From the NCBI GenBank assembly GCA_015680685.1, contig MNCI01002249.1, forward strand, positions 844,424 through 908,423: 64,000 bases of DNA, written 5' to 3'. This document shows positions 1 to 64,000 of this stretch, piece by piece (the first letter of the stretch is position 1; every line of letters starts with the position of its first letter). A model generated the notes under the pieces. That model had not been told where the DNA came from, did not search any database, and worked only from the letters and a program-made list of their open reading frames with translations. The position numbers were made by a program, and so were the translations under genes. Source of the DNA: Gnetum montanum (lineage: Eukaryota; Plantae; Gnetophyta).

Positions 1-1837
1 AAAGTAAGTCTCAAGCCCCTAGCAAACCAGGGCAAATATTTAAGCAATCAATTCCATTACCCTTAGCTTTTCTTCGAACAGCTGCGATAGCAGTCTGACC
101 AGTTGCTCCCACCGAAATCATTGCTATTCATCTCATTTTATACATGTAGTTGCTATCAAACTAACTCAAGGTTCATTGAACTAGACATATTCCCCAACTG
201 CCTAGAAACTTCTAGAAAAGTCTAGTTGATAATATTATTGGCATTGTTATTTATTCTAACAATTACCACCTCGATGCCAACATGAGGAACAAACTTGCGA
301 ATACACCCCCTTGACTAAATTTCATCTCAAAACGTGCACAATTCAATTTCAGGCCACATTTTGGATCTACATGCACAATAATACATTTGGGCAACAAATT
401 GGTAAGGACAATCCATCTTGCAAAATTGCAATGAACCCACAAGAACAATATATCCTTTGAAACCAGCAATATCTTGTGAAAATAGCAACAAACCTGTAAA
501 AACAACATGTCTTGCAAACACAACAAACCCATAAGAATAACCCATCTTGCAAATACAACAATGAACCCACAAGGACAACTTATCTTGCAAACACAGCAAC
601 AAACCTTATAAGAACAATATGTCTTGGAAAACAACAATGAACCTACAGGAGAAATATGTTTTGTGAAAACAGCAATGAACCTAGTAAGAACAATCTATCT
701 TGTAAAACAACAACAAACCTACAAGAGAAACTATGGATCACTAAGCCAACCACATATTCTTCTAATCTTCAATCAAGAGGAACTACATTCCAACCACAAT
801 TGGCTATAAAGAAATCAAAACCACTATCAAAAGGAACTACATTCCAACCACAATTGGTTGCAATCCTCAACACCAAAGTACATTCTTCTCCTCTGCCATT
901 TATGCTACTATCATAACCCGCAACTTCTGCAACTATGGTCACCCTATATACATCCACACTACCATTGACTTCACTATCATATTGCAATCCTCCTATGTCC
1001 TGTTTCATCATCGTCATCAATGATTGAGTTGTGATAAATCACACAACAACCTTGTTCATCACTAGCCACAACATCATTTTGAATTTGATGCTACCAAAAC
1101 CCTAGAAACTATATTGTTGGACCATATTTCTTGCTGAAACCTCTGCCCACCGGATCCAAAATTGTTATGACATCAATATCTCATTAAAATCAACACTGTA
1201 ACTAATGTGGCCATCACAATTATATTTCACCTAATCATTACACATGTCCTTGTTTATCGGTGTGAAACCCTCATCTACAACAAACAATAAACCAACTTTG
1301 CAAAAAACCCCTGCAGATCATCTACAATAAACCCTTGCAAACAAGCAATGAAGCTATACTTCATATGCACAAACCTTACATCAACTCAAATTTAACAATT
1401 TAATAGCTAAATTTGCAACTACCATTCTTCCACTTTACAACATCACCATACCTTCATCACCAATGTATAATCATATAAGCTCCAATACCATTGTGTTGCT
1501 ACATCTAACTTATCATTCAATTCTTACCACTATTAGGGCCCATTAACAATAACAGATTCTGCAATTGTAAACAAAAATTACCACAACAAATCAGTGCAAT
1601 AGAAACAAAAGCAACCACACATCTGAGGCCATCATGAAAGGCAAGAAACCAAAAGTAAGCTCTGAGCCCCTACCAAACTAGGACAAACACCCAAGCAATC
1701 AGTTCTATTACCCTTCATCTCATTTTATACATGTGGTTGCTTTCAAGCTAACCCAAGGTTCACTAAACCTAGACATTCTCCAATCACCTAGAAAATTCCA
1801 GTGGCTAAGATCATTTGCATTGTTATCAATTCCAATA
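1..1837 (-). mobile_element. Non-autonomous Copia-derived LTR element (TRIM/LARD-like), 3' LTR cut by the window edge
   Basis: Direct repeats 1-261 and ~1652-1837; 5' LTR 1494-1837; PBS TGGTATTGGAGC (tRNA-iMet type) at 1479-1490; purine tract before the 3' LTR at ~263-310; non-coding interior. Confidence 0.75.
410..740. repeat. Degenerate ~35-bp tandem repeat inside the element
   Basis: Recurrent ATCTTGCAAAACAGCAATGAACCCACAAGAACAAT-like units; they explain the Cys-rich spurious ORFs here. Confidence 0.75.
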
Positions 1838-1862
1838 GTATGGCCATGTGCTGAGAAAACCA

Positions 1863-3300
1863 TGTTATGAATGTGAAGTTAAATCTTGTGGCTCTATTAT
1901 TTATTTGGTAAATATGGTCTTTTTGTAAGGGATGACCTAGTGCTAGTTATTGGGTTCTTTCTAGATGGTTCTGTATCTGTTTTTAATGTAAAAGTGATTC
2001 TTTGGATTGTATGATAGCACCACATTTGGATCAACTGAACAATAAGAGCCAAGCTTATCTTGTAAAGGTTTCTCTCTATTCTAAAGGGCTTTACCTAATC
2101 TTACATCTCTTGTTTTGGTTGTGATTGTGGTTCTACACTTTGTTCATTATTTTCAAGATACTTCAAATTGTGCTATCTCTGTGTTATCTTTTGCATGTTA
2201 TGATTTTTCTGGTCCATTTACTCTGTTCCATTATTTTTCTTAACACAATGGTATTAGAGCAAGGTTAAGGGCTTGCTATTTTCTCTATGGCAAGTTCTTC
2301 TATGCACGCTGCACCAAAGTTCCATAGTTCACAGATGCAGTTTTGTAAAGAACAAATTTTCTAAAAGCCATAAAGTGGAAGCTATAAAAATTTTAAGTTC
2401 CAACTATGCTATTCATTGCAATAAAGAAACAAGTGGAGAGGTACATTTTAAATTACTTCTTTTGATTCACTGGACTTTTTGGTTTTTTATTTTGAAGTTT
2501 CTTGCTTGAGTGGAAGACTAGGAGTTACAGATCCAAACATGGATCTTGTTCAAAAGTTTAATGGAAGTTTCCACAGCCCTTGTAAGATGAAGATCCTAAA
2601 TTTGCTGTACAAAAGGGAATAGAATCTTGTTTTAACTAAAAAACCTTCTTCCATGACTGATGAAGATTGTCAAAATTTGTATCAAAAAGCATTGGGCTCA
2701 ATTCGCAAGTGCATTGCAAATCCAATTATAGTAGAATAGCAAGAGAAAAAATCAACATTCAATTTGATTAGAAAATTGGATTCAAGGTTTCCAACTACTA
2801 CATCCTACAACAGGATTTTTCTACATAAGAAATTACATCAACTTGAAATGCAAGAAGCTAACATGCCCTTTGAATTCTCAAACAAATTTAATTCCACAAT
2901 AGCAAATCTAAAAACAAGGCTTCAAATTTCAAGTGATGGGTGTCATTGATCTTGTTGGGAGCATTGTCAAGAAGTTGGTGTCATGTGGTGACAACAATCA
3001 ATGTCACTACCTTCATAGCAATAGACTATGAAGAAGTTGTTGTCATTCTTAAAATGGAAGAACTACATAGTTCTCAAAGTGGATAAACTTCATCAAAAAG
3101 AAAGGCACTAGTTACAAAGAGCAGTAAAAGAAAAAGGATATCAATTTGTTAGAAATGTGGAAAATGTCATTATGTAAAGAGAGATTGCAGGTTTGGTTTT
3201 GTTGGAGTCGTATCTAAAGCACATGCGGGAATTAAATTTTGTTAACTGTTTTGTTCTCTAAACATGTAAATATGGACGTTGTATAATTTGCAATGCCTTT
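1863..3300 (+). mobile_element. Copia gag-only element fragment (5' LTR, PBS, decayed gag)
   Basis: LTR ends TAACA at 2245; PBS TGGTATTAGAGC at 2249-2260; decayed Copia gag (KFNG, NRIFLHKKLHQLEMQE, CxxC knuckle near 3150). Confidence 0.7.
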
Positions 3301-3359
3301 TTATGCATGTCCAAATTAATGACACCAAGTCAAATGTAGGAAAGACCAGATATATAAAA

Positions 3360-3465
3360 GGATCATTACCTGGTGCCACAATGCTCATCCCGTTAAGCGG
3401 GGTGCCTAACCTCTTTGAGTGGTTGTGCGCAGGCTCAAACCTAGGTCTTTGAACTGAGAAAGACC
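3360..3465 (-). mobile_element. Degenerate Au-like tRNA-derived SINE
   Basis: CCTGGTGCCACAATGCTC...AAGCGGGGT...GGCTCAAACC resembles the reverse complement of plant Au SINEs (3' end and B box); recognised from memory. Confidence 0.4.
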
Positions 3466-3499
3466 AAATATATATGCCTCTAAATGCACAAAAACCCTT

Positions 3500-4932
3500 A
3501 TGAAGATGAAAAACCCTCTAAATTAAAGTGATGGGACTAGATGGTTTCCATGTAGATGTATGAAAGTCTATGCAAGATATTAAGATCACTTGGTTGACAA
3601 CTTCATTCAATAAGATTCAAGATGAGGAGAACATGCCAAATGATTGGAGGAGAAGCACAATACCCATGTACAAAAAACAAGGAAGACATTCAAAACTGTG
3701 GGAACTATAGAAGCATCAAGGTTATGAGCAACACCATGAAGTTATAGAAAAGCGCTATAGAATAACATTCAAGGCAAAAATCAATTGTTTCTAAGAATCA
3801 GTTGGCTTTTATGCTAGATGATTAACTATGAAAGTTATTTTCTTGCTAAAGTAGTCATGGAGAAATTTAGTGTAAGAAGTAGAATCTATATATGATTTTC
3901 ATTGATTTGAAGAAAGCCTAGATTATTTGGTGGGAGTTAAAGTAAAAGGGTATTCCTATTACATAAATAAAAGCTATTCAAAACATGCATGATTGAGTTG
4001 CTACTCAAGTTTGCATCATCTGTGCAAAGATTATGGACATGCACATAAAGGTAGGGAGGATTTTCTCTAAGCCATTATTTGTTTCTTATTATCATGGATG
4101 AACTAACTAAAGAAATTTAAGATGATATCCTTTGGTGTATGCTCTTTACAAATGATATTATATTGGTGGACAAATTTAAGGAAGCCTTGGCTATGAAAAT
4201 GTAGACTTGGAGTACCATAGATCCAATGGGATTGAGTAAAACTAAATACATTAAGTGCATTTTTGGTTAAATATTGAGTAATGAAGATATGAAGATTAGA
4301 ATTCAAAAGCAAGAAGTTATTCAATGTAATCAATTCAGATACTTGGGATCACTTGTTCAAATGGATAGTGAGATTAACAATGATGTGACAAACGAAATTC
4401 AAGCAGAATCGTGAAATAGCAACAAGCTGGTGTTGTGCTTTGTGATAAAAGAATCTTTGCTAAGTTGAAGGGAAAGTTCTACTGAACTACTATATACAAT
4501 CCTTTATGGTGCAAAAAGTTGGCCTATCAAAAGCATTATGCTCAACACATGCATGTCGCAGACATGTGAATGCTTAGGTGGATATTGGTTGTCATTAGAA
4601 AAGATCACATGAACTCTCTTATGAGGGGAAGTTTCCAGATGGCACCCATACATGAGCAGATTGAGAAAATGTCATCTTAGATAGTTTAATCTTAGATGGT
4701 TTAATAATGTGCTGAGAAAACCAGAGAATGCACTGGTTAGAATAGGTCACTTGATGAAAGTTGAGAGAAAATGACAAAGGCGGACCTAAACATACTTGGT
4801 ATGCATGCAAAACAAGGATATCCAAGATTTGAGTGTTAATGCATATTGCCTACTAATAGAAGTGAATGGCAAAAAAGAATTCATATAGCCAACCGCATAT
4901 AGTTGGGATAAGGCTAAGATGATGATTATGAT
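3500..4932 (+). mobile_element. 5'-truncated RTE-clade LINE (decayed RT)
   Basis: Remnants MPNDWRRST, EDIQNCGNYRSIKVMSNTMKL, FIDLKKA, FRYLGS; RTE-type 3' end ATTCATATAGCCAACC...GGGATAAGGCT followed by a (GAT)n tail. Confidence 0.88.
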
Positions 4933-5307
4933 CATAAATATGGAATGGACTTGCGTTGACAACAAAGATTGAATATAGCCATTGGATCATTGTACTGAAA
5001 AACTCAAGTCATACATGTGTGTATAGCCATCTCATAAATTGTGTACATATCAAATAGCTGAAGAACATAAATGTAATTCTTGCATTTTTTTTACTATGGC
5101 AAGAAAAAGAAAATTTCCAACAGCATGAAACGGGATGGAGAATACCTAACGATGCTTTTTAAAATACATGCAACGATGGCAATTAAATCTCTGCAATTTT
5201 CCCTGAAATATCCTACATCATACCAAAAATCTTTAAAAGATTTGGAACTACATGGCAGCCTTTACATGGACAGGTAAGATGCAAGATACTGCATATTGCT
5301 CTTAGAT

Positions 5308-5425
5308 GTGAGCGATGTTAGAAATCTAAGGGCCACTTTTGAGGGTGGTAGGGGCCACTTAAGGGCCCCTTTTGTGGTTATGTTGTTAGTGGTGTCGAGG
5401 TGCTGGCCCCCATCCTCTGCTTTGT
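5308..5425. mobile_element. Possible MITE remnant
   Basis: Short GC-rich island with GGGGCC/GGCCCC motifs in an AT-rich intron; termini not resolved. Confidence 0.25.
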
Positions 5426-6000
5426 AATCTCAGCTCTCCGACCTTATCACAGTGGTGGTTTGGTTGTGTGGAGGTTCTATACCCTCCTCCCCCCGGCCCA
5501 CCCTTTGTATTTCCGTTCTGAATTTTTTTTGAAATATAATTACCCAACCTTTTCTTTTAAAAAAAAACCTTGACGAAAGAAACCAAAATCTGTTATTTAT
5601 TTGTATTAAACAAAAATATAAAACAGTATACAATACATAGATATGGTTTATGCTTAGATAACAAGAAATTTTCATAAAGAAAACGCTGCAACCAAATTCT
5701 GTCCAACAGATTAAACGGAACTCCCTTAAAATACAAGAATTCCTATTTCTGCACCTGCGTCATAAAATATAGTTGGATAGTTGCTATTTGTGTTTCATTA
5801 GTAATTTCTTATTTCTTATTCACTGAAGAGGAAAAAAATGCATATGAACATTAACATATTTATAGTAACAAAAAGAACATGACCAGCATTCAAACCTGCA
5901 CCACTATTCTGAAAACAAAACATCTATTTATATAAATTGTGCAACATGTTTTCCCTTTTTTATGGTTGAAAAATTGTGCAAACTGTTTTTTAAAAAGTAC

Positions 6001-6153
6001 CATATATGCATTCGAAAATGCATTGCAATGTTGCTGGAAATGAATTAGCTGCTTTAATAGAATGGCAAAATGCAGAGAGCAACTGCACTTTCATTGAAAG
6101 ACTAACGGGAGAAATCCGTTCCTCAGCAGAAATTCTTTCATCCTTAACGGTAC
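6001..6153 (-). CDS. ECM29: ECM29 exon 8 (later exons lie left of the window)
   Basis: ttcag|GTVKDERISAEERISPVSLSMKVQLLSAFCHSIKAANSFPATLQCIFECIY(G)|gtac; conserved AANSFPATLQCIF; follows a 6.1-kb intron. Confidence 0.92.
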
Positions 6154-6679
6154 CTGAACAAAAGTTAAAAGAATAATTTTTAAAACCAACCAACAGAGAG
6201 AGAGATTAAACCTTTTTTTAGTTAAGTTAGGATTTAGGTATCAATGAATTCTGATGAATAAATAATACCTAACTACAATTAAGAAAACCAAAACTTTTTT
6301 AATTATTATGATAAATTTTTCTGACACGTTAATTCCTGTCTGTCATAACTTCTTAACATCACCATACCCCTTGCATGTGGTAGTCCAGAAATAAATGTTC
6401 CGCAAGTTGCATTTTTATCCCTTGAATGTGGCAGTTGAGAACTAAATGTTAGTGCAATGTTGCATATAGGTAAACAATAAGTGATACTTAGGACCCCTAA
6501 TATTTAAACAGTAATTTAAAATAATAATTCCAGCTTTTCAAAAAAAAAACGTTTTTTGAATAAGAGATATAATAAAACTTTAAAAAGAATTACCCTTTTA
6601 TACAGTTGAAAGTTTTGAAATTTTGACTTGCTCAGGTATGTGTCCCCACCAAGCACCTTTCCAATTATTGATATATCAA

Positions 6680-8160
6680 ATTAATGAGGAAATTGGATCC
6701 AAGGTTTCAAGCTACTAAACCCTTTAAAAGGGCTTCTCTATATAGGAAACTATATTGACTTAAAATGCAAGAATCTTACTCTCTGAATTTTTGGCCAAAT
6801 TTAATGCCACAATGGCAGATCTAGAAGCAGTAGGTCACAAAGTTTCAAGTGATAAATGCTCCTTGATCTTTTTAAGAGCATTGCCAAGGACCTAGAGTGA
6901 CGCAATGACAACAATCAGTGTCAACACCTTCACAGCAATGGATGATGAGGAAGGAGATCTGCAAACAGTGGATCACAAGGTTTCGAGTAATGAATGCTCA
7001 TTGATGCTGTTAGGAGAATTGCTAGGAAGTTGGGGTCATACAGTGCCAATACCTTCAAAGCAATGGACTATGAAAAAGTCATCATTCTTAGAATGGAAGA
7101 AGTGTGTCATTTTCAGTGGGAAAGCTTCATCAGAAAATCAAGCACTGGTTCCAAAAAATAGTTATGAAAAATGATAACGAATTTGTTGGAAATGTGTTGT
7201 TAATAAGTGGCTATGTAAAGAAAGATTACAAGTTTGCTTCTACTGAATGTGTATCTGAAGCAGAAGCATGAATTAAATTTTGACATCTGTTATGTACTTT
7301 GAATATGTAAACATGGATGTTGTATAGTTTGCAATGTCATTTTGTGTTGTATCTATGTTTATGTTTACTGAAGACGAATCTGTTGACACTAAAGAGGAAT
7401 TCTCGCTTACATAAGAGTGGCATTCTCTATTGCCTCTTTATTCCCACAGGTTAATGCAAGATCTTAGTTTGGAAGGGTGCTCAGAAGTTGAGAGGCCATA
7501 GTGTTATGGTGGAGAGCTTTCAGGTTTTGTAATAACTATTGTTTTGTTCTCTCTATCATGTTCCTACCTTAGGTTAATTTAGGCATGGAAGTTTGCTCCT
7601 TGTTGACAATTTTCATGGAAGGTGTGCCATTGAAGTGAGATGTCATGCGACTAAATGGGATAAAATCTTCATGGAGAAGAGTAGTTGCTTAGCGTAGAAG
7701 CAAGATTTATCTTCAAATGTAATATTGGGATGAATGTGAAGCTAAATCTTATAGTTTAATTATTTAATTGACACATCTAGTTTTTTTGTAAGGGATGAGC
7801 TATTGTTAATTAATATGTTCTTTCTAAATGGTTCTACAGGTTTTTTAAAAAAATTTATAAGTGATTCTCTAGAATGTTCTACATTTTTGAGATCCTTCTA
7901 GAAGGATAGCTTCTAGATATTTGTAGATTAGAGTCTATAACATGTTTTTGCCTATTTAAGGGTTGGATCCCTGCTCATTGTTGTGTGAACACCTCATTTG
8001 GATCAATTAAGCATAAAAAGTTGGGCTTCTCTTATAGAGGTTTCCCTCTATTCTTAAGGGGTTCACCTCATAAATCTTATGTTTCTTATTTGTAGTTTTG
8101 CATTAGCTGTTGTTCTGGTTCCACTTTCAGTTTTGGGTTTCATTCATTATACCATGAACA
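6680..8160 (+). mobile_element. Second copy (3' part) of the gag-only Copia element
   Basis: 6690-7340 is homologous to 2765-3290, with an internal duplication; no pol; LTR ~7723-8160 is homologous to 1863-2245. Confidence 0.7.
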
Positions 8161-8421
8161 AGAAGCTTATAGGTAAGTAGAATTAGTTTGGTAAAGAATG
8201 TCCGCAAACAAGAATAGACATCAAAATTTCTTATAATAATTAAGTTTTAACCAAGAAATACATAAAATTAATTCATTGGAAAAAGATACTTTCTAGAGAA
8301 GCATCAAGAATATATGGTACAAATGATACAAGATCTACAACATACTTGGAAACTTCTCAAAAGTAAAGTTTTTCCAAGAAATGATATATTATTTGCAAAA
8401 ATTCAAATATTCTACAAACAA

Positions 8422-8490
8422 TGAGGTGTTAGCTTAGTAGTAAGACTCTTGACTTGGCAACCCCAGGTCATAAGTTCAATTTCAATAGGC
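8422..8490 (+). mobile_element. tRNA-derived SINE head
   Basis: TGAGGTGTTAGCTTAGTAGTAAGACTCTTGA (A box) ... AAGTTCAATTTC (decayed B box); homologous copy at ~63555-63618. Confidence 0.55.
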
Positions 8491-8494
8491 AGCA

Positions 8495-8618
8495 CTGAGT
8501 TATAGATAAAACAATTCCATAAAGGGAATTCTGAAACTGGATAGATCCAAGGGGTCCTGAGTTATAGATAAAACAATTCCATAAAGGGAATTCTGAAACT
8601 GGATAGATCCAAGGGGTC
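8495..8618. repeat. Perfect 62-bp tandem duplication
   Basis: 8495-8556 is identical to 8557-8618. Confidence 0.9.
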
Positions 8619-9009
8619 TCAGTAGATGGGGAAGTAAAAGAATTCAATTTCAGTTCATAATTAGATACATGAACCAAAAAATTTTACAGCTTAAATATTA
8701 CGAAAGTAACAAAGGGAATTTAAAATTTGACATATGAAAAAGCAATAGGCCCAAAAGGATTATATGCTGAATTATTAAAATGTAGTGGACAATTAGTTTG
8801 GACTGAAACTTGAAAAAGACATGATAAAGACCTTCAAAATAATTTTTAAAAAGAGTAGTATACAAGTTGTGCTTTTTAAAAAAAGTAAACAAATTGTATT
8901 TAAATAATTATAAATTGATCATGATTAATAACTTGTTTGCAAAATTGCTATGCACCATTCTAGAGAAAAACTAGGATGCTGGGTAGACGAAAATAATTTA
9001 TATGTAGTC

Positions 9010-10310
9010 TATTGGAGTACATAGCAATGTCAATATTATTTACCAATAGAATTTTCTGAAATTTTTTACGCAATTGAAAATTAAGTCCAAGTTCAATGAA
9101 CAGTGGATTAGGCTGTAAACAGCCACATCTATAAATTAAGATGTCAAATGTGTAGTTGGTTTTGTTTTTGTTGGCCTAGTTCATTCGACTAATACTTGTT
9201 TCTAATCACAAAATTCATTATTGTCAATAGGCCCTAACAATAGTATCGAAGCCTATGTGAATTGACATCAATAATGAAGACATGAGCATTCTTGCATAGC
9301 AAAACACTAGTCACAAATATATCTACCAATTTGTCATGTTTGAGCAAGTGCAATGTATATGCATATAAAGGAGCACTTTGTTGGTGGTCTGTGAGGATTT
9401 GTTGCAGATGAGGGTTTTGCAAGATAAATAATAGGCTGATATATAGCAACAAGGTAAGGTACAACTGCGATGCTTGTGATGGGCACAATTATGATATTAA
9501 TTATAAGCACATTGTATGTAATGATTTTGCTAATGATGGCCAAGATTTTATGCAAGGTAGCCATGGTTTTGATGCCTATTCATAATTTTAGATCTCGTGA
9601 CTGCAACTTAAAACATGGTATGCAACAATTTCAACATGAAGAGCAATTTAGCACTAAGGGCAACACAATATCAAGGTTCATGACAGCATTAGTCGTGAAA
9701 TCATGCTACAACTTGCAACCAATGGGACCACAATTGTGGGATTTGCAACTTAGTGATAGTGGCAACAGCACAGCAAGTTACATGAGTAGTACAACATGAT
9801 GGCAAAGTTAGTACCCCTACAATTGTATGCACTGTGGCAATGGCTGCAGAGTTTGTGGGCACTGGTGGCTTTATAATTGAGGAGAATGGTGTACCTTGTT
9901 GTCAAAGATAGCAAATGGCACTAGTGCCTTTAGGCAGCTGAGCTGGCTCTGTAGCAGCAAAGTATGACTGGAAGCTACGGTAGAAGTAGTTGGAACGCAA
10001 CAACAATTTTGGTTGGAATACAGAGATTTCCTGTCATGGTTGTCATTTTAGACTGAAATATGTTGCTAGTGTTTGGGCAAATTTGCATACTGTTTGTACT
10101 TCTCTCACAAGGCATGAAATTGAATAGTGCACATGTTGAGATGCAATATAGGTTAGGGGGATTTAATCCTAAATTTGTCCCTCATGTTTGTATTAAGAGA
10201 GTGATTGGTTGGAATAGATAGCAACGCCAACATTATCAGCCACTAGATTTTTCTGGCAGTTTTCTAGGTGCTTTGAGAATAAGTCCAAGTTTAATGAACC
10301 TCTGGTTATC
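9010..10310 (+). mobile_element. Non-autonomous Copia-derived element, same family as 1-1837, opposite orientation
   Basis: 5' LTR 9010-9239; decayed PBS TAGTATCGAAGC at 9241-9252; 10110-10310 is the reverse-complement homolog of 160-350; partial 3' LTR. Confidence 0.7.
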
Positions 10311-12249
10311 TGGTCAATTTTACAGCAATATATAAGTAAAGTAAAGTTGTCACTTTTACCAACATTGTTTGGCATGTTTATTGATGATGAACTAGAAGAG
10401 TAGATTAAACAAGTACCTAAAAATTATGCTATTAAAGTGGACCAATCATTTATAGCAAATTACAATCAGTAGAAAATAAAAGAAAAAAACGCAATTAAGT
10501 AGATGTAAGATAAAAGATTGCATTACCCTCTAAAAAGTAGATGTAAAAATAATAAAAACTGAATAAGCAGGTAATTATGACATAATGTATATAAATCCCT
10601 TCATCTCTACGCTACCAACATATGTTCAACATGTTCTAGACACAAAAAATTATAGTATACTATTTTAGTATAAGCTTTGTAATCCTAGGCTATATTTTTA
10701 AAGTAAAAAACCATAATGTTTTAAAGAAACATAATATTTTGTTCAAATACCTCATATCATTAGCCATGTACCTGGAAGCACCCTCAACTTTATTAATCTG
10801 AACTACTATCCTACTTGAATAATAAAATATGAAAAAGAAAATATCATCAATTTATACTTTTATTATTTTATTTAGCATTTTTGTTCTCTAAAATCAGATT
10901 TCCTTAAGAAGCTTAGGAGAATTATGCAAAACATCATGAGTTTTTGTAAACAGTCAATTGAACTATTTGAAAAATTTCAGCTAAAAAATTTATGAAATAA
11001 TGATAACCAAGTTAAAAACTTGGACAGTTTTCATCAATTAAGCTATTTTTGGGAGACTTTTTAATCATTTGTGGAACCAATAAGAGAAATTATAATTTTC
11101 AACTAAAAGATAGACAGCTTGGGGTCATAGATACATTTATAGATATTTGAGACTAAAATGTTCTCAAAATAATAAATGGAAGCATTGTATATCACAATGG
11201 GTTGCAAATGGCTGAAACGTTTTATACACAATGAAAAATACACGTATCAATCACTTTAATTAGACTTATGAAATTGTGAAAAAATCTAGCTCAAACAATT
11301 GTGCAACCTGCAATACTATATGGATGTATAGTTTGGGTCCAAAGTCTTATCAAAAATGTTATAAGAAGATTGAAAATCTTCAAAAACAATTCTTGGTAAA
11401 TGAATTCAAGATCAAAATTTAAGTCCCATATGCAATACTTTTATTATAAGTTAATATGTTGCACTTGGAAGCTGACGCAATGTATCAATTTTTAACTTTC
11501 TATCTGAATAATAAACATAAGTAATAAGATCTAAGAAGAGATCATCGAAAAATCTCAGCAATGAAGATGGTATCACCAAGGAAAACCATGGCTATAAAAA
11601 TTGTTTAAAAAGAAAGTTCTAACAAGATGGCAAAGCACAGCACAAATCAAATGAAGCTTCAATTTTATTGAAACAACATTAGAAGTGACATGCATAATGA
11701 AGTAAAATATCTGCATGCAGTTATTCCTATATCCATGCAAACACTAATAAGTAGATCAATCACCTTCAAGTTGAAACAGGAAAATGGAATAATGTACAAC
11801 ATGAAAACAGAATATGTCAATTGTGCCTACAAAAAGTGGTAGAAGATGAGTAACATATATTATTAAATTGCTGCAAAATTGATTTCTTCAGAAGAAAATA
11901 GCAAACAATTAGTAAAACTTTCTATGAGTTATTTAAGCTACTAATGTTAGTTCTATATCATTATATAGAAGAAGAGTTCAAACTACATTATTATTGGATG
12001 CATATGTTGAAACCAGGATTTACTTACAACTAATTTGTCTGACAGATTTTCTGGGTTTATACAGACATAATTAAACTTCAGCTTTGCAGTTTGCTTAGAA
12101 AAACTTTATATAAAACAGTGACTATAAAACCGTTGGGATCTGTTTTTCAATCAAACTAAAATAACTAAGAAGAAACACCAACAAATATTGAGAATAATTT
12201 GCAAATTAATGTGAAAATTAACTTTAAAATTTTTAATGGATATTCACAC

Positions 12250-12356
12250 CTTGAAAAAGTGAAAAAAGATTGCCAATGAGACCATGGTCTTCCAAATTAG
12301 TGTTACTTGATATCCTCTTGAAAAGCTGTTCTCCTCTTCGTGCAACACTATCCTGG
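12250..12356 (-). CDS. ECM29: ECM29 exon 7
   Basis: tag|(S)QDSVARRGEQLFKRISSNTNLEDHGLIGNLFSLFQ(G)|gtgtga. Confidence 0.9.
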
Positions 12357-12473
12357 CTAACAACATACATATTCTACTGCATGAGGCTTGCATTCATTCT
12401 GTTCAAATATAATGGGTACATTGTGGATAGAATGAAATGATGTCCATTAAATATTCTTCTTCATACAGCTAAC

Positions 12474-12556
12474 CTGTCAATGCTAGCTGCAAGATACAGG
12501 GGGTAGATAAGCTCAGCGGGCAAATTTATGCTCTCTATAACATTGAGGATTCCAAG
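12474..12556 (-). CDS. ECM29: ECM29 exon 6
   Basis: cag|LGILNVIESINLPAELIYPLYLAASID(S)|gttag. Confidence 0.92.
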
Positions 12557-12716
12557 CTGATAAAAACGTTAGACCAGGATTAGCTGTGCAGCTACCATAA
12601 TTATCATGACATATCAGCCTATATGGATGATAATCATCCTAGGGGTGAACATGACATATTGTGTTAAATTGCTTCTGACTTAGTGAAAATAACATCATTG
12701 TTTATGGAAAACATAC

Positions 12717-12807
12717 CTTTCTCTTTAATAATTGCTCACCCCTTAGGGAATTGTTTCCAGCAATACGACGAACCTCTGAAATTGAAAGTCCTGGTGGACA
12801 ATGCAAC
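12717..12807 (-). CDS. ECM29: ECM29 exon 5
   Basis: tttgcag|(R)LHCPPGLSISEVRRIAGNNSLRGEQLLKRK|gtatgt; phase matches exon 4. Confidence 0.9.
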
Positions 12808-12899
12808 CTGCAAAGAAATAACATAATAAGCAGAAATGTCCAAACATTATCTTAAGTATGCATGCATCTTACTCTTAATGTTGGAGGCCAATACATCAC

Positions 12900-13042
12900 C
12901 GTTCAGGATTTGATGAAGGGGATTGGTACAAAATTGTCTTAAGGCAAAACCCCAAAAACAGGCTCAACTCTTCTCCTTCACAAATTCTTTTGTACTTTTC
13001 AGCAGTTGCTTCATCAATTTTTTGGAAATGGCATTCAATAAC
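12900..13042 (-). CDS. ECM29: ECM29 exon 4
   Basis: tag|VIECHFQKIDEATAEKYKRICEGEELSLFLGFCLKTILYQSPSSNPE(R)|gtgatg; 143 nt, phase 0/2. Confidence 0.87.
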
Positions 13043-15204
13043 CTACTACAACACATCACAGTAAAGCGTTAAATTGGTACCATGTTTTGTCAATTCTGTG
13101 ACTAAGAAAAACAACCATTAGTAAGAAGTCTACAGATAATATTTTTGACATGAATTATTGTGGCAGATACATTGTTATATTTTTGTTTTTTTCAAAAAAA
13201 GACAGTTATGTTGTAAAGCACTCCAACTCAATATAATATCATCACAGCATACCAAGACACTGCCAAAAACCTATGACACACCAACTGCATAAAAACAAGC
13301 ATATCGTATTTAAAGTTGCATAAGTTCTGTATCTAACTGATATGCCTTTTCTTCATAATACCCAACAAAAAATTTCTCAGGAATCCAATCATATAAGCTT
13401 TCTCCATGTCAACAAAGATTATTCAAATGTTTCTCCTTAAAAAGAAAACTGCCTTCATAGTTAACCTTCCCAGCATGAATCCAAGGTAATTTTCAGATAT
13501 TATTCATTCTTGTCATAAACACCACTCCACTACCGTGAGGGTAAAGCACTGCAAAGTGATACTTAGAGCACTCAAGTAAGCCTCTGATGGGAAGCATGCT
13601 GCAAAGTGAGGATGCAGTAAGCACAGTGATTGGAAACATAATCTCAAAAGTATGTTGAAGTGAACAAAGTGAGCATGTGAGTTGAAGCCTACTTCCTTGG
13701 TCACGTTCGTATAAAATACTTCCAAAAGTAGGCCTAAGGAAACACAATGGCTCAAGCTTTGACGAGGGAGACAAGGTATGGGCTACCCTTATTATATTTT
13801 TTTGCATGTTAAACAATGCCAATACTGGAAGTTAATGAAATCACAAGTCAAGGCATGATACAATGGTTGGATTCCTATGAATTCATTATTAACTTAGGAT
13901 ATGAAATGTGTTGGTGATTGGTTAAATGGCCTATAATTCTTCTTTGTAATTAGTTGAGTTGTGCTAATGTGTGTTGTGTTTATTGCTATGCATGCAAGTA
14001 TCAGGTATGTATTGTATGCTGATTCAGCATATTTTAATGTAATTAATAAAAAAATGTTGAATAGAGATGGAGCTGAAATGTTGTATTGTTTGTGAGGTTA
14101 CTACTATGTTTTGAATCTTTTGATTGTTCATATGTTGTATGACCTATGTGCATTGAAATGATTTCTTGAACTAATTAAAATGTTTCTTTGTGAACTGTAA
14201 GTATCAATGTGGTTATCTCATGTACAAGCTGTGTTGTGTGTTCATACAAGTTGTGGATCTGTTATCTCCAGGTGTTATTGTGTGGATACTAACTATTGAG
14301 CAATCAAATCTGAAAAGAAGAAAAAGAAGGATTCTTTATGTTATGACTTAAAGGGCTGAAATAGGCATGTTTTGCTTAGCATGAATCATTTGTTAAAACA
14401 CACACATACACATTGCTGAGGAACTTGACAAGTGAATCAAGTGGAAGGAACATGACCTATGCATCAAGAATATAAGGTATATCATGGTTGTGTTATTTTA
14501 AAATAATGAACATGCAGAATGTTGTGTATGATTTCAATGCACTATTCTTTAGAGTTTTAATAGAATATAAGTATCCCTCCATAGCTGTAAAAAGTTCTCC
14601 TGATAACCTTTCAAGGCATCGTAATATAATGTTTGAATGTTTTATAACTGTCAATTTTCTATTCTGTTAGATTAGGAGGAACTGAACCTAAGATCTGACA
14701 CAATCAGAATTCCAAGATGTTGAAAGTTGCAGATCTGGAAATTGAACCTGCAACCTGTTAGAATATATTTTTAATAATGTTTAGCAGCGATCAAGAAATT
14801 AATGAATTTAAAAAATAATGAAAGTTAAGCTTCACCCCCTTGTCTGTCAATTTATTCTCATATTGAGAGTGATAAAATCAGTGAAAATCTTTGCCCTTCA
14901 ATATTTCTCTTACTAAATATCTGTTAGGTTCTTTCACATGTGATTTGCAAGTGAGGAACCTGGTTTCTATGCAATTATTATTCTCATAAAACTCCTCCAT
15001 CAATTGCCTCACCAAGCAAACAACCTCAAGAGCTAAACTTTCTAACAGGAGCCTGAATAGATTTTCAGGTGCAAAAACTATCGCAGACAGATGACAAATA
15101 AGGAAATTTAATTAAATGACAGTGATACGTATGATGTCTAATGCTTCTGAAAACATTTAAGTTAATCCAGAAATAAAGCAAAAAAATACAAAGAAAAAGA
15201 AAAC

Positions 15205-15294
15205 CTCTATAATGATTCGCAACAATATATCTTGATGTTGACCAGGGAGCTTTGATAGGCCCGACAGCATTTCAGGTGCAATATGCATTTTTTC
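15205..15294 (-). CDS. ECM29: ECM29 exon 3
   Basis: ag|EKMHIAPEMLSGLSKLPGQHQDILLRIIIE|gt; 90 nt; resembles ECM29 SKLPxQHQEIILR. Confidence 0.9.
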
Positions 15295-15406
15295 CTATTA
15301 TACAGAACCAAAACAGCAAGCATATAGATTTATTAAATTTGTATAATTATGTAATTTTTTTTGTAAAAAATCAGAAAAAAGGAGTTTTAGCAGGGGAAAG
15401 AAAAAC

Positions 15407-15574
15407 CTCTAAAGGAAGCCGATTTAATGCCATCTCAATGTAGATGATGGCAAAGTTTTTCACCATTGGTGCACTGTCCAGGCTTTGGTATAGATTCCAT
15501 AATTCGTTTATTGGCAGTTGAATAGCTGACTGATCTTTCACTCGCCTGTTAATATGTTTCAATATCTCCATGAC
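15407..15574 (-). CDS. ECM29: ECM29 exon 2
   Basis: ttacag|VMEILKHINRRVK...APMVKNFAIIYIEMALNRLPLE|gt; 168 nt, phase 0/0. Confidence 0.92.
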
Positions 15575-16399
15575 CTGTAAAACATTGTAACCAATATAGT
15601 GCACAAGCTCGTTTCCACAAAATTTTTTATGTTTAATGTTTAATTTAGAAACAACTTCAACTCGGGAATTTTAAATCGGAAAATTCCAATAAACTATTTC
15701 AAGAAAACATAAAGCCTAAAATCATGTTATAAAGCTATACCATATGTAATATCATATTCTGTAATACTTCAAAGAAATATTTTGTCAGCCTTATTTGACA
15801 TTAAAATTTGAGTCGCTAAAACAACGCACGCCTACGGAATAACAGCAAATACAAGTAAAGTATTTACTTCTTAAAACATTATACAACTGACCATAACTGA
15901 CCATGAAAAATCAGCTTACTCAAACGGTTGGAAACTGAATATAGTTTTCACAGTACAAACTTCCTATGTTTCTTCAAATTTCAGCAAATTGGATTAGTAC
16001 AAAGGGAACTCAGAAATATTCCCAATGGTCAGCTACTTCCATGTGCCATTTACCGATGACCAATTACTTACATATCAAATATTCTTTTGATTACTTCCGC
16101 GTTAAATAAACCAGTGCAATGGCAAAACTGATAAGCAACGTACGTATTGTAAATTAGACAGCATCTTTCTCGCAGAACTTTCTTGCCGAAAAATACGAAT
16201 GTCAGCACAAGAGTGCTGGTTGCGATGAGAAAGTAACGATAATAGGGCACAAGAACAAGCAAACGGAGAAAGAATTAACAAGATTATCAGCCCTTCAGGT
16301 GTCAATTCTAAAGCCTCTGCACTAGGGCATGCAAAAATACAAAACTTATGTTTCTTTGGCGTGCAAAAAATCATCGTAGTTGAAGGAGAGACGGCGTAC

Positions 16400-16570
16400 T
16401 TTCTGTCTAATAGAAGTTTGAGGCGAAGAGAGACATGAAATAACGAAAGGGAGGAGCTTCGAGAGCACAGTCTGTAGCTTGGAGTCGTCGGTGAGGGCGA
16501 GGCGCGTGAGCATTCGATCTAGCATGGCTTCCTTCTCCATGTCTTCATTCGCTGTTGCTGCCTCTGCCAT
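16400..16570 (-). CDS. ECM29: ECM29 proteasome adaptor/scaffold, exon 1
   Basis: ATG at 16570; MAEAATANEDMEKEAMLDRMLTRLALTDDSKLQTVLSKLLPFVISCLSSPQTSIRQK matches the plant ECM29 N-terminus (MLDRMLTRLALCDDSKL); GT donor at 16399. Confidence 0.93.
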
Positions 16571-16879
16571 CCTCTGTTCACGTATTTCGATCCCTTACGT
16601 TGCAAAATTTTCTCCTCTCACCACCAACGCCTGATCTGCTACGAAATTGTAATACTGTGCCCTCCTCCCAAAGCAACAAGATTGTCCTGCAATGCCTTGA
16701 CGCTCAAAACACCGAATTTGGGGCTTCCAGCAATCGTTGCTATAAGTTCGAATGCGCATTTGTTGCAAACAGGTTCGAAATCCCTTTTATGTGAAAAATA
16801 GAAAAGTTATACGTAGTTGACTCTGTAAACCTGGAGGTAACCAAACTCACCAAATACGCTGTTTTTTTCATTTGCTTGT

Positions 16880-17030
16880 CCCTTTTAAAATATTACCAAT
16901 TGATAATATATTATTTAACGTTTTTACATGTCAGCGTCCACGTTTCCCACGTACCATTTTGTAGGATTTTGCGGGCATTGTAAAGAGCGCGTGAATTCGA
17001 CGGGCACTGGTAGCCATCGACAATTTATCT
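16880..17030. mobile_element. Possible MULE/MITE TIR remnant in the CpG-retaining ECM29 upstream region
   Basis: ACATGTCAGCGTCCACGT and paired CGGGCA motifs like those of Mutator TIRs; no partner TIR found. Confidence 0.3.
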
Positions 17031-17771
17031 GATTACGGTCAGCAATTTATGTTATAAAGTGCTGCTCCTCGGATTTTCACCTGGCAAACAAATTAGAACA
17101 AAGTCATTTAAGGGTCTGTAAAAGAGTTGGCCACCTTTTCACATCCAAATTGGCATTTGGAAATTGAATATGGATATTGCGTTTAAGTTTTCTGTTAGTT
17201 TCCATCTATAGTCGAGTCATCAACCATTGTATTTTAATTCCTGCTGCAATGGCCAATGCATTGTGTGGCTTCTGCTATTGCAGTAAGTTAGCAAAGCGTG
17301 ATGACGTAGGGGTCGCTAGGCAAAGCCTACGATCAGCGGATCTACAAGCAATAGTTGCTGCTGCTGCTGCTGCTGTAACCTCTGATTGATGGTTAAGCTG
17401 GGGATGGTGTTGGTGCAGCAATTTCGGCTTGATGGTAGTGTTAGTTATGGTAGCCGGAATATAATCCATTAGCATCCAATTAAGTTGATGAGTCTTTCCA
17501 TTTTAGCTGAAATGTGTGTTTTTCCATCTAAAAAAATTAGAAGTTGATAAATATATTATTATTCTAAATTTATGTATTATTGAAACTAAATAACTACAAG
17601 TGATTACCATAATTTTACCCATTTTTCAAAACTTGAAGTTTAAATTTGTACTCATATTTTATAAGAAAATAGATCATGTGAACAAGCATCAATTTCACAC
17701 ACTGATCGTAACTCTCACCTATCTAGGTACTAAACCAGTAAGTGAAGATAGGTATCTAACCCATGAACAAA

Positions 17772-17840
17772 GGTAAGTATGGAACCTACGACCTCCTTTA
17801 CAGAAGACGAGTGTCTAACTACTCCACTACACCTTTGGGT
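17772..17840 (-). mobile_element. tRNA-derived SINE head or tRNA pseudogene
   Basis: GGTGTAGTGGAGTAGTTAGACAC...GGTCGTAGGTTCCATAC carries A/B-box-like motifs; cloverleaf is imperfect. Confidence 0.45.
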
Positions 17841-18237
17841 GCCCCTACATATCATTTTGTTGGTATTCAATCTAAGATACCTATTAAACATTGGTTGTTT
17901 GAGCACAAGTTCATTCATACTAGAGGCCAAAATATTGAATTGTCTTTTTCATACTTGTACTTAGTCACTTACCCATCGTGTGTTGTTGGTGGATGTGTCG
18001 CGGGGTGGGTCAAGGTGGGGGGTGCAATGTGGAGTGTGGTGGGGATGGAGGGGACCCAAAATAAGTGAGACATAGGTACACCCCAAGATTTATAGAAGTT
18101 TATAACTCAATACCTAGTAGAATCAAGCCTATGACCCAAAGTCACTTACCCGTCACGTGTGGTCAACCCTACCCTTGGGACATTGAAATAATCCTCCAAT
18201 ATAAAAAGCAAATAAAAATATTGTATATACAACTAAG

Positions 18238-21200
18238 TGTGGACCTTTTGGTGTGTCAAAACATTAAGAAAAATAGAGACAAAGGTTATGTTATGTAGTT
18301 GTTGTGGGTGTAGGACCAAGATGAGATGACAAGGAACACATTGATGTAGACAAAAGGAGAAAGTTTTCCACAAGGTTTCAAGGTCTCATCCACAAAAGGA
18401 AAGCTCAAAGGAAAAGAATTCAAAGAACATGGACAAGCAAAGTCGTCATCATTGATGCACGCAAAAATGCAAGATTATGAAGAGGGAACGAAGAATTCAT
18501 CATGGAAATGAAGAAGAAGAAAGATGTCTTCAAGAAATAGTAGACGTCTTGGCAGAATTGGAAGATGCACAAACAAAGATGTCTCCAAGAAACAATAAAC
18601 GTCTTTTATTAGGCAAAGATGCCTTCACCAGACAAAGACATCTTCACAGAATGTAGGCCAATTTAAAAAAGATGTCTTTCACTAGACAAAGATGTCTTCC
18701 CAGAATGAAGATTTCAGAAAGACATCTTTCCTAGACAAAGACGTCTTACTAAAATAAAAGGCAAATATAGAAAGATGTCTCAAGCACAAAGAAGACATCT
18801 TCCATGACCACTAGCTACCATTAGCTAGTCGTTGCACAAGTTCCAAGATGGATTTGGAAACATGATAGCTATAAAAAGACATCATATGCATTTGGAAATG
18901 TGAAAGCTTATGTGTAATCATTGTCTAATCATTTGTCAATCATTGTAATCATTGTTTCTCTTCATTATATTATCATTTGTCCATTATAAAGTGTGTTGTA
19001 GCTTAAAGTACAAGGATCAACAAACTGAGTTGCATTCCTTCCTTGTATTTGTTCTCCCTTGTTGCCCTATAGGATTGAGGTGCTTCTTACAGGAAGGCAT
19101 CTTGATTGAGCTTGTTGGGATCTTACAAGATTAAGTGGTTGAAGTTGTAGCACAACACTCCTAAGTAGAGCTTAAGATTGTAAATGTTGTGAAAGCTTGG
19201 AAACCACATTCCAAGCCTAATGAGACCTTGCAGAATTGAGTGGTTGGTGTAGTGTCACAACACTCCAGAGTTGGGCTTGAAGATTGTACAAGGTGTGGAC
19301 CCTTCAATCCACATTTGAAAGTAACAAAGTTCTGAGGTGTGCTTATGATCTACCCTCTAAGTGTGGACTACCTAAGTTGGGGAACCATGTTAAATTTGGT
19401 GTATGTGCTTTTTCCAAAGAATTTCAATTTAGGGAACTTATTCATCCCCCCACATTCTAAGCTCAATGATCCACAAGTGGTATTGGAGCCTCGTACTCGT
19501 TTTTGTAATCATCAACTTCAAGAGTGAACAATGGAGGGGACATCTTACACAAAGCCACCTATGTTCAATGGATTCAACTTCACATTTGAAAAGCTAGAAT
19601 GCAAGGATTCTTCGAATCCATAGAGTTTGAAGTGTGGGAGTCAATCCTTGAAGGCTTCACTCTAACTATTGACAACTCCACCGACATTGTCAACCCTTGC
19701 CACAAATGAACATAAGAGGAAAAGGATGAGTTCATGTTTGATTCAAAAGTAAAAAAATTATTTATTTTATGCATTGAATAAATCTAAATTTAATAGAGTA
19801 GCAGGATGTCAAATAGCCAAAGAAATTTGGCAAACTTTAGAAGCTACTTTTGAAGAAACATCTATTATTAAGCAATCGAAATTGTTAGTTTTACAAAGTG
19901 AATACGATAGACTCAAAATGAAAGAAGGTGAGAAAATAAAAAATTATTTTTATAGAGCTAATGATCTTGTTGTAGCTATTAGAGGAACAAGTAAAGATTT
20001 GTCTAAAAGCGATGTCATTGTCAAAATGATCAGAACTCTACAACCAAAGTAGAGACCATAGGTCATGGCTATGGAGGAGATCAAAAATTTCTCAACCTTA
20101 TAATTTGAAGAGTTTCAAAATGCTCCCATTACTTATGAAATGAATCTCACAAGTGAAGGAGTGATCCAAGAAAGACCTATTGCTCTAAAGATTGCATCCA
20201 AGGAGAAGGAGTTCAATGAACATGATGATGATAGCTAAGATGAGATTACCTCTCTCAAGGAAGTTGCAACAATTGCTAACAAGAAGAAACAAGGAGGCAT
20301 CACAACAAAGAACCCAATTTTCTCAAAGGTAGAAAAAGAGGTAGAAATTTTTTAAATTCTAACTTAGATTTTAATTCCATAGAATGTTGGGTTTGTGGAG
20401 GAAGAGGTCATATGACCTTTGAATGTCCTAATGATCTTAGTGATAGCAAGATATAGCCAAAGAATAGATCCAATGATGAGAAACTAAAAAAGACCAACTT
20501 TTATACAAGTTGGAATGATGATGAACAAAGTGAAGAATAAGCATGTAATTCTTCCAAAAATTCACATCTCATATGCATGGTAGTTACAAATGAAATTTCC
20601 TCACATATGGCTGAACAAGATGGTAAGTGTGACAAAAGGTATAGCAAACTTAAAGAAGAAAATTTTCATCTACATCAATTGATTAGGAAGGCAAAGAAAT
20701 TTGTAATTTCTAAATTGGATGCTATTCATGCTAAAGTGAAAGAAGAGATCTTAGACATAAAAAGCTGAGATTCAACAACTAACCTCTTTTAATAATGATT
20801 GCAACAAGGTTCAAGAAGAGGAGACTCCTGAAAAATAGCCAACGAATTTAGAGGAAGCCACACATGAAAATTCAAGCTCAAGCATAGACAAGTTTGATAA
20901 TTTTGATCATAAGGATAATACTTTATTTGTTTGTAAAAATTGTGGTTGTAAGTAAACTCTTAACTATACTCATGATAATCAAAACAAAATTAATGCTTGG
21001 TATTGTCAAAAAGGCTCTGGTAAGGAAATTGTGTAGGTACCAATAAGCAAGAATGAAGAGAAGTGGAGAATTGAAAATGATGTAATAAGTGATCAAAGGT
21101 TTTATCATAAAGAGCATGAATAAATACAAACATCACATATATGATCTAATGAAAGAGAACCAAAGGATGAGAAGGTACTTCATGATAGGGGACCTCATCT

Positions 21201-22897
21201 CAAACTCCATTATTCTTCTCTTCTCCCCTACAAGCAAGGTAAGTCAAGGTAAGCTTCCATCTCTTTGCTTGCTAGTTAATAAGAATGGTATTTGAAGTCC
21301 AAAATTATTTGTATCTTGAAAAATGGTGGCATAATTGCTTAGAGCATCCCTTACATTCATTTTTGAGCTTGATATAATTGGTTCTATGAAAATATATGTG
21401 TAGCACTTATTTCAATTTCCTTTGGAACATCATCTTATTGGTTTTTGTCGTGTTTTTAATCTTGTTTAATCTGAACTTATTGTGATGATCTGCTTCTAAG
21501 CTCATGGCCTTTGGAATATTTTTGCTATTTAGATAAGACAAGCCTTTGAAACATCCTATCAATATTACTGATTACAAACCTTAGTCTTAACAGTTGAGCT
21601 TAATGTTGACCTACAGTTGTAGTGTTTTTATGATTTACAACATTTGTACATTAATATCCCAAGATAAGCAGCACATGTGTAGGGGGAGCCTGTTCCTCAT
21701 TTTGAAGATCACCAATGTAGGAAAAGTCTTTAGAGACTTCAACCAAGAGACACTAAAATAACAAAATATTCCAAAATGAGCAAGATAAGGACATCAAGAG
21801 GTATTTTTCTTTTAAGTGGATGGCTTAGTCTTGAATTTGTGTTTTTGATATCCTTTGGCATGATTATCACATCATTTTGGAAAAATGGTTGTGTTTGTGA
21901 CATTACCTTGTACAAAGATCAAAATGTGCATGTTTCTCTCATGGTTTCCATATCCTTTGTGTTGATGTTTTTCAAATTTTTGGTTGAATATAAAGATACA
22001 AGTTCTAATGAGATAATGGTTTCAATTAGATAGGCTACTTGATCTATATTTGGTCTTTAGCATCAAATTATGTGTTGTAGATCCTTGTTTTGAACTGATA
22101 AGAGTAAGTCTTGATGTATCATTAGCCTACCTATTCGATATTCAAGCATAAGTTGAAGTAAGAAGTACCTATATTTTATGAAAGAATGCAAATAGTGATA
22201 TTATTCCTTACAAAAATATGAGCAAGAACATGATCATTCTAATTATGGGAAAGTACCCATGATTTTAATTGAAATATGCTTTGAGTAGTTTGCCTTGAGA
22301 TGTACTTCCTAGCTCATGAATTTAAAATATGGCATGGCTAGTTTCACATTATGAAGTTGTATTGTTGTATACACCTTATCATATAAGATATGCCTTAATC
22401 TTTTGTTCATGTTTTTAAAAGGATGGAAAATATTTGAACATTAAAAGAACCATGCACTATAAACTACTAATGACTCATTAATTTAGAGATAGGTTACTTG
22501 ATCTTCCAGGCTTATACTTCACTTCAAGCTTTAAGTTTGAATATCACTTGGAAGGCTTGGATCAGCTCTTGACAAATTCAGGGCAACTCATCTTGGAACT
22601 TTGTGTTGAAAAATGTGTGCACTTTAATTGAGCTTCTTACTTAGCTAAATGTTTTTTTTTTTGGATTATGACATTATGCATATTCTTTAATCAATTTATG
22701 TGCCTTATCCCTTTTGTTGCTGTTCANAAACATTAAGAAAAATGGAGACAAAGGTTGTGTTGTGTGGTTGTTTTGGTTGCAGGACCAAAATGAGATGACA
22801 AGGAACACACTGATGTAGGAAAAAGGAGAAAGTCATCCACAAGGTTTCAAGGTCTCATCCACAAAAGGAAAGCTCAAAGGAAAAGAATTCAAAGAAC
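18238..22897 (+). mobile_element. SIRE/Maximus-type Ty1/Copia element, pol deleted, 3' LTR interrupted
   Basis: 5' LTR 18238-19475 (TGTGGA...TCCACA, TTCATCCCCCC end motif); PBS TGGTATTGGAGC at 19478; gag from 19531; 3' LTR copy 22728-22897 follows an N at 22727. Confidence 0.85.
19531..20770 (+). pseudogene. Decayed SIRE gag
   Basis: MEGTSYTKPPMFNG.., AKEIWQTLEATFEETS, KMKEGEKI, zinc knuckle CWVCGGRGHMTFEC; multiple stops. Confidence 0.85.
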
Positions 22898-24282
22898 TGT
22901 TGGTGACTATTTGGAATCACCAATGTTGGAGACCTTTGGGATCGATAGTGTTCTTCAAACAAGGTTCAGGTACTTACTAGTCTCTAGCAACACCAAGGCC
23001 CAAATACTTCCAAATAAGCTCAGTAGTTATGAAACGTACTAAACATGTGTGTTTTTCTGTTGTGCATGTTGAAATAGTTGGGTTGTGTATTAAATAGTAA
23101 TCAACTATCATAAAGATGTTTGGCTAACTTTGTCAAATATTGTGAGTTGTTGAAGGTTCCTATTTTGTATAATCACTTAGCCTATATGGTTCTGATAGCA
23201 CACTACTTGTAACAAATAAAATTTTACAAAAAAATTTGAACATAATTTTGCCAATCTACTCCTAATTTACCTCAGAGAGAAAGTTGCACAAAAAAACTAC
23301 AAATAGAGCGAGATTCAATGGACTTAGAAAGAGAATGAAAAGAACAGTAGAATTGTGTGAAATCTGAAATATCTAAGTAAGATAAAGTCACACGAGGAAA
23401 CACTTCACAATAAAGCTATTCCTAAGTCAATAACTACGAATTGTCCAAACTTCCTAAGCTCAACAAGTAATTTCATAAAGATAATCTTATTATACTACAA
23501 AAAACTACTATGTAAACAATAAAGTACAAGTCTCTATTTTGGCTAGTTAATAGTTGTCAACAATTGCATTCAATAGAGCTTTCAAATATCTGACAATTTC
23601 AAGGTTGAAATATTAAAGTAATACACTTTAAAACAATAAAGCTATTTTAGTTTTTTCAAAATACCAACTATTTTTCTAGATCCTTTATGCTCAAAATAGG
23701 TAATATTGTTAAGACAATACTATTAAATTTCTCCTAAAGCTTTTCAACAACATAAGCTCTTCTATGGAAAATCTTAATAGAAGTCTAATATTGTGCAAAA
23801 ATAGAGCTATGAAAGTAACCTAGAGAAAATCCCAAAATTAAATGCCAAGCATGATACTACGTAAACCATTAGCTAAGCAACTAAAAAAAAATGGAAAAGA
23901 ATGAACTCATAGGATTAAAAAGAAGCAACTGAATTGATGTCTTAAGTAAGCCATCTTATAAGTAATTTTCAATTGTCTTTTCCAAATTCTCCCAATCCAC
24001 CTTTTTAACTCTACCCTTGAAGCCCTTTTCTAGTGGCTTTGGGTAGTTACAATAATCATGAAAAGTTGAGGGTATTATAAATACATAGGGAGATTAATTA
24101 ATAACCATCCTAGAAGTTATAACTAATATAGGAAGTTATTGGAAATTTAAGCTATGATGGCTAAGTGTTTTCTTTGTGATGAAAAGCTAAAAATATCATG
24201 AAGTTTTTAATACTAACCATCATAGGAAGTTACAACTTCCATAGAAATAAAAGGAGCCATAGCCAACTATCTTCTTCATATA
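22898..24282 (-). mobile_element. Probable 3' LTR (~22898-23242) and 3' UTR of a retroelement inserted in the SIRE 3' LTR
   Basis: SIRE LTR homology stops exactly at TGTTGG 22898; candidate other terminus TGAACA at 23242; may belong to the Tat-like pol at 28.2-30 kb (inference). Confidence 0.4.
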
Positions 24283-27045
24283 GCAAGTTCGACCCAAGGT
24301 GGAGCAAAACAACCTAGGAGAGGTCGAAGACAAGTTCCTGCCGGACAACATAATGAACAGGAGGTGCATTCATTTAGCATCCATCAAGACGAACCTCCTA
24401 CCAGACGGTCCGGATAGGCAGAAGGAGGAGCTGCTGTGCCTGAACTGGGACAACAACTCACGTTGCCCCCCGAATGTGTTCAGGCCATCCACGCGAAGTC
24501 CACGATTGCTTCGGTAATTGTGGAACTCAACTTCGAATCTTTTGCAGAGTTCGCTCCTGAGGCTGTTAGGGATCACCTTAAAGGGTCTCCCTTCTGGCCT
24601 GTCCTCTCTGAACAAAGTGCCTGGTACTTAGGAGAAACGTACTTGTTTTGGCACAATAAAGAGCAAGGCACCACAGTAAACATCGGTGGTGTGTCAGTAG
24701 ATTTTTCTGCACAGGCGATTTCGGAAGTGTTAAATCTTCCGAATTCAGGCCCCCATGTTGCTCGGTTATCCACCCGATCCGACCCTGATGTGCGAAAGGA
24801 TTGGCTAGAGAAGGCTTATGGCAGAGATAAGGCTTTTGGTGAGCTGACCACGGAGGAGCGAGTCTATTTCAAAATCGGGACTTATCACCTCTTCCCCACA
24901 AAAGGCTTAAAGAGAATATCAACGTATGCGGCAAGAGGATGTGCAGTGTTGATGGGAAAGGTTAACGCTAACCTTCCTCATCTATATTTGACGGAGATCC
25001 TAAGGCGATTCGAAGAACGGAAGACAGGAAAAATGGCACTCCCTTTTCCCTGTCTTATCAGAAAACTGTGCCGTCGGGCAGGTATTCGGGGATATACAAA
25101 TGACGTCCTCCGAAAGGCCCAAAATGCTTCTTATGCTGAATTGTTAAAGGCGCCAGCTCCAAGAAAGAGTACTGGCGAAGAGTTGGGACCAGATGAAGAA
25201 AATGAAGAACAGGTGACTGAAACCCCTGCAACTCAGCTTGCAGGACCCAGTCAACCTCCAGCCACAGGTCCTAGCCAACAACAAGAAGCAGAACCCGGCA
25301 CAGGCCAGGATCAGCCGCCGCCGCAAGACTATAGACCGTCAATGAGCCACTTGAGGGCTATTGCTGAGACGGTCAGTTGGGGAAGTCGTGATGACACCAG
25401 TCTTTTCCGTGTCATCGATGATGCCAGGCAGCCTACAATTTCAATAGATCGCACAAGGGGTGAGTTGTCAGTACAAACAGGAGGAGGGGAAAGTAGATGG
25501 TCACAACAGATTTCTGGACATGCGGCATCTTTTCAAGTGCAATTAGAGACTGGTGAAGGGGCCACAGTGGTGGTCATGCAACACCAGGATGCCGCAGGAG
25601 CAGCTGATGTGGTAACTGACTACATCAAGGAATCTTTTCATGTACCTGTTGTGCCACCGGCAGATCTTTCAGGAGCACAGGATGCTCAAACCATTGCCGG
25701 AACCTCAATGACTCCTGCAGAACATGAGGATGCATTGGACAGATTGCTTCAAACAGGACAAGTTTTAACGTCTCTGTTTGACATCCCTCAGGATGTAACC
25801 GCAATGCAATCAGACCTCATTTCAACCAAGGGGAAACTGGTCATATCCGAAGTAAGGGCTGAACATGCTGAGGCTGAAGTGTAGAAATTACAAGAGCAGC
25901 TCATCGCCTTACAGGCAGCACAGCGGGATCCCTTGCGATTGGTTCCCGCAGACCAGTTAGACAATTTTAAAACCGAGCAATTAACCAAATTAATTACAGA
26001 AAATAAAAAGGTGGCAGAAGAAAAGGAGATGGCCACTTGGGATGCCTCCGCAGCACAGGCGCAAACTCATGTGCATCTTAAGGCACTCAAGGCCTTACAA
26101 GAAAAAAACAAATAGTTGATTGCTGATAACCTTCGGTTGACCTCTGTGGAGAAGCAAAAGAATGTTCTCGATGAGCACTTTCATCGGCTTCGGGAACAAT
26201 TCATTTGAGTCAACCAAGACGTAAGCCGTTTAGCCAGAGAAAATAGAACCCTCTCAATGGAGGAGATGCGCGCTATTCGACAGAAGTCAGCCATCGAAAT
26301 TAGCGCGTGGCAGAATGAGGCTAAATGACACGAGAAGCTGAAGGAGCACTTCCGTGACCAGGTGGGGATGTACAAACAGATCCTGGAAAAGGATATCCTT
26401 ATGGCAAAAGCCCAAATCAACAACATCAGTGCCCAGCACACTGATTGGGGGGCCATATTGGACACTTATGCCTATGCCCACCAGGCGGAAATTAAGAACC
26501 GGGACCTGCAGATCCAAGACTTAACTGAATACATGGAGTTGGCAAATCTTCGGTATGCCAACCTGGCCATGTTAACGGCAGGACGCCTGAGGTCAGAGCT
26601 CGAGCAGCAGGTAGCTTCCACCTACATCAAATATGAAGCAGAGTTTACAGAACAAAAGAAGTTGGCGGAAAAATTAGATGTTGCAAATTCTGAACTTGCG
26701 GTGGTAAAAGAGAGCTACCAAGGGTAGAAAGATGTAGCATCCGACTTGGCTCGACGGCTCACAGAACTTCACGAATATAAAGACAAAGCCAGAGCCTTTG
26801 AAGAGGAACGACGGGTGTTTGCGGCATGGTACGTCAAAGCTAATCAGATGTTCCCGCAACTACCCTGTCCGTGGGAAGTGCCGACTCCATCAAACATTGG
26901 AGTATCAGCATGGACGACACAAGACCCTCGGACCGAAGAGGAGAAGCTCCAGGCTATTCTTTAGTATCATCAATCTTCAAAACTTGGAGCACGTGACAAA
27001 GGGAAAGCACCCATGGAGGAGCCACCGCCACCAGGAACTACATGA
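24283..27045 (+). pseudogene. Athila-like extra (env-position) ORF, young copy, ~920 codons, N-terminus missing
   Basis: One continuous frame broken only by stops at 24415, 25882, 26113, 26206, 26326, 26725 and 26962; plant transposon protein (PF20167-like) pattern GVSVDFSAQAISEVLNLP...LPFPCLIRKLCRRAGI; long coiled-coil C-terminal half. Confidence 0.8.
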
Positions 27046-27182
27046 GTTCCACATTTTTGTAGTTGTAGCATTTTTTCTCTGTGTTGTGTCTTCCCACACT
27101 GCGGCATTAGTCCATTTCTTTTTCTAGTTAATAATCCCATACCTATCCACTGTGTAATCACTGAAGCTTGTTCTCCTTGTAA

Positions 27183-27216
27183 CTCGAGGACGAGTTTTTA
27201 TTCAGTCGTGGGGGTA
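27183..27216 (+). promoter_or_regulatory. Athila-type PPT region
   Basis: CTCGAGGACGAG...GTCGTGGGGGTA immediately before the LTR TGATGA. Confidence 0.75.
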
Positions 27217-28190
27217 TGATGAGACGCGGTTTGCGTCGGCCGCGATATCGCGTACGCGATATCGCGTCCTTCCCTACGATATCGCGTACGCGATATCGCA
27301 GTCCGCCGCCATGTCTATAAATAAGAGGCGGCACTCCCTTGTTTGGGGATCCCAGTTTTAGTGTAGCGAAGCTCTGGCAGTTTGATCCCTCCAGAGTTAG
27401 AATTTTCCCGTGTCTGCCCGCAGTGTGGTGAATGTGATTGTACGGTGTCTTTATTCGAGTGTGCCGTACTTGGACACGCACATGACCGGCAATAAAGATC
27501 GAGATTACTTCATCATTGCAGCATTCACTTAGTTTATTTATTTGTTATTTATTTAATGTTATTTATTGCTTTCATAGCGCGGTGTGAGTACGACTTAACT
27601 ACGAGCATCTACGGGTGTGTACGGCTAGTTAAGGAATCGGTTACTCATCGCGATTAGTTTCTCACCCTTAAACTCCTAGAAGCGGAACGAGTACGACTTG
27701 ATTACGAGCATTTAAGTGTGACTGCTTGGTAGCCCAGTGGTGTAGCTAGGGGGATCTACGCTTGGTAACCCAGTGGCGTATTTGGGGTCTGCGCTTGGTA
27801 ATCCCAGTGGCGTACCTAGGCCTATGCTTGGTAGTCCCAGTGGCAGTCGTGCATGAAGTCCAAGATGTGTACGGTTGATCAAGGAATCGGTTGCTCGTCG
27901 CACTTAGGCTAGATTAGATTTTCTTACCCTTTTTCCTCTTAGCTTAGATTAGTTAACATTATTTTCCATTGCCATCAGGAGTAGCGTTAGAATTAGAATA
28001 CATCATACACCTCATCTAGACTAAACCATACGTGACATATGCAAAACTAGTCTAGATGGGAAGATAGCGAACTGCGACCTAAGGCTAACTATCTAGGTGC
28101 CACAACTAGTCCATCTGCGGAGTTCGACCGGATCACGCGTGCGATGCTCGTTTCGTATGGTTGAGTGTAGGGGTACCTCGCCACTCATCA
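27217..28190 (+). mobile_element. Athila-like 3' LTR, young and CpG-intact (copy A)
   Basis: TGATGA...TCATCA termini; CTATAAATA at ~27315; homologous to five other LTR copies in the window. Confidence 0.92.
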
Positions 28191-29980
28191 ATAACAATAC
28201 AAGATCATGAACTTTAAAAGTTCTTTTCAAATCCCTTCTATTGAGCCACTTTTAACTTGGGAAGCATTCTTTAGTAAATTATCTTTAGCTCTATCCATTT
28301 TGGCTTCTCTTCTGATGAGCAAGGTCATGAAACTTCTATCTTTACCATTTTTCTTACTATACTTTTGTACAATTTCCGAGGTTGAACTTATAATCTTATT
28401 GATAATTATTGCAAGCAAACCATAGACCAAGTTATAAGCTAATGTTCCAATAACATTCTTAAATCTAATATGATCAGTCCATAATGCATATTGCAAGTAA
28501 TCAATCCAATTTCTTGGATTCCCATCCATCGACTTCTTAATATAGGAAATTAGCTTTTTATTTGTAGATTTAGCTAAGCCATTTGTTTAAGGAGAATAAT
28601 TTGAAGAAGAAAATAGAAAGATGGACCTTTTTAATGTCCATGTTATAAACTCTTCACATTGAAAAGTGGATCCATTATCACATACCAATACTAGTTTTAA
28701 AGGAGCTTTAGCCCTTTTGATTTTCGGTCCATAAATTTGACATTTGTAACATCTTTGTATTTTCAAATTAATATCTTGATACATACTAGGCCAATAAAAA
28801 TCATAATGGAGTATATGTTGCATTTTGGACTTAGGAGATTCATACAACAAATTAGAATGATCATGGAATTGTTCTAGGATAGGAATGATTTAATCATTGT
28901 GAACACATTCCAACAAAACCCCTCTAAAATCCTTTCTGTATAAAATCCCATTTTTAACCATAAATTTATTCTCCTTTTTGAAGAAAGCTCTATTTTAACT
29001 TGTAGTTAAGTTTTTCAGAACCTTTCGTATATCAAGGAATTCTAGAATCTCATCATACCAATTTCCCTTATGAGTCTTCAACACACATCATCTTCTTTAG
29101 CCATTAGCTTGGCTAATCCCATTCCTTTAATGGTTTTAAATATTTCCAATGAAAATCTAAAACCTTGAAGCTTAATGAGCTACTTTCCTCTCTTCAATCC
29201 AATTTCATTTTGGGCTAATTATTGTTTAACCATAGGCTCTATTAGCATAATGTGAACTAATGAACTTTCCAAATAATATTTGAAATGTTGAAGTGCCTTA
29301 ATAACTACAAACTCTTGTTTCTCTAAGCCTGAATAATTAAGCTATGAACCTTTTAATTGATATCCAAAAAATTTGATTGATTCATCTTGACCTTCATCTT
29401 TTTGAGTTAAAACGATAGCAATTGAATCATTTGAAGCAAAAGCATATAACCAAAAGTTGTCTTTCAATTTTTGTTTTACTAAGTAAGGATTTTATTGAAT
29501 GGATTTCTTAATTTCTGATAAAGCTTTCTCTATTTCTAGTGTTTTCTCTACTAGGTTGTCTTTCTTTAGCATATGTATCAAAGGTATAGTAATTTCAGTA
29601 AATCAAGGAATAAATTTCTTAATGAAATTTATCTTTACAAAGAAAGATCTAAGATATTTCTTACTTGTAGGATGTTCAATATTTTGTATTGCTTGAACTC
29701 GAGAGTCATCTATAGAAATTCCTTCTTGATAGATTACATGGCCTAGTAAACTTCGAAATTTAACTCCAAAGATAAATTTCTTAGGATTTAACGAAATACC
29801 ATACTCATGACATCTGCTAAAAACTTGTTGAAAATGACCAATATGATCTTGCTTTCTTTTTGAAAAGACAGTGATATCGTCGAAATAAACCATAATGAAC
29901 TCACCTATTAAACCTTTAAAGGCTAAATCCATTGCTCTTTGAAAAGTAGCTCCATCATTTGATAGCCTAAATGACATTAG
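28191..29980 (-). pseudogene. Non-chromovirus (Tat-like) Gypsy pol remnant: RT-RNase H-integrase
   Basis: FQRAMDLAF..VYFDDITVFS, GISLNPKK, FYWPSMYQD..CYKCQ, DNGSTF, YALWT; lineage differs from the Athila-like copies. Confidence 0.8.
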
Positions 29981-29989
29981 AAAGCGATT

Positions 29990-31349
29990 AGAAAGCTTCA
30001 TCTCTAGTAAGTTTTGGCCAAGAATGATAGGGTCTAATAAGTGAGCTTTCAATTCTATAACCTTAACTACCAACAATTAATTACTATTAATGGCTTCCTT
30101 AAGTTACATTTATGCAATTAGAAGTTTACCCCTTATCTCCAGTAGTAGTAATTGGATTGTTGAAATATCTTTTGGAATATCAAAGATCTTTGGAATTAGT
30201 TGCCTAACTCCAATTAGTTGCTCTAGAACTTTCTCATGTTGCACTGCACTTATTCCCTTACTCTCGCTTCTATAGATATTTGAATATTTGCCATTACAAA
30301 AATATTTAGAATAGAGGCTGCGTGAGCACTTAAAGCCTCTTCAATTATATTTTTCATAACCTATGATATTATTTCCTAGCCCTTGTGTGACATAACTAGG
30401 ACTATTACACCTTCATCTTCTTCTAACATTATGGAGAAAGCCACAACACTTCCAGAGATTTTGCGAAGTGGTTCTTGTGGCACAGACACTGTGATTTCTT
30501 ATGTGTTGGGATTAGTGTGAAAGGAGCCAAGTTCTTCCGTGTAGAGAACAAATGGGCTAGGACATTTGCTAGCCAATTGATAGTCCTTACCACTTCATTG
30601 AGATGACTCATGGATAAATGGTACATTAAGAACTTGCCACTACTCCCATAGGCTTGTTTCTACAACTACTATTCCCTAAGTTTCCTTAAGCATTTAGCTA
30701 CTGCTGGCATCTCTAGTGTCATCTCAGGTGCTATTAATGATGGTGGAGTTTCCACCTTCTCTTGAAGCTTGGCAAGGGCCTTATCTTTCATCATTTCTTG
30801 CCATGATTTGGTAGGGGCCCTATAGATCATATCATTGGAATAGTGAGCCATTCCTCTTCTTTTGTAAAGTTTTCTAATGAGGCATAGGAAGGGGAGTGTC
30901 TTCTAACCCTTCTCATTCTCCTTAAACTACTTCTTGATTTTCAAGAAGATGAATTACAGAAGGTTGACTTGGAATTTCTTACTTAGAGCTGGACATGCCC
31001 TTGCATAAAACGTAGTGACTTTTCTTGGTCCAAAGTTTAGTTCTTGGAGAATTGTGTGTTAGACTTTCCTACTCTATACCTTTTCTAACTAGGCCTCTGT
31101 TAGAGTAACTTCCAGGTTTGCCTTGGATCTTGGGACCTCATCCTACTTGGATTACCTTGTCTTTGCAGTGGGAACTTGGTGAATAGATTCCACCTCAAGT
31201 TCTTGTTGTAGGAGATTTGTAGCATGAGTCACCTCAACAACTTGCTTCTGCTACTATGGTGGTTACTACTACTATCCCCTACCTCCTCTTAGTCTCTTTT
31301 CCTTGGGTTGTGATGATCCACCTACTTGTGATCCCTATTTTAGTACCAT
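29990..31349 (-). pseudogene. Extra-ORF copy of element B (decayed, truncated)
   Basis: Starts MVLK*GSQVGGSSQPKEKR; contains LPFLCLIRKL..HYSNDMIYRA and YHLSMSHLNEVVRTINW, homologous to the 24.3-27 kb ORF. Confidence 0.75.
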
Positions 31350-34300
31350 TTGCAATGACATAAATAACCTTGGATCAGTTGTTTTGATTTCATTTCTTAA
31401 GTCTGTATAACTTGTAATCACTTTTTGAATTAGTGATAATTACAAAATATTTAAGATATTAAGGTTCTCAAGAGGTTGCAGATGTAAAATATTTAAGATA
31501 TTAAGGTTCTCAAGAGGTTCTACGTATAGGTCTTGAAGGTAGTTAATTTGTTGGTATTTGTCTTCATTTAGTATTATTTTAATGATTAATTTGTGGGGTG
31601 CTAGTAAAATTCATTGATTAATTTTGGTGTTGATGCTTCCATGACATAGAGCATACCTTCAAGAGTTTACAAGTCAAAGAATGAATGCAATCAAGTACGT
31701 GAGGAGAAAGTTATGGCTTTTGAAATGTTTTAGGCTCTAAAAATTGCAAAAAATCCAATAGAATTTGAAGTAAAATATGAAATGTTTCACTTATTTGAAG
31801 AAAAATATTAAAGTTTTCACTAAGTGTTATGTGTATTTATAGTATTTTTATATTGCATTGACTTATTGCATTGTGCTAACACAGTTGTTTGTAAAATTTT
31901 CCAATTCAAAAACTAAGGGATTTTTAAAGCAAAATGAGAGCCAAATGGAAGTTAGAAATGAGTGAGAATAATACAAACAACAAATCATAAGGCTTTCAAT
32001 CAGGACTTAGAGTAAAAGAATTGGTTAAAAAGAATGTAAAATTGGATGATGCGAGGCATCAAAATTATAGTAAAATGAATTTAGAGATGCAATGATGGCG
32101 TGTAAATAGGGTGTTAAAAAAGTATGTAAGTGGGTCCTCCCCAAAGTAGGCCCATGACTAGAAATTACCTTGCATAACCATGCCACAGGGAGTCTATGGG
32201 CATCTTGAAAATTTAATGTTAATCCATGTAGACATCATACCCAACACAACTACTATCTTTAGTCATATGCACTCTACAAGACTAAAAATTGATTAGACAA
32301 CAATGGTATAGAGTAGTGAGGTAAATAATGCAATTTAGAAGGTGTTTGTAGAGAGATAGAGATATGAGAGCCTAAATCACTTTGACCAAAGGTCCTTGTG
32401 ATTTACATGATTAAAGTGAATCGTATACTTATCCATCTAGGGTCTAAACCAAGTCCATACCATTAATAGTGACCTCGCATTACTATGCTTCTTCCTTCCT
32501 GCAACAACCACAAAAGATGATCATCACTCAGGAAGTAGAAGAAAGGAACAAGGAAGAAGTTAGATATTTTAGGAAGAAATTTGGGCCTTAGTTAGAGGGG
32601 TGTCTTTAGACATGAGTAGCATGTCTCTTTAGCATCATAACCAATGCTTGTTTCTTAAGAGATATTCATAGAGGTGTCTTTTTGTTCTCACTATTTAAGG
32701 GAACCACACTTTACAAAGAACACACTTCCTTTTTGGAAAATAAGAAGAGTGATGATACATTTCCCATGGGTTCATGAGACTCATGGAAGGAGTCAAGAAG
32801 AAAACTTAACAAATCCCCTTGAGATCACACCCTCATTCATTTTCACTTCGTTCTTTCCCCATTCATTAAGTAATGAGGTCACGAGTTATTTTTAGTTTTA
32901 ATGTAAAAAAACCATAGTGGCTCCATGATATGGGTTCCATATTGAGAGATGACATGGGTGGATGTCATGCGCTCATTACCTTGTACCATTGTATAACTGA
33001 CAATTCGCTAGTAGAGGACATAGTCCCAAAAAAAATGTTGGCCTATGCATAAGAATAATAATCATGTTAATTGTATTTAGTGATATTAATAACTAAAATA
33101 ATAATAAAATACTATTACAACAACATGTATGACATGAAGAATAAAAGGAAATTAATGAAAATTGATGCAAACTAAAGGAAAAAAATAAAGGGAAAAATAT
33201 ATAAAAAATCAAAATATTAAGAAAATGGAAAACACATGAAAAGTAGTCAAAAAATAATGAAAAATGGTGTAAAATAAATAATCAAAAACCTTATCCTCCT
33301 CAAGGTGTTAAATGAAATGGTAATCTCCTTCATGACTAAGTTTGGAGGGGAAGATCTTAAAAATAGAGTGTACTTGTCCTTACATTGAGGTGTTGTGGTT
33401 GGTTCTGGTTATTTGGAAGTCTTTAAAGGGCTTTGCTTGTTAGATGTTGATCAACATATGCTTTTGGAGGCTCATTGGGTGGTAGATTATCATAGCCTTG
33501 AAAGAAAAAGTTGAATGTATGATGTATGATCTTTCCTGTAGTGTTTGGAACTTAGTTCATTGAGGGACATGCATGGGATTTCAATAGACAGCGTTGCTTT
33601 TTAGTTGAAATTCAACTTTTCTTATTTAGGCATCATGTCAGTGTTTAGGGTATGCCTTGTATACTTCATTCATCATCAGAGCTATCCTTTGATTCTCATC
33701 TAGCATGTTGAGCACCATTAATCTTTCTTTTCATGCTGAGTCAATGTTTAAGTGAAGGTCACATGCAAGTGTGAGTATACAGAGTTTAGTTTAAATTGGA
33801 AGTTTGGGTAACTTTTTGTACACTAACATATATGGAAAGTAGCCTATAGGAAGTTTCCAAGTTAAGCAATAAGCCCATAAGGTATCGTTTAGTTTTGTAC
33901 TCCAATCTTTTGTATACCTACTAATGGTTCTTGTTAGAATCCTTGTAATTCTCCTATTAGTCAGTTTAATTTGACCATTGACTTAGTTATGATAGGATGT
34001 TATAAGTTTATATTCCAACCCTAAATGTTGCATCAACTTCCAAAAGGTAGTACTAGTGAAATGAGTTTCATTATCAAATATTAATATCCTAGGTATATGA
34101 AACCTATTTATTACATGTTTTGGAAAGAAACAAAGTGTAGTAGAAGAAGTACAGTTAGTAACAACTATAGCTTCAGGCCATTTGATATAATAGTCAATAG
34201 CAACAATGATATAAGACTTCCCATTAGACATGAGAGTGATGGATCCCATGAAATTAATCCCCCAAAGATTAAAAGGCTCTAGTGGTTGGATCCACTATTG

Positions 34301-36013
34301 AGGTCCTTCCATTTTGGTCATTATTCCTTCATCATATTAACATTATTTATAGGAATGGGCAAATTGATGGACATCCTTAAAGATTGTGTGTCATAAATAC
34401 CCTATCATTAGGATTTTAATAGTTATTATTCTTCTTGCATAATAGCCTCCACAAGGTCCTTTAGGAGTATCTTGAAGAACATGGAGTTGATCTTCATTTG
34501 GTACAAACCATTGTACTAAGCCATCTACATAAAGTTTATAGAGGTTGCCCTCTATCTCTATGTAATACTTGACTTGGTGGAGAAACTATTATTTCTTCTT
34601 GTAGTGCCATTCACTAGAAGTTTCCTAGATGAGTAGATTGTATCAATTTGTAATCATGGGTGACATTGTGATCTCAGTTTCCTTAGCAAAAACTAACTTA
34701 TCTAGGAATTGATTAGACAAAGACTCTTCATTAGCCTTGTTATCTCATCTTAATCGAGACAAATAACCAGCAACAACATTCTTGGTTTTCTTTTTGTCCA
34801 TCATTATTAAGTTAAACTCTTGTAAAATCACCAACCAAATAACACGGGGGCTCATTGTTAGTTTGTTCATGAGGAAGTGAATGACACTCTGATTAGTGCA
34901 CACAAAAATTGAATATCCAAGCACATAGTGCCTAAATTTTTCAAGAGCATACATCACCACCATTAATTATTTTTCCTTTATGATGTAGTTCAGTTATGCA
35001 CCTAAAATGCTCCTTCTTACATAATGGATGTAATATGGATGTTTGTGATCATTCACTTGTGTATGTATTGCATCCAAGGCATAACTAGATGCATCTATCA
35101 TGATGTGGAATGGTTTAGATGAATCTGGTGCTTATAGGATTGGTGTTTTTATGGGATTTTTCTTTAAGAGGTGGAATGCTCATTTACATTTCTTAGTTAA
35201 TTCGAATGTTGCATCCTTCTTGGTGAGCTCAACTAGTGGTTTGAAATTTTTGGAGAAGTTTTCAATAAAGCACCTATTGTAACCTATGTGTCCAAGGAAT
35301 GACCTCATGTCCTTGATTATTTGAGGTTGTTTGTTGATTCCTTAGAGCACCCTTATTTTTTATAGATCAATCTCAATGCCTTTTTCTAAAATCTAGTGTC
35401 TTAGGATAATGCCATCCTAGATCATCAAGTGGCTCTTTTATCAATTAAGCTTTAAGTTGGTTTCCACACAATGCTTTAATACTTACTTAAGATGATGTAG
35501 CACTTGTTGGAAATCAATAGCATAGGTGGAAAAGTCATTCATAAAGACTTTAATACCATTGTTAATTTGTTGTCGAAAGATATTGAGGACAAGGCATTGA
35601 AAGGTTGCAGGAACATTACACAAACCAAAAGGTATCTTTTTATATGTAAAAATTTTCCAAGGACTTGTAAATGTTGTTTTGACCTGGTCTTATAATGTGA
35701 TTTGGATTTGGTTATATCCACTATACCCATTTAGAAAACTGTAATACCTATGACTTTCTATGGTGTCCAACACTTGATCCACAAATGGCAAAGAAAAATG
35801 ATCTTTAAATGTAGCCATGTTTAAGAGCCTAAAATCCATGTAGACTCTCTGTTCCCCTCCTTTCTTTAGTATAATGGAAAGTGGGCTCATCCACTCACTA
35901 TTTTCCATAGGATAGATGAACCTGGCCTTCAAGAACTTTTCTATCTTATTTTTAATAGCTTTCTTTAATCTTGGGTTTAATCTCCTTTGTGATTATCTTT
36001 TGGACTTGATGCT

Positions 36014-36897
36014 TGATGAATCATGGTTTGCTACGTGCTGATATCAGACCCCTGATATTAGGTACAAGATATCAAGTCTGATGAGTCCCGATATCGGACC
36101 CCCGATATCGTAGCCTAGTTAGCGATATTAGATACGTGATATCGTGGTTCCCGTGTTAGCCTATAAATACACAATTGGGCGCACAAGAAAGTCATAGGAA
36201 AAGTTAGTGTTAGAGTAGAGTCTTTTTGTTCATTTTTTAGTTCTTCTCAACTTTTTTTCCCCAGTGCATGCTTACAGTGTGATGATTGTAATTGTACAAG
36301 ACCTTTATTCAAGTGTGACGTACTTGGACATGCACATGATCAGAAATAAAGATCGAGATTACTTCATCATTGCAACATTCACTTAGTTTAATTATATAAT
36401 TTTTATTCATTGCTTTCTTACTTAATACTTCTTTACCCTCAACTCCTATCCCTGTTAGTAAATGTGAAATGGGTACGACTTAATCATGAGCATTTAAGTG
36501 TGACTACTTGGTATCCTAGTAGCGTACCTAGGATATGCACTTGGTAATCCCAGTAGTAGTCATACACGAGGTCCAAGATGTGTACGGATGATTAAGGGTG
36601 GATGCTCATCACACTTAGGCTAGCTTAGACTCTCTTCACCCTTTCCCTTTTAGGTTGATCAAAGTTATTTCCATTACCTCTAGGAGTAGCACTAGTTTAA
36701 GACCACATCATACACCTCACTTTGGACTAAACCATATGTGACAAAGCAAATACTAGTCCAAGTGGGAAGATAGCAAACTGTGATCAACGAGTAACTATCT
36801 AGATACCACAACTAGCCTATCTACGAAGTTCAACCAGATCATGTGTGAAACACTCATATTCATATAGTTGAGTGTAGGGGTAGCCCGCCACTCATCA
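36014..36897 (+). mobile_element. Athila-like solo LTR inserted in the pol of B
   Basis: TGATGA...TCATCA; perfect 5-bp TSD ATGCT on both sides. Confidence 0.93.
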
Positions 36898-39800
36898 ATG
36901 CTAGAGTTTGTGTAGATTTGATGTTAGCATATGCATGGATCTATCCCTATAATTTCATTATATGACTAGGCAAAGGCTATTGACCATTTGTTTACTACTC
37001 TTAGCAACTTCTCTTTCTATTCCTTGGTTAGGTGGGTATTGATAATTGCTAGTCTTCCATTATTTAAGAATACATATTATAAGAACTTTGGTAATGTTTT
37101 TAATTCCAAGGGCTCCAATTTAGAGATTTTTGAAATTTCCAATTTTCCCCAATTTACCTTTAATCCTCTTATATTAATAAAACATAAGAGTTGGCACCTC
37201 ATTTGCTCCATTTCATCCATGTTATCCATGTATGCACTTGTGGGGATTTCCATTGGTTGCATGCATATTGTAGAAATAATGCTGTTGTCTATAGTCAACC
37301 ACTAAGTTCCTTCTTGTTTTGCACTTGTTTTGTATAAGCATCTTTTAACATTGGTAGATTCAACACACATTTTGTAAGTCCTCATGGTTGTACCTTTGAT
37401 TGCTCATATTTTTTGTATGTAGTTGCACCTTGTATCATTGTACCTAATGCATGGAACTCTCTTCTTTCCTACTTTATCAAATTTATTTTTCCTTGGAAAT
37501 TTCCAAGGAGAGATCTTTGATTCCTAGCTTGGCATTAAGTGTACTTAGCTAAGTCCTTCCCATAATGGTTAGGAAGTCCCCCTTGCAATTATCCACACAA
37601 ATTACTAGGAAATTTGCTAGATATAATCACCCACTAACAATAATGAAAATGTCCTCTACCAATCCAAATGGAATGATGATGGATTGATCTATAAGTTCCA
37701 ACCTAATATTACACTTTTTAAGTGAAGGCATGTTCCATATATTGTACATTTTTTGGAAGATCAAATTCACACCAAAATCTAAATCCAATAGGACCTTTCA
37801 GGGGACTTCTAGGATTAGTTTTGTTCCTAGGAAGGTGTCCTATCTTTATCAAGTCTATCGTGGCATGGGTTAACATAACAATTTGTACATTTTGGGGCTT
37901 TTGGTTTGAAGGCGGCTTGGTAGAAACTTGTTGGGTAGTTTGAAAGGACTTCATAAGCATGGGTGCTTGCGATGGTTTGGGTGGATCATTAGGTCTAAGA
38001 AATAGCCTTGCAAATTCATAGCTCTTGTGACATTTCGTTGTGTAGCTTGTGTAAGTATTTCATCTTGCATGGTTGCTACGGGTATTGAAGGAGTGAAGAT
38101 ATGACGTGCATGGTATTGTAAATGATGATGAGTGTACACAAAGGGAGATTTAACACATGCATTGGTAAGTCTATGATATTCAAGAGGGTAATAATGATGA
38201 CAAGATGTGTGAATAGTAAAGCCACTTGGTAACACTAGTTGCTAGACATAATACCCATAAGGATTTGGCTAGTAGTAAGGACACTATTACTTTGATGGTG
38301 GCATCCCTCACAATTGCTAGTTATGTCATCACTATTAGTAATCTTGATACGTAGGTGGTGTTCCACTTGGATAGTATTGTTGTTGATGGAACTGTTACCT
38401 ATAGTTGCCTTGAGGATAAGATAACCTTCTAGGTGATTGTCTTTTAATAAATTTTGGATTTAAGGCATATACCCTAGATTTCTACAAGTGGGATAAAGTT
38501 GGATAACCTTCTCTTGGATGTTTATATTGGCATATGTTACATTCATTATCATTTGAATTAGAATCTACAACCTTCTCTACTACTATATCCTTACCTTTTG
38601 ATGATAATATTTCTTTGTCATGTCCTTATTTCTTTTCTTATTCTTATCCTTGTTTTCTTACTCTATTTTCTTCTCAATGATTAAGTGTCATCTAGAACTT
38701 ATCATTTAGAGATTCTTACATTGTGTCCACCTTGGCCAATATTTTAGTCATAGATTTTTTGTTTTAGTAATGTTTTCTTTACATGATCTACTTTAATGAT
38801 GGTTCTTCCTTTGGATCACAGAGATGTACCTCCTTCTTGAAAATGAAAGGATCTTTATTATAATCCTCTCTACTCTCTATTTTCTTGAGCTCTGCTTCTT
38901 TCTTTGCTAATTGGTCTATAAGTCTTTAAATTTGATGGGTCCATATTTCTGACAATCTCCCTTGGACATAAACTTAAAGAGTCTTCTTTCTTTTGTTTCT
39001 AAGCCCATCTATGATATGACAGAGTTATTTCCTTCAAGAGAAACCATTCCCTAGGTACTAATGTAGCAAAGAATACTACCTTTCCAAGGCTACATTAAGG
39101 GATTCATAGTTATCTTATTTTCACCATTGAATCTATTTTCTTAAGTTGAACACCTTGGAGTATGTTTGATACTTGTCATCAAAAAACTTTAGCTTTATAT
39201 TTCATATTTGAATAGATTCTAGTTCTAAGGACCAATACCAACTTTTAGCCTCCTTGATGAGTGTCCTAGGGAATAACTTAACTTTTTTCAATCATTTTCA
39301 ATATTTTGTAGGGTGCAAACGTCATGGAAGGCTTGTAAATGGTGCTACTAGATCATCATTATAGCCTCCTTCAAATTTAGGGATATTATTCAAGTCAAGA
39401 TGTTTGATTTGACTATCCCTTTAATGCCTAAACTACCTCATGAATGTTAATCATTCTTTTTATAGCAATTAATGATTAATCATAAGCATCTTATTCATTG
39501 CAAACCCTATCATAGCCATGTCTCCTATGGTGTGGCCTACTACACCTTCTTTCTTCGTGATGCCCCTCTTCCTCTTACTATTGTCTACAGTCCCTTTTGT
39601 CAACCCTATGATAAGGTCTTCTATCATCTTCAACTTGTCTTTAATTATTTCCCAATCGTTCCCAATCATGATCTCTCTCATCAAAGCTTGACCATGAGAA
39701 AGATGGTGAGGATGGAGATCTAGGAGAGTTGTCCTAACCTAGTCTTCTTCTTTGGTTCCTTGATTTTTCTCTTTCTTGGTAACTGGGATACCTTGGCCTT

Positions 39801-41839
39801 AAGGCCCCCTTGTTTTGGATCTAGCTCTCTCCTTATGTTGGTTGCTTGCTAAGGTTGAACATAACTAATAAAACATGTGTATATGAATCCTATGATATTG
39901 TATCTATGAAATTAGAGTTACGATATGGTAACTCTGCATACATCATTGTAGATGTGATGTAGTGGGCCATGGTCATGCCTATAAATACCAACCCACTGTT
40001 GCATAAAAAAAAAAAACTTTTAGCCAACACTTAGCAAAATTTTTATAGTTTATTTTTGTGACTTAGAGTTAGAGTTAGAGTGAATGCCCGTAGTTTGGTG
40101 AGCAATAGTTATACGAAATCTTTATTCAAGTGGATTGTTGCTAGACACAATTTATGAATAGAAGTAAACATCAAGATTTTTTTTCATCATTGCATCATCT
40201 CACCTAGCTTAATTTTTACTTTTCATCATGTTTACTTGCATTAAGTTATTTACATTTTCTAAGTTCTTTTACATTCCAATGTCTCTTAGTAAGATGGAAT
40301 AAGTATGATTAGTTTCGAGCATAAAGTGTAACTTTTTGGTAACCTAGTATTGACTTTGCTTGGTTCACTTAGTAGTGAAATCACTTGGTAATGCCACTAA
40401 CTATTATATCAAGCCATAATGTGTACGGAAAACAATGAATGGTTGCTTATTGCGAATAGGATAGAATAGCTTTATGTTTTCATTGCACTTAGACATAGAA
40501 TTTACAATCATTTTTACCATGTTGGTACTTAGTGTAATTCGAGTGAAATAAAATCAATATATCATATATCTCACTAAGAGTTAAACCATATAATTTTTAC
40601 TTTGCCAACTCTATGTGAGAAGCAAACTATCATAAACTAAACATCAACTACTAGTATACTTATATTGTCCATCCACAAAGTATGAGCTGATTGCACATAA
40701 AGACTTGTGACTTGTATGGTTAAGTGTTAGAATACCTAAATACTCATCATTTATGTCATTGCAAGGGATGTGCCAATGTTTTCTAGTTAGTTGATTTTAC
40801 CAAGATTATTGTATTAAGCTTCATAAAATATAATTTTCATACTTACATTAATTTTCTCAAAAAGTATACACTTAAGTGTCAAACACTTAACATGGCTTCT
40901 ACAACTAAGGAAAAATCTCCACTTGCTAATGAATTTAATGAAAGTCATGACAAGGATTATAATGAAGAAGATTGAAGTACACTGATTTAAACCAAAATTT
41001 CCTATGCTTACACTCATCCTTATTATCCTGACTTTACATTTATTTTTCATCCAGATGAACAACTCAGATCGAGAGATTTACAAGGCAACATTATCTTGCC
41101 ATAGAAAAGTTCTACACCATCAATGCTTCAAGTAGGTCTTATCAGGATAAACCCTGGCCATGTACAAGAAGGCTACTACATCATCAAACACATGACTAGG
41201 TCATACTAGCCAACTGAGGCTTAGGCAAGAACCGATGCCATCATAAAGCTAAGGTATGAACAAGAAAAATGGAACAAATCACCTTAAATAGTTGTTATAG
41301 AAGAAAAGGAAGATGCTATATTCCAAACTAAGAAAATCTATTAGACTCATGGGTCTCATTCTCAAACACCAATCATTCATATTAAAGATCCTATTAAGAT
41401 AAAATTGCATTTAGCTCTTATAGAAACCCCTAGAAGAAATAAGGAAGACTCCAGACTTAGGAGGAGATCAAGGGCCAAGACCTCTATTGAATCTAAAAGT
41501 GATGAATTAAGGAGTTACCAAAGAAAAACCAACTCACACCATTCTTCAACTCCTTCATCTTCTTCCTCACATTCATCTTCAGATTCTAACAATAAAGAAT
41601 GAAGACTGAGGGATCATGATGGGGAAAGAAAAAGAAACCATGAGAGATGTACATATAGAAGAAGGAATCTTGATGAAGAGGAAGATAATCATGATGAAAG
41701 AAGAGAAAGGATTACACATGAGGAGAGAGAGCATCATGAGCATTTGAGGGATCATTACTACACCAGAACTTATGAACCCAAAGACTATGAACAATCATTA
41801 TTGGCCACTTGAAATATGATGAATATTAGGGAAGCTATG

Positions 41840-42898
41840 TATTGGTCTTTTGGTATGTCAAAACCTTAAGAAAAATGGAGAACATAGGATGTTTGTCTGA
41901 TGTTGTGTTTATAGGATAAGAACTCGAATTGAGATAAGAAGGTTTGAGAAAGCTTAAGAACATGGACAAGGAATAAAGAATTCATCATGAAAAGGAAGGT
42001 GAAGAAAGACGTCTTTGAGAAATAGTAGATGTCTTGGCAGGATTGAAGGATGCATAGACAAAGATGTCTCTTAAAAACAACAAACATCTTTCATCAGGAA
42101 AATACATCTTCACTAAACAAAGATGTCTTCTCAAAATACAGACTAGTTTCAAAAAGACGTCTTTCCCCATACAAAGATGTCTTCTCAGAATTAAGGCAAA
42201 TATAAAAAGACATCTCAAGCATGAAGAAGACGTCTTCCATGACCATTAACTATTGTTAGCTAGTTGTTGCATGAGTTCTAAGATGGATTTGGAAACATGG
42301 TGGCTAAAAGAAGACATAATTCTCATTGGGAAAAGTACAAGCTCTTGTACAATCACTATGAAATTATTTGTCAATCATTGTAATCATTATTGTTCCTCAT
42401 TGTATTATCCTTTGTCCATTGTAAAGTGTGTTGTACTTCAAAGTACAAGGATCAAGAAACTAAGTTACATTCATCCCTTGTAAGTGTTGTTCTCCCTTAA
42501 TGCCTTGTGGGGTTGATGTGATTCCTGCAAGAAGGCATCTTGATTAAGCTTGTTAGGATCCTATAAGATTGAATGGTTATGTAGTGTCATAACACTCTAA
42601 AGTAGAGCTCAAGATTGTAAAGGTTGTACAAGCCTAAGCTTGTTGGAACCTTGCAGGGTTGAGTGATTGGTGCAACATCACAACACTCTGGAGTGAAGCT
42701 TAGATCTTGTATAGGGTGTGGTACCCTTCAAACCACAATTTGGAAGGAATAAAGTCTAAAGGTGTGGTTGTGAACTACCCTCCAAGTGTGGACTACCCAA
42801 GTTGGGGAACCATGTTAAAATTGGTGTGCATCTTATGTAAAAGAGTTTCAAATTGGAGAACTTATTCATCCCACCCCCTCTAAGTTCAACTATCCACA
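41840..42898 (+). mobile_element. SIRE-type solo LTR in the gag of C
   Basis: Homologous to 18238-19475; ends TCCACA; perfect TSD CTATG; gag reads REAM|YIPTRHVRDSRIK across it. Confidence 0.92.
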
Positions 42899-43672
42899 CT
42901 ATGTACATTCCTACTAGACATGTAAGGGATAGTCGCATCAAGTGACTAGACATGAACAACATTATAAAACTTTAAGGCGGATACCATGCAAATCTGCATC
43001 ACCATCTCCAAGCCTTCCATGATGCCTGTGCCCTATAAAACATAAAAAATAATTACAAAAAATTGAGGTTTTTTCCTAGAAAACTCATAAAGAAAGCAAA
43101 GAACTAATACATATCCTTAGAACTAGGAGCAATTTGAAGGTGGAGTACCATGTTATAACTCTTCAATGCTAAGTATCAAACTTATTCTAGAGTGTTTAAT
43201 TTAAGAAATTAGATCCAAGAATGGAAATAAGGGATACACAAATTCCTTGATGTAGTAATGGATAGGTACTATTTTGTACATAGATGTCTAGGCCACAAAT
43301 TTTCTTAAAGAGAAGAACTATGAAACATCATCGATGGTCTAAGGAATAAGACAAGAGAGACCCTTGGGGCTATTACCCAAGGAAGACTATCTAAAATGAT
43401 AGCTCATCAGATCCAAAGACTCATAAACCAAGTGGCAAAAGAGGAAGGAAAATTAAGGAAAAGAGAATTAGCCAAAGAGTGTAATAGAGATATACAAAAT
43501 AAGAAAAAGGGATGTAAGGATATTTGAATTACAAGAAGAACAAATCTTAGAAGATACAACTTGGTAAAAGACTCTACCAATTTAGAAAATAATTAATAAC
43601 ATTGTAATAGAGGTAGAAAGAATGTGGGATTTAGTAGATGAGAATTTTGCTACAACACTACTGATAGTAGAT

Positions 43673-46600
43673 TGATGAGCAGCAAGCTATCCCTAATCTC
43701 AACCATACGAATCATAAGTGTTCACGCACGATCTGGTCAAATTCCATGGATGGGACTAGTTGTGGCATCTAGATCATTATGCCTTAATCACAGTTTGCTG
43801 TCTTCCCACTTGGACTAGTGATAGCTTTGTCATGTATGGTTTAGTCCAAAGTGAGGCATATGAGTCTTGATGTTGTGTTGGCCTTATGCTACTCCTATTG
43901 ATAATAAAGAAATCAATTATTTAAACAAATTAACAATGGAAAGTAAATTCTAAACTAGCCTACGAGTGATGAGTGTTAGTTCTTAGCTTGTCATACACAT
44001 CCTAAACCCATGCATCTACTCCTGGGGTTACCAAGTGCTATACTACTAGGCGAACCAAGTAATAATGCTACTAGGGTTACCAAGCAAATATGTGTTTACG
44101 CTTGAAATTGGTCATGCTCATTTTGCCAATTCATTAATATGCATGGAAATGTAAATATTAACTAAGTACATGAAAAGTAAATTGCATGGAAAATAAATTT
44201 GATATAAGTCAAAGTGCTACAATGAATAAGAATTAATATTGATCTTCATAGAATGTGTCTAGGTACATTGCCACTCAAATAAGATGTTGTACAACTAAAT
44301 TAGATCCACACTGTAGGCACTCACTAACTATTCTCTAAGACTACAGAATAAAACTGCAAGAGTTCGAATACTCTATTAACTAACTTATGCCCAAACCATG
44401 AGCCGAACCACTATATCTATAAGCCAGCATACATGTCACGATATTAGATATTTGACATCACTTCTTGGGCCTCGATATCAGAGCTAGATAAAATAAGATT
44501 CATCATAACCCCACAACTGAATGAAAACTCATCCTTGAGTGAAAAAAAGAAGGAACAAATCCCTTACAAAATATTGGGAAGGTATGGGATTATTGACTGA
44601 CGCTAACTACTAACTGACTCTAACTGCCGCATTATAAAATTTTATTCAAGTGGATGCATACAAAATCGTAAAGTGACAGAAAAACTGGATAGACATTGAA
44701 GATTAAAAAATTTGCAAAGCTTTTGAAAAATCTGTTAAAGATGATTCTACTTGTTGCCACTAATGATGGCAGACTTTCAACCTTGATTGTTATGTCGATG
44801 CTTCTCTAGTTATGCAAAACATTCTTGAAGGATGGATTGAAATTTCTTCTCATCATCCCATGGATCTAGCAAACATGTGATTTTTGAGCTACTATCTTAT
44901 ATGTGCTACAATTTGTCCATAGGCATATCCTTTGTTGTACTCCTCTTGGCTTCATTTTTGTACCTGGTAAAAGACCTTCTTCCTTAGGTGTTTCTTTTAG
45001 CATCACTTGTAGTCACCAAAGAATCAACATTAGGTTTGGTAAATTTTTCCTTAATAATCAATCCTTTTTGGATTCCTTAGTTTGTGTTTAGGCTATGGGG
45101 TAACTAAAATCATCAAGTTGTTCAGATTATTTTGATTGATTACTATTAGTTACCATGATGTTCGAAAATAACATGTTGGAAAAATTTCAAAAATTTCAAA
45201 GTAAGCATCCCTAGCCCCCATGACTAATAAGCATAACTCCAAAAGCACACAAGTTTTCAAAAAATTGAAACCAAAGGTCTAATTCATAAGATTATGAAGA
45301 AATATTAATGGATATGAAAATAGAAAAGTAGGAAAAATTAATGAAATAAATGAGAAGTAGTCTCAAAATTATGCATAAATTTAGAGAAAGCATCACTAAT
45401 GATCTTGAAGATCTCAAGGTTAGTTCAAAGCCATGATCAACAAAAGTTATGCAAGTGGGTCTTTCCTGAAGTAGGCTCTTGTCGTAATGCCCTTGCATAA
45501 CCACTTCTATAGATGTTCGTGGGCATCCAAGAAGTTAAATGTAGACCATGCCTTTTTTCCAAGCAACATACATCTATCATGGTTAGGATGTTGCACTATA
45601 CTATAAAAAAACCAAAAGGCTCATAATCGCATGCAGCAATGAGGTGAATAATGGGATGAGAAGGAATTGCAGAGATTGGGATGTAAGGTACTTGACCATG
45701 TCCAGAATAGGTTGTGAAAAATGTAATTAAAATGATTAGCATACCTATCTTTCCAAGTTCAGACTAAGTCCATACCATGAATAGTGACCTCGCATTGATG
45801 TATTTCTTCTTGCCGATCACCATGAGTTGACAACCACCTCAAGGAACAATCATCACTCCAAAAGGGAAGAAAATAGAAGAAGGAAGGGCCTTAGTTAGAG
45901 GGATGCCTTTAGGCATGGGTAACATGTCTTTCAAGCCCCATAACTAGTGCTTGTAGCCCATTATTGTGTCTAAGGGGTGTGCTTTGAATTTCTATTATTA
46001 TTATTTTTCTTTTTCTTCTCTTTTTTTTTAATTTTTTTTTTCTAATTTTTGTTTTGTTTTGTTTTTTTTTTTTTGAATTTTTGGATGGGAACCACACCAT
46101 GCAAATACATAGCTTCCTATTTATTAGTTGATGAAGGAGTGATGATACATTCATTGAGGAGTCATAAACCACACGAAGAAAGTCAAGAAGAGAACCCAAC
46201 AAGTCCCCTTGAGGTCACACCCTTTGCCATTCCCACTTGGTCATTCCCTCTTTCTTCAAGGTACAATGATCATTGATGAATTTTAGTTTAGAAAACGAAG
46301 AATCAAATTGTTTAGGTGATAAAGACCCTTTATTCAAAGAACTAGAGGGATGGATGAGGTGGTTTCATTGCTTTACACAATTACTTACCCAATCATCTTG
46401 ATAACATAGCACAAAAACCCAACACATAGCGTTGACTTCTACATCATGACTAGCAATATTATTAATGAAAGCATAAAAAGAAACATTCATTAAACATAAA
46501 GAAAATGACTCAAGAAAAGAAAAAAATATAAATAAAAAAATATTAAGAAATGGAAAACATATGAAGAATCATAAAATTTTGAAAGAAATAGGAAAATGTT

Positions 46601-49600
46601 AAAAAATTGTAAAACAAAAAAGGTGAAAAATACATATTTGTTCTTGAACCAGGATGGAGCATACAACTAATTTGATGGCCATGCATTCGATAGATGGATT
46701 GTATAATCCCTTGGTTATACACCATCAGTTTCCCATCTATCACCATTACTAATTTAATTAGTCGTGTGGTAGCACATACAACATTGGTGATAGTCTCGTT
46801 TGGATCATTCAAAGATGTATCTTCATCTGGACTTGAAGGTTTTGGGGGATCTAGATGTATTTGCTTCTTCTTCTTGATTTTTTATTTTAATTCCTGGGTC
46901 TCCATGTTTAATATCCTCTTCTAGTGCATAATCAAAGTGTAAGATATCTGTGTCTAAGTCCTTGGTTTAGTTCATTTTCTTAAGTCTAGAACTAATAAGC
47001 AAATCAATTACCTCCATGCATTTGTAAAATAATTTTATATTCTCATTTTCAACCCATTTGGTATCTTCTGGTTTAGTGGCTACTACGTAGATTGGTTTTT
47101 ACTCACACACTTGCTCCTGAACTTTATTGTGGGCTATGTTAATATTTTGAATTTCTAGCCCAGAACTGCACCCTTTACTATTAGTAGTGATGCATGGATT
47201 CTTCTATCTCTTCATTGTGCTAGATCCATCTCTTTTTTTAGGTGTTGGAGTAATGACAAATGTTGGCCCTTATGTAGGATTGGAAGACATTGGTCATGGA
47301 AGGAAGATTGTTGCACTTGATTGACATTGTGCTAGTTTGGATGAGTTAGTAGGTCCATGAGTGTTATGCTTATGTGTGGGAACCATCCTAAAGAAAGGAC
47401 GTTTCCAAGATTGTGGTGGAGATCTATTGGCATTATCATTTTTGTGTATGTTCGTAGCACAAATGGCATTCTATTGTTAATGTTGTGGTGCTAAGCCTTC
47501 CTGTGTTGCTGGTGGTGACATATGGTAGAGGGAAGTAGAAGAATATTGAAAATATGACAAAGGTTGAGAGGTGTGAGGTGGTGATCTCATGGAAGATGTT
47601 TCGGGATGATGATATTTGGGAGAGTGGTAGTAGTGATTTGAGGTAGTGGAAGTAGAACTAGTCAAGGAAATAGGTTGTTGAACATAATATCTATATGGGT
47701 CTGGCTAACAATAAGGGTAGTGTTGGTTTGATGATGGCCTCCCCCATGACTATGGGCTTTTCCACTGTAGTTGATGGTAGTTTTGAGGCTGATAAGAAGT
47801 CCCATTAGGATAGTACAGTTGGTTGTAAGATTGTCTATAATTACCTTATGAGTGAGGTAACTTCCTAGGAATTTGCTTTTGTACGAACTTGGGATTCAAT
47901 GCAAAATCCCAATACTTATGTAGATGTAACATGACTGGGCAATAACCCCTTGGATGGTCATATATATAGATGTCAGAGCCATCATCTTTTTTGGTGGTTG
48001 AGTCTATAGCCTCTTCTTCTACAATCATTTGTCCTTTTTGCCAATCAATGTTATTAACTGTCTCTTGGTCCCTTTTCCTCCTTTTGTTGTGGTCACTTGA
48101 TTTGTTTTGAATTACTCTCTACTCTATGATTTCTACACAGTTGTAACTTTCTCATTTATCCATTTCAACATCTTATCTAGCTTTGCTTCAAGCTCATCGA
48201 TAGACTTTTGTTGTAGCAAGGTTTGTTGTGAAGTCACCTCATCAAGAGTTGCCTATTTTTCCTTATCATAGATGTGGACCCTTTTCTTTTGAAGAGTTTG
48301 ATCCCAATTATTTTCCTCTACATTCTTTTGTTTACATAGCTATCCTTCTTCTTTTGCCACCCACTCAATTAGCCTTTATATCTAATGGGCTTTCAGTTCA
48401 TATAACTAACCTTGGGCATGAATCCCAAGGGTCTCCCTCATTTCATTATGAAGCCCATCTATGATGTGGAAAAGTTGCTCTTTTTGAGAGAAACCATGGC
48501 CTGGGCATTTATTCAATAGAGAATAGTATTTATTAAGGGCCATATCCAAGGGTTCATGTTGTTCTTACTTCCATTCTTGGATTGGTTTCCTTAGGTTGGA
48601 CACCCTCACATAGGTTTGGTATTTCTCATTGAAAAGTTCCAACATTGTGGACCATCGATGGATTGAGTTTGGTTTCAATGATTTATACCATACTTTGGCT
48701 TTATCTATTGGTGTCCTAGGAAAGAGCTTAAGATTTTTCCATATACTTTTGATGTTTTGTAAGACACAAGCATCATGGAAGGCTTGTAAATGATGTTGTG
48801 GATCAGAATCATAGCCTCCCACAAATTTAGAGATATTATTCATATCAAGCCTTTTTATGCAACTTTCCCTATGATGCCTGTGGGGTATTTTAACTATCTC
48901 CATGATTTGTAGCATGCTCTTAGTAAGCAACAAGGGTTTACTGTCGTCAAACATGTCATGGTGAAAATTTCTAGCTCTATTCATCTTATTGTGATGATTT
49001 TGTTTATGTTCATTTTGATGTCTTTCATTTTTCCTGTGGTTTTAGTTTCTATTTATATTTCGACCCCATAGTGAAGCTTTATCTTTATACCTACATTCAT
49101 GTTCATCAGAACTAGACGTTGAAGAGGAAGAGGAAGATGAGAAACTAGGAGAATTTCCATGGCCTCTATAGTATTCCCCATGGTTCCTTGATTTATCTTT
49201 TCTAGGTGTTGAGGAGGTCCCAGGCCTTAAGGCCTTCCCTAGTCTAGGACTAACTTCATCTTCTCTAGGATTGTTTGCCTTAGGTGAGTGTAGTCCTTGA
49301 GTGTAGTCAGGGTGGTTATGGACATATGAAACCCCCACATAAGATTGGTCACTCCAATTTTCTTTAGTATATATCTCGTGAGTTCTCCAATGAATGTTCT
49401 CTCCATACAATGCATCATCACTTCCTTATGAAAGAGACATTGTTGTTGGTTTATGATGTGTGTGATCTAGTATTTTCTAAAAGATAAAAAGTTAATGCAT
49501 TTACAATGATTGTGTATAATATATAATCTAGATAACTAGCACCATCCCTAGCAATGGGGCCAATGATGAGCAACAAGGTATCCCTACATCCAACCATACG

Positions 49601-50416
49601 AATCACAAGTGTTCATGCATGATCCAATTGAATTCCATGGATGGGACTAGTTGTGGCATCTAGATTGTTATGCTTGCCTTGATTGTAGTTTGTTGTCTTC
49701 CAACTTGGACCAGTGGTGGCTTTGTCACGTATGGTTTAGTCCAAAGTAAGGCATATGAGTCTTAATGTTTCATTGGCATTATGCTAGTCCTATCGATAAT
49801 AAAGAAATCAATTTAAACTAATTAACAATGGAAAGTAAAGTCTAAACTAGCCTACATGTGAGGAGTGTTTGTTCTAAGCATTCCATACACATCCTGAACT
49901 CATGGATCCACTACTGGGATTACCAAGCAGTATGCTACTAGGCAAACCAATCAATAATGTTGCTAGGATTACTAAGTGAATACATGTTTATGCTCAAAAT
50001 TGGTCATGCTTATCTCACCAATTCATTAATATGCATGGAAATGTAAATATTAAGTACATGAAAAGTAAATTACATGGAAAGTAAATGTAATCTAAGTTAA
50101 ATTGTTGTAATGAATAAGAACCAATCTTGATCTTATTGCTGTTCATGAAATGCGGTTAAGTACATTGCCACTCGAATAAGATGTCATATAGTTGACTCAA
50201 ATCCACATTGTGGGCACTCACTGATTATTCTCTAAGACTACAGAATAAAACTACAAGAGTTAGACTACTCTATTAACTAGCTTATGCCCAAACCATGTAC
50301 TTAAGTGTTATATTTAAAGGCTGGCACACATGGCACAATATTGGATATCTGACATTGCTTTGTGTACCTTGATATTGGGTGTCTAATATCAGAGCCAGAA
50401 AAAATATGGTTCATCA
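43673..50416 (-). mobile_element. Complete non-autonomous Athila-like element D
   Basis: LTRs 49564-50416 (5') and 43673-44505 (3'); TSD TAGAT; PBS TGGCCCCATTGCTAGGGA at 49545-49562; PPT ~44507-44515; decayed gag ~47250-49420; no RT or INT. Confidence 0.93.
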
Positions 50417-53281
50417 TAGATGAAAAGATTGAACAAGCCTTAAAGAGAAGCAAAGATGAGAATAAGAAAAGAGACAATGAACATAAAGCCTACAAGTACA
50501 AAGGAAAAGTTGTTGTTGTAGAGGAAATAACAAACTCCAGTTTAGAAGATAACGAAGGATGTAAAGTGTGCTAATATGAACATCCTAAGGGATGTTGTTG
50601 TGATATGATCCACTTACAAGAGTTTGGGGCATATGTACTCAAACCAAATTTTTTCAAGAAACAAATTCCTAGATGGTCACCTTATCCACAAAGTAATTAT
50701 CGATAGCCTTATCAATAATCATACTATCTAAGTAGGGCATATCCTCAACTATAAGAGAAATACCAGCAGTAGTGGCAATAACCACAATCTTGGGGAATGT
50801 CATCACTGAGGTAAAAAAAAAAAATCCATATAGGTAGCCTGATCCCTATGGATACTATGTTTAATGTCCAATCTCACTTGGGAATACTTCTATCCATGCT
50901 TCCTCTTCCTACTATTCAATAGAGTATCATAGACCCACTGCCTTATGCATGGATCCTAATTCTTACACACCCTAATAGTTGGTTTCCCATACCAAACTCC
51001 CAACACTTTGCAACCAGTATTGCTACTAATCATGTAAGGAGAACTACCAACACAACCACAACAAAAGAGTGCTACTAAAGTGGTCACCACATAAGGGGAT
51101 ACTATAACAAGCAAGGAAAGATCCAGGAAACATCCCTTCTTTAGGGCAAGCTTAGAAAAGGTTTGAAGGATGAGGACTTCATCTAACTCTATCTCATCCC
51201 TACATAATCCTTAGGAAAGCACTATGCTTTCAATATCTATAGAAAATAATCTAATAAATTTCATGCTTACAAAGATGGTAATCCATGGGATTAAAGTAAG
51301 AGCACTTCCCAAGAAGCAAACAAATCCTAGAAGTTCCGTAGTCTATCTACAAATCATTGGACATGAACCATGTAAGGCTCTATTAGATTCTAGGTCAAGA
51401 GTGAATCTTATTTTACAAAATATGTATAAGGCTTGTAATCTCCCTTTGCTGAAGAAGAGTATTATCAAATTAAAGCTAGCAAATTAGTCAATCATTGTTT
51501 CACTGGACCAAGTGAAAGATGTAATCAAAATCATAAGTGGCTAGTCTTATCCTTTTGATTTCCTATCGATACATGTGAGAAAGAATTAAGGGGGAATTCC
51601 CTATAATCATGGGAAGAGCATGGCTTAGTATTGTAGATGCTAAGCTTGAAATTAGAGACTTATCCTTAGAAATTTCCAAGGAGGATGAAGCCAAAATTAT
51701 CCAAAGACACAAAGTTTCATGTATTGCATATAGCGATAATGGGTGCAATTATGTGTAGAAAATCTAGACCACAAAATATGATGCCATCCCAACATGTAAT
51801 AGATGTGTTGAAGACATGTATGTACAACAATATCTACAATAACCATTGGACAAGAAAGTACCTAGTGGCTAATTACTGAAGAAGAAGTAGAATCTAACAT
51901 ATGCATGAAACCTTTGGACAATATTGCAACTACCTATGTTGAAGAAACAAATACATTAGAGAAATTACAAAGACAACCTTCTTACACTAAAGTACTACAT
52001 GAGGATAGTTAGAAAACCAAAGAAGTATGAATCAAAACCTCTAGAACTCAAGGCCCTACTAGATGCACTAGAATATGCTTTCCTAAATAACAAAAAACTA
52101 GTAATCATAAATGCTAATTTTGAGAATGACCAACTATGTTTGCATGGTCCTATGATGAGATCATTGACATTGATCTGTGCATCTCTTAACATTGAATCTA
52201 CATAGATCCAACCATTAAATCATGATACCAACTTCAAAGAAGATTGAATCCCAAAGTTAAAGAAGTTGTCAAATAAGAGCTAGAGAAATTATTGAAAGTA
52301 GGGTTCATCTATCCATTTGTAGATAGTAAATGGGTTAGCCCATTAGTCATTGTTTCAAAGAAAGGTAGCAAGTGGAGGGTCTATATTGATTTTTTGACTA
52401 TTGAACATGATGACATTCAAGGATCATTTTGCTTTGCCATTTGTTGACCAAGTCTTGAACACCATTATAGGATACGAGTAGTATAATGAAATTCATATTG
52501 CTCCAAAAGATCAAGAGAAAATAATGTTTACTAGTTCATGGAAAACATTTTCATATAGGCAAATGCCCTTTGGTGTGTGCAATGCTTAGCTTCTTTCCAA
52601 CGACATGTACTGAGTATTTTTTAGAAATAGATTAGTAATGAAGTTGATGTATTTATAGATGATTTTTCCACGTATGGGCTATATTTCAAGCAAGCCTTAG
52701 ACTATTTAGAGCATGTTTTGAAAAGATGTGTTGAAACTAATTTGAAGCTGAATTGGTAGAAAAGCCTCTTAATGGTTTAGAACGACATAGTTTTGGGACA
52801 TAATGTATCATATCAAGGAATAGAGGTAGATCCAAAAAAGATCAGAGTCATTCAAAAAATCACTTAGAGGCCACAAACAATCAAAGATGCTATATCATTT
52901 CTTGGTCATACAAGATATTATAGGAGGTTAACCACTAGTTGAACTAACAAAGATGCACCATTTCAGTGTATAGAATGATGTGAGAAAGCATTCGAGATCC
53001 TAAAATAGAAATTGATCAAGGTAGCAGTCTTTTGAGCTTTGGGTTGGTCCAAGCCTTTCCACATTATGATAGATGCTTCAAACTATGCATTGTGAGCCAT
53101 GTTGACTCAGCTGGATAATTAGAAATGACCTTATTATATACATTATGCCAGTCGAAGCATCACTAGTGCACAACTCAATTATACCATCACAAAAAAGAAG
53201 CTTATAGCTATGATGTATGCACTTGAAAAATTTAGATACTATATGCTCATGTATGCTTTTTATGTCCATATAGATAATAAT

Positions 53282-54173
53282 TGTTGAGTGGCGAGGTACC
53301 CCTACACTCAACCATATGAATACGAGCGTAGCATGAGTGATCCGGTTGAACTCCGCAAACGGACTAGTTGTGGCACCTAGATAGTTGTCCTTAGGTTGCA
53401 GTTTGCTGTCTTCCCACCTAGACTAGTGTTATATTTTTCACGTATGGTTTAGTCTAGATGAGGTGTATGATATGTTCCTAATTCTAACGCTACTCCTAAG
53501 GGCAATGGAAAATAATATTAACTAAGCTAAGCTAAGAGGAAAAGCGTAAGCGAATCTAATCTAGCCTAAGTGCGACGAGCAACTAATTCCTTGATCAACC
53601 GTACACATCTTGGACCTCATGCACGACTACCACTGGGATTACCAAGCGTAGATCCTAGGTACACCACTGGGCTACCAAGTAGTCACACTTAAATGCTCGT
53701 AATCAAGTCATACTCGTTCCGCGTTCTAAGAGTTTAAGGGTGAGAGAGAGAAAATAGTAAATAACATTAAAATAAATAAACAAAGTGACTACTGCAATGA
53801 TGAAGTAATCTCAATCTTTATTGCTGGTCATGTGCGTGTCCAAGTATGTCACACTCGAATAAAGAATACCGTACAATTACATTCACCACACTGCGGATAG
53901 ACACGGGAAAATAAACTATCTCTAGAGTGACCAAACTGCCAGAGCTTCGCTACTTCTAACTCCTAATACTTGAAACTGGGAAAGCTACCTCTTATTTATA
54001 GAAATTGCGGTGCACTACGATATCACGTACACGATATTGTAGGGAAGATGCGATATCACGTACGCAATATCGCGGCTGCGATATCACGGCCGCTGCGATA
54101 TCGCAGCTACTGATACAACAGGGCTATGATATCACGGTTGCGATATCATAGCCAGCAAATTCATGACTCATCA
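53282..54173 (-). mobile_element. Athila-like solo LTR (close to copy A) in the RNase H of C
   Basis: TGTTGA...TCATCA; TSD ATAAT/ACAAT (one transition). Confidence 0.92.
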
Positions 54174-56261
54174 ACAATGTTATTAGATTTTTGATGAACA
54201 AACTAGCGGTAATCCAAGAGTGATAAGATGGCTTGTCATTCAACAAGAATTTGATATCACAATGACCAATAGGAAAGGAGTTGAAAATGTTGTAGATGAT
54301 TACCTATCAAGATTAAGATGGGAACCTTAGAAAAATAAAGAGCTACTATCAAACTAATTTTCTGATGAAAATTTATTCATAAAGACAACAATGGTCATAG
54401 ATTCAATAGTGATGTTTCGGTTATTGATTACATGACATATCTTATTACACAATAGCTTCTTGTTAAATGGAATAAGAAATAAAAATAGTAGTTTCTTCAT
54501 AGGGTGAAGAGGTATATGAAAGTTAATGGAAACCTATACAAGATATATGTTAATGGGTTGATAAGATGATGTGTTCCAGAAGAAAGTCTATAAAGAGTCT
54601 TGTAGGATGTATATGAAGGACCATATGGTGGTCATGATGCAAGATGATGGACAAAACTGAAATTGATAATGGTAGGCTACTTTTGACCTACCATATTTAG
54701 GGATGCACATCAATCTACATAGTTTTGTGAGAGATGCCAGAGAGATGGAGGATTGACAACTAGAAATAAAGGGTCACAACAATGGTTATAACCATTAGAA
54801 CCATTTGATATCTAGGGAATTAACTTTATGGGGTCTATCACACCAATGTTGAATGGAAAGTCTTATATAATAGTAAATATTAATTATTGTACAAAATGTG
54901 TAAAAATAGTTGTAGTTAACGATTGCACAACCACAACAACTATAAAATTATTTCATTAACATGTGGTGAATAAATTTGGAATACCCCACATGCTAATATT
55001 AGATAACAAAACTCACTTTACTAGAGCTACATTTAAGAAGCTAATGCACCAATGTAGGGTCAACCATAAATTAACTACATCTTATCATTCCCAAGGGAAT
55101 GGTCAAGCTAAAGTGACTACCAGAGAAATCACAAGAATATTAACTAGAAGTGTGTGTTAGTGTAGGAAGGATTGGAGCACTAAACTTAATAATGCTCTAT
55201 GGATATATAGAACAACTTGGAAACTTCTTATAGGGTATTTACCATATGAGTTAGTTTATGGAAAACTACCTTGTCTACTAATCCAAGTAGAGCTTAATAC
55301 CATTGTAAATGCTAGTACCCTTGACCTAGATCTAAATTTAGCTAAAAAAGAATGCCTATTGAAACTAAATCTCTTACTGATAAAGTTCTTTACTATAATG
55401 AAAATCATGTACTACAAAAGACTAAGTTTCAAACTTTATTGAAAGGACTTTATATCGTTCATGCAATATTCTAATCAGGCACCATGTAAATCTATTACCC
55501 GATAAAATCACAAAAACTTATTCTTGTTAATATTTAATAAGTGAAACCATTTTGTGACCTTCCCAACTACTCCAAAGACTCCACCTCACATGCTAGACCA
55601 TTTAACACCCATTCAATCTTCCAAGTTGTTACTCTTAATGATAGTTATGGGGGTGTCAAGTTTGACACTTAGGCATCAATTCCTCTTTTTATATTATTTT
55701 AACATTTTTCACCTTTCTTACCAATTTTTACATTCTTTAATATCTTGTTCATTCTTTTATACTTTTTCTATTTCTTCATCATTTTTCATTGTTTAATATC
55801 TTTTAAATTTTTTATACATTTTTCTATTCTTACCATTTCCCATGATTCTTAATATTTTTCATGTACATACTTTTGTTTATTTTTCTAATAAAGTGTAGAG
55901 GAATAAAATAAGATGTAGTCCAAACAATGAGAATTTCACCCTATGTTATCAAATCATTAAAGGACTAATTATATATATAGTGAGACCACATTGTCCATCC
56001 ACTCATTTCTAATAATAAGAAGTTCTTATCATGGCCATAATAACATTCTTTTTATAATAAAATTAAAATAAACTTGTGATCATTATGCCTGGATGGAAAA
56101 GTAAAGAAGTAAGTGGGAATGAAAAGGGTGTGACATTAAGGGGATTTATGGATTCTCTAAGATTGGTACTATAAGTCCTATCTTGCTGACGAGTTGTATT
56201 ATTTACTTGAGTTTTAACAAAAAATTGAAGTATATCTAAAATAAGTACTACCTTATCATGT

Positions 56262-56485
56262 CACTAGAAAAAGATGATACCATGCTTGAAGATACTCCTC
56301 TAGTAAGGTTGACATAGTAATAACATAATAAATACACATAATAAAATTTTTTGGGTGTTCTACTAGAAAGACATGTTACCCATGCTTAAAGGTAGAAAAT
56401 TTCTTAGAAATTCCAGGGTTTCTTAGACTTGCATTGGTTATGGGGCCAAAAAGACACGTTGCTCATGCTTGAAGGCACTCCTCTA
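56262..56485 (+). repeat. Spaced ~35-bp repeat in the pol to extra-ORF spacer
   Basis: AGAAAGACATGTTACCCATGCTTAAAGG-like units at 56262, 56362 and 56446; also at 59543, 59643 and on the minus strand at ~32590 and ~45895. Confidence 0.8.
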
Positions 56486-57877
56486 TCCAATGGCCAAGTA
56501 TCCTTTAAAAATAAAATGTGTTATTAATAAACTACTTCCTTGTACCTTATTACCAAGTGTTAATATTCCTTACAGATGTGATAGTCTTGTAGTTGTTAGT
56601 TTTAGGATGATACAATGTGATTTTACTAGTAAGTGGTATCTTGGACAGAAGGGCTAATGATCACTTTAACTATGCATCATACATGGAATTCATTATGCCT
56701 ATAGTAAGATATCTCATGTCCCATTTTTTGCAATCCCTACTACTTTCATTCCACTTCATTGTTATATACAATCACGGTTTAATGGTTTTGTATGATGTAG
56801 TGTTATTTTCTTATCAAGGCAATACTAACATGTGTGTTTTGGAACATAGGTATGTTTTACATTGAACTCCTTGAGTGCCTATTAACACTTTTAGGTGTGG
56901 TTATATAAATGCACTAAGGGGTAGAACTTGCTTTGAGGAGGACCCACTTGCATAAATTTTCTGCTTCATACTTGATGACTAATTCCAGATCATTGTGTAC
57001 ATCTAGAACACTCATACGATCATTGTTATCTTTCCTATATATTCATCTTTAATCATATGTTTAGAAATTAATAATCTCCTACAAACTTAATCAACTTACC
57101 TTTCCCAAACTCCTTCTTTCACATACTTTCAGTGATAAATTCTTGCAATACGAGCATCACCTATGATTAAGAATCCTTTGGACCATCTTTATACCTTCTA
57201 GAATATCTAATTTATCTAATTTTTTCACTAGAAATTGCACAAAATATTGAAAATTTTCACAGTGATATCATAGATATGATGTATGAGTCCCTGTGATATC
57301 ACATTATCTATAATGTATCCATGATAAAAATCTATATATATGCATGGGGAATTAGAAAATTTTTTCCATTCTCTCATTCAATGCCTAAGTAGTTCTTGTT
57401 ATTTTTCTGATCTCCAAACTTCAGAGATCCTTATCTTCCTCATTGTAACTCTAATTTAAGCCATTTTTGTTTTCTTTTGCTCATGGAGTGAGTAATTTAG
57501 TTGTGGGGAAGAGTACTACACCTAGTTGTGTGAATTACATTGCATTTTTCTAATGTATGGAATAATAAAGAAAGGGTAAGAATAATAGGAAATAGTTAGA
57601 TTTTAAATCAACAATGGCTAATAAGCTTGAGAATTCTTCCCAAACAATAATTCAATCACATTTTAACAAGAAATCAGCAATCGTGATGGGTCATGAAGCC
57701 TAAAATTATTTATAAGCATTAGGAAATTCTACAATTAAGGGTTTTTACAAGTTTTTTTGCTAATTTTGCAACTTCAATATAAGTTTTATTGTAACCTAAA
57801 AACTCAAGAAAGGGTTATGAACAGTTAGAGATTTTCATGAAATCCTTAGGTGGTCTTAAAGGAATTATTTATGATTG

Positions 57878-59540
57878 ATGCTTCCTAAAAGACCTGTAGT
57901 AGAAGGACCATCATAACAAAGGGGAAAGAGACCTAGAGGAACATGACAAGCTAGAGAACAAACTTCACATGCATAGCAAGAGGCCTAATTCTACAGTATC
58001 CATGAACCAACACCTGCGATAGAATAATCTACATAGGTAGAAGTTAATGCATTGCCTGCTTAGAAGCAAGAATAGCACCTTACATTATCAAAGGAATATC
58101 TCCAAGCAATCCAAGAGAAGTCTATCATGTCTACTATCATAATGAAACCAAACTTTGGACCATTCATGGAGTTTGCCCTTGCTAATGTTCTTGAAAAACT
58201 CCAAGACTCTCCTTTATGATCCACCATTTCAAACAATGGTGAATGATACTTGGGAGAAGTTTATCAATTTTGGAAGAACAAGTAGGATCATGCTATTGTG
58301 AAAATAGAGGGAATCACAATGCCATACTCTGTTGAAGCAATAGCCAAGGCATTGAACCTTCCAAACATCAAAGCTAACATCATTTAAATCTCTTCAAGGT
58401 CCAACAAATAGGCAAGAAAGCTATGGTTACAAAGGGCCTATGGGACTATTAAAAAGGAATACAATGGATTGATCATAGTTGAGAAGACTTACATCAAGAT
58501 TGAGACCTACCATTTCATCCCAGCAAAAGATTGAATAGAATTTTTACCTATGCTGCTAGAGGAAGAGCTATTCTAATGTGTAAATTCCATACCAACATGA
58601 CCCATCTACTAATGTGAAAATTCTAATGTGAAAATTCAAACAAGATTTATGGAAGAGAAGGTAGGGAAACTTACTCTACCATTCCCTCACCTTATCAAAA
58701 ACTTGTGCTAATAAGTAGGAATTCTGGGTTAAACCAATGATATTTTTCATAAAGCCCAAAATGCCTATATGGCAAAATTTCAAAAGTAGTGTTGCCAAAG
58801 AAAGACCAAGTGGAAAAACTAGTAGAAACTGAAGGAGTAGTTGGGTTTACACCACCAAGCAATGTTCTAGCCATAGGAATAGAGCAAGTAGGACCCAGTG
58901 GATCAACACCAGCAACCGATAGACCAAGGCCAAGTGCTCCTTTGGCATAAAAAGATTCCAAACCCTTACTAACACATTTGCAACAAATTGGTAAAACAAT
59001 AATTTGGGAAAGTAGAGAAGTTGCAAGTATGTACAGGATAAGGAACAATTCAACCAAGCCTACCATATTAATAGGACTTGCAAGTGGTTAAATCTCATTG
59101 TAGACAGGAAAAGTTGAGGAATGGGCATAACAAATATCTAGGAATGTCACATCTTTGTAAGTGATATTAGAAATAAAAGAAGGAGCCATAGCGATGATGA
59201 TGCAACACTAGGATATAGTAGGAATAATTGATGTTATCACAGATCATATCAAAGAGTCTTTTAATATTCCCATTATGCCACTGACTGATCTTACTAGAGA
59301 GAAATATGTAGAAAAAATAGACAAAACATCAATGACCCCAAAAAAGCATTAAGATATCTTAGACCAATTGCTATAGACTAGGAAAGTGATGAAAAATATC
59401 TTTGATATCCTAAGTGATATCATTGCAGTGCAATCAAAAATAATTTCAACTAAGGGTAAGCTAGTCATGACTGAGATCAAATTACAACATGTTAAAAATG
59501 AAGTGCAAAGGCTAGAAAAGAAATTGATTGCATTTACCAT
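57878..59540 (+). pseudogene. Extra-ORF copy of C, truncated in the coiled coil
   Basis: MLPKRPVVEGPS...; homologous to 24.3-25.9 kb (IFDILSDIIAVQSKIISTKGKLVMTE). Confidence 0.82.
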
Positions 59541-60208
59541 GTCACTGGAAAGACATGTTACCCATACCTTAAGGTAGTCCTACAGTAATGTCAACATAGT
59601 TAAAAATACGATCCATGTGCAAGAATAAATTTCTAGGGGTCCCACTAGAAAGACATGTTACCCATGCCTAAAGGTAGGCAACTTCTCAGGAATCTTAAAA
59701 AATAATAAAAAAGTGCAATTAATAAACTCCTTCCTTGGACAATATGCCAAGTGATAGTACTCTTTGCAATAGGAGTAGTCTTGTGATTGTGAATCCAAGA
59801 GATGAAACAATGAAATGTCATTAAAATACGGGCTGGACTTGTTGGAATCTTGGAAAAAAGGGCTAATGATTATTTTAACCATGAATAACACACAAGGACT
59901 CATTACACCTTTGATAAGACACCTAACATCCCAAGTTCAATAATCCTTTCTACAATTTGTCTCACCTCACTGTATAGTTAATCATAACTTGTAGTTTTGT
60001 GTAATATAGTGATATTTTTCCAATTCGGAAATGTTAGGTCATGAAAATTAAAGATGTAACATTTAAGGGGTTTCATTTTGAAAATTATTGTAACTTTGCA
60101 ATCATTATGAACTAAAGATGTGATCTAACCAAAAGAACGAGAAGCTTTATGAATCATTAATTGCCGATTTAAACACTTTGGTAATCCTAAACTTTTGATT
60201 AATTGTAG

Positions 60209-62889
60209 ATGGCCCTAAAGAGGACACTAGAAGAAGGACCCTCACAACTGGAAAACAAAAGACCAAGAGGTTGAGGAAGAGGTCACATTGGAGAACAAAC
60301 TCCACCAACAAAGCATGCAGAGTAAGAAGCCTAGTCTTTTAATATCCATCACCAAACACCTACTACTGAATACTTTGCCCAAGTAGAGGTTGAAGCACCA
60401 CAAGGACAGAACCTTACGCTATCACCTGAATGTCTTCAAGCCATCTAAGAAAAGTCAATCATGTCCATAGTTATTGTGGAATTCAATTTTGGTCCTTTTA
60501 TGGAGTTTTCACTAGAGACTGTTAGAACACAACTCCAATCATCTCCCTGGTGGCCTACCTTGTCAACAAGTGGAGAATGGTACTTAGGGGAAATCCTTCA
60601 ATTTTGATAAAACAAGCAAGCTAATTCCATGGTAAAGATAAAAGGAGTTTCCATGTCATATTTAGTGGAGGTGATAGTCAAAGTCCTCAATTTACCAAAT
60701 GAAGGGGCTAATGTAACATAGATATACACATGGTCTGATACTGATGTAGAGAGATTGTGGCTACACTGAGCCTATGGCAAGAAGGATAAGGAATATAGTG
60801 AGCTAACTACAAAGGAAAAGATATATTTCAAAATTGGCACCTATCATCTATTCCCAACCAAAAGGCTTAACAGGATTTCAACTTATGTGGCTAGAGGAAG
60901 CACCATATTGATGGAAAACTTAAATGTCAATATTGTCCATCTGTACTTTCTCAAAATCCAAAGATGATTTGAAGAGAAGAAGGTGGGGAAGCCAATAGTA
61001 CCATTCCCCTACCTGATCAGAAAGTTGTGCAAACAAGCAGACATACTTGGTTATACAAACAATGTTTTGAGGATAGATTAAAACACCTCATTTGTTGAGA
61101 TTTCAAAACCCATGCGTCCAAAGAAGGATCAATTGGAGAAATAGGTAGGTACTGAGGGAGCTATAGGCTCAAATCCTATTGACACCATTCAAGCTTCTAG
61201 CCAACAATAACAAGAAAGACTTAGTAGCTAGCCACCAGTTGATCGGCAACAAAAACAACAAGTTCCACCGTTGCCTCCATAGGATTATCAACCTTCTATG
61301 AGCCATCTATAGCAAATTGTAGATTCAATAAGCTAGGAACAAGAGAAGGGGCCAATCTCTATAAGGTCATAGAAGATGCAATCAGATCCACCATCTCAAC
61401 AGATCCTACTAATGGGCAGATATCATTGCATTTAGCAGGAGGGGATACTTGGTCACAAAAGATCTCAGGGAACGTTGCATCATTCCAATTAATGTTGGAA
61501 ACTAGAGAAGGAGCCATAGTGGTGGTCATGGAACATCAAGATCTAATAGGAACACTAAAGTGATTACTAATCACATGAAGGAGTCCTTCAATGTTCTTAT
61601 TGTGCCACTAGTCAATATCTCTAGAGTGTGACGCTCAAATGTTGGTTGGAACGTCAATGACTTTAGCTAAACATGAAGAAAACTTAGATAGGCTATTGAA
61701 GATGAGGCAAGCTATGCAACATCTTTTTGATATCCCTAGTGATATCATTGCAGTCCAATTTAAACTATTAGCCACCAAAGAAAAGTTTGTTATGGCCAAG
61801 ACTAGGGCAGAGCATATCGAGAATGAAGTCTAGAAACTACAAGAAGAGCTCATGACCTTAAGGACAGAAAGAAGAGATCCCATGTGATTCATGACACCTA
61901 ACCAACTTGATTAGTTTTAGATAGACCATGTAAATCATCTCATTGACCATAATTTGAAGATGGAGTGAGAGAAGGAGAAAGCGGTATAAGATGCCTCAGT
62001 GACAAAAGCACAAATGTATGTACATGCCAAGGCACTCACTACTCTAGAGGAAGAGAATAAACAATTAGCTATAGACAATGTTGAGTTCACTAACATTGAG
62101 TGCCAAAAGAACATTGTCGAAGAAAGCATCCAACAACTTCGAGAACAATTAGTTCAAGTCAACTAAGATACGAGTCGCTTGGCCTATGAGAGCAGGATCC
62201 TATCAATGGAAGATGTTCACACAATGAGATAGGTATATACAATTGAGATCAGCATGTGGTAGAATGAGGCTAAGAAGCATGGATGACACAAAGAGCATTT
62301 TTGAGATAAGGTGGACATGTACAAGCAGATTAATGAGAAAGAAATTTAGATGGATAAAGCCAAGATAAAGTCCATTTTAGTGCAAAATCCAAATTGGTAA
62401 TCAATCTTGGATAGTCTAGCCCATGTCCACCAAGTAGAAATTAAAAATAAAGACTTGCAGATTGATGATCTCATAGAGTACATGAGGTTAGTGAATCTAC
62501 GCTATGCTAACCTGGCCATGTTAACTATAGGTGGGTCCAAGAATGAATTAGAATAGCAAGTAGTGATCGTGTATGTTATGTATGAGAAAGAATTGGGTAA
62601 CAGAAAAGATGCACCTTAAAAGTTACACATGGAAAAATTAGAATTAGAAGTTGTTAAGGCTGGCTAACAAGGCTATAAAGATGTTGTAGCTAATCTAGCT
62701 CACAGAATGTTTGACTATTAGGAATCAAGAAAAATAGCCAGGTTATTTGAAGAAGAACGATGGTAGTTTGTAGCCTAGTATGTAAAGGAAAATCAAATGT
62801 TCTCACAACTACCATGCCCATGGGATGTACTAGCTCCATCACACATCACTCAACAAGGATGGACAATACAAAATCCTAGGATATGACAA
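60209..62889 (+). pseudogene. Near full-length decayed extra-ORF copy
   Basis: ttgtag|ATG start; collinear with the young copy through YFKIGTYHLFP, NLRYANLAMLT and FSQLPCPWDV; cut off at TGTTGA 62890. Confidence 0.85.
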
Positions 62890-63299
62890 TGTTGAGTTAT
62901 ATATCTTGGGGTATATGTATATTATAATTATTATGGGTTTCCAACACCCCTATATATCTTAGGATATACCTATATTGCAATTTCCCCTCATCAAAGCATT
63001 GTCAAACTCAACAAGTAGACAAAAGAAAGAATAGTACATGGCATGAATGACTTGAATATCATTTAATTACAAAATGAAATGTTGAATACGAGGTAGGTAA
63101 CTCAAAATTTAAGTGAATACATATTGTGATTAAAGATCAATAACCAATGACTTGTATACATCATTATAAATAACAAAATCAAGTATCTAAGTTGCATCAA
63201 CATCACTAGAAAAAGTCATCTTAACTTTCTTCCTTCCATCATGTGGATCTTCATTTTGAGAATCAACAAAAAATTTTACATTGATAAAAAAAGAAAAAA

Positions 63300-63545
63300 T
63301 GTGAACATTAGTTAAAGAAGTTGGGAATAATATAGAATCCCCTATAGGGGAATTTTAGAGAAATTAGATCCATTGGAGAAAAATCAAAGAGAAAAAAATC
63401 ATATTTACTGAAAAAAAAGTTAAATTTTCTAGAGAAACATCAAATCTATTGAAAAATCAAATATATTGAAGAAACATTAGATATATTGAAAAAAATTAGA
63501 TACACTAAAAAACATTAGATTCATTGAAAAAGAAAGATAGATATG
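63300..63545. repeat. Degenerate ~20-bp AT-rich tandem repeat
   Basis: Recurrent AAACATTAGATxxATTGAAA units. Confidence 0.6.
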
Positions 63546-63554
63546 CATTGTTCA

Positions 63555-63618
63555 CCAAAATCAAACCCATAACTTATAGCTTTTAAATCAAGAGTCTTAC
63601 CACTAAGCTAACACCTCA
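63555..63618 (-). mobile_element. tRNA-derived SINE head, same family as 8422
   Basis: Reverse complement reads TGAGGTGTTAGCTTAGTGGTAAGACTCTTGA. Confidence 0.55.
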
Positions 63619-64000
63619 CTGTTAATTTGAAAATATTATTAGTGTACAAACTTTTTTGGTATCTTCATAGTTAAAAAAAGTATGATTTTAAGATTATTAC
63701 AACCACTTGATCTATCAAAAAATCCCCAAAAATCATCATCATAAGTCATGTTTTGGGCTTGCACACATTCTTAGAAGGTATTCCCAAGCATGATGCAACA
63801 TATGAGCATCAGTTTTAATGCTTCTAGTAGTTTTGAAAACACAAAATTTTTAAGTGTCATCTTGGTAATGTTGGATGATGTTGTTGCCACTAACATCAAT
63901 GTCACATCCCAATTTTGTCACTACATCACAACACCAAAACTTGTCTCCTAACCCTAGTTTTACCACTAATGAACCTTTGGTGACCAATCTACATTAGTCC

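What the first reader, a model, noticed from the sequence alone, without database searches (positions are those of the whole stretch)
24283..27045. Large three-domain accessory ORF in the env position, lacking obvious envelope features
Seen: with seven stops repaired the ORF reads ~920 aa. It has a basic N-terminus (MxxKR...KRPRG in the other copies), a PF20167-like domain, a Q/P/E linker, a ~100-aa beta-rich-looking block (SMSHLRAIAETVSW...IKESFHVPVVP) shared by the other copies, ~350 aa of heptad-like sequence and a WYVKANQMFPQLPCPW tail. I see no signal peptide or transmembrane stretch. Established: Athila elements carry env-like ORFs of unknown function. Inference: a nuclear or scaffold protein rather than an envelope; the middle domain may be undescribed. 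It may partner the LTR modules in a two-component system.
Basis: partly seen in the sequence, partly recalled or inferred. Interest (0 to 1): 0.72.

Follow-up and report, generated by a model that had tools for sequence, protein, structure and literature searches.

The report
Envelope-less Athila accessory coiled-coil gene
Where retroviruses keep their envelope gene, an abundant plant retrotransposon family carries a conserved gene of about 920 codons with no membrane anchor, which likely encodes a nuclear, self-assembling helper protein; it is a longer variant of known Athila accessory genes with one small domain of no known family.

Summary
24283-27045(+) is one 920-codon frame with 7 stops and no frameshift. 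It is cut at the 5' end and followed by a polypurine tract and an Athila LTR. It carries PF20167 (E 2.8e-13), an acidic linker, a ~110-aa middle domain and ~370 aa of heptad sequence, with no membrane-spanning stretch. Three older copies lie in the window. All structured parts evolved under purifying selection (dN/dS 0.14 against copy B; middle domain 0.21). Six of the seven stops are minority states in reads of the family, so this is a decayed copy of a real gene. The reading 'nuclear or scaffold, not envelope' is plausible but already in print: a sunflower Athila PF20167 ORF with a predicted NLS, and a predicted coiled-coil pentamer of the Arabidopsis Athila-domain protein. New here are the middle domain (no relative found; only a non-significant PH/PTB-fold hint from a poor model) and the very long coil. 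Nothing links the protein to the LTR repeats. The scan had no earlier look-alike of this ORF, but noted another PF20167 fusion in this genome. Verdict: new variant of a known kind, moderate interest.

The parts
24283..27045 (+). Accessory ORF, copy A: 920 codons, 7 in-frame stops, 5'-truncated
   Evidence: read depth falls to near zero just upstream (table 2)
24463..25152 (+). N-terminal globular domain (residues 61-290, net charge +7); PF20167 core at 24655-25086
   Evidence: dN/dS upper bound 0.22 against B, 0.11 against C
25153..25329 (+). Acidic P/E/Q linker, poorly conserved
25330..25662 (+). Middle domain, about 110 aa; predicted helix, five strands, helix (low confidence); no known family
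25705..26817 (+). Long helical, heptad-rich region (residues 475-845), likely coiled coil
   Evidence: selection
26818..27045 (+). C-terminal tail with the conserved aromatic/proline motif; end uncertain
27208..27216 (+). Polypurine tract next to the LTR
27217..28190 (+). 3' LTR, TG...CA, 974 bp; TATA box at about 27316
   Evidence: reads of the family run from this LTR end into an Athila-type PBS
27241..27299 (+). GATATC palindrome array upstream of the TATA box (4 units here, 4-8 in related LTRs)
27724..27844 (+). 33-36 bp module array in the LTR (4 units here, 2-3 in related LTRs)
60209..62880 (+). Copy B: whole architecture, older (33 stops in 853 aligned codons, several frameshifts), 53% identical
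57878..59532 (+). Copy C: N-terminal 542 codons, older, 46% identical
54183..55400 (+). Decayed RNase H end and integrase 2.5 kb upstream of copy C
   Evidence: rve, E 1.1e-4, under the cut-off; RNase H end read by eye from recalled motifs
30020..31349 (-). Copy D: distant (30% identical), with an internal deletion in the PF20167 part

Best explanation
This is a decayed, 5'-truncated copy of a purifying-selected Athila 3' accessory gene without membrane anchor, whose product is likely a nuclear protein that likely self-assembles through its long coiled coil and would act in trans on the element's own chromatin to favour its expression. Shown: position, domain order, selection, lack of a hydrophobic span. 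Inferred: import by the bipartite basic motif seen in copies B and C; oligomerisation by the coil; DNA or chromatin contact by the basic PF20167 domain; recruitment of a host partner by the middle domain. Nuclear oligomeric accessory factor about 0.55; VANC-like anti-silencing as the specific job about 0.25.
For: Purifying selection in every structured part: A-B dN/dS 0.14 (0.08-0.21, 815 codons), middle domain 0.21 (0.09-0.38), A-C 0.27. Of 63 best-supported differences between this copy and the family's reads, 44 are at third codon positions and 46 are synonymous, against an expected share of 0.22-0.35. Six of 7 stops are minority states. Bipartite NLS pattern in B and C; heptad test 0 of 200 shuffles; no hydrophobic span. 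Published parallels: sunflower Athila 14 ORF(+), 487 aa, PF20167 and predicted nuclear (PMC11728184); Arabidopsis Athila-domain protein and VANC both modelled as coiled-coil pentamers (PMC13547354); PMD plus coiled-coil extra ORFs in the sister Tat clade (PMC4408406); maize Grande gene23 product is nuclear (PMC7264820).
Against: No function is known for any Athila ORF (ATHILAfinder preprint), and only about a quarter of Brassicaceae elements keep it. The NLS pattern is absent from copy D and the 45 kb remnant, and copy A lacks that end. Both fold models are poor (mean pLDDT 40.7 and 45.5), so kinship to VANC/PMD is untested. dN/dS is pairwise, near saturation of dS, and comparisons with D are weaker (0.31-0.74). 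RNA reads cover the ORF but come mostly from diverged copies (105 of 3577 at 99% or more in X24) and are not clearly sense outside the first 700 bases, so a dedicated mRNA is not shown.
Confidence: 0.55

Rival explanations
1. RNA chaperone or particle scaffold: the coil builds an oligomer that coats element RNA or particles, as LINE-1 ORF1p does (recalled), and helps nuclear entry or cell-to-cell passage.
For: Long coil plus basic domain; chaperone and plasmodesmata roles have been proposed for plant env-like proteins (PMC7264820).
Against: No RRM, zinc knuckle or movement-protein match in Pfam or PDB sequences; NLS pattern in two copies.
Confidence: 0.2
2. Integration or chromosome-axis tether: the coil and the middle domain hold the integration complex at particular chromatin, for instance heterochromatin or meiotic axes.
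For: ATLANTYS extra ORF resembles the meiotic axis protein ASY2 in structure (PMC13547354, section 10); SMC-like coils occur in Retand and Ogre extra ORFs; weak PH/PTB hint for the middle domain.
Against: No SMC or ASY match; no insertion-site data here; many Athila elements transpose without the ORF.
Confidence: 0.17
3. True envelope (membrane fusion) protein.
For: Env position and sense orientation; coiled coil, as in class I fusion proteins.
Against: No hydrophobic span or signal-like N-terminus; the N-terminus is basic; only 5 cysteines and 3 N-glycosylation sequons.
Confidence: 0.03
4. Chance open frame or neutral passenger.
For: Seven stops in this copy.
Against: Selection tests; Pfam hit above cut-off; stops are minority states.
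Confidence: 0.01

Closest known systems
Sunflower Athila 14 3' aORF(+) (PF20167 Transposase_32; PMC11728184)
   Same: Athila, sense ORF behind pol, PF20167 at a similar place (133-312 there, 125-268 here), basic NLS-like motif, predicted nuclear
   Different: 487 aa there against about 930 here; no middle domain or 370-aa coil described in the passages read
Arabidopsis ATHILA ORF (PF03078 family; PMC13547354, ATHILAfinder preprint, PMC6317226)
   Same: Athila-specific ORF downstream of pol, unknown function, related domain family, extended coiled coil with predicted pentamer
   Different: No PF03078 hit here; extra middle domain and a much longer coil
Tat/Ogre/Retand extra ORFs: PMD plus coiled coil, Transposase_28 plus SMC-like coil (PMC4408406, PMC11963269)
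   Same: Globular transposon domain followed by a long coiled coil; proposed nuclear regulatory role
   Different: Other lineage, mostly antisense or 5' position, other Pfam family; no middle domain reported
VANC anti-silencing proteins of VANDAL transposons (PMC13547354)
   Same: Accessory gene, globular domain plus coiled coil; element carries short repeat arrays
   Different: DNA transposon; fold kinship and motif binding not shown here

Membership tests
Athila lineage (Ty3/gypsy, OTA) | tRNA-Asp/Asn primer binding site behind the LTR | tested here: met
   Reads running past this LTR's end match the PBS given in the ATHILAfinder preprint; a decayed form follows the related LTR at 49564; tRNA-Asp 72%, Asn 12% in REXdb
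Athila lineage (Ty3/gypsy, OTA) | TG...CA LTR with PPT, long pol-LTR region with a sense extra ORF | tested here: met
Athila lineage (Ty3/gypsy, OTA) | RT/RH/INT phylogeny, absence of aRH, 5-bp target duplication | not testable with these tools
   Copy A has lost its 5' part; no genome is held; only a decayed integrase lies upstream of copy C
Athila accessory ORF, Transposase_32 type | PF20167 above the gathering score | tested here: met
   50.6 bits against 45; copy B 32.5 bits, E 1e-7; the piece of C scanned had no hit
ATHILA ORF-1 (PF03078) | PF03078 match | tested here: not met
   Only PF20167 was listed at E up to 10
Envelope / env-like membrane proteins | Transmembrane anchor | tested here: not met
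   Best 19-residue hydropathy 0.99, at most 1.40 in pieces of B and C
Envelope / env-like membrane proteins | Signal peptide | tested here: not met
   N-termini of B, C and D are basic and polar; no dedicated predictor was available
Envelope / env-like membrane proteins | Spliced subgenomic mRNA | tested here: inconclusive
   The upstream region is missing in copy A; no joint inside the ORF among the 15 rows shown, 59 not shown
VANC / plant mobile domain anti-silencing factors | VANC/MAIN fold of the N-terminal domain | tested here: inconclusive
   Model pLDDT 40.7; searches gave nothing usable
VANC / plant mobile domain anti-silencing factors | Sequence-specific binding of element repeats and loss of methylation in trans | not testable with these tools
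   Needs bench work
PH-like superfold (middle domain) | Seven-strand sandwich closed by a C-terminal helix | tested here: inconclusive
   Predicted helix, five strands, helix at pLDDT 25-44; 8 of 48 listed Foldseek rows are PH or PTB domains, best E 0.16, rmsd 13-18 A; VIA lists were filled by the helices

The most novel reading that the evidence does not exclude
This Athila family has built a three-module nuclear adaptor: a VANC-like domain that reads the GATATC arrays in its own LTRs, a captured PH/PTB-fold domain that recruits a host chromatin factor, and a 370-residue coiled coil that makes the complex multivalent. It would be the first sequence-specific anti-silencing or tethering system in an Athila retrotransposon and would explain the family's very high abundance.
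Probability: 0.1. Interest if true: 0.8.

Novelty: new variant of a known kind. Interest (0 to 1): 0.38.

Why it matters
What the Athila extra ORF does is an open question (stated in the 2026 ATHILAfinder preprint). This family gives a case under strong, long-lasting selection with very many natural variants, enough for deep alignments, and it argues again that the 'env-like' label is wrong for these genes. The middle domain is a small, conserved, unannotated module that may point to the host partner. The finding does not by itself give a function.

Tried and rejected
No genome is held for this window. Word-based protein searches found nothing: whole protein (7996 candidates scored), middle domain (9 candidates), shorter proteins (7999 candidates). 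The HMMER search of 1.84 billion representatives gave 2 short unnamed fragments, both in the PF20167 region. These collections are evidently thin in plant transposon proteins, so the blank for the middle domain is weak evidence of novelty. Metagenome scan: 54 pattern matches, none confirmed. PDB sequence searches: nothing significant. The Atlas did not answer. Both AlphaFold models were low-confidence and all six fold searches were uninformative; the middle domain was not folded on its own. The four-copy complex job on a coil piece gave no verdict. No RNA holder was listed among indexed runs. Programmed read-through at codon 534, suggested by a stop shared with copy B, was rejected: 77-84% of contig depth and 14 of 23 reads in X24 are not broken there. 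A separate membrane ORF nearby: only short frames under 90 codons in the spacer of C and the 3' UTR, not followed up. Wright and Voytas 2002 was not held. Paper searches; PF20167 occurs in 2 held papers, and none of the 15 papers listed of 18 contains 'pleckstrin homology'. Additional files 1 and 3 of PMC6317226 (element table, sequences) and the supplements of PMC13547354 were not seen and may hold similar ORFs.

Full report
Observation. The interval 24283-27045 on the + strand is a single frame of 920 codons with seven in-frame stops and no frameshift. It lies in a 49% GC island within a 35% GC window of plant DNA full of decayed retroelements; exons of a host ECM29 gene lie at 13-16.5 kb on the other strand (one exon scanned). 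Read with X at the stops, the protein has one Pfam match, PF20167 Transposase_32, residues 125-268, E 2.8e-13, above its cut-off. An acidic P/E/Q linker follows (291-349), then a block of about 110 residues (350-460), a helical heptad-rich region (475-845) and a short tail. The heptad test passes clearly (35% of windows against 7% in shuffles, 0 of 200; the PF20167 region scores 0%), though a Fourier test gave only z 1.7. There is no hydrophobic span (best 0.99).

Context. The ORF is followed by a 160-bp untranslated stretch, a polypurine tract (27208-27216) and a 974-bp LTR (27217-28190). Four related LTRs lie in the window; two of them are 90% and 79% identical to it. Reads of the family that run past the LTR end continue into a primer binding site matching the tRNA-Asp/Asn site that the ATHILAfinder preprint gives for Athila (passages); a decayed form stands in the window behind the LTR at 49564. 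Copy A has lost everything upstream of the ORF, including about 8 codons. Copy C (57878-59532) shows the layout: integrase, 2.5-kb spacer, ORF in sense. Copy B (60209-62880) has the whole architecture and copy D is a distant piece. B and C begin with a motif that fits a bipartite NLS; D and a remnant at 45 kb do not. Copy A is the youngest: 7 stops in 920 codons and CpG o/e 0.62, against 33 in 853, 25 in 504 and 8 in 281 codons and CpG o/e 0.06-0.16.

Is it a real gene? Pairwise dN/dS (Nei-Gojobori, stop codons dropped) is 0.14 for A-B (0.08-0.21), 0.27 for A-C and 0.24 for B-C. By part in A-B: middle domain 0.21, tail 0.13, PF20167 region and coil with saturated dS and upper bounds of 0.22; the linker is about 1 and aligns badly. 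Pairs with D give 0.31-0.74 on poorer alignments. These are not internal-branch values, and decay after insertion pushes them up. Independently, the best-supported differences between copy A and reads of the family (80 rows shown; 6 stop rows and 2 LTR rows dropped, 63 distinct left; 1401 rows not shown) fall at third positions in 44 of 63 cases and are synonymous in 46, against an expected share of 0.22-0.35. At six of the seven stops most reads or contig depth are not broken (10 of 15, 27 of 43 and 21 of 26 reads of X24; 64-84% of depth in two DNA runs); the seventh was not shown. This removes the idea of programmed read-through at codon 534. The family is abundant: 13,469 and 11,351 contigs lie on a 471-base piece in runs of two organism labels (not a copy number), and 20 runs in 12 studies hold part of the ORF. 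RNA reads cover the whole ORF in three RNA runs, but nearly all come from diverged copies; two libraries are strand-biased over the first 700 bases only, one of them with 57 molecules starting at one place. Transcription of the family is likely; a dedicated mRNA is not shown.

Relatives and folds. Outside the window only two short unnamed fragments matched, both in the PF20167 region. The middle domain has no match in Pfam or the protein collections, but these hold few plant transposon proteins. Models from 6-7 sequences were poor. The middle domain came out as helix, five strands, helix at pLDDT 25-44, followed by confident long helices. In Foldseek 8 of 48 listed rows were PH or PTB domains, including ranks 1 and 2, but the best E was 0.16. 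That is a lead only.

Mechanism. The best reading is a nuclear accessory factor: imported by the basic N-terminus, oligomerised by the coil, touching DNA or chromatin with the basic PF20167 domain and a host partner with the middle domain, and acting in trans for the family. Position, architecture, selection and lack of an anchor are shown; every functional step is inferred. The LTR does hold two repeat arrays whose unit number varies (GATATC palindromes upstream of the TATA box, 4-8 units; a 33-36 bp module downstream, 2-4 units). Such arrays are as easily explained as sites for host transcription factors (own knowledge), and an element at 43.7-50.4 kb keeps decayed arrays although its ORF is cut to a remnant. 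Nothing ties the protein to them.

Comparison with what is known. Sense extra ORFs are common in Athila; PF03078 is found in 167 elements of REXdb and an SMC-type coil in only one Athila ORF (PMC6317226, passages and additional files 4 and 5). A 487-aa sunflower Athila ORF with PF20167 and a predicted NLS is published (PMC11728184, passages). The Arabidopsis Athila-domain protein is modelled as a coiled-coil pentamer like VANC (PMC13547354, passages and sections 10-12). Domain-plus-coil extra ORFs are known from Tat, Ogre and Retand (PMC4408406 and PMC11963269, passages; PMC7264820, parts 1-2 of 3). PMC1142308 (passages) gives the older env-like view. The gene is therefore a member of the Athila PF20167 accessory ORFs and not an envelope. 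It differs in length, in the middle domain and in the size of the coil. An earlier, unchecked note reports another PF20167 fusion, with a J-domain, in the same genome (e1-10417404), which would fit a habit of adding adaptor modules to this domain.

Verdict. Real feature, correctly described; new variant of a known kind; interest 0.38. The most novel reading not excluded, a sequence-specific anti-silencing or tethering adaptor with a captured PH-like module, has about 0.1 probability and would deserve 0.8.

Noticed in passing
window 43673-50420 (-): Athila-like element with two LTRs 84% identical, gag at 48385-49491 and a decayed PBS; no pol was seen in the 5-kb interior, and the accessory ORF is cut to an N-terminal remnant at about 45003-44700 (weak match to copy C, 1 of 300 shuffles).
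   Followed up: partly
window 27241-27299, 27724-27844; 53282-54172 (-); 36080-36897: LTR repeat arrays with variable unit number; LTR A also has an internal duplication (27616-27657 like 27866-27907), and reads show many variant joints in these arrays.
   Followed up: partly
window 54183-62880 (+): Integrase, spacer, ORF copy C, then a second partial spacer and ORF copy B in tandem: a nested or recombined pair of related elements; an LTR on the other strand is inserted at 53282-54172.
   Followed up: partly
window 13300-16520 (-): Exons of a host ECM29 proteasome-adaptor gene (PF13001, E 4.6e-18 for one exon).
   Followed up: no
window 28188-30076 (-): Decayed RT and integrase of another Ty3/gypsy element, into which copy A's LTR end abuts; copy D abuts its RT.
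   Followed up: no
window 18248-22897 (+) and 2452-2988 (+): Copia-type gag remnants (PF14223); direct repeats at 18248-18428 and 22717-22897, 90% identical, may be its LTRs.
   Followed up: no
window 8495-8618: Perfect 62-bp tandem duplication.
   Followed up: no

Follow-up and report, generated by a model that had tools for sequence, protein, structure and literature searches.

Positions 27217 to 28190 form an LTR of an apparently Athila-type element, and two copies of a motif within it very probably represent an RNA structure under selection on the sense strand (probability close to 0.9). The motif is a sharply bounded, very abundant and transcribed candidate RNA structure for Athila LTRs, and is apparently an undescribed RNA of a large Athila-type family. 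Its make-up is modular: a constant core with outer helices is completed either by an insert, with helix P4 and two to four hairpins, or by a tetraloop, and at least one copy is present per LTR. An earlier note on this DNA had proposed a cis-acting structured RNA in an Athila-like family. That proposal is supported by masked covariation, sense-strand bias, transcription, a primer-binding site (PBS) and an extra ORF; one of its options, that of a small ribozyme, is not supported.

The LTRs and their element

The 64-kb window, by which we mean the whole stretch of DNA analyzed, is AT-rich and dense in repeats, with decayed Ty3/gypsy coding pieces. Using LTR A as the query in BLAST and nhmmer searches of the window, we obtained six related Athila-type LTRs, A to F (Table 1), with seven motif copies: two in LTR A and one in each of LTRs B to F. 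The earlier note had named four copies, and these were located where it had placed them, together with all the stems that it described; its count missed the three copies on the minus strand (D, E and F). The CpG observed/expected ratio of LTR A is 1.20, so that this LTR is little decayed, and the ratios of LTRs D and E are 0.38 and 0.19, respectively. LTR F is 89% identical to LTR A across the 3' 400 nt and lacks the short motif copy, which within the window is found in LTR A only.

Table 1. Positions of the LTRs, motif copies and associated features in the window.
Feature	Position	Strand	Remarks
Extra 3' ORF	24418..25884	+	Transposase_32 (PF20167) / ATHILA-ORF-like; frame extends both ways with in-frame stops
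Polypurine-tract-like run	27208..27214	+	just 5' of LTR A; LTR D preceded by the same context
LTR A	27217..28190	+	3' LTR of truncated Athila-type element; TG...CA ends
TATA box	27316..27323	+	present or recognizable in 6/6 LTRs
AATAAA, candidate poly(A) signal	27491..27496	+	matched or nearly so in 5/6 LTRs; putative role
Motif copy A1, short form	27578..27652	+	LTR A
P2	27594-27601 with 27626-27633	+	encloses conserved core
Tetraloop UACG	27610..27613	+	C-G closed; often CACG elsewhere in the family
Motif copy A2, long form	27682..27901	+	LTR A; 151-nt insert
A2 insert domain	27716..27852	+	P4 helix enclosing four hairpin units
P4	27716-27725 with 27843-27852	+	A2 insert
A2 hairpin units CTTGG-loop-CCYAG	27725-27840	+	four units
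Separate conserved hairpin	28011..28060	+	holds candidate RNA 3' end 28053; putative role
LTR B, solo	36014-36897	+	target-site duplication ATGCT
Motif copy B	36463..36622	+	solo LTR B
LTR C	about 39881-40749	+	followed by decayed PBS-like sequence
Motif copy C	40293..40463	+	LTR C
LTR D, decayed	43673-44505	-	3' LTR of E-D element
Motif copy D	43956..44127	-	LTR D
LTR E, decayed	49564-50416	-	5' LTR; then Athila-type PBS and broken gag
Motif copy E	49848..50019	-	LTR E
LTR F, solo	53282-54173	-	5-bp target duplication with one mismatch
Motif copy F	53562..53723	-	solo LTR F

Assignment of the element to the Athila type (Ty3/gypsy, OTA) is supported by the sequences of the PBS and of the extra 3' ORF. 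After LTR E, the decayed PBS matches the Athila type TGGCGCCGTTGCC at 10 of 13 letters, the motif for comparison being taken from the accessible part of 10.64898/2026.03.20.713144, and in four runs the loose ends after 28190 are of the same Athila PBS type. An extra ORF between pol and the 3' LTR is given as an Athila feature in PMC6317226 (accessible part). Here the ORF matches PF20167 with an E value of 1e-13; the nearest Atlas clusters, at 0.90, are PF20167 and a PF03078 cluster (17% of members), which serve as a lead only. The interior of the E-D element consists of broken gag only, and no pol is linked to the motif-bearing LTRs within the window.

Several further features accompany the LTRs and the ORF. 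The frame of the extra ORF spans about 930 codons (24250-27045) with several in-frame stops. Near the start it has a stretch that is basic and rich in Arg, its C-terminal half is coiled-coil-like, and decayed homologues lie at 57897-59442 and 60228-62846. A palindromic CG-rich tandem repeat in U3 (27241-27299 and 54049-54108) folds more strongly than any other part of LTR A, whichever strand is taken (z -4.5 and -5.9); because this fold is symmetric, a DNA-level promoter element is more likely. A second conserved domain occupies the LTR 3' end (27995-28190), with a column identity of 78% and 7 of 38 predicted pairs changing on both sides; the hairpin that holds the candidate RNA end 28053 belongs to it. 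Elsewhere, a second, unrelated family of LTR-like repeats (18244-19475 and 41956-42898), which contain internal tandem repeats of their own, has no match to the motif, and a tandem array of about six copies of a 38-bp unit is located at 430-735.

Shared fold, covariation and strand bias

The outer part of the shared fold comprises P0, a 2-nt bulge, P1, a second 2-nt bulge, P1b, a GAA bulge and P2 (8 bp). Further inward lie a 2-nt bulge, two C-G pairs, a 1x3 loop (A x GUA) and P3, which is capped by the tetraloop in the short form and by an insert of 82-151 nt in the long forms. The fold described earlier for A1, closed by a c-UACG-g loop, was reproduced (MFE -25.8, z -2.3), and its energy was equalled in 6 of 200 shuffles; likewise, the insert of some 150 nt said to replace the A2 tetraloop measures 151 nt between the arm limits chosen. 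Single-sequence folding is less distinctive for the long copies (z -1.4, -2.2 and -0.4, and 0.0 for copy F, whose MFE structure is a different fold), and for A1 alone the minus strand folds equally well by z-score. RNAalifold recovers the shared fold unaided, with the P3 register shifted by two, and adds P4 in the insert. P3 has two possible registers, and its pair probability over both, from predicted thermodynamics, is 0.02 and 0.14 in A2 and F. A model search of the window found only the seven training copies, the 11 additional rows at E 0.8-4.9 being noise.

A1 alone is a 75-nt fold-back of about 28 pairs, a size that could suit a Dicer-like substrate giving rise to small RNAs. We regard such a role as highly improbable, since five bulges or loops leave no uninterrupted stretch of the A1 helix longer than 8 bp, the insert is branched in most lineages, and no MIR family was found over the motif.

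Across 38 pairs in the seven copies, pairing is kept in 90.0% of 249 cells, and double-sided changes occur in 16 of the 38 pairs. Neither the pairing level nor the double-change count was reached in any of 500 shuffles, a control that ignores relatedness, and slid controls gave 28-45% pairing. The seven related copies perhaps amount to four or five lineages that are independent, and a cell does not equal an event; covariation exceeds chance, with few independent events among the copies. The earlier note had read compensatory stems here, subject to masking of CG/CHG sites. Among the window copies the covariation persists outside such sites, where 9 of the 16 double changes lie; two of the double changes are A-U/U-A swaps. 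In P2, five of the eight pairs change on both sides among the window copies, none of them at CG/CHG.

In a substitution-scatter test, the A1 fold was kept fixed and the substitutions of the other copies were scattered across the paired sites, with gapped pairs omitted. In these comparisons, which are not mutually independent, the paired sites of A2, F and B have 10, 13 and 13 changes, none of which breaks a pair, versus 2.5-2.8 broken pairs expected (P 0.012, 0.008 and 0.012), and copy C has 3 broken pairs versus 5.9 expected (P 0.036). D and E do no better than chance (P 0.27 and 0.18). P4 passes two of seven comparisons, both against E (P 0.02-0.03), and the other five are not significant. 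For A1, A2, B and C, the best partner of the 5' arm is the 3' arm of the same copy; the 5' arm of F pairs about equally well with the 3' arm of A2.

The deviations from pairing are asymmetric between strands. In A1, A2, B, C and F there are 15 G·U and 2 A·C deviations in columns that are predominantly Watson-Crick, or 13 and 2 when A2 and F are counted once (P 0.004); the decayed copies D and E have 8 G·U and 9 A·C. A G·U bias in the kept copies and an even count in D and E would be expected if selection, but not post-insertion decay, acts on the sense single strand, and the excess of G·U over A·C thus points to the sense RNA strand.

These data bear on the possibility that the motif was selected or formed as DNA, or that local inverted duplication followed by methylation decay produced it neutrally. 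Most of the double changes are transitions, and transitions on both sides always re-pair. Moreover, 7 of the 16 double changes touch CG/CHG, the single-sequence z-scores are modest, and the DNA-type palindrome of U3 folds better than the motif. The possibility is nevertheless very unlikely, considering the excess of G·U over A·C, for which the even counts of the decayed copies serve as an internal control, the double changes that are transversions or fall in CHH contexts, and the family-wide asymmetry of the sense strand.

This asymmetry is seen in sequencing runs mapped to the short copy, namely three DNA runs (three organism labels, two studies) and one RNA run. Of 24 run entries, 20 contain the stretch, none of them recorded as RNA, and X13, X16 and X17 are presumed RNA runs. 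The DNA runs contain 3191, 3407 and 2774 contigs mapping to the short copy, with a summed depth in the millions that is not a copy number, and 2% of the RNA run yielded 304 reads on it. The short form is common in the family and not unique to LTR A. Joints reveal tandem short copies in the RNA reads as well as in the DNA contigs; in one contig the arms are connected through five other letters, which represents a second minimal form.

On the short copy 26 variants are listed, 12 of which reach 7% in all three DNA runs; all 12 are transitions. Ten of them sit at paired sites, and eight of the ten preserve pairing on the sense strand alone. The remaining two are accompanied by partner changes of matching RNA-read count (167/258 with 169/230, and 58/259 with 51/230), family-wide counts being unphased. 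At 27599, C>T reaches 44-59%, versus 0.3-0.4% for G>A at its partner 27628 in the same CHH context. In DNA contigs, T>C at 27629 (21-34%) exceeds A>G at its partner 27598 (10-18%), the depth of the 3' arm being doubled. The P3 pair 27608-27615 appears as U-A, U·G and, by counts, C-G. No variant is listed at 4% in the core (27616-27626), where mapping seeds can inflate the apparent invariance.

Core, loop and insert in relation to known RNAs

The core had been described earlier as invariant. Its strands GAGCAT and GTGTACGG are indeed unchanged in the four copies named at the time and in F, but D and E depart from them, and across the family C frequently replaces the U of GAGCAU (at 14-24% of depth in the three DNA runs and in 170 of 241 RNA reads). 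Much of the core consists of the predicted P3 helix, together with the small 1x3 loop and the 2-nt bulge, and not of a large open loop; the core holds 11 of the 25 columns that are invariant among the window copies.

The UNCG cap, which had been put forward as a sign of function, is present in A1, yet the loop is better described as YACG than as strictly UNCG: CACG accounts for 15-22% in the DNA runs and for 146 of 241 RNA reads. Both UACG and CACG agree by sequence with the YNMG type (Y-N-M-G closed by C-G), which includes cUUCGg and uCACGg (PMC2346598, accessible part). As evidence the cap weighs less than was claimed, as it is absent in six of the seven window copies and its letters also occur in the long insert. 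Seven letters spanning the A1 loop recur in the inserts of A2 and F (six occurrences in the window), suggesting that the short form probably arose by deletion from the long form, with the loop kept as YACG.

Within P4, the CTTGG-loop-CCYAG units number two in B and F, three in C, D and E, and four in A2. The copies thereby offer a natural deletion series of zero to four insert units, in single and tandem arrangement. The unit hairpins retain a pyrimidine mismatch and a loop starting with U, one in LTR D being a UUCG loop, and the CTTGG of a unit could alternatively pair with CCAAG just 5' of the 3' core strand (A2, B and F). The unit was also considered as a Pol III A-box, which one unit of four fits, and presumably bears some likeness to the plant SRP Alu domain; both are leads without Rfam support.

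The motif had been reported as no known family, and the covariance-model check proposed with that statement agrees: Rfam gave no match in the window at gathering score or at E<=1, and the eight weak matches at E<=10, all but one of them from the U3 palindrome, do not overlap the motif. No tRNA gene was found in the window, and no 5S, tRNA or SRP match. Nor were there motif relatives outside this plant group in metagenome, viral and phage sequences. A pattern scan of metagenome contigs returned 39 matches, about the chance level, none with the stems or with a BLAST or model match. Viral contigs gave no match to the two-arm pattern or to the LTR-end/PBS pattern, and at least 120 stretches matched a loose core pattern, 80 of which scored 0 with the model. 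The viral contigs contained no ORF relatives and phage blastn found none; one ORF search was empty and another returned two unnamed fragments. No description of RNA structure in Athila LTRs was found in the literature, mostly non-subscription papers, and no element of this kind is described in the accessible parts of 10.1101/2024.04.02.587720 and PMC6317226.

A new class of small self-cleaving ribozyme, in which the short copy would be the minimal active form, would explain the small conserved core, the covarying flanks, the dispensable insert and the tandem copies; natural minimal forms, moreover, arose at least twice, including the contig with arms joined by five other letters. Hammerhead ribozymes have CUGANGA and GAAA boxes at a three-way junction, and CTGA.GA is absent from both strands of all six motif regions. 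The loop B words of the hairpin ribozyme are likewise absent, without an Rfam match. The 3' strand with UACGG resembles, as we judge by eye, domain 5 of group II introns, and the partner word of the AGC triad is absent in all copies. Twister-sister-like ribozymes have a 5x6 internal loop with the scissile CA in the longer strand (PMC11620745, accessible part), whereas the motif core has a 1x3 loop and a 2-nt bulge and, if opened, becomes a 3x7 loop with no CA in the longer strand. No Rfam ribozyme matches.

The RNA reads bear on the same point. In the raw-read run some 230-260 RNA reads pass through the core, read ends do not accumulate within the motif, and the 'go-back' joint that could denote circular RNA is present in DNA too, hence a tandem duplication. 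Cleavage of the 5' leader would, in addition, presumably remove R from the genome of a coding element. The ribozyme option of the earlier note is thus left with neither a known core nor clustered read ends. Retrozymes do give a precedent for ribozymes in plant LTRs (PMC4918200 and PMC6765202, accessible parts), but a ribozyme remains most doubtful here. The same holds for its variant in which the insert is a dispensable accessory and tandem copies process LTR transcripts outside the conditions of one raw-read run.

Transcription, proposed function and known systems

The raw-read run has 3632 reads between 27100 and 28300. The strand skew is 2.6-12.6-fold from 27264 to 28042 and 1.1-1.9-fold beyond, and under the usual library orientation, assumed here, in which the antisense strand is read by the first mate, the more abundant strand is the sense one. 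In one run 43 molecules end at 28053, the sole pile-up of ends, and the skew drops there from about 4-fold to about 1-fold. Position 28053 is a YA dinucleotide in all six LTRs and a candidate poly(A) site. An RNA end at 28053 would place the motif in a long R; use of the AATAAA at 27491 would place it in U5. The skewed coverage is limited to the LTR part 27264-28053 and may reflect an abundant LTR-only transcript of about 700 nt. A splice acceptor, considered because of YTAG before each copy, was discarded, as none of the 15 joints listed (the best 15 of 48) has GT..AG ends.

We propose, at about even odds and from the combined analysis, that the motif is a cis-acting RNA domain in R/U5 that docks an element-encoded protein, either Gag or the extra-ORF protein. 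The bulged stem would fold in the sense RNA of the element, and its helices would give the conserved core, with its G·U pair, A x GUA loop, 2-nt bulge and GAA bulge, a shape suited to a protein. This protein would most simply be Gag, for genome selection and packaging, or the product of the extra 3' ORF, in a RexRE-like manner. Repeated copies and repeated insert units may raise binding avidity, and diverged stems would let every tandem copy fold on itself. An analogy is offered by retroviral R-U5 regions, which contain protein-bound stem-loops (PMC12789967 and PMC2664473, accessible parts).

Alternatively, the stem could serve RNA processing or translation as an architectural feature, with no dedicated protein of the element involved, compacting a 700-850-nt R/U5 leader and tuning the choice of poly(A) site between the 5' and 3' LTRs. 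The HIV polyA and TAR hairpins and the stem-loops of long R regions are precedents (PMC2664473, PMC2645353 and PMC3694450, accessible parts). The ends at 28053, the drop in skew there and the YA shared by all LTRs within a conserved hairpin agree with such a role, as does the conserved AATAAA 560 nt upstream, with the motif in between. Even so, about 220 nt remain between AATAAA and 28053 after both copies are folded out, invariant bulge and loop letters and repeated units are needless for a spacer, and the pile-up is confined to one place in one run. The shunt of pararetroviruses requires a short ORF ending 5-10 nt before the stem. Such an ORF is present in none of the seven copies, the nearest (13 codons, copy F only) ending 3 nt before it, so that no conserved short ORF supports ribosome shunting. 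Overall, an architectural role is possible but rather unlikely.

Quite improbable is a role in the RNA-RNA steps of replication (genome dimerization or first strand transfer), for which either the inverted repeat, long but imperfect, or the small hairpins of the units would be used. An RNA end at 28053 would place the motif in R, at both ends of the RNA, and arms from different copies can cross-pair. However, the copies share no self-complementary loop, the unit loops vary, GACG is absent on the sense strand of every copy, and divergence of the stems makes each copy pair preferentially with itself.

Large plant genomes are filled with Athila-type elements. The motif, with its natural deletion series, makes several matters testable with a 75-nt RNA: packaging selection in plant Ty3/gypsy elements, the position of the RNA end, and the role of the Athila extra ORF protein. 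The surprise is limited, as structured RNA in R/U5 is expected from the analogy with retroviruses.

Comparison with known systems reveals partial similarities. The c-UACG-g and c-CACG-g loops fit the YNMG tetraloops, but cap the short form only and do not define the motif. Retroviral packaging signals are composed of several stem-loops, as in HIV-1 Psi and the GACG hairpins of MoMLV. In them, as in the motif, structured modules recur within the 5' leader of the RNA of a retroelement; the motif, by contrast, lies upstream of the PBS inside the LTR, has no GACG kissing loops and carries its YACG loop in the short form only. Cassandra TRIM LTRs, with their 5S-derived domain, also contain a conserved RNA fold inside a plant LTR (PMC12486564, accessible part), whereas the motif has no 5S, tRNA or SRP match and lies downstream of a TATA-type promoter. 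Retrozymes have structured RNA within a plant Ty3/gypsy-type LTR (PMC4918200, accessible part), but their LTRs measure about 350 bp, versus about 850-970 bp here; the motif, in turn, has no hammerhead core, its reads bear no sign of cleavage or circles, and the element here is coding.

The closest likeness is to HTLV-1 RexRE, the HIV TAR and polyA hairpins and the HML4 R stem-loop, which are also long stem-loops in the transcribed part of an LTR. They further share a distant AATAAA on one side and a candidate RNA end on the other, and the element has an ORF in addition to gag-pol (PMC2664473 and PMC12789967, accessible parts). They differ from the motif in that it has no sequence or Rfam match, belongs to a plant Ty3/gypsy host and comes in modular copies with an insert; the docked protein is only putative here, and folding leaves AATAAA far from the candidate end. 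In its presumed working, the motif thus appears to resemble the stem-loops of retroviral R regions most, yet it is not a member of their family.

What the first reader, a model, noticed from the sequence alone, without database searches (positions are those of the whole stretch)
27719..27848. Variable-copy array of identical mini-hairpins plugged into the motif loop
Seen: a GACTGC/GCAGTC stem encloses four units of CTTGGTA(A/G)(T)CCCAGTGG. The linkers differ in sequence but each is self-complementary (GTGTAG/CTACGC, GCGTA/TGCGC, GCGTA/TATGC). Unit number differs among LTRs: 4 here, 2 in the solo LTRs at 36.0 and 53.3 kb, and 3 in C and in both LTRs of D. Inference: constant units with structured variable spacers suggest a tunable multivalent binding array for Gag, the extra-ORF protein or a host factor, rather than neutral slippage.
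Basis: partly seen in the sequence, partly recalled or inferred. Interest (0 to 1): 0.7.

Follow-up and report, generated by a model that had tools for sequence, protein, structure and literature searches.

The report
Repeat array inside retrotransposon RNA hairpin
A plant jumping gene carries two to four copies of a short repeat inside a predicted, evolutionarily conserved RNA hairpin in its terminal repeat; the repeat's core is conserved and likely binds a protein, while the number of copies likely changes through copying slips rather than working as a tuned dial.

Summary
In detail: four units at 27725-27843, unit counts of 4/2/2/3/3/3 in the six LTRs of the window, and complementary linker ends (38 of 43 pairs; shuffles 17.9). 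The array lies in the likely U5 of an abundant Athila-type LTR, inside a stem-loop that covaries across LTRs only 54-87% identical (15 of 30 pairs changed on both sides) and is read in RNA mainly on the sense strand. A second copy of that stem-loop has no units and a UACG loop. The linkers are not variable spacers: unit plus linker is one tandem repeat (33 nt, or 24-25 nt in the other subfamily), and the linkers are homologous. The drawn linker hairpins are not favoured in folding models (pair probability 0-0.12). Unit cores change about four times more slowly than the rest of the LTR, so pure neutral slippage fits poorly too. Best reading (0.5): a leader-RNA element with a constrained, probably protein-binding module whose number drifts by template switching. 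Tunable multivalency is untested.

The parts
27217..28190 (+). 974-bp LTR (TGATGAG...CTCATCA) that holds the array; 3' LTR of a 5'-truncated Athila-type element
   Evidence: purine tract directly upstream; GC 0.47 and CpG o/e 1.20, the least decayed LTR in the window
27205..27216 (+). polypurine-tract-like sequence abutting the LTR
   Evidence: similar stretch before the 3' LTR of element D
27316..27323 (+). TATA-like box (U3/R side, inferred)
   Evidence: a match within 1 mismatch in all six LTRs
27491..27496 (+). AATAAA poly(A)-signal-like element; places the array in U5 (inferred)
   Evidence: a match within 2 mismatches in all six LTRs; cleavage site not mapped
27586..27646 (+). host stem-loop, copy 1: no units, predicted cUACGg loop at 27610-27613
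   Evidence: z -2.16; paired variants in RNA reads at 27597/27630 and 27598/27629
27689..27896 (+). host stem-loop, copy 2, which carries the array in place of the tetraloop
27716..27725 (+). 5' arm of the stem that encloses the array
   Evidence: pairs 10 of 10 with 27843-27852; 6 of 10 pairs change on both sides across LTRs
27725..27740 (+). unit 1 (13-nt core around a 3-nt middle)
27740..27761 (+). linker 1 (22 nt, sharing its end bases with the units; 3-nt insertion relative to the 2-unit LTRs)
27761..27776 (+). unit 2
27776..27794 (+). linker 2 (19 nt)
27794..27810 (+). unit 3
27810..27827 (+). linker 3 (18 nt; CCTAGG palindrome in its middle)
27827..27843 (+). unit 4
27843..27852 (+). 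3' arm of the enclosing stem
24418..25884 (+). longest open piece of the element's extra ORF (Pfam Transposase_32); homologous sequence continues, interrupted by stop codons, to about 26.9 kb
   Evidence: (E 1.1e-13, above the curated cut-off)
36014..36897 (+). solo LTR, 2 units (36507, 36540), period 33
   Evidence: identical 5-bp target-site duplication
39880..40749 (+). decayed LTR (C), 3 units (40335, 40359, 40384), period 24-25; start approximate
43673..44505 (-). 3' LTR of element D, 3 units (44084, 44059, 44035); middle unit has a TTCG loop
49564..50416 (-). 5' LTR of element D, 3 units (49976, 49951, 49927), followed by a tRNA-Asp/Asn-type primer site
   Evidence: target-site duplication of D identical
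53282..54173 (-). solo LTR, 2 units (53679, 53646), period 33; 87% identical to the LTR of the finding
   Evidence: flanks match 4 of 5

Best explanation
The array is a head-to-tail repeat of one unit-plus-linker module lying in the apex of a predicted, covarying RNA stem-loop in the likely U5 leader of an Athila-type LTR retrotransposon; its conserved 13-nt core likely serves as a protein-binding site on the genomic RNA (most likely for Gag), and its copy number likely changes by template switching during reverse transcription. Shown: tandem repeat, homologous linkers, counts of 0, 2, 3 and 4, slower change of the core, covariation of the enclosing helices, RNA reads mostly on the sense strand. 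Inferred: the U5 position, the RNA-level function, the ligand, and the mechanism of copy change. Because each unit's 5' half can pair with any unit's 3' half, the array probably folds back as an irregular rod or branched structure, not as a fixed cloverleaf. Once the enclosing stem is kept, 2-4 modules appear to be tolerated.
For: Tandem repeat: TRF period 33, 3.6 copies, 80% matches. Linker loops match the loop of the 53-kb LTR in 8 of 12, 5 of 9, 7 of 9 and 8 of 9 positions, and read variants at 27745, 27781, 27782, 27784 and 27787 move this LTR's linkers towards that loop. Constraint: 5 transversion-type departures in 221 core cells (17 units) against 452 in 4434 LTR-wide; between-subfamily rate 0.043 against 0.16-0.22. 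RNA structure: 91.5% of 200 cells pair, 15 of 30 pairs change on both sides (two of them A-U to U-A), 0 of 500 shuffles reach this, and slid controls give 21-46%. In raw RNA reads, paired positions vary at matching frequencies: 27597 A>G 54/237 with 27630 T>C 56/258; 27598 A>G 169/237 with 27629 T>C 167/257; 27724 G>A 211/253 with 27844 C>T 123/138. Two G-U pairs hold in 7 of 7 rows of the alifold register, which suits the + strand only. The unit-less copy alternates UACG/CACG (27610 T>C 146/238), both YNMG loops (PMC5633025, passages). The middle unit of one D LTR has a TTCG loop predicted to close on itself (P 0.93). RNA depth is 3-9 times higher on the mate direction that implies a sense transcript. 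In all six LTRs the best constrained fold-back rod scores lower in energy than the best all-self-hairpin fold (by 0.9-6.9 kcal/mol), and in the 2-unit 53-kb LTR it is 0.8 kcal/mol from the minimum. Retroviral RT deletes and duplicates direct repeats by template switching (PMC3187697, passages).
Against: The array alone folds no better than shuffles (z -1.42 and -1.0). No single fold is shared: the enclosing stem has probability near 1 when the array is folded alone but 0.05 and 0.04 in this LTR and the 53-kb LTR, and 0 in C, when the whole motif is folded. Most two-sided changes are transitions, which methylation decay can mimic (C>T and G>A are 203 of 296 listed changes in X1), and seven related rows count a few events many times. 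The core was defined after seeing the units. The first units rank in the best 7% of 13-column LTR windows, but the last units only in the best 22%. A stem-loop with no units exists, in the window and in many RNA reads, so the units are dispensable for at least one copy. The RNA reads (801 of 12.9 million, 493 of them under 90% alike) may be read-through of many old copies. No ligand was tested.
Confidence: 0.5

Rival explanations
1. Neutral minisatellite in a tolerant loop: the host stem-loop is functional, but the array is a by-product of duplicating one small hairpin. Linker complementarity is inherited from the duplication, and unit similarity reflects recent duplication and turnover.
For: One period covers unit and linker; a unit-less motif exists; linker hairpins have probability 0-0.12; no folding excess over shuffles; in subfamily C/D the linker arms resemble the inner pairs of the outer stem.
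Against: The core survives across subfamilies that are 54-63% identical and whose linkers differ in length (18-22 versus 9-10 nt), with about a quarter of the LTR-wide transversion rate. In this LTR the three linker loops differ from one another at several positions while the four cores are identical. Inner linker pairs, which in the 33-nt type differ from the outer stem, hold in 20 of 21 cases against 8.8 in shuffles.
Confidence: 0.22
2. DNA motif array (VANC-like or transcription-factor sites): the same-orientation repeats are read as double-stranded DNA by the extra-ORF protein or a host factor, for example to counter silencing, and number sets avidity.
For: Same-orientation motifs with gain and loss in a non-coding region, as for VANC21 targets, where motif density matters (PMC5735166, passages). 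The element encodes an accessory ORF of unknown function. VANC and Athila-domain proteins are modelled with similar coiled-coil oligomers (PMC13547354, passages).
Against: The array always lies inside an RNA-type covarying stem with G-U pairs and YNMG/UUCG loops. Spacing differs between subfamilies (33 versus 24-25 bp), so the helical phase is not kept. The unit's two conserved halves are separated by 3 or 4 nt.
Confidence: 0.13
3. One reading: a tuned multivalent RNA array in which unit number is itself selected and sets binding strength, with linker hairpins as structural spacers.
For: Core constraint, linker complementarity, counts of 0/2/3/4 with no 1-unit form among the window's seven motif copies or the 15 of 41 joints shown.
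Against: Linker hairpins are disfavoured, lying 0.8-17 kcal/mol above the minimum when forced. In the window, number follows subfamily. RNA depth falls from about 240-280 on the flank and unit 1 to 40-110 over the inner units, and 60 reads leave the reference at 27750 into a last unit, so two units look like the common form. Nothing links number to activity.
Confidence: 0.12
4. CRISPR-like or small-RNA-producing array with acquired spacers or processed units.
For: Superficial repeat-spacer look.
Against: Linkers are homologous to one another and shared across the family; no Rfam family at gathering score in the window.
Confidence: 0.02

Closest known systems
Athila lineage LTR retrotransposons (Ty3/gypsy, non-chromovirus OTA; PMC6317226 passages; ATHILAfinder 10.64898/2026.03.20.713144 passages)
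   Same: Primer site of the tRNA-Asp/Asn type after the 5' LTR, LTR ending in ...ATCA, extra sense ORF before the 3' LTR.
   Different: The extra ORF hits Transposase_32, not Athila ORF-1 (PF03078). No structured U5 array was mentioned in the passages read. The RT of this family was not identified, so no phylogeny was made.
Retroviral leader packaging signals, e.g. MoMuLV core encapsidation signal SL-B/SL-C/SL-D with repeated UCUG sites (PMC7599994, passages)
   Same: Tandem related hairpins and repeated short motifs in a structured 5' leader; palindromic loop sequences.
   Different: Here the array is inside the LTR, upstream of the primer site; the number varies from 0 to 4; Gag binding and dimerisation are untested.
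VANC-target tandem repeats of VANDAL transposons (PMC5735166, passages)
   Same: Short motif in same-orientation tandem repeats with rapid gain and loss, beside an accessory gene.
   Different: VANC reads dsDNA of a DNA transposon; this array is nested in a covarying RNA-type stem of a retroelement.
Sirevirus repeated-motif (RM) boxes (PMC2829016, section 9 read)
   Same: Variable-copy repeats in plant LTRs.
   Different: RMs are palindromes upstream of the TATA box. This array is about 400 bp downstream of it, and its period is not a better palindrome than shuffles. The GATATC repeats at 27241-27299 are the closer match to RMs.
RT template-switch duplications and deletions of direct repeats (PMC3187697 passages; PMC12115494 abstract)
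   Same: Gives a ready mechanism for gain and loss of whole 33-nt periods in an LTR.
   Different: Described for retroviruses; not shown for this family.

Membership tests
Athila lineage | Primer-binding site for tRNA-Asp/Asn next to the 5' LTR | tested here: met
   The bases after the 5' LTR of D (49563 downward) match 10 of 13 letters of the site given in ATHILAfinder; loose ends behind 28190 in four DNA runs are of the same type.
Athila lineage | Extra sense ORF between pol and the 3' LTR | tested here: met
   ORF 24418-25884 with Transposase_32, directly upstream of the purine tract and LTR; pol of this copy is not in the window.
Athila lineage | RT/INT phylogeny and absence of an additional RNase H | not tested
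   No RT could be assigned to this LTR family; the RT at 29.6-30.1 kb belongs to the element into which the LTR inserted.
Simple tandem repeat (minisatellite) | Head-to-tail homology over the whole period | tested here: met
   TRF period 33, 80% matches; linker loops homologous.
Simple tandem repeat (minisatellite) | Even, neutral decay along the period | tested here: not met
   Core 5 of 221 transversion-type departures against 452 of 4434 LTR-wide; the core was defined after inspection and units are not independent.
CRISPR-like repeat-spacer array | Spacers unrelated to one another | tested here: not met
Retroviral psi-type leader element | Conserved secondary structure in the transcribed leader | tested here: met
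   Enclosing helices covary and sense-biased RNA reads cover them; this holds for the host stem, whereas the fold inside the array is unresolved.
Retroviral psi-type leader element | Binding by Gag/NC and requirement for packaging | not testable with these tools
   needs bench work
VANC-type DNA motif array | [quoted passage not shown] | tested here: met
VANC-type DNA motif array | Sequence-specific dsDNA binding by the element's own protein with local loss of methylation | not testable with these tools
   no ChIP or methylation data on hand
Sirevirus RM boxes | Palindromic motif clustered upstream of the TATA box | tested here: not met
   Array is downstream of the TATA box; self-duplex energy of three periods is matched by 26-45% of shuffles.
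Known Rfam RNA (ribozyme, miRNA, cis-element) | Match to a covariance model | tested here: not met
   No match at gathering score in the window; at E up to 5 no match overlaps the array or host motif in two LTRs.

The most novel reading that the evidence does not exclude
Gymnosperm Athila-type elements carry an undescribed modular leader RNA: a conserved stem-loop 'socket' whose apex holds either a YNMG tetraloop or 2-4 copies of a module. Pairs of modules fold back on each other into two-fold symmetric protein-binding sites (no single-module form was seen), so module number sets the valency for Gag or the accessory protein and lets subfamilies compete for packaging.
Probability: 0.15. Interest if true: 0.7.

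Novelty: new variant of a known kind. Interest (0 to 1): 0.4.

Why it matters
The RNA signals that plant Ty3/gypsy elements use for packaging, dimerisation or translation did not turn up in the searches made here. This family has on the order of 100,000 unitigs per DNA run and occurs in seven organism labels, so it offers natural 0-, 2-, 3- and 4-module versions of one covarying stem-loop. That makes a leader-RNA element of a plant retrotransposon directly testable. If the array is only a tolerated repeat, the lasting result is the host stem-loop, not the array.

Tried and rejected
No whole genome is held, so copies were limited to the six LTRs in the window plus summary tables of laid reads. 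Collection scans: an exact 24-mer gave 0 hits in metagenomes; two patterns gave 0 in viral contigs; a gapped pattern gave 7 metagenome and 3 genome hits. None of these 10 loci resembles the LTRs (best E 0.1), so all were dropped as chance. Rfam and ARAGORN found nothing relevant. The extra ORF found no relative in the word-indexed search and two short fragments in the full HMMER search, too few for an alignment or locus search. No RNA holder was listed as on record in the run search; X17 and X19 are only guessed to be RNA. No pile-up of read ends was seen in X24, but it is a 150-nt paired library and says nothing about small RNAs. A covariance model was not built, so no model-based search for further motif copies was made. 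Rejected: the cloverleaf of linker hairpins as the dominant fold; a stable DNA hairpin; an assembly artefact. A tRNA A-box or primer-activation resemblance of the unit was considered from recall only and not tested, because no host tRNA sequence was available. Paper searches: (0 hits); none listed a paper on this array, but subscription papers are not covered and no supplements were read.

Full report
1. Observation. The array is as described. GACTGC (27720-27725) and GCAGTC (27843-27848) enclose four units starting at 27725, 27761, 27794 and 27827. CTTGGTA occurs 24 times in the window against 8.95 expected, and 0 of 100 shuffles reach that. The six LTRs of the window carry 4, 2, 2, 3, 3 and 3 units. 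Over all 11 linkers, 38 of 43 end pairs are complementary (shuffle mean 17.9, maximum 29); without the two outermost pairs it is 20 of 21 against 8.8. These 11 linkers descend from about three ancestral types, so they are not independent. A contig from another study spans the whole 4-unit array with one difference (X19), so it is not an assembly artefact.

2. Context. The array lies in a 974-bp LTR (27217-28190) preceded by a purine tract and by an extra ORF with a Transposase_32 domain. The 5' LTR of the related element D is followed by a site matching 10 of 13 letters of the Athila tRNA-Asp/Asn primer site, and loose ends behind 28190 in four DNA runs are of that type. I therefore call the family Athila-type; its RT was not identified. 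It is very abundant: 97,639-136,278 unitigs per run were laid on 1.2 kb, with C>T and G>A dominating, as expected of methylated plant repeats. TATA-like and AATAAA-like elements at 27316 and 27491 recur in all six LTRs, which puts the array in U5, in the leader of transcripts from the 5' LTR. This placement is inferred; no transcript end was mapped.

3. The socket. The array sits in the apex of a larger motif (27689-27896). A second copy of that motif, at 27586-27646, has no units and folds into one stem-loop with a UACG loop (z -2.16). On seven motif copies from LTRs 54-87% identical, 91.5% of 200 cells pair, 15 of 30 pairs change on both sides, no shuffle of 500 reaches this, and slid controls give 21-46%. 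Two of the two-sided changes are A-U to U-A; the rest are transitions that methylation decay can mimic, and related rows repeat the same events. Raw RNA reads add independent support: 27597 A>G 54/237 with 27630 T>C 56/258, 27598 A>G 169/237 with 27629 T>C 167/257, and 27724 G>A 211/253 with 27844 C>T 123/138 (40 of 107 variant rows were shown, and these are frequencies, not haplotypes). The loop alternates UACG and CACG (146/238), both of the YNMG class (PMC5633025, passages). Depth in the raw RNA run is 3-9 times higher on the mate direction that implies a sense transcript; 801 of 12.9 million reads were laid, most from diverged copies.

4. Units and linkers. Unit plus linker is one tandem repeat: period 33 with 80% matches, and 24-25 in C and D. 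The linker loops are homologous. Against the loop of the 53-kb LTR they match 8 of 12 (p 0.002), 5 of 9 (p 0.07), 7 of 9 (p 0.01) and 8 of 9 (p 0.004); among the three linkers of this LTR the matches are not significant (p 0.08-0.22). Read variants shift linkers 1 and 2 towards that same loop. So they are diverged copies, not acquired spacers. Each unit has a 13-nt core around a 3-4-nt variable middle. Across 17 units the core shows 5 transversion-type departures in 221 cells, against 452 in 4434 for the LTR; between subfamilies the rate is 0.043 against 0.16-0.22. The effect is moderate: first units rank in the best 7% of 13-column windows, last units in the best 22%, and the core was chosen after inspection. 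In reads, two units look like the common form: 60 reads leave the reference at 27750 into a last unit, a joint 27750-27826 has 13 starts, and depth drops over the inner units. Joints removing one period, and forms with no units, are also listed. No 1-unit form is among the 15 of 41 joints shown.

5. Fold of the array. The array folds no better than shuffles (RNA z -1.42 and -1.0, DNA z -0.02). The enclosing stem is near-certain when the array is folded alone, but in the whole motif it falls to 0.05 here, 0.04 in the 53-kb LTR and 0 in C, and stays at 0.8-1.0 in the other three. Because the 5' half of any unit can pair with the 3' half of any other, several folds compete. The best fold-back rod (unit i with unit N+1-i) is lower in energy than the best all-self-hairpin fold in all six LTRs, and is 0.8 kcal/mol from the minimum in the 2-unit 53-kb LTR, where it includes the linker hairpin. 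It is 10 kcal/mol above the minimum in the 4-unit LTR. In one D LTR the outer units pair with each other and the middle unit closes a TTCG loop (P 0.91-0.99). The fold inside the array is thus unresolved.

6. Mechanism. Most likely (0.5) the motif is an RNA element of the genomic leader, and the unit core is a constrained protein-binding module, Gag being the first candidate by analogy with retroviral leaders that use tandem hairpins and repeated short motifs (PMC7599994, passages). Whole periods are gained and lost by RT template switching at direct repeats (PMC3187697, passages; PMC12115494, abstract). Part of the linker complementarity follows from duplicating a stem-loop; the part that differs from the outer stem suggests past selection. 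The ligand, the function and any effect of number are all untested.

7. Comparison and novelty. Variable-copy repeats in LTRs are known (Sirevirus RM boxes, PMC2829016, abstract and section 9), as are extra ORFs in this lineage (PMC6317226 and PMC7264820, passages). What differs here is the position downstream of the promoter and the nesting in a covarying RNA stem-loop that can also be empty. Rfam has no match. Ten paper searches listed no description of it, within a library that lacks most subscription papers. The scan's earlier notes hold nothing on this sequence. I rate it a new variant of a known kind, interest 0.4. The analysis rests on six LTRs and summary read tables, because no genome was held and collection scans gave only chance hits.

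Noticed in passing
window 27586-27646 and 27689-27896: The host stem-loop is itself duplicated in this LTR (one empty copy, one with the array). RNA and contig joints that go back 62 or 79 nt suggest tandem copies of it in other family members. It is the better-supported structure and has no Rfam match.
   Followed up: partly
window 27997-28190: The U5 end is among the most conserved parts of all six LTRs (16 of 30 invariant columns at 27997-28026) and is predicted to form long helices.
   Followed up: no
window 27241-27299 (also about 36050-36150 and 54010-54110): CpG-rich palindromic GATATC repeats upstream of the TATA box, period about 14, resembling Sirevirus RM boxes in position and symmetry.
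   Followed up: no
window 27815-27820, 36527-36532, 53654-53659: A CCTAGG palindrome lies in the linker middle of the 33-nt subfamily, a possible kissing-loop dimerisation site; it is absent from the short linkers of C and D and altered in two of the three linkers here.
   Followed up: partly
window 60770-62846: A second, more decayed copy of the extra ORF region, 63-68% identical to 24814-26897, with no LTR found after it.
   Followed up: partly
window 24418-25884: The accessory ORF has only two fragmentary relatives among 1.84 billion representatives despite a high-copy DNA family.
   Followed up: partly
window 43673-50416: Element D is only 6.7 kb with matching target-site duplication; among the open stretches submitted (52 of 112 in the window) only a weak gag hit lies inside it, so it may lack pol.
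   Followed up: partly
window 8495-8618: Perfect 62-bp tandem duplication (100%) in otherwise decayed DNA; a recent event or an assembly join.
   Followed up: no
window 18471-19475 and 41956-42898: Two related stretches, 75% identical; a copia-type gag hit lies just after the first, at 19753-20049.
   Followed up: no

What the first reader, a model, noticed from the sequence alone, without database searches (positions are those of the whole stretch)
28010..28190. Conserved pseudoknot at the LTR 3' end with compensatory stem swaps
Seen: an 11-bp stem CATCTAGACTA (28013-23)/TAGTCTAGATG (28048-58). It becomes CAC(T)TTGGACTA/TAGTCCAAGTG in the 36.0-kb LTR and the 3' LTR of D, and CTCAC..AGAGTT/AACTCT..GTGAG (transversions) in the C LTR. 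The loop begins AACCATAYR in all six copies and is complementary to CGTATGGTT (28154-62), 120 nt downstream. That site sits just before a terminal GAGTG/CACTC hairpin that would abut the PBS in a 5' LTR. Inference: a long-range pseudoknot or kissing element that could control tRNA priming, dimerisation or gag translation.
Basis: partly seen in the sequence, partly recalled or inferred. Interest (0 to 1): 0.75.

Follow-up and report, generated by a model that had tools for sequence, protein, structure and literature searches.

The report
Athila primer-site RNA domain, possible pseudoknot
This is the end of the terminal repeat of a plant retrotransposon (Athila type), where paired sequence changes show conserved RNA stems that likely wrap the tRNA primer site the way retroviruses do, and a matching 9-base loop-and-partner pair may add a pseudoknot that would gate priming but is not proven.

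Summary
Window 28010-28190 is the U5 end of an Athila-type Ty3/gypsy LTR (27217-28190); six copies lie in the window, and RNA reads run on into a tRNA-Asp-type PBS. The 13-bp stem P1 has real compensatory changes (A vs B: 3 double changes, 0 breaks; 29 of 200,000 neutral simulations). It forms in both 5' LTRs of the window. In 8 of 9 unrelated Athila-type junctions from other records, 30 of 32 variable cells pair (1 of 40,320 permutations). The pseudoknot is only plausible. The loop lies in the longest invariant run and its partner is complementary (column shuffles 19 of 1000), but 6 of 9 pairs never vary, the two double changes sit at decaying CpGs, the energy is marginal, nested rivals exist, and the other Athila junctions show no common counterpart. 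Most likely the domain masks and presents the PBS to regulate priming or packaging; the pseudoknot (about 45%) would be a lineage-specific addition. My nine literature searches found no description of this Athila structure.

The parts
27217..28190 (+). 3' LTR of Athila-type element A (TGATGAG...CTCATCA), preceded by a purine-rich tract at 27208-27216
   Evidence: the eORF upstream hits PF20167
24418..25884 (+). intact 488-aa extra ORF (Transposase_32, PF20167) upstream of the 3' LTR
   Evidence: E 1.1e-13
27316..27323 (+). TATA-like box (inferred U3 promoter)
   Evidence: sequence
27491..27496 (+). AATAAA; read depth falls after it, so the structure is likely in U5
   Evidence: table 2 (the tool warns that reads are cut at the repeat 27522-27559)
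28011..28060 (+). hairpin P1, 13 bp (28011-23 with 28048-60), 24-nt loop, compensatory changes
28024..28032 (+). P1 loop 9-mer; its first 7 bases lie in the longest invariant run of the six copies (28022-30); candidate pseudoknot strand
28090..28117 (+). U5 strand of the U5-leader helix; pairs with the PBS tail and leader in a 5' LTR
   Evidence: homologous strands in C and D5 pair with their own leaders; other Athila junctions
28118..28130 (+). small hairpin with a T-loop-like GTTCGA motif, 3' of the U5 strand
   Evidence: sequence; an NCGA motif lies 8-11 nt from the helix anchor in 8 of 8 other junctions
28154..28162 (+). distal 9-mer inside the PBS domain; candidate pseudoknot partner, or nested partner of 28111-21
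28162..28187 (+). terminal hairpin abutting the PBS position; its 3' arm overlaps the integrase end 28184-28190
36079..36897 (+). copy B, LTR without PBS (solo; flanks do not match)
40548..40795 (+). copy C: end of a 5' LTR (ends 40749), decayed PBS and leader strand of the U5-leader helix
43673..44505 (-). copy D3, 3' LTR of element D (5-bp target duplication ATCTA)
49526..50416 (-). copy D5: 5' LTR (ends 49564), decayed PBS and leader strand of the U5-leader helix
53282..54173 (-). copy E, solo LTR inside the pol region of element C (flanks match at 4 of 5 bases)

Best explanation
This is the U5 end of an Athila-type retrotransposon LTR whose covarying stems likely fold, in the 5' leader of the genomic RNA, into a retrovirus-like primer-binding-site domain that would regulate tRNA-Asp priming, with a possible lineage-specific pseudoknot from the upstream hairpin loop. 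Shown by sequence comparison: element identity, P1 compensation, and a U5-leader helix whose inner pairs take the last five or six bases of the PBS. Inferred: the helix closes a multiloop holding a T-loop-like hairpin, the distal 9-mer, the terminal hairpin and the open 5' part of the PBS. Inferred: the tRNA nucleates on the open part and must displace the U5 strand, probably with Gag chaperone help. Inferred: reverse transcriptase then meets the terminal hairpin and the distal 9-mer first. Least certain (about 45%): the P1 loop docks on the distal 9-mer, within one RNA or between the two packaged RNAs, and holds the domain in a primer-ready or packaging-ready state.
For: Reads in two raw RNA runs run on behind 28190 into a tRNA-Asp-type PBS (308 and 156 reads, agreement about 0.5), and both 5' LTRs in the window carry decayed versions. 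P1: 3 double changes and 0 breaks for A vs B, 3 doubles (two of them transversion pairs) and 2 breaks for A vs C; a T-G pair at its base is kept in 5 of 6 copies, which fits the sense strand. U5-leader helix in the window: C -23.4 kcal/mol (2 of 1000 shuffled leaders as good), D5 -30.0 (0 of 1000); each pairs better with its own leader than with the other's (-16.3, -15.3). Other Athila-type junctions: 8 of 9 carry the motif; with the anchor set from U5 alone, 30 of 32 cells beyond the PBS are Watson-Crick pairs, 3-4 pair types per position, 1 of 40,320 permutations; these loci share almost no alignable sequence. The minimum-energy fold shows this helix in 7 of 8. Pseudoknot: the invariant run TAAACCATA lies in the loop; 51 of 54 cells pair; in 5 of 6 copies the best upstream partner of the distal 9-mer is this loop; in read tables the two 9-mers vary only at CpG. 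Precedent: in HIV-1 an extended PBS stem masks the primer activation signal (PMC1865047, passages); Ty1 has a pseudoknot near its PBS that forms in particles but not in vitro (PMC3592414, passages).
Against: No function was measured. The pseudoknot has no informative covariation: 6 of 9 pairs never vary and the 2 double changes are at the CpG, where decay runs at the background rate (9-18% vs 17% in run X1). Net energy is -4.7 to +1.3 kcal/mol before any pseudoknot loop cost. RNAalifold pairs the distal site with 28111-21 instead, and that helix absorbs the one non-CpG change (copy B) that breaks the pseudoknot. Only 1 of 7 other junctions with a similar distal motif has an upstream partner better than shuffles, and at a different place. 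The distal end is shared by far more family members than P1 (contig depth about 11-16 million vs 1-2 million in X1), so it may be conserved for its own sake. No primer-activation-signal match above chance was found. Folding z-scores are unremarkable. The U5/R border is inferred only. The motif used for the anchor was written after I had seen the nine loci.
Confidence: 0.62

Rival explanations
1. The PBS domain and P1 are real but there is no pseudoknot: the distal 9-mer pairs locally (28111-21, or a neighbouring hairpin) or binds a protein, the P1 loop is a Gag or host-protein site, and their complementarity is a relic or a coincidence.
For: Nested partner with one compensating change in B; the distal site is mostly paired locally in single-sequence ensembles; marginal energy; a similar distal motif without a partner in 6 of 7 other junctions; the match extends to a 15-of-17 inverted repeat in A, as an old inverted duplication would.
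Against: Local partners differ from copy to copy, whereas the loop pairing is kept in all six at 51 of 54 cells. It does not explain why the invariant run is exactly the complement (19 of 1000 column shuffles). The extension is poorly kept in C and D5.
Confidence: 0.4
2. A primer-triggered or branch-migration switch: the distal 9-mer alternates between the P1 loop and the U5 strand freed when the tRNA takes the PBS tail; the 17-bp extension would unzip P1 and the terminal hairpin together.
For: With the PBS held open, D5 refolds so that the freed strand pairs with the distal 9-mer. The three helices meet without spacer bases (sequence). The extension keeps 6 of 8 pairs in A, B, D3 and E.
Against: C does not refold that way (1 of 2). 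The extension keeps only 5 of 8 pairs in C and D5, many of them G-U, and does not follow C's changes in P1.
Confidence: 0.2
3. An intermolecular kiss for dimerisation and packaging: the loop of one genomic RNA pairs with the distal site of the other, as proposed for two complementary Ty1 hairpin motifs.
For: A 9-bp duplex of -10.9 kcal/mol has no pseudoknot loop cost in trans; Ty1 precedent (PMC5454406, abstract).
Against: Sequence cannot tell cis from trans. The distal site is not a hairpin apex. No palindrome is kept in the terminal loop across the copies.
Confidence: 0.2
4. A DNA-level feature: inverted repeats kept for integrase, or homogenised by template switching, with no RNA role.
For: The terminal hairpin's 3' arm overlaps the LTR end and shows no double change; quasi-palindrome correction can mimic compensation (general knowledge).
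Against: Athila integrase-end conservation spans about five bases (PMC4963935, passages), while P1 is 130-180 nt inside. T-G pairs and a bulge persist in P1. The U5-leader helix joins LTR to internal sequence and keeps a T-G pair in 7 of 8 junctions.
Confidence: 0.08

Closest known systems
HIV-1 PBS segment (extended PBS or U5-leader stem, PAS stem, tRNA-like element; PMC1865047 and PMC11181671, passages)
   Same: A U5 strand pairs with the leader 3' of the PBS and closes a multiloop with hairpins next to the PBS; there is a tRNA-like hairpin candidate.
   Different: The Athila helix invades the PBS tail; no primer activation signal above chance; the tRNA-like feature resembles a T-loop, not an anticodon arm; the word pseudoknot does not occur in the review's main text.
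Avian retrovirus U5-IR and U5-leader stems and the similar Tf1 structure (recalled; the Tf1 paper was seen only as a title in a reference list, and is not held)
   Same: A hairpin at the U5 end that overlaps the integrase end, plus a U5-leader stem.
   Different: Plant Ty3/gypsy element, tRNA-Asp primer, long U5 of about 670 nt, extra upstream hairpin P1.
Ty1 5' pseudoknot and SL1a-SL3a kissing loops (PMC3592414, passages; PMC5454406, abstract)
   Same: A long-range 7-9 bp pairing near the PBS, needed for retrotransposition; forms in particles but not in vitro.
   Different: Ty1 is a copia-type element whose pseudoknot starts at the RNA's 5' end and reaches into GAG; here the candidate lies in U5 and crosses the U5-leader helix.
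Athila clade (Athila4, Calypso, FIDEL, pine Gymny; PMC6317226, PMC2844528, PMC2633040, ATHILAfinder preprint)
   Same: tRNA-Asp-type PBS, RT-RH-INT order, 3' extra ORF, 5-bp target duplication.
   Different: The passages read describe junction motifs only, not U5 RNA structure; no RT phylogeny was run here.

Membership tests
Athila clade (OTA, Ty3/gypsy) | PBS complementary to tRNA-Asp directly after the 5' LTR | tested here: met
   reads behind 28190; decayed copies after C and D5; motif as printed
Athila clade (OTA, Ty3/gypsy) | Gypsy domain order RT-RH-INT | tested here: met
   element C, which shares this LTR family: RVT_1 (weak), RT_RNaseH, then rve
Athila clade (OTA, Ty3/gypsy) | No archaeal RNase H (which marks Tat) | tested here: inconclusive
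   no Pfam hit of any kind between protease and RT or after integrase, but the frames are heavily broken
Athila clade (OTA, Ty3/gypsy) | Extra ORF 3' of pol and 5-bp target duplication | tested here: met
   PF20167 ORF with homologues in C and the 30-31 kb element; ATCTA on both sides of D
Athila clade (OTA, Ty3/gypsy) | RT/RH/INT phylogeny against REXdb | not tested
   no reference set was on hand
Retroviral-type PBS segment | U5-leader helix enclosing the PBS | tested here: met
   (comparative evidence only)
Retroviral-type PBS segment | Hairpin at the U5 end next to the PBS | tested here: inconclusive
   26 of 30 cells paired, no double change
Retroviral-type PBS segment | Primer activation signal complementary to the tRNA T-arm | tested here: not met
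   0 of 14 sequences beat shuffles (best 31 of 300), using a T-arm strand inferred from the PBS
Retroviral-type PBS segment | Effect on initiation of reverse transcription or packaging | not testable with these tools
   needs bench work
RNA pseudoknot | Loop complementary to a site outside its hairpin, conserved | tested here: met
RNA pseudoknot | Covariation in the second stem | tested here: inconclusive
   both double changes are at a CpG; 6 of 9 pairs invariant
RNA pseudoknot | Both stems formed at once | not testable with these tools
   net energy marginal without a loop term
Known Rfam family | Match at the gathering score | tested here: not met
   0 matches in the window; nothing over the finding at E below 6

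The most novel reading that the evidence does not exclude
Athila elements across seed plants fold a conserved, apparently undescribed retrovirus-like PBS domain with a tRNA T-arm mimic, and this family adds a long-range pseudoknot that locks the domain and is released or remodelled when tRNA-Asp anneals, coupling packaging to priming.
Probability: 0.2. Interest if true: 0.72.

Novelty: new variant of a known kind. Interest (0 to 1): 0.48.

Why it matters
Athila is one of the most abundant plant retrotransposon clades and colonises centromeres, yet my searches found no RNA-structure model for its leader. A covarying helix that covers part of the PBS gives a direct way to test how plant Ty3/gypsy elements control priming, and whether they shield the PBS from tRNA fragments, which are reported to bind Gypsy PBS sites (PMC11962134, passages). 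It also offers a structure-based seed for finding Athila LTR ends. If the pseudoknot is real it would be a second retrotransposon PBS-proximal pseudoknot after Ty1, in a different superfamily. If it is not, the finding is an expected kind of leader structure newly mapped in this clade.

Tried and rejected
No whole genome is held for the window, so covariation rests on six copies and on read tables without haplotypes. A PBS scan of viral contigs gave 0; the metagenome scan gave 2 loci and the genome scan 9. Of those 11, L123 and L127 were dropped as GC-rich bacterial chance matches, and L125 has no U5 motif. No gag match was found downstream of the nine remaining loci (many are short), so they are Athila-type by PBS and motif only. 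No tRNA-Asp gene could be fetched, so pairing of the loop with the tRNA D-arm or anticodon is untested. The primer-activation-signal test was negative. The covariance model found nothing in the other loci. The eORF search found no homologue. No RNA holder was listed among indexed runs. Rejected: a palindromic dimer site in the terminal loop (not conserved); the 17-bp rival helix as the main fold (weak in C and D5); a known Rfam family; direct control of gag translation (distance).

Full report
Setting. The window is AT-rich plant DNA filled with nested, mostly decayed LTR retrotransposons. The host is likely a gymnosperm: the RT fragment at 29.6-30.1 kb, which belongs to a neighbouring element, has its best named hits in Taxus, Cryptomeria and pine at 50-60% identity (inference). 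The finding is the last 180 nt of an LTR at 27217-28190 that begins TGATGAG and ends CTCATCA, follows a purine-rich tract, and lies downstream of an intact PF20167 ORF. Near-identical sequence is held by runs under several organism labels. Five more copies of this LTR end lie in the window: B and E without PBS, C and D5 as 5' LTRs with decayed PBS, D3 as a 3' LTR. Element C has RT, RNase H and integrase in gypsy order, D has a perfect 5-bp target duplication, and raw RNA reads continue behind 28190 into a tRNA-Asp-type PBS. This is the Athila pattern as given in PMC6317226 (passages and section 13), PMC2844528 (passages) and the ATHILAfinder preprint (parts 1-2 of 4). No RT tree was built. A TATA-like box at 27316 and AATAAA at 27491, with a several-fold fall in presumed-sense read depth after it, suggest that the structure lies in U5 and so exists only in the 5' leader; the tool warns that reads are cut at a repeat there, so this is soft.

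Observation. P1 is 13 bp with a 24-nt loop and is recovered by RNAalifold. In structural register A and B differ by three double changes with no break, and C differs from A by three doubles, two of them transversion pairs, with two mismatches. Neutral simulations at the measured background divergence reach this in 29 and 945 of 200,000 runs. None of these changes is at a CpG. In read tables the two sides of one swapped pair both vary (28018 and 28053), though linkage cannot be seen. P1 is therefore a real, selected stem.

Pseudoknot. The longest invariant run of the six copies, TAAACCATA, ends P1 and opens its loop, and the distal 9-mer is its complement; a helix of 9 or more kept by at least 5 of 6 rows appears in 19 of 1000 column shuffles. 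But 6 of 9 pairs never vary, both double changes are at the CpG, and 3 of 54 cells are broken. Among the 40 of 41 variant rows shown for four runs, the only ones in the two 9-mers are the CpG positions, at background decay rates. Holding both 9-mers open costs 3-7.5 kcal/mol and the duplex returns 3-11, a net of -4.9 to +1.3 before any loop penalty. Single-sequence folds give the distal site a different local partner in different copies; the alignment fold pairs it with 28111-21, a helix that happens to absorb B's non-CpG change. In A the match extends to 15 of 17 bases, which would open both hairpins, but the extension is weaker in C and D5. I put a real loop-distal pairing, cis or trans, at about 45%.

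In both 5' LTRs, the U5 stretch homologous to 28090-28117 pairs with the PBS tail and the next 20-30 leader bases: -23.4 and -30.0 kcal/mol, matched by 2 and 0 of 1000 shuffled leaders, each preferring its own leader. To test generality I scanned public contigs for an LTR end plus PBS and got 11 loci; 2 were bacterial chance matches, leaving 9. In 10 of 11 junctions (those 9 plus C and D5) the best duplex for the leader falls at the same place, just 5' of a T-loop-like motif; singly, only 6 of the 11 beat 95% of shuffles. With the anchor fixed from U5 alone in the 8 loci that have the motif, the four positions beyond the PBS pair in 30 of 32 cells, all Watson-Crick, with 3-4 pair types each; 1 of 40,320 permutations reaches this. 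The loci share almost no alignable sequence. The motif was defined after viewing the loci and their hosts are not shown. These junctions show no common pseudoknot: 1 of 7 with a similar distal motif has a better-than-shuffle upstream partner, at another position.

Mechanism. The anatomy is that of a PBS domain: P1, a 25-30 nt linker, then a long helix closing a multiloop with a T-loop-like hairpin, the distal 9-mer, the terminal hairpin and the open 5' part of the PBS. By analogy with HIV-1, where an extended PBS stem regulates initiation (PMC1865047, PMC11181671; passages), the tRNA would nucleate on the open part and displace the U5 strand from the PBS tail; RT would then meet the terminal hairpin and the distal 9-mer at once. 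A P1 loop docked there would act as a clamp, plausibly only in particles, as for the Ty1 pseudoknot (PMC3592414, passages), or between two RNAs, as for the Ty1 kissing motifs (PMC5454406, abstract). These steps are inferred. A primer activation signal was looked for and not found. Refolding with the PBS blocked moved the distal site onto the freed strand in D5 but not in C, so a switch is possible but weakly supported. A DNA or integrase explanation covers at most the last few bases (PMC4963935, passages).

Novelty. No Rfam family matches. Nine paper searches listed no description of U5 or leader RNA structure in Athila; the search for Athila with pseudoknot gave two reviews on other topics, seen as listings only. 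PMC3601003 (passages) states that plant Metaviridae LTRs could not be modelled. PMC2633040 and PMC11962134 were read as passages. Older subscription papers such as the Athila4/Calypso description were not read, no supplements were opened, and they may hold such a remark. The avian U5-IR and U5-leader stems are recalled, not read. Verdict: a real RNA structure of a known kind, newly mapped in Athila, with an unproven lineage-specific pseudoknot. Interest 0.48.

Noticed in passing
window 27229-27313: The U3 start carries a near-perfect palindromic array of CGATATCG-type units that folds as a long hairpin; similar units open copies B and E. It recalls the palindromes of Sirevirus LTRs (search listing only).
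   Followed up: no
window 27580-27900: U5 holds sub-repeats: two copies each of two blocks of 30-40 nt and about four CCCAGTGG units; reads show 75-76 nt deletions between units.
   Followed up: no
window 28114 (run X23): 129 RNA reads share only the last 77 nt of the LTR and carry unlike sequence upstream, which suggests a transcribed sister family with a different upstream U5; it would be a natural test of the pseudoknot.
   Followed up: no
window 57731-61850: Element C carries two tandem copies of the PF20167-type extra ORF, both broken.
   Followed up: partly
window 44505-49564: Element D appears non-autonomous: about 5 kb internal region with a gag remnant, and no pol match in the tblastn.
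   Followed up: partly
window 24290-24420 and 30000-30120: Element A looks 5'-truncated just before its intact extra ORF (GC rises at about 24.3 kb), and the minus-strand element at 30-40 kb abuts another RT-RH-INT run directly after its extra ORF.
   Followed up: partly
L124, L125, L126, L128, L129, L130, L131: Contigs filed in prokaryotic genome records carry plant Athila-type LTR-PBS junctions, likely host or sample contamination.
   Followed up: partly
L121-L131, about 80-130 nt before the PBS: A small hairpin with a tRNA T-loop-like motif follows the helix anchor in 8 of 8 junctions; in L126 the closing stem differs in sequence but still pairs.
   Followed up: partly
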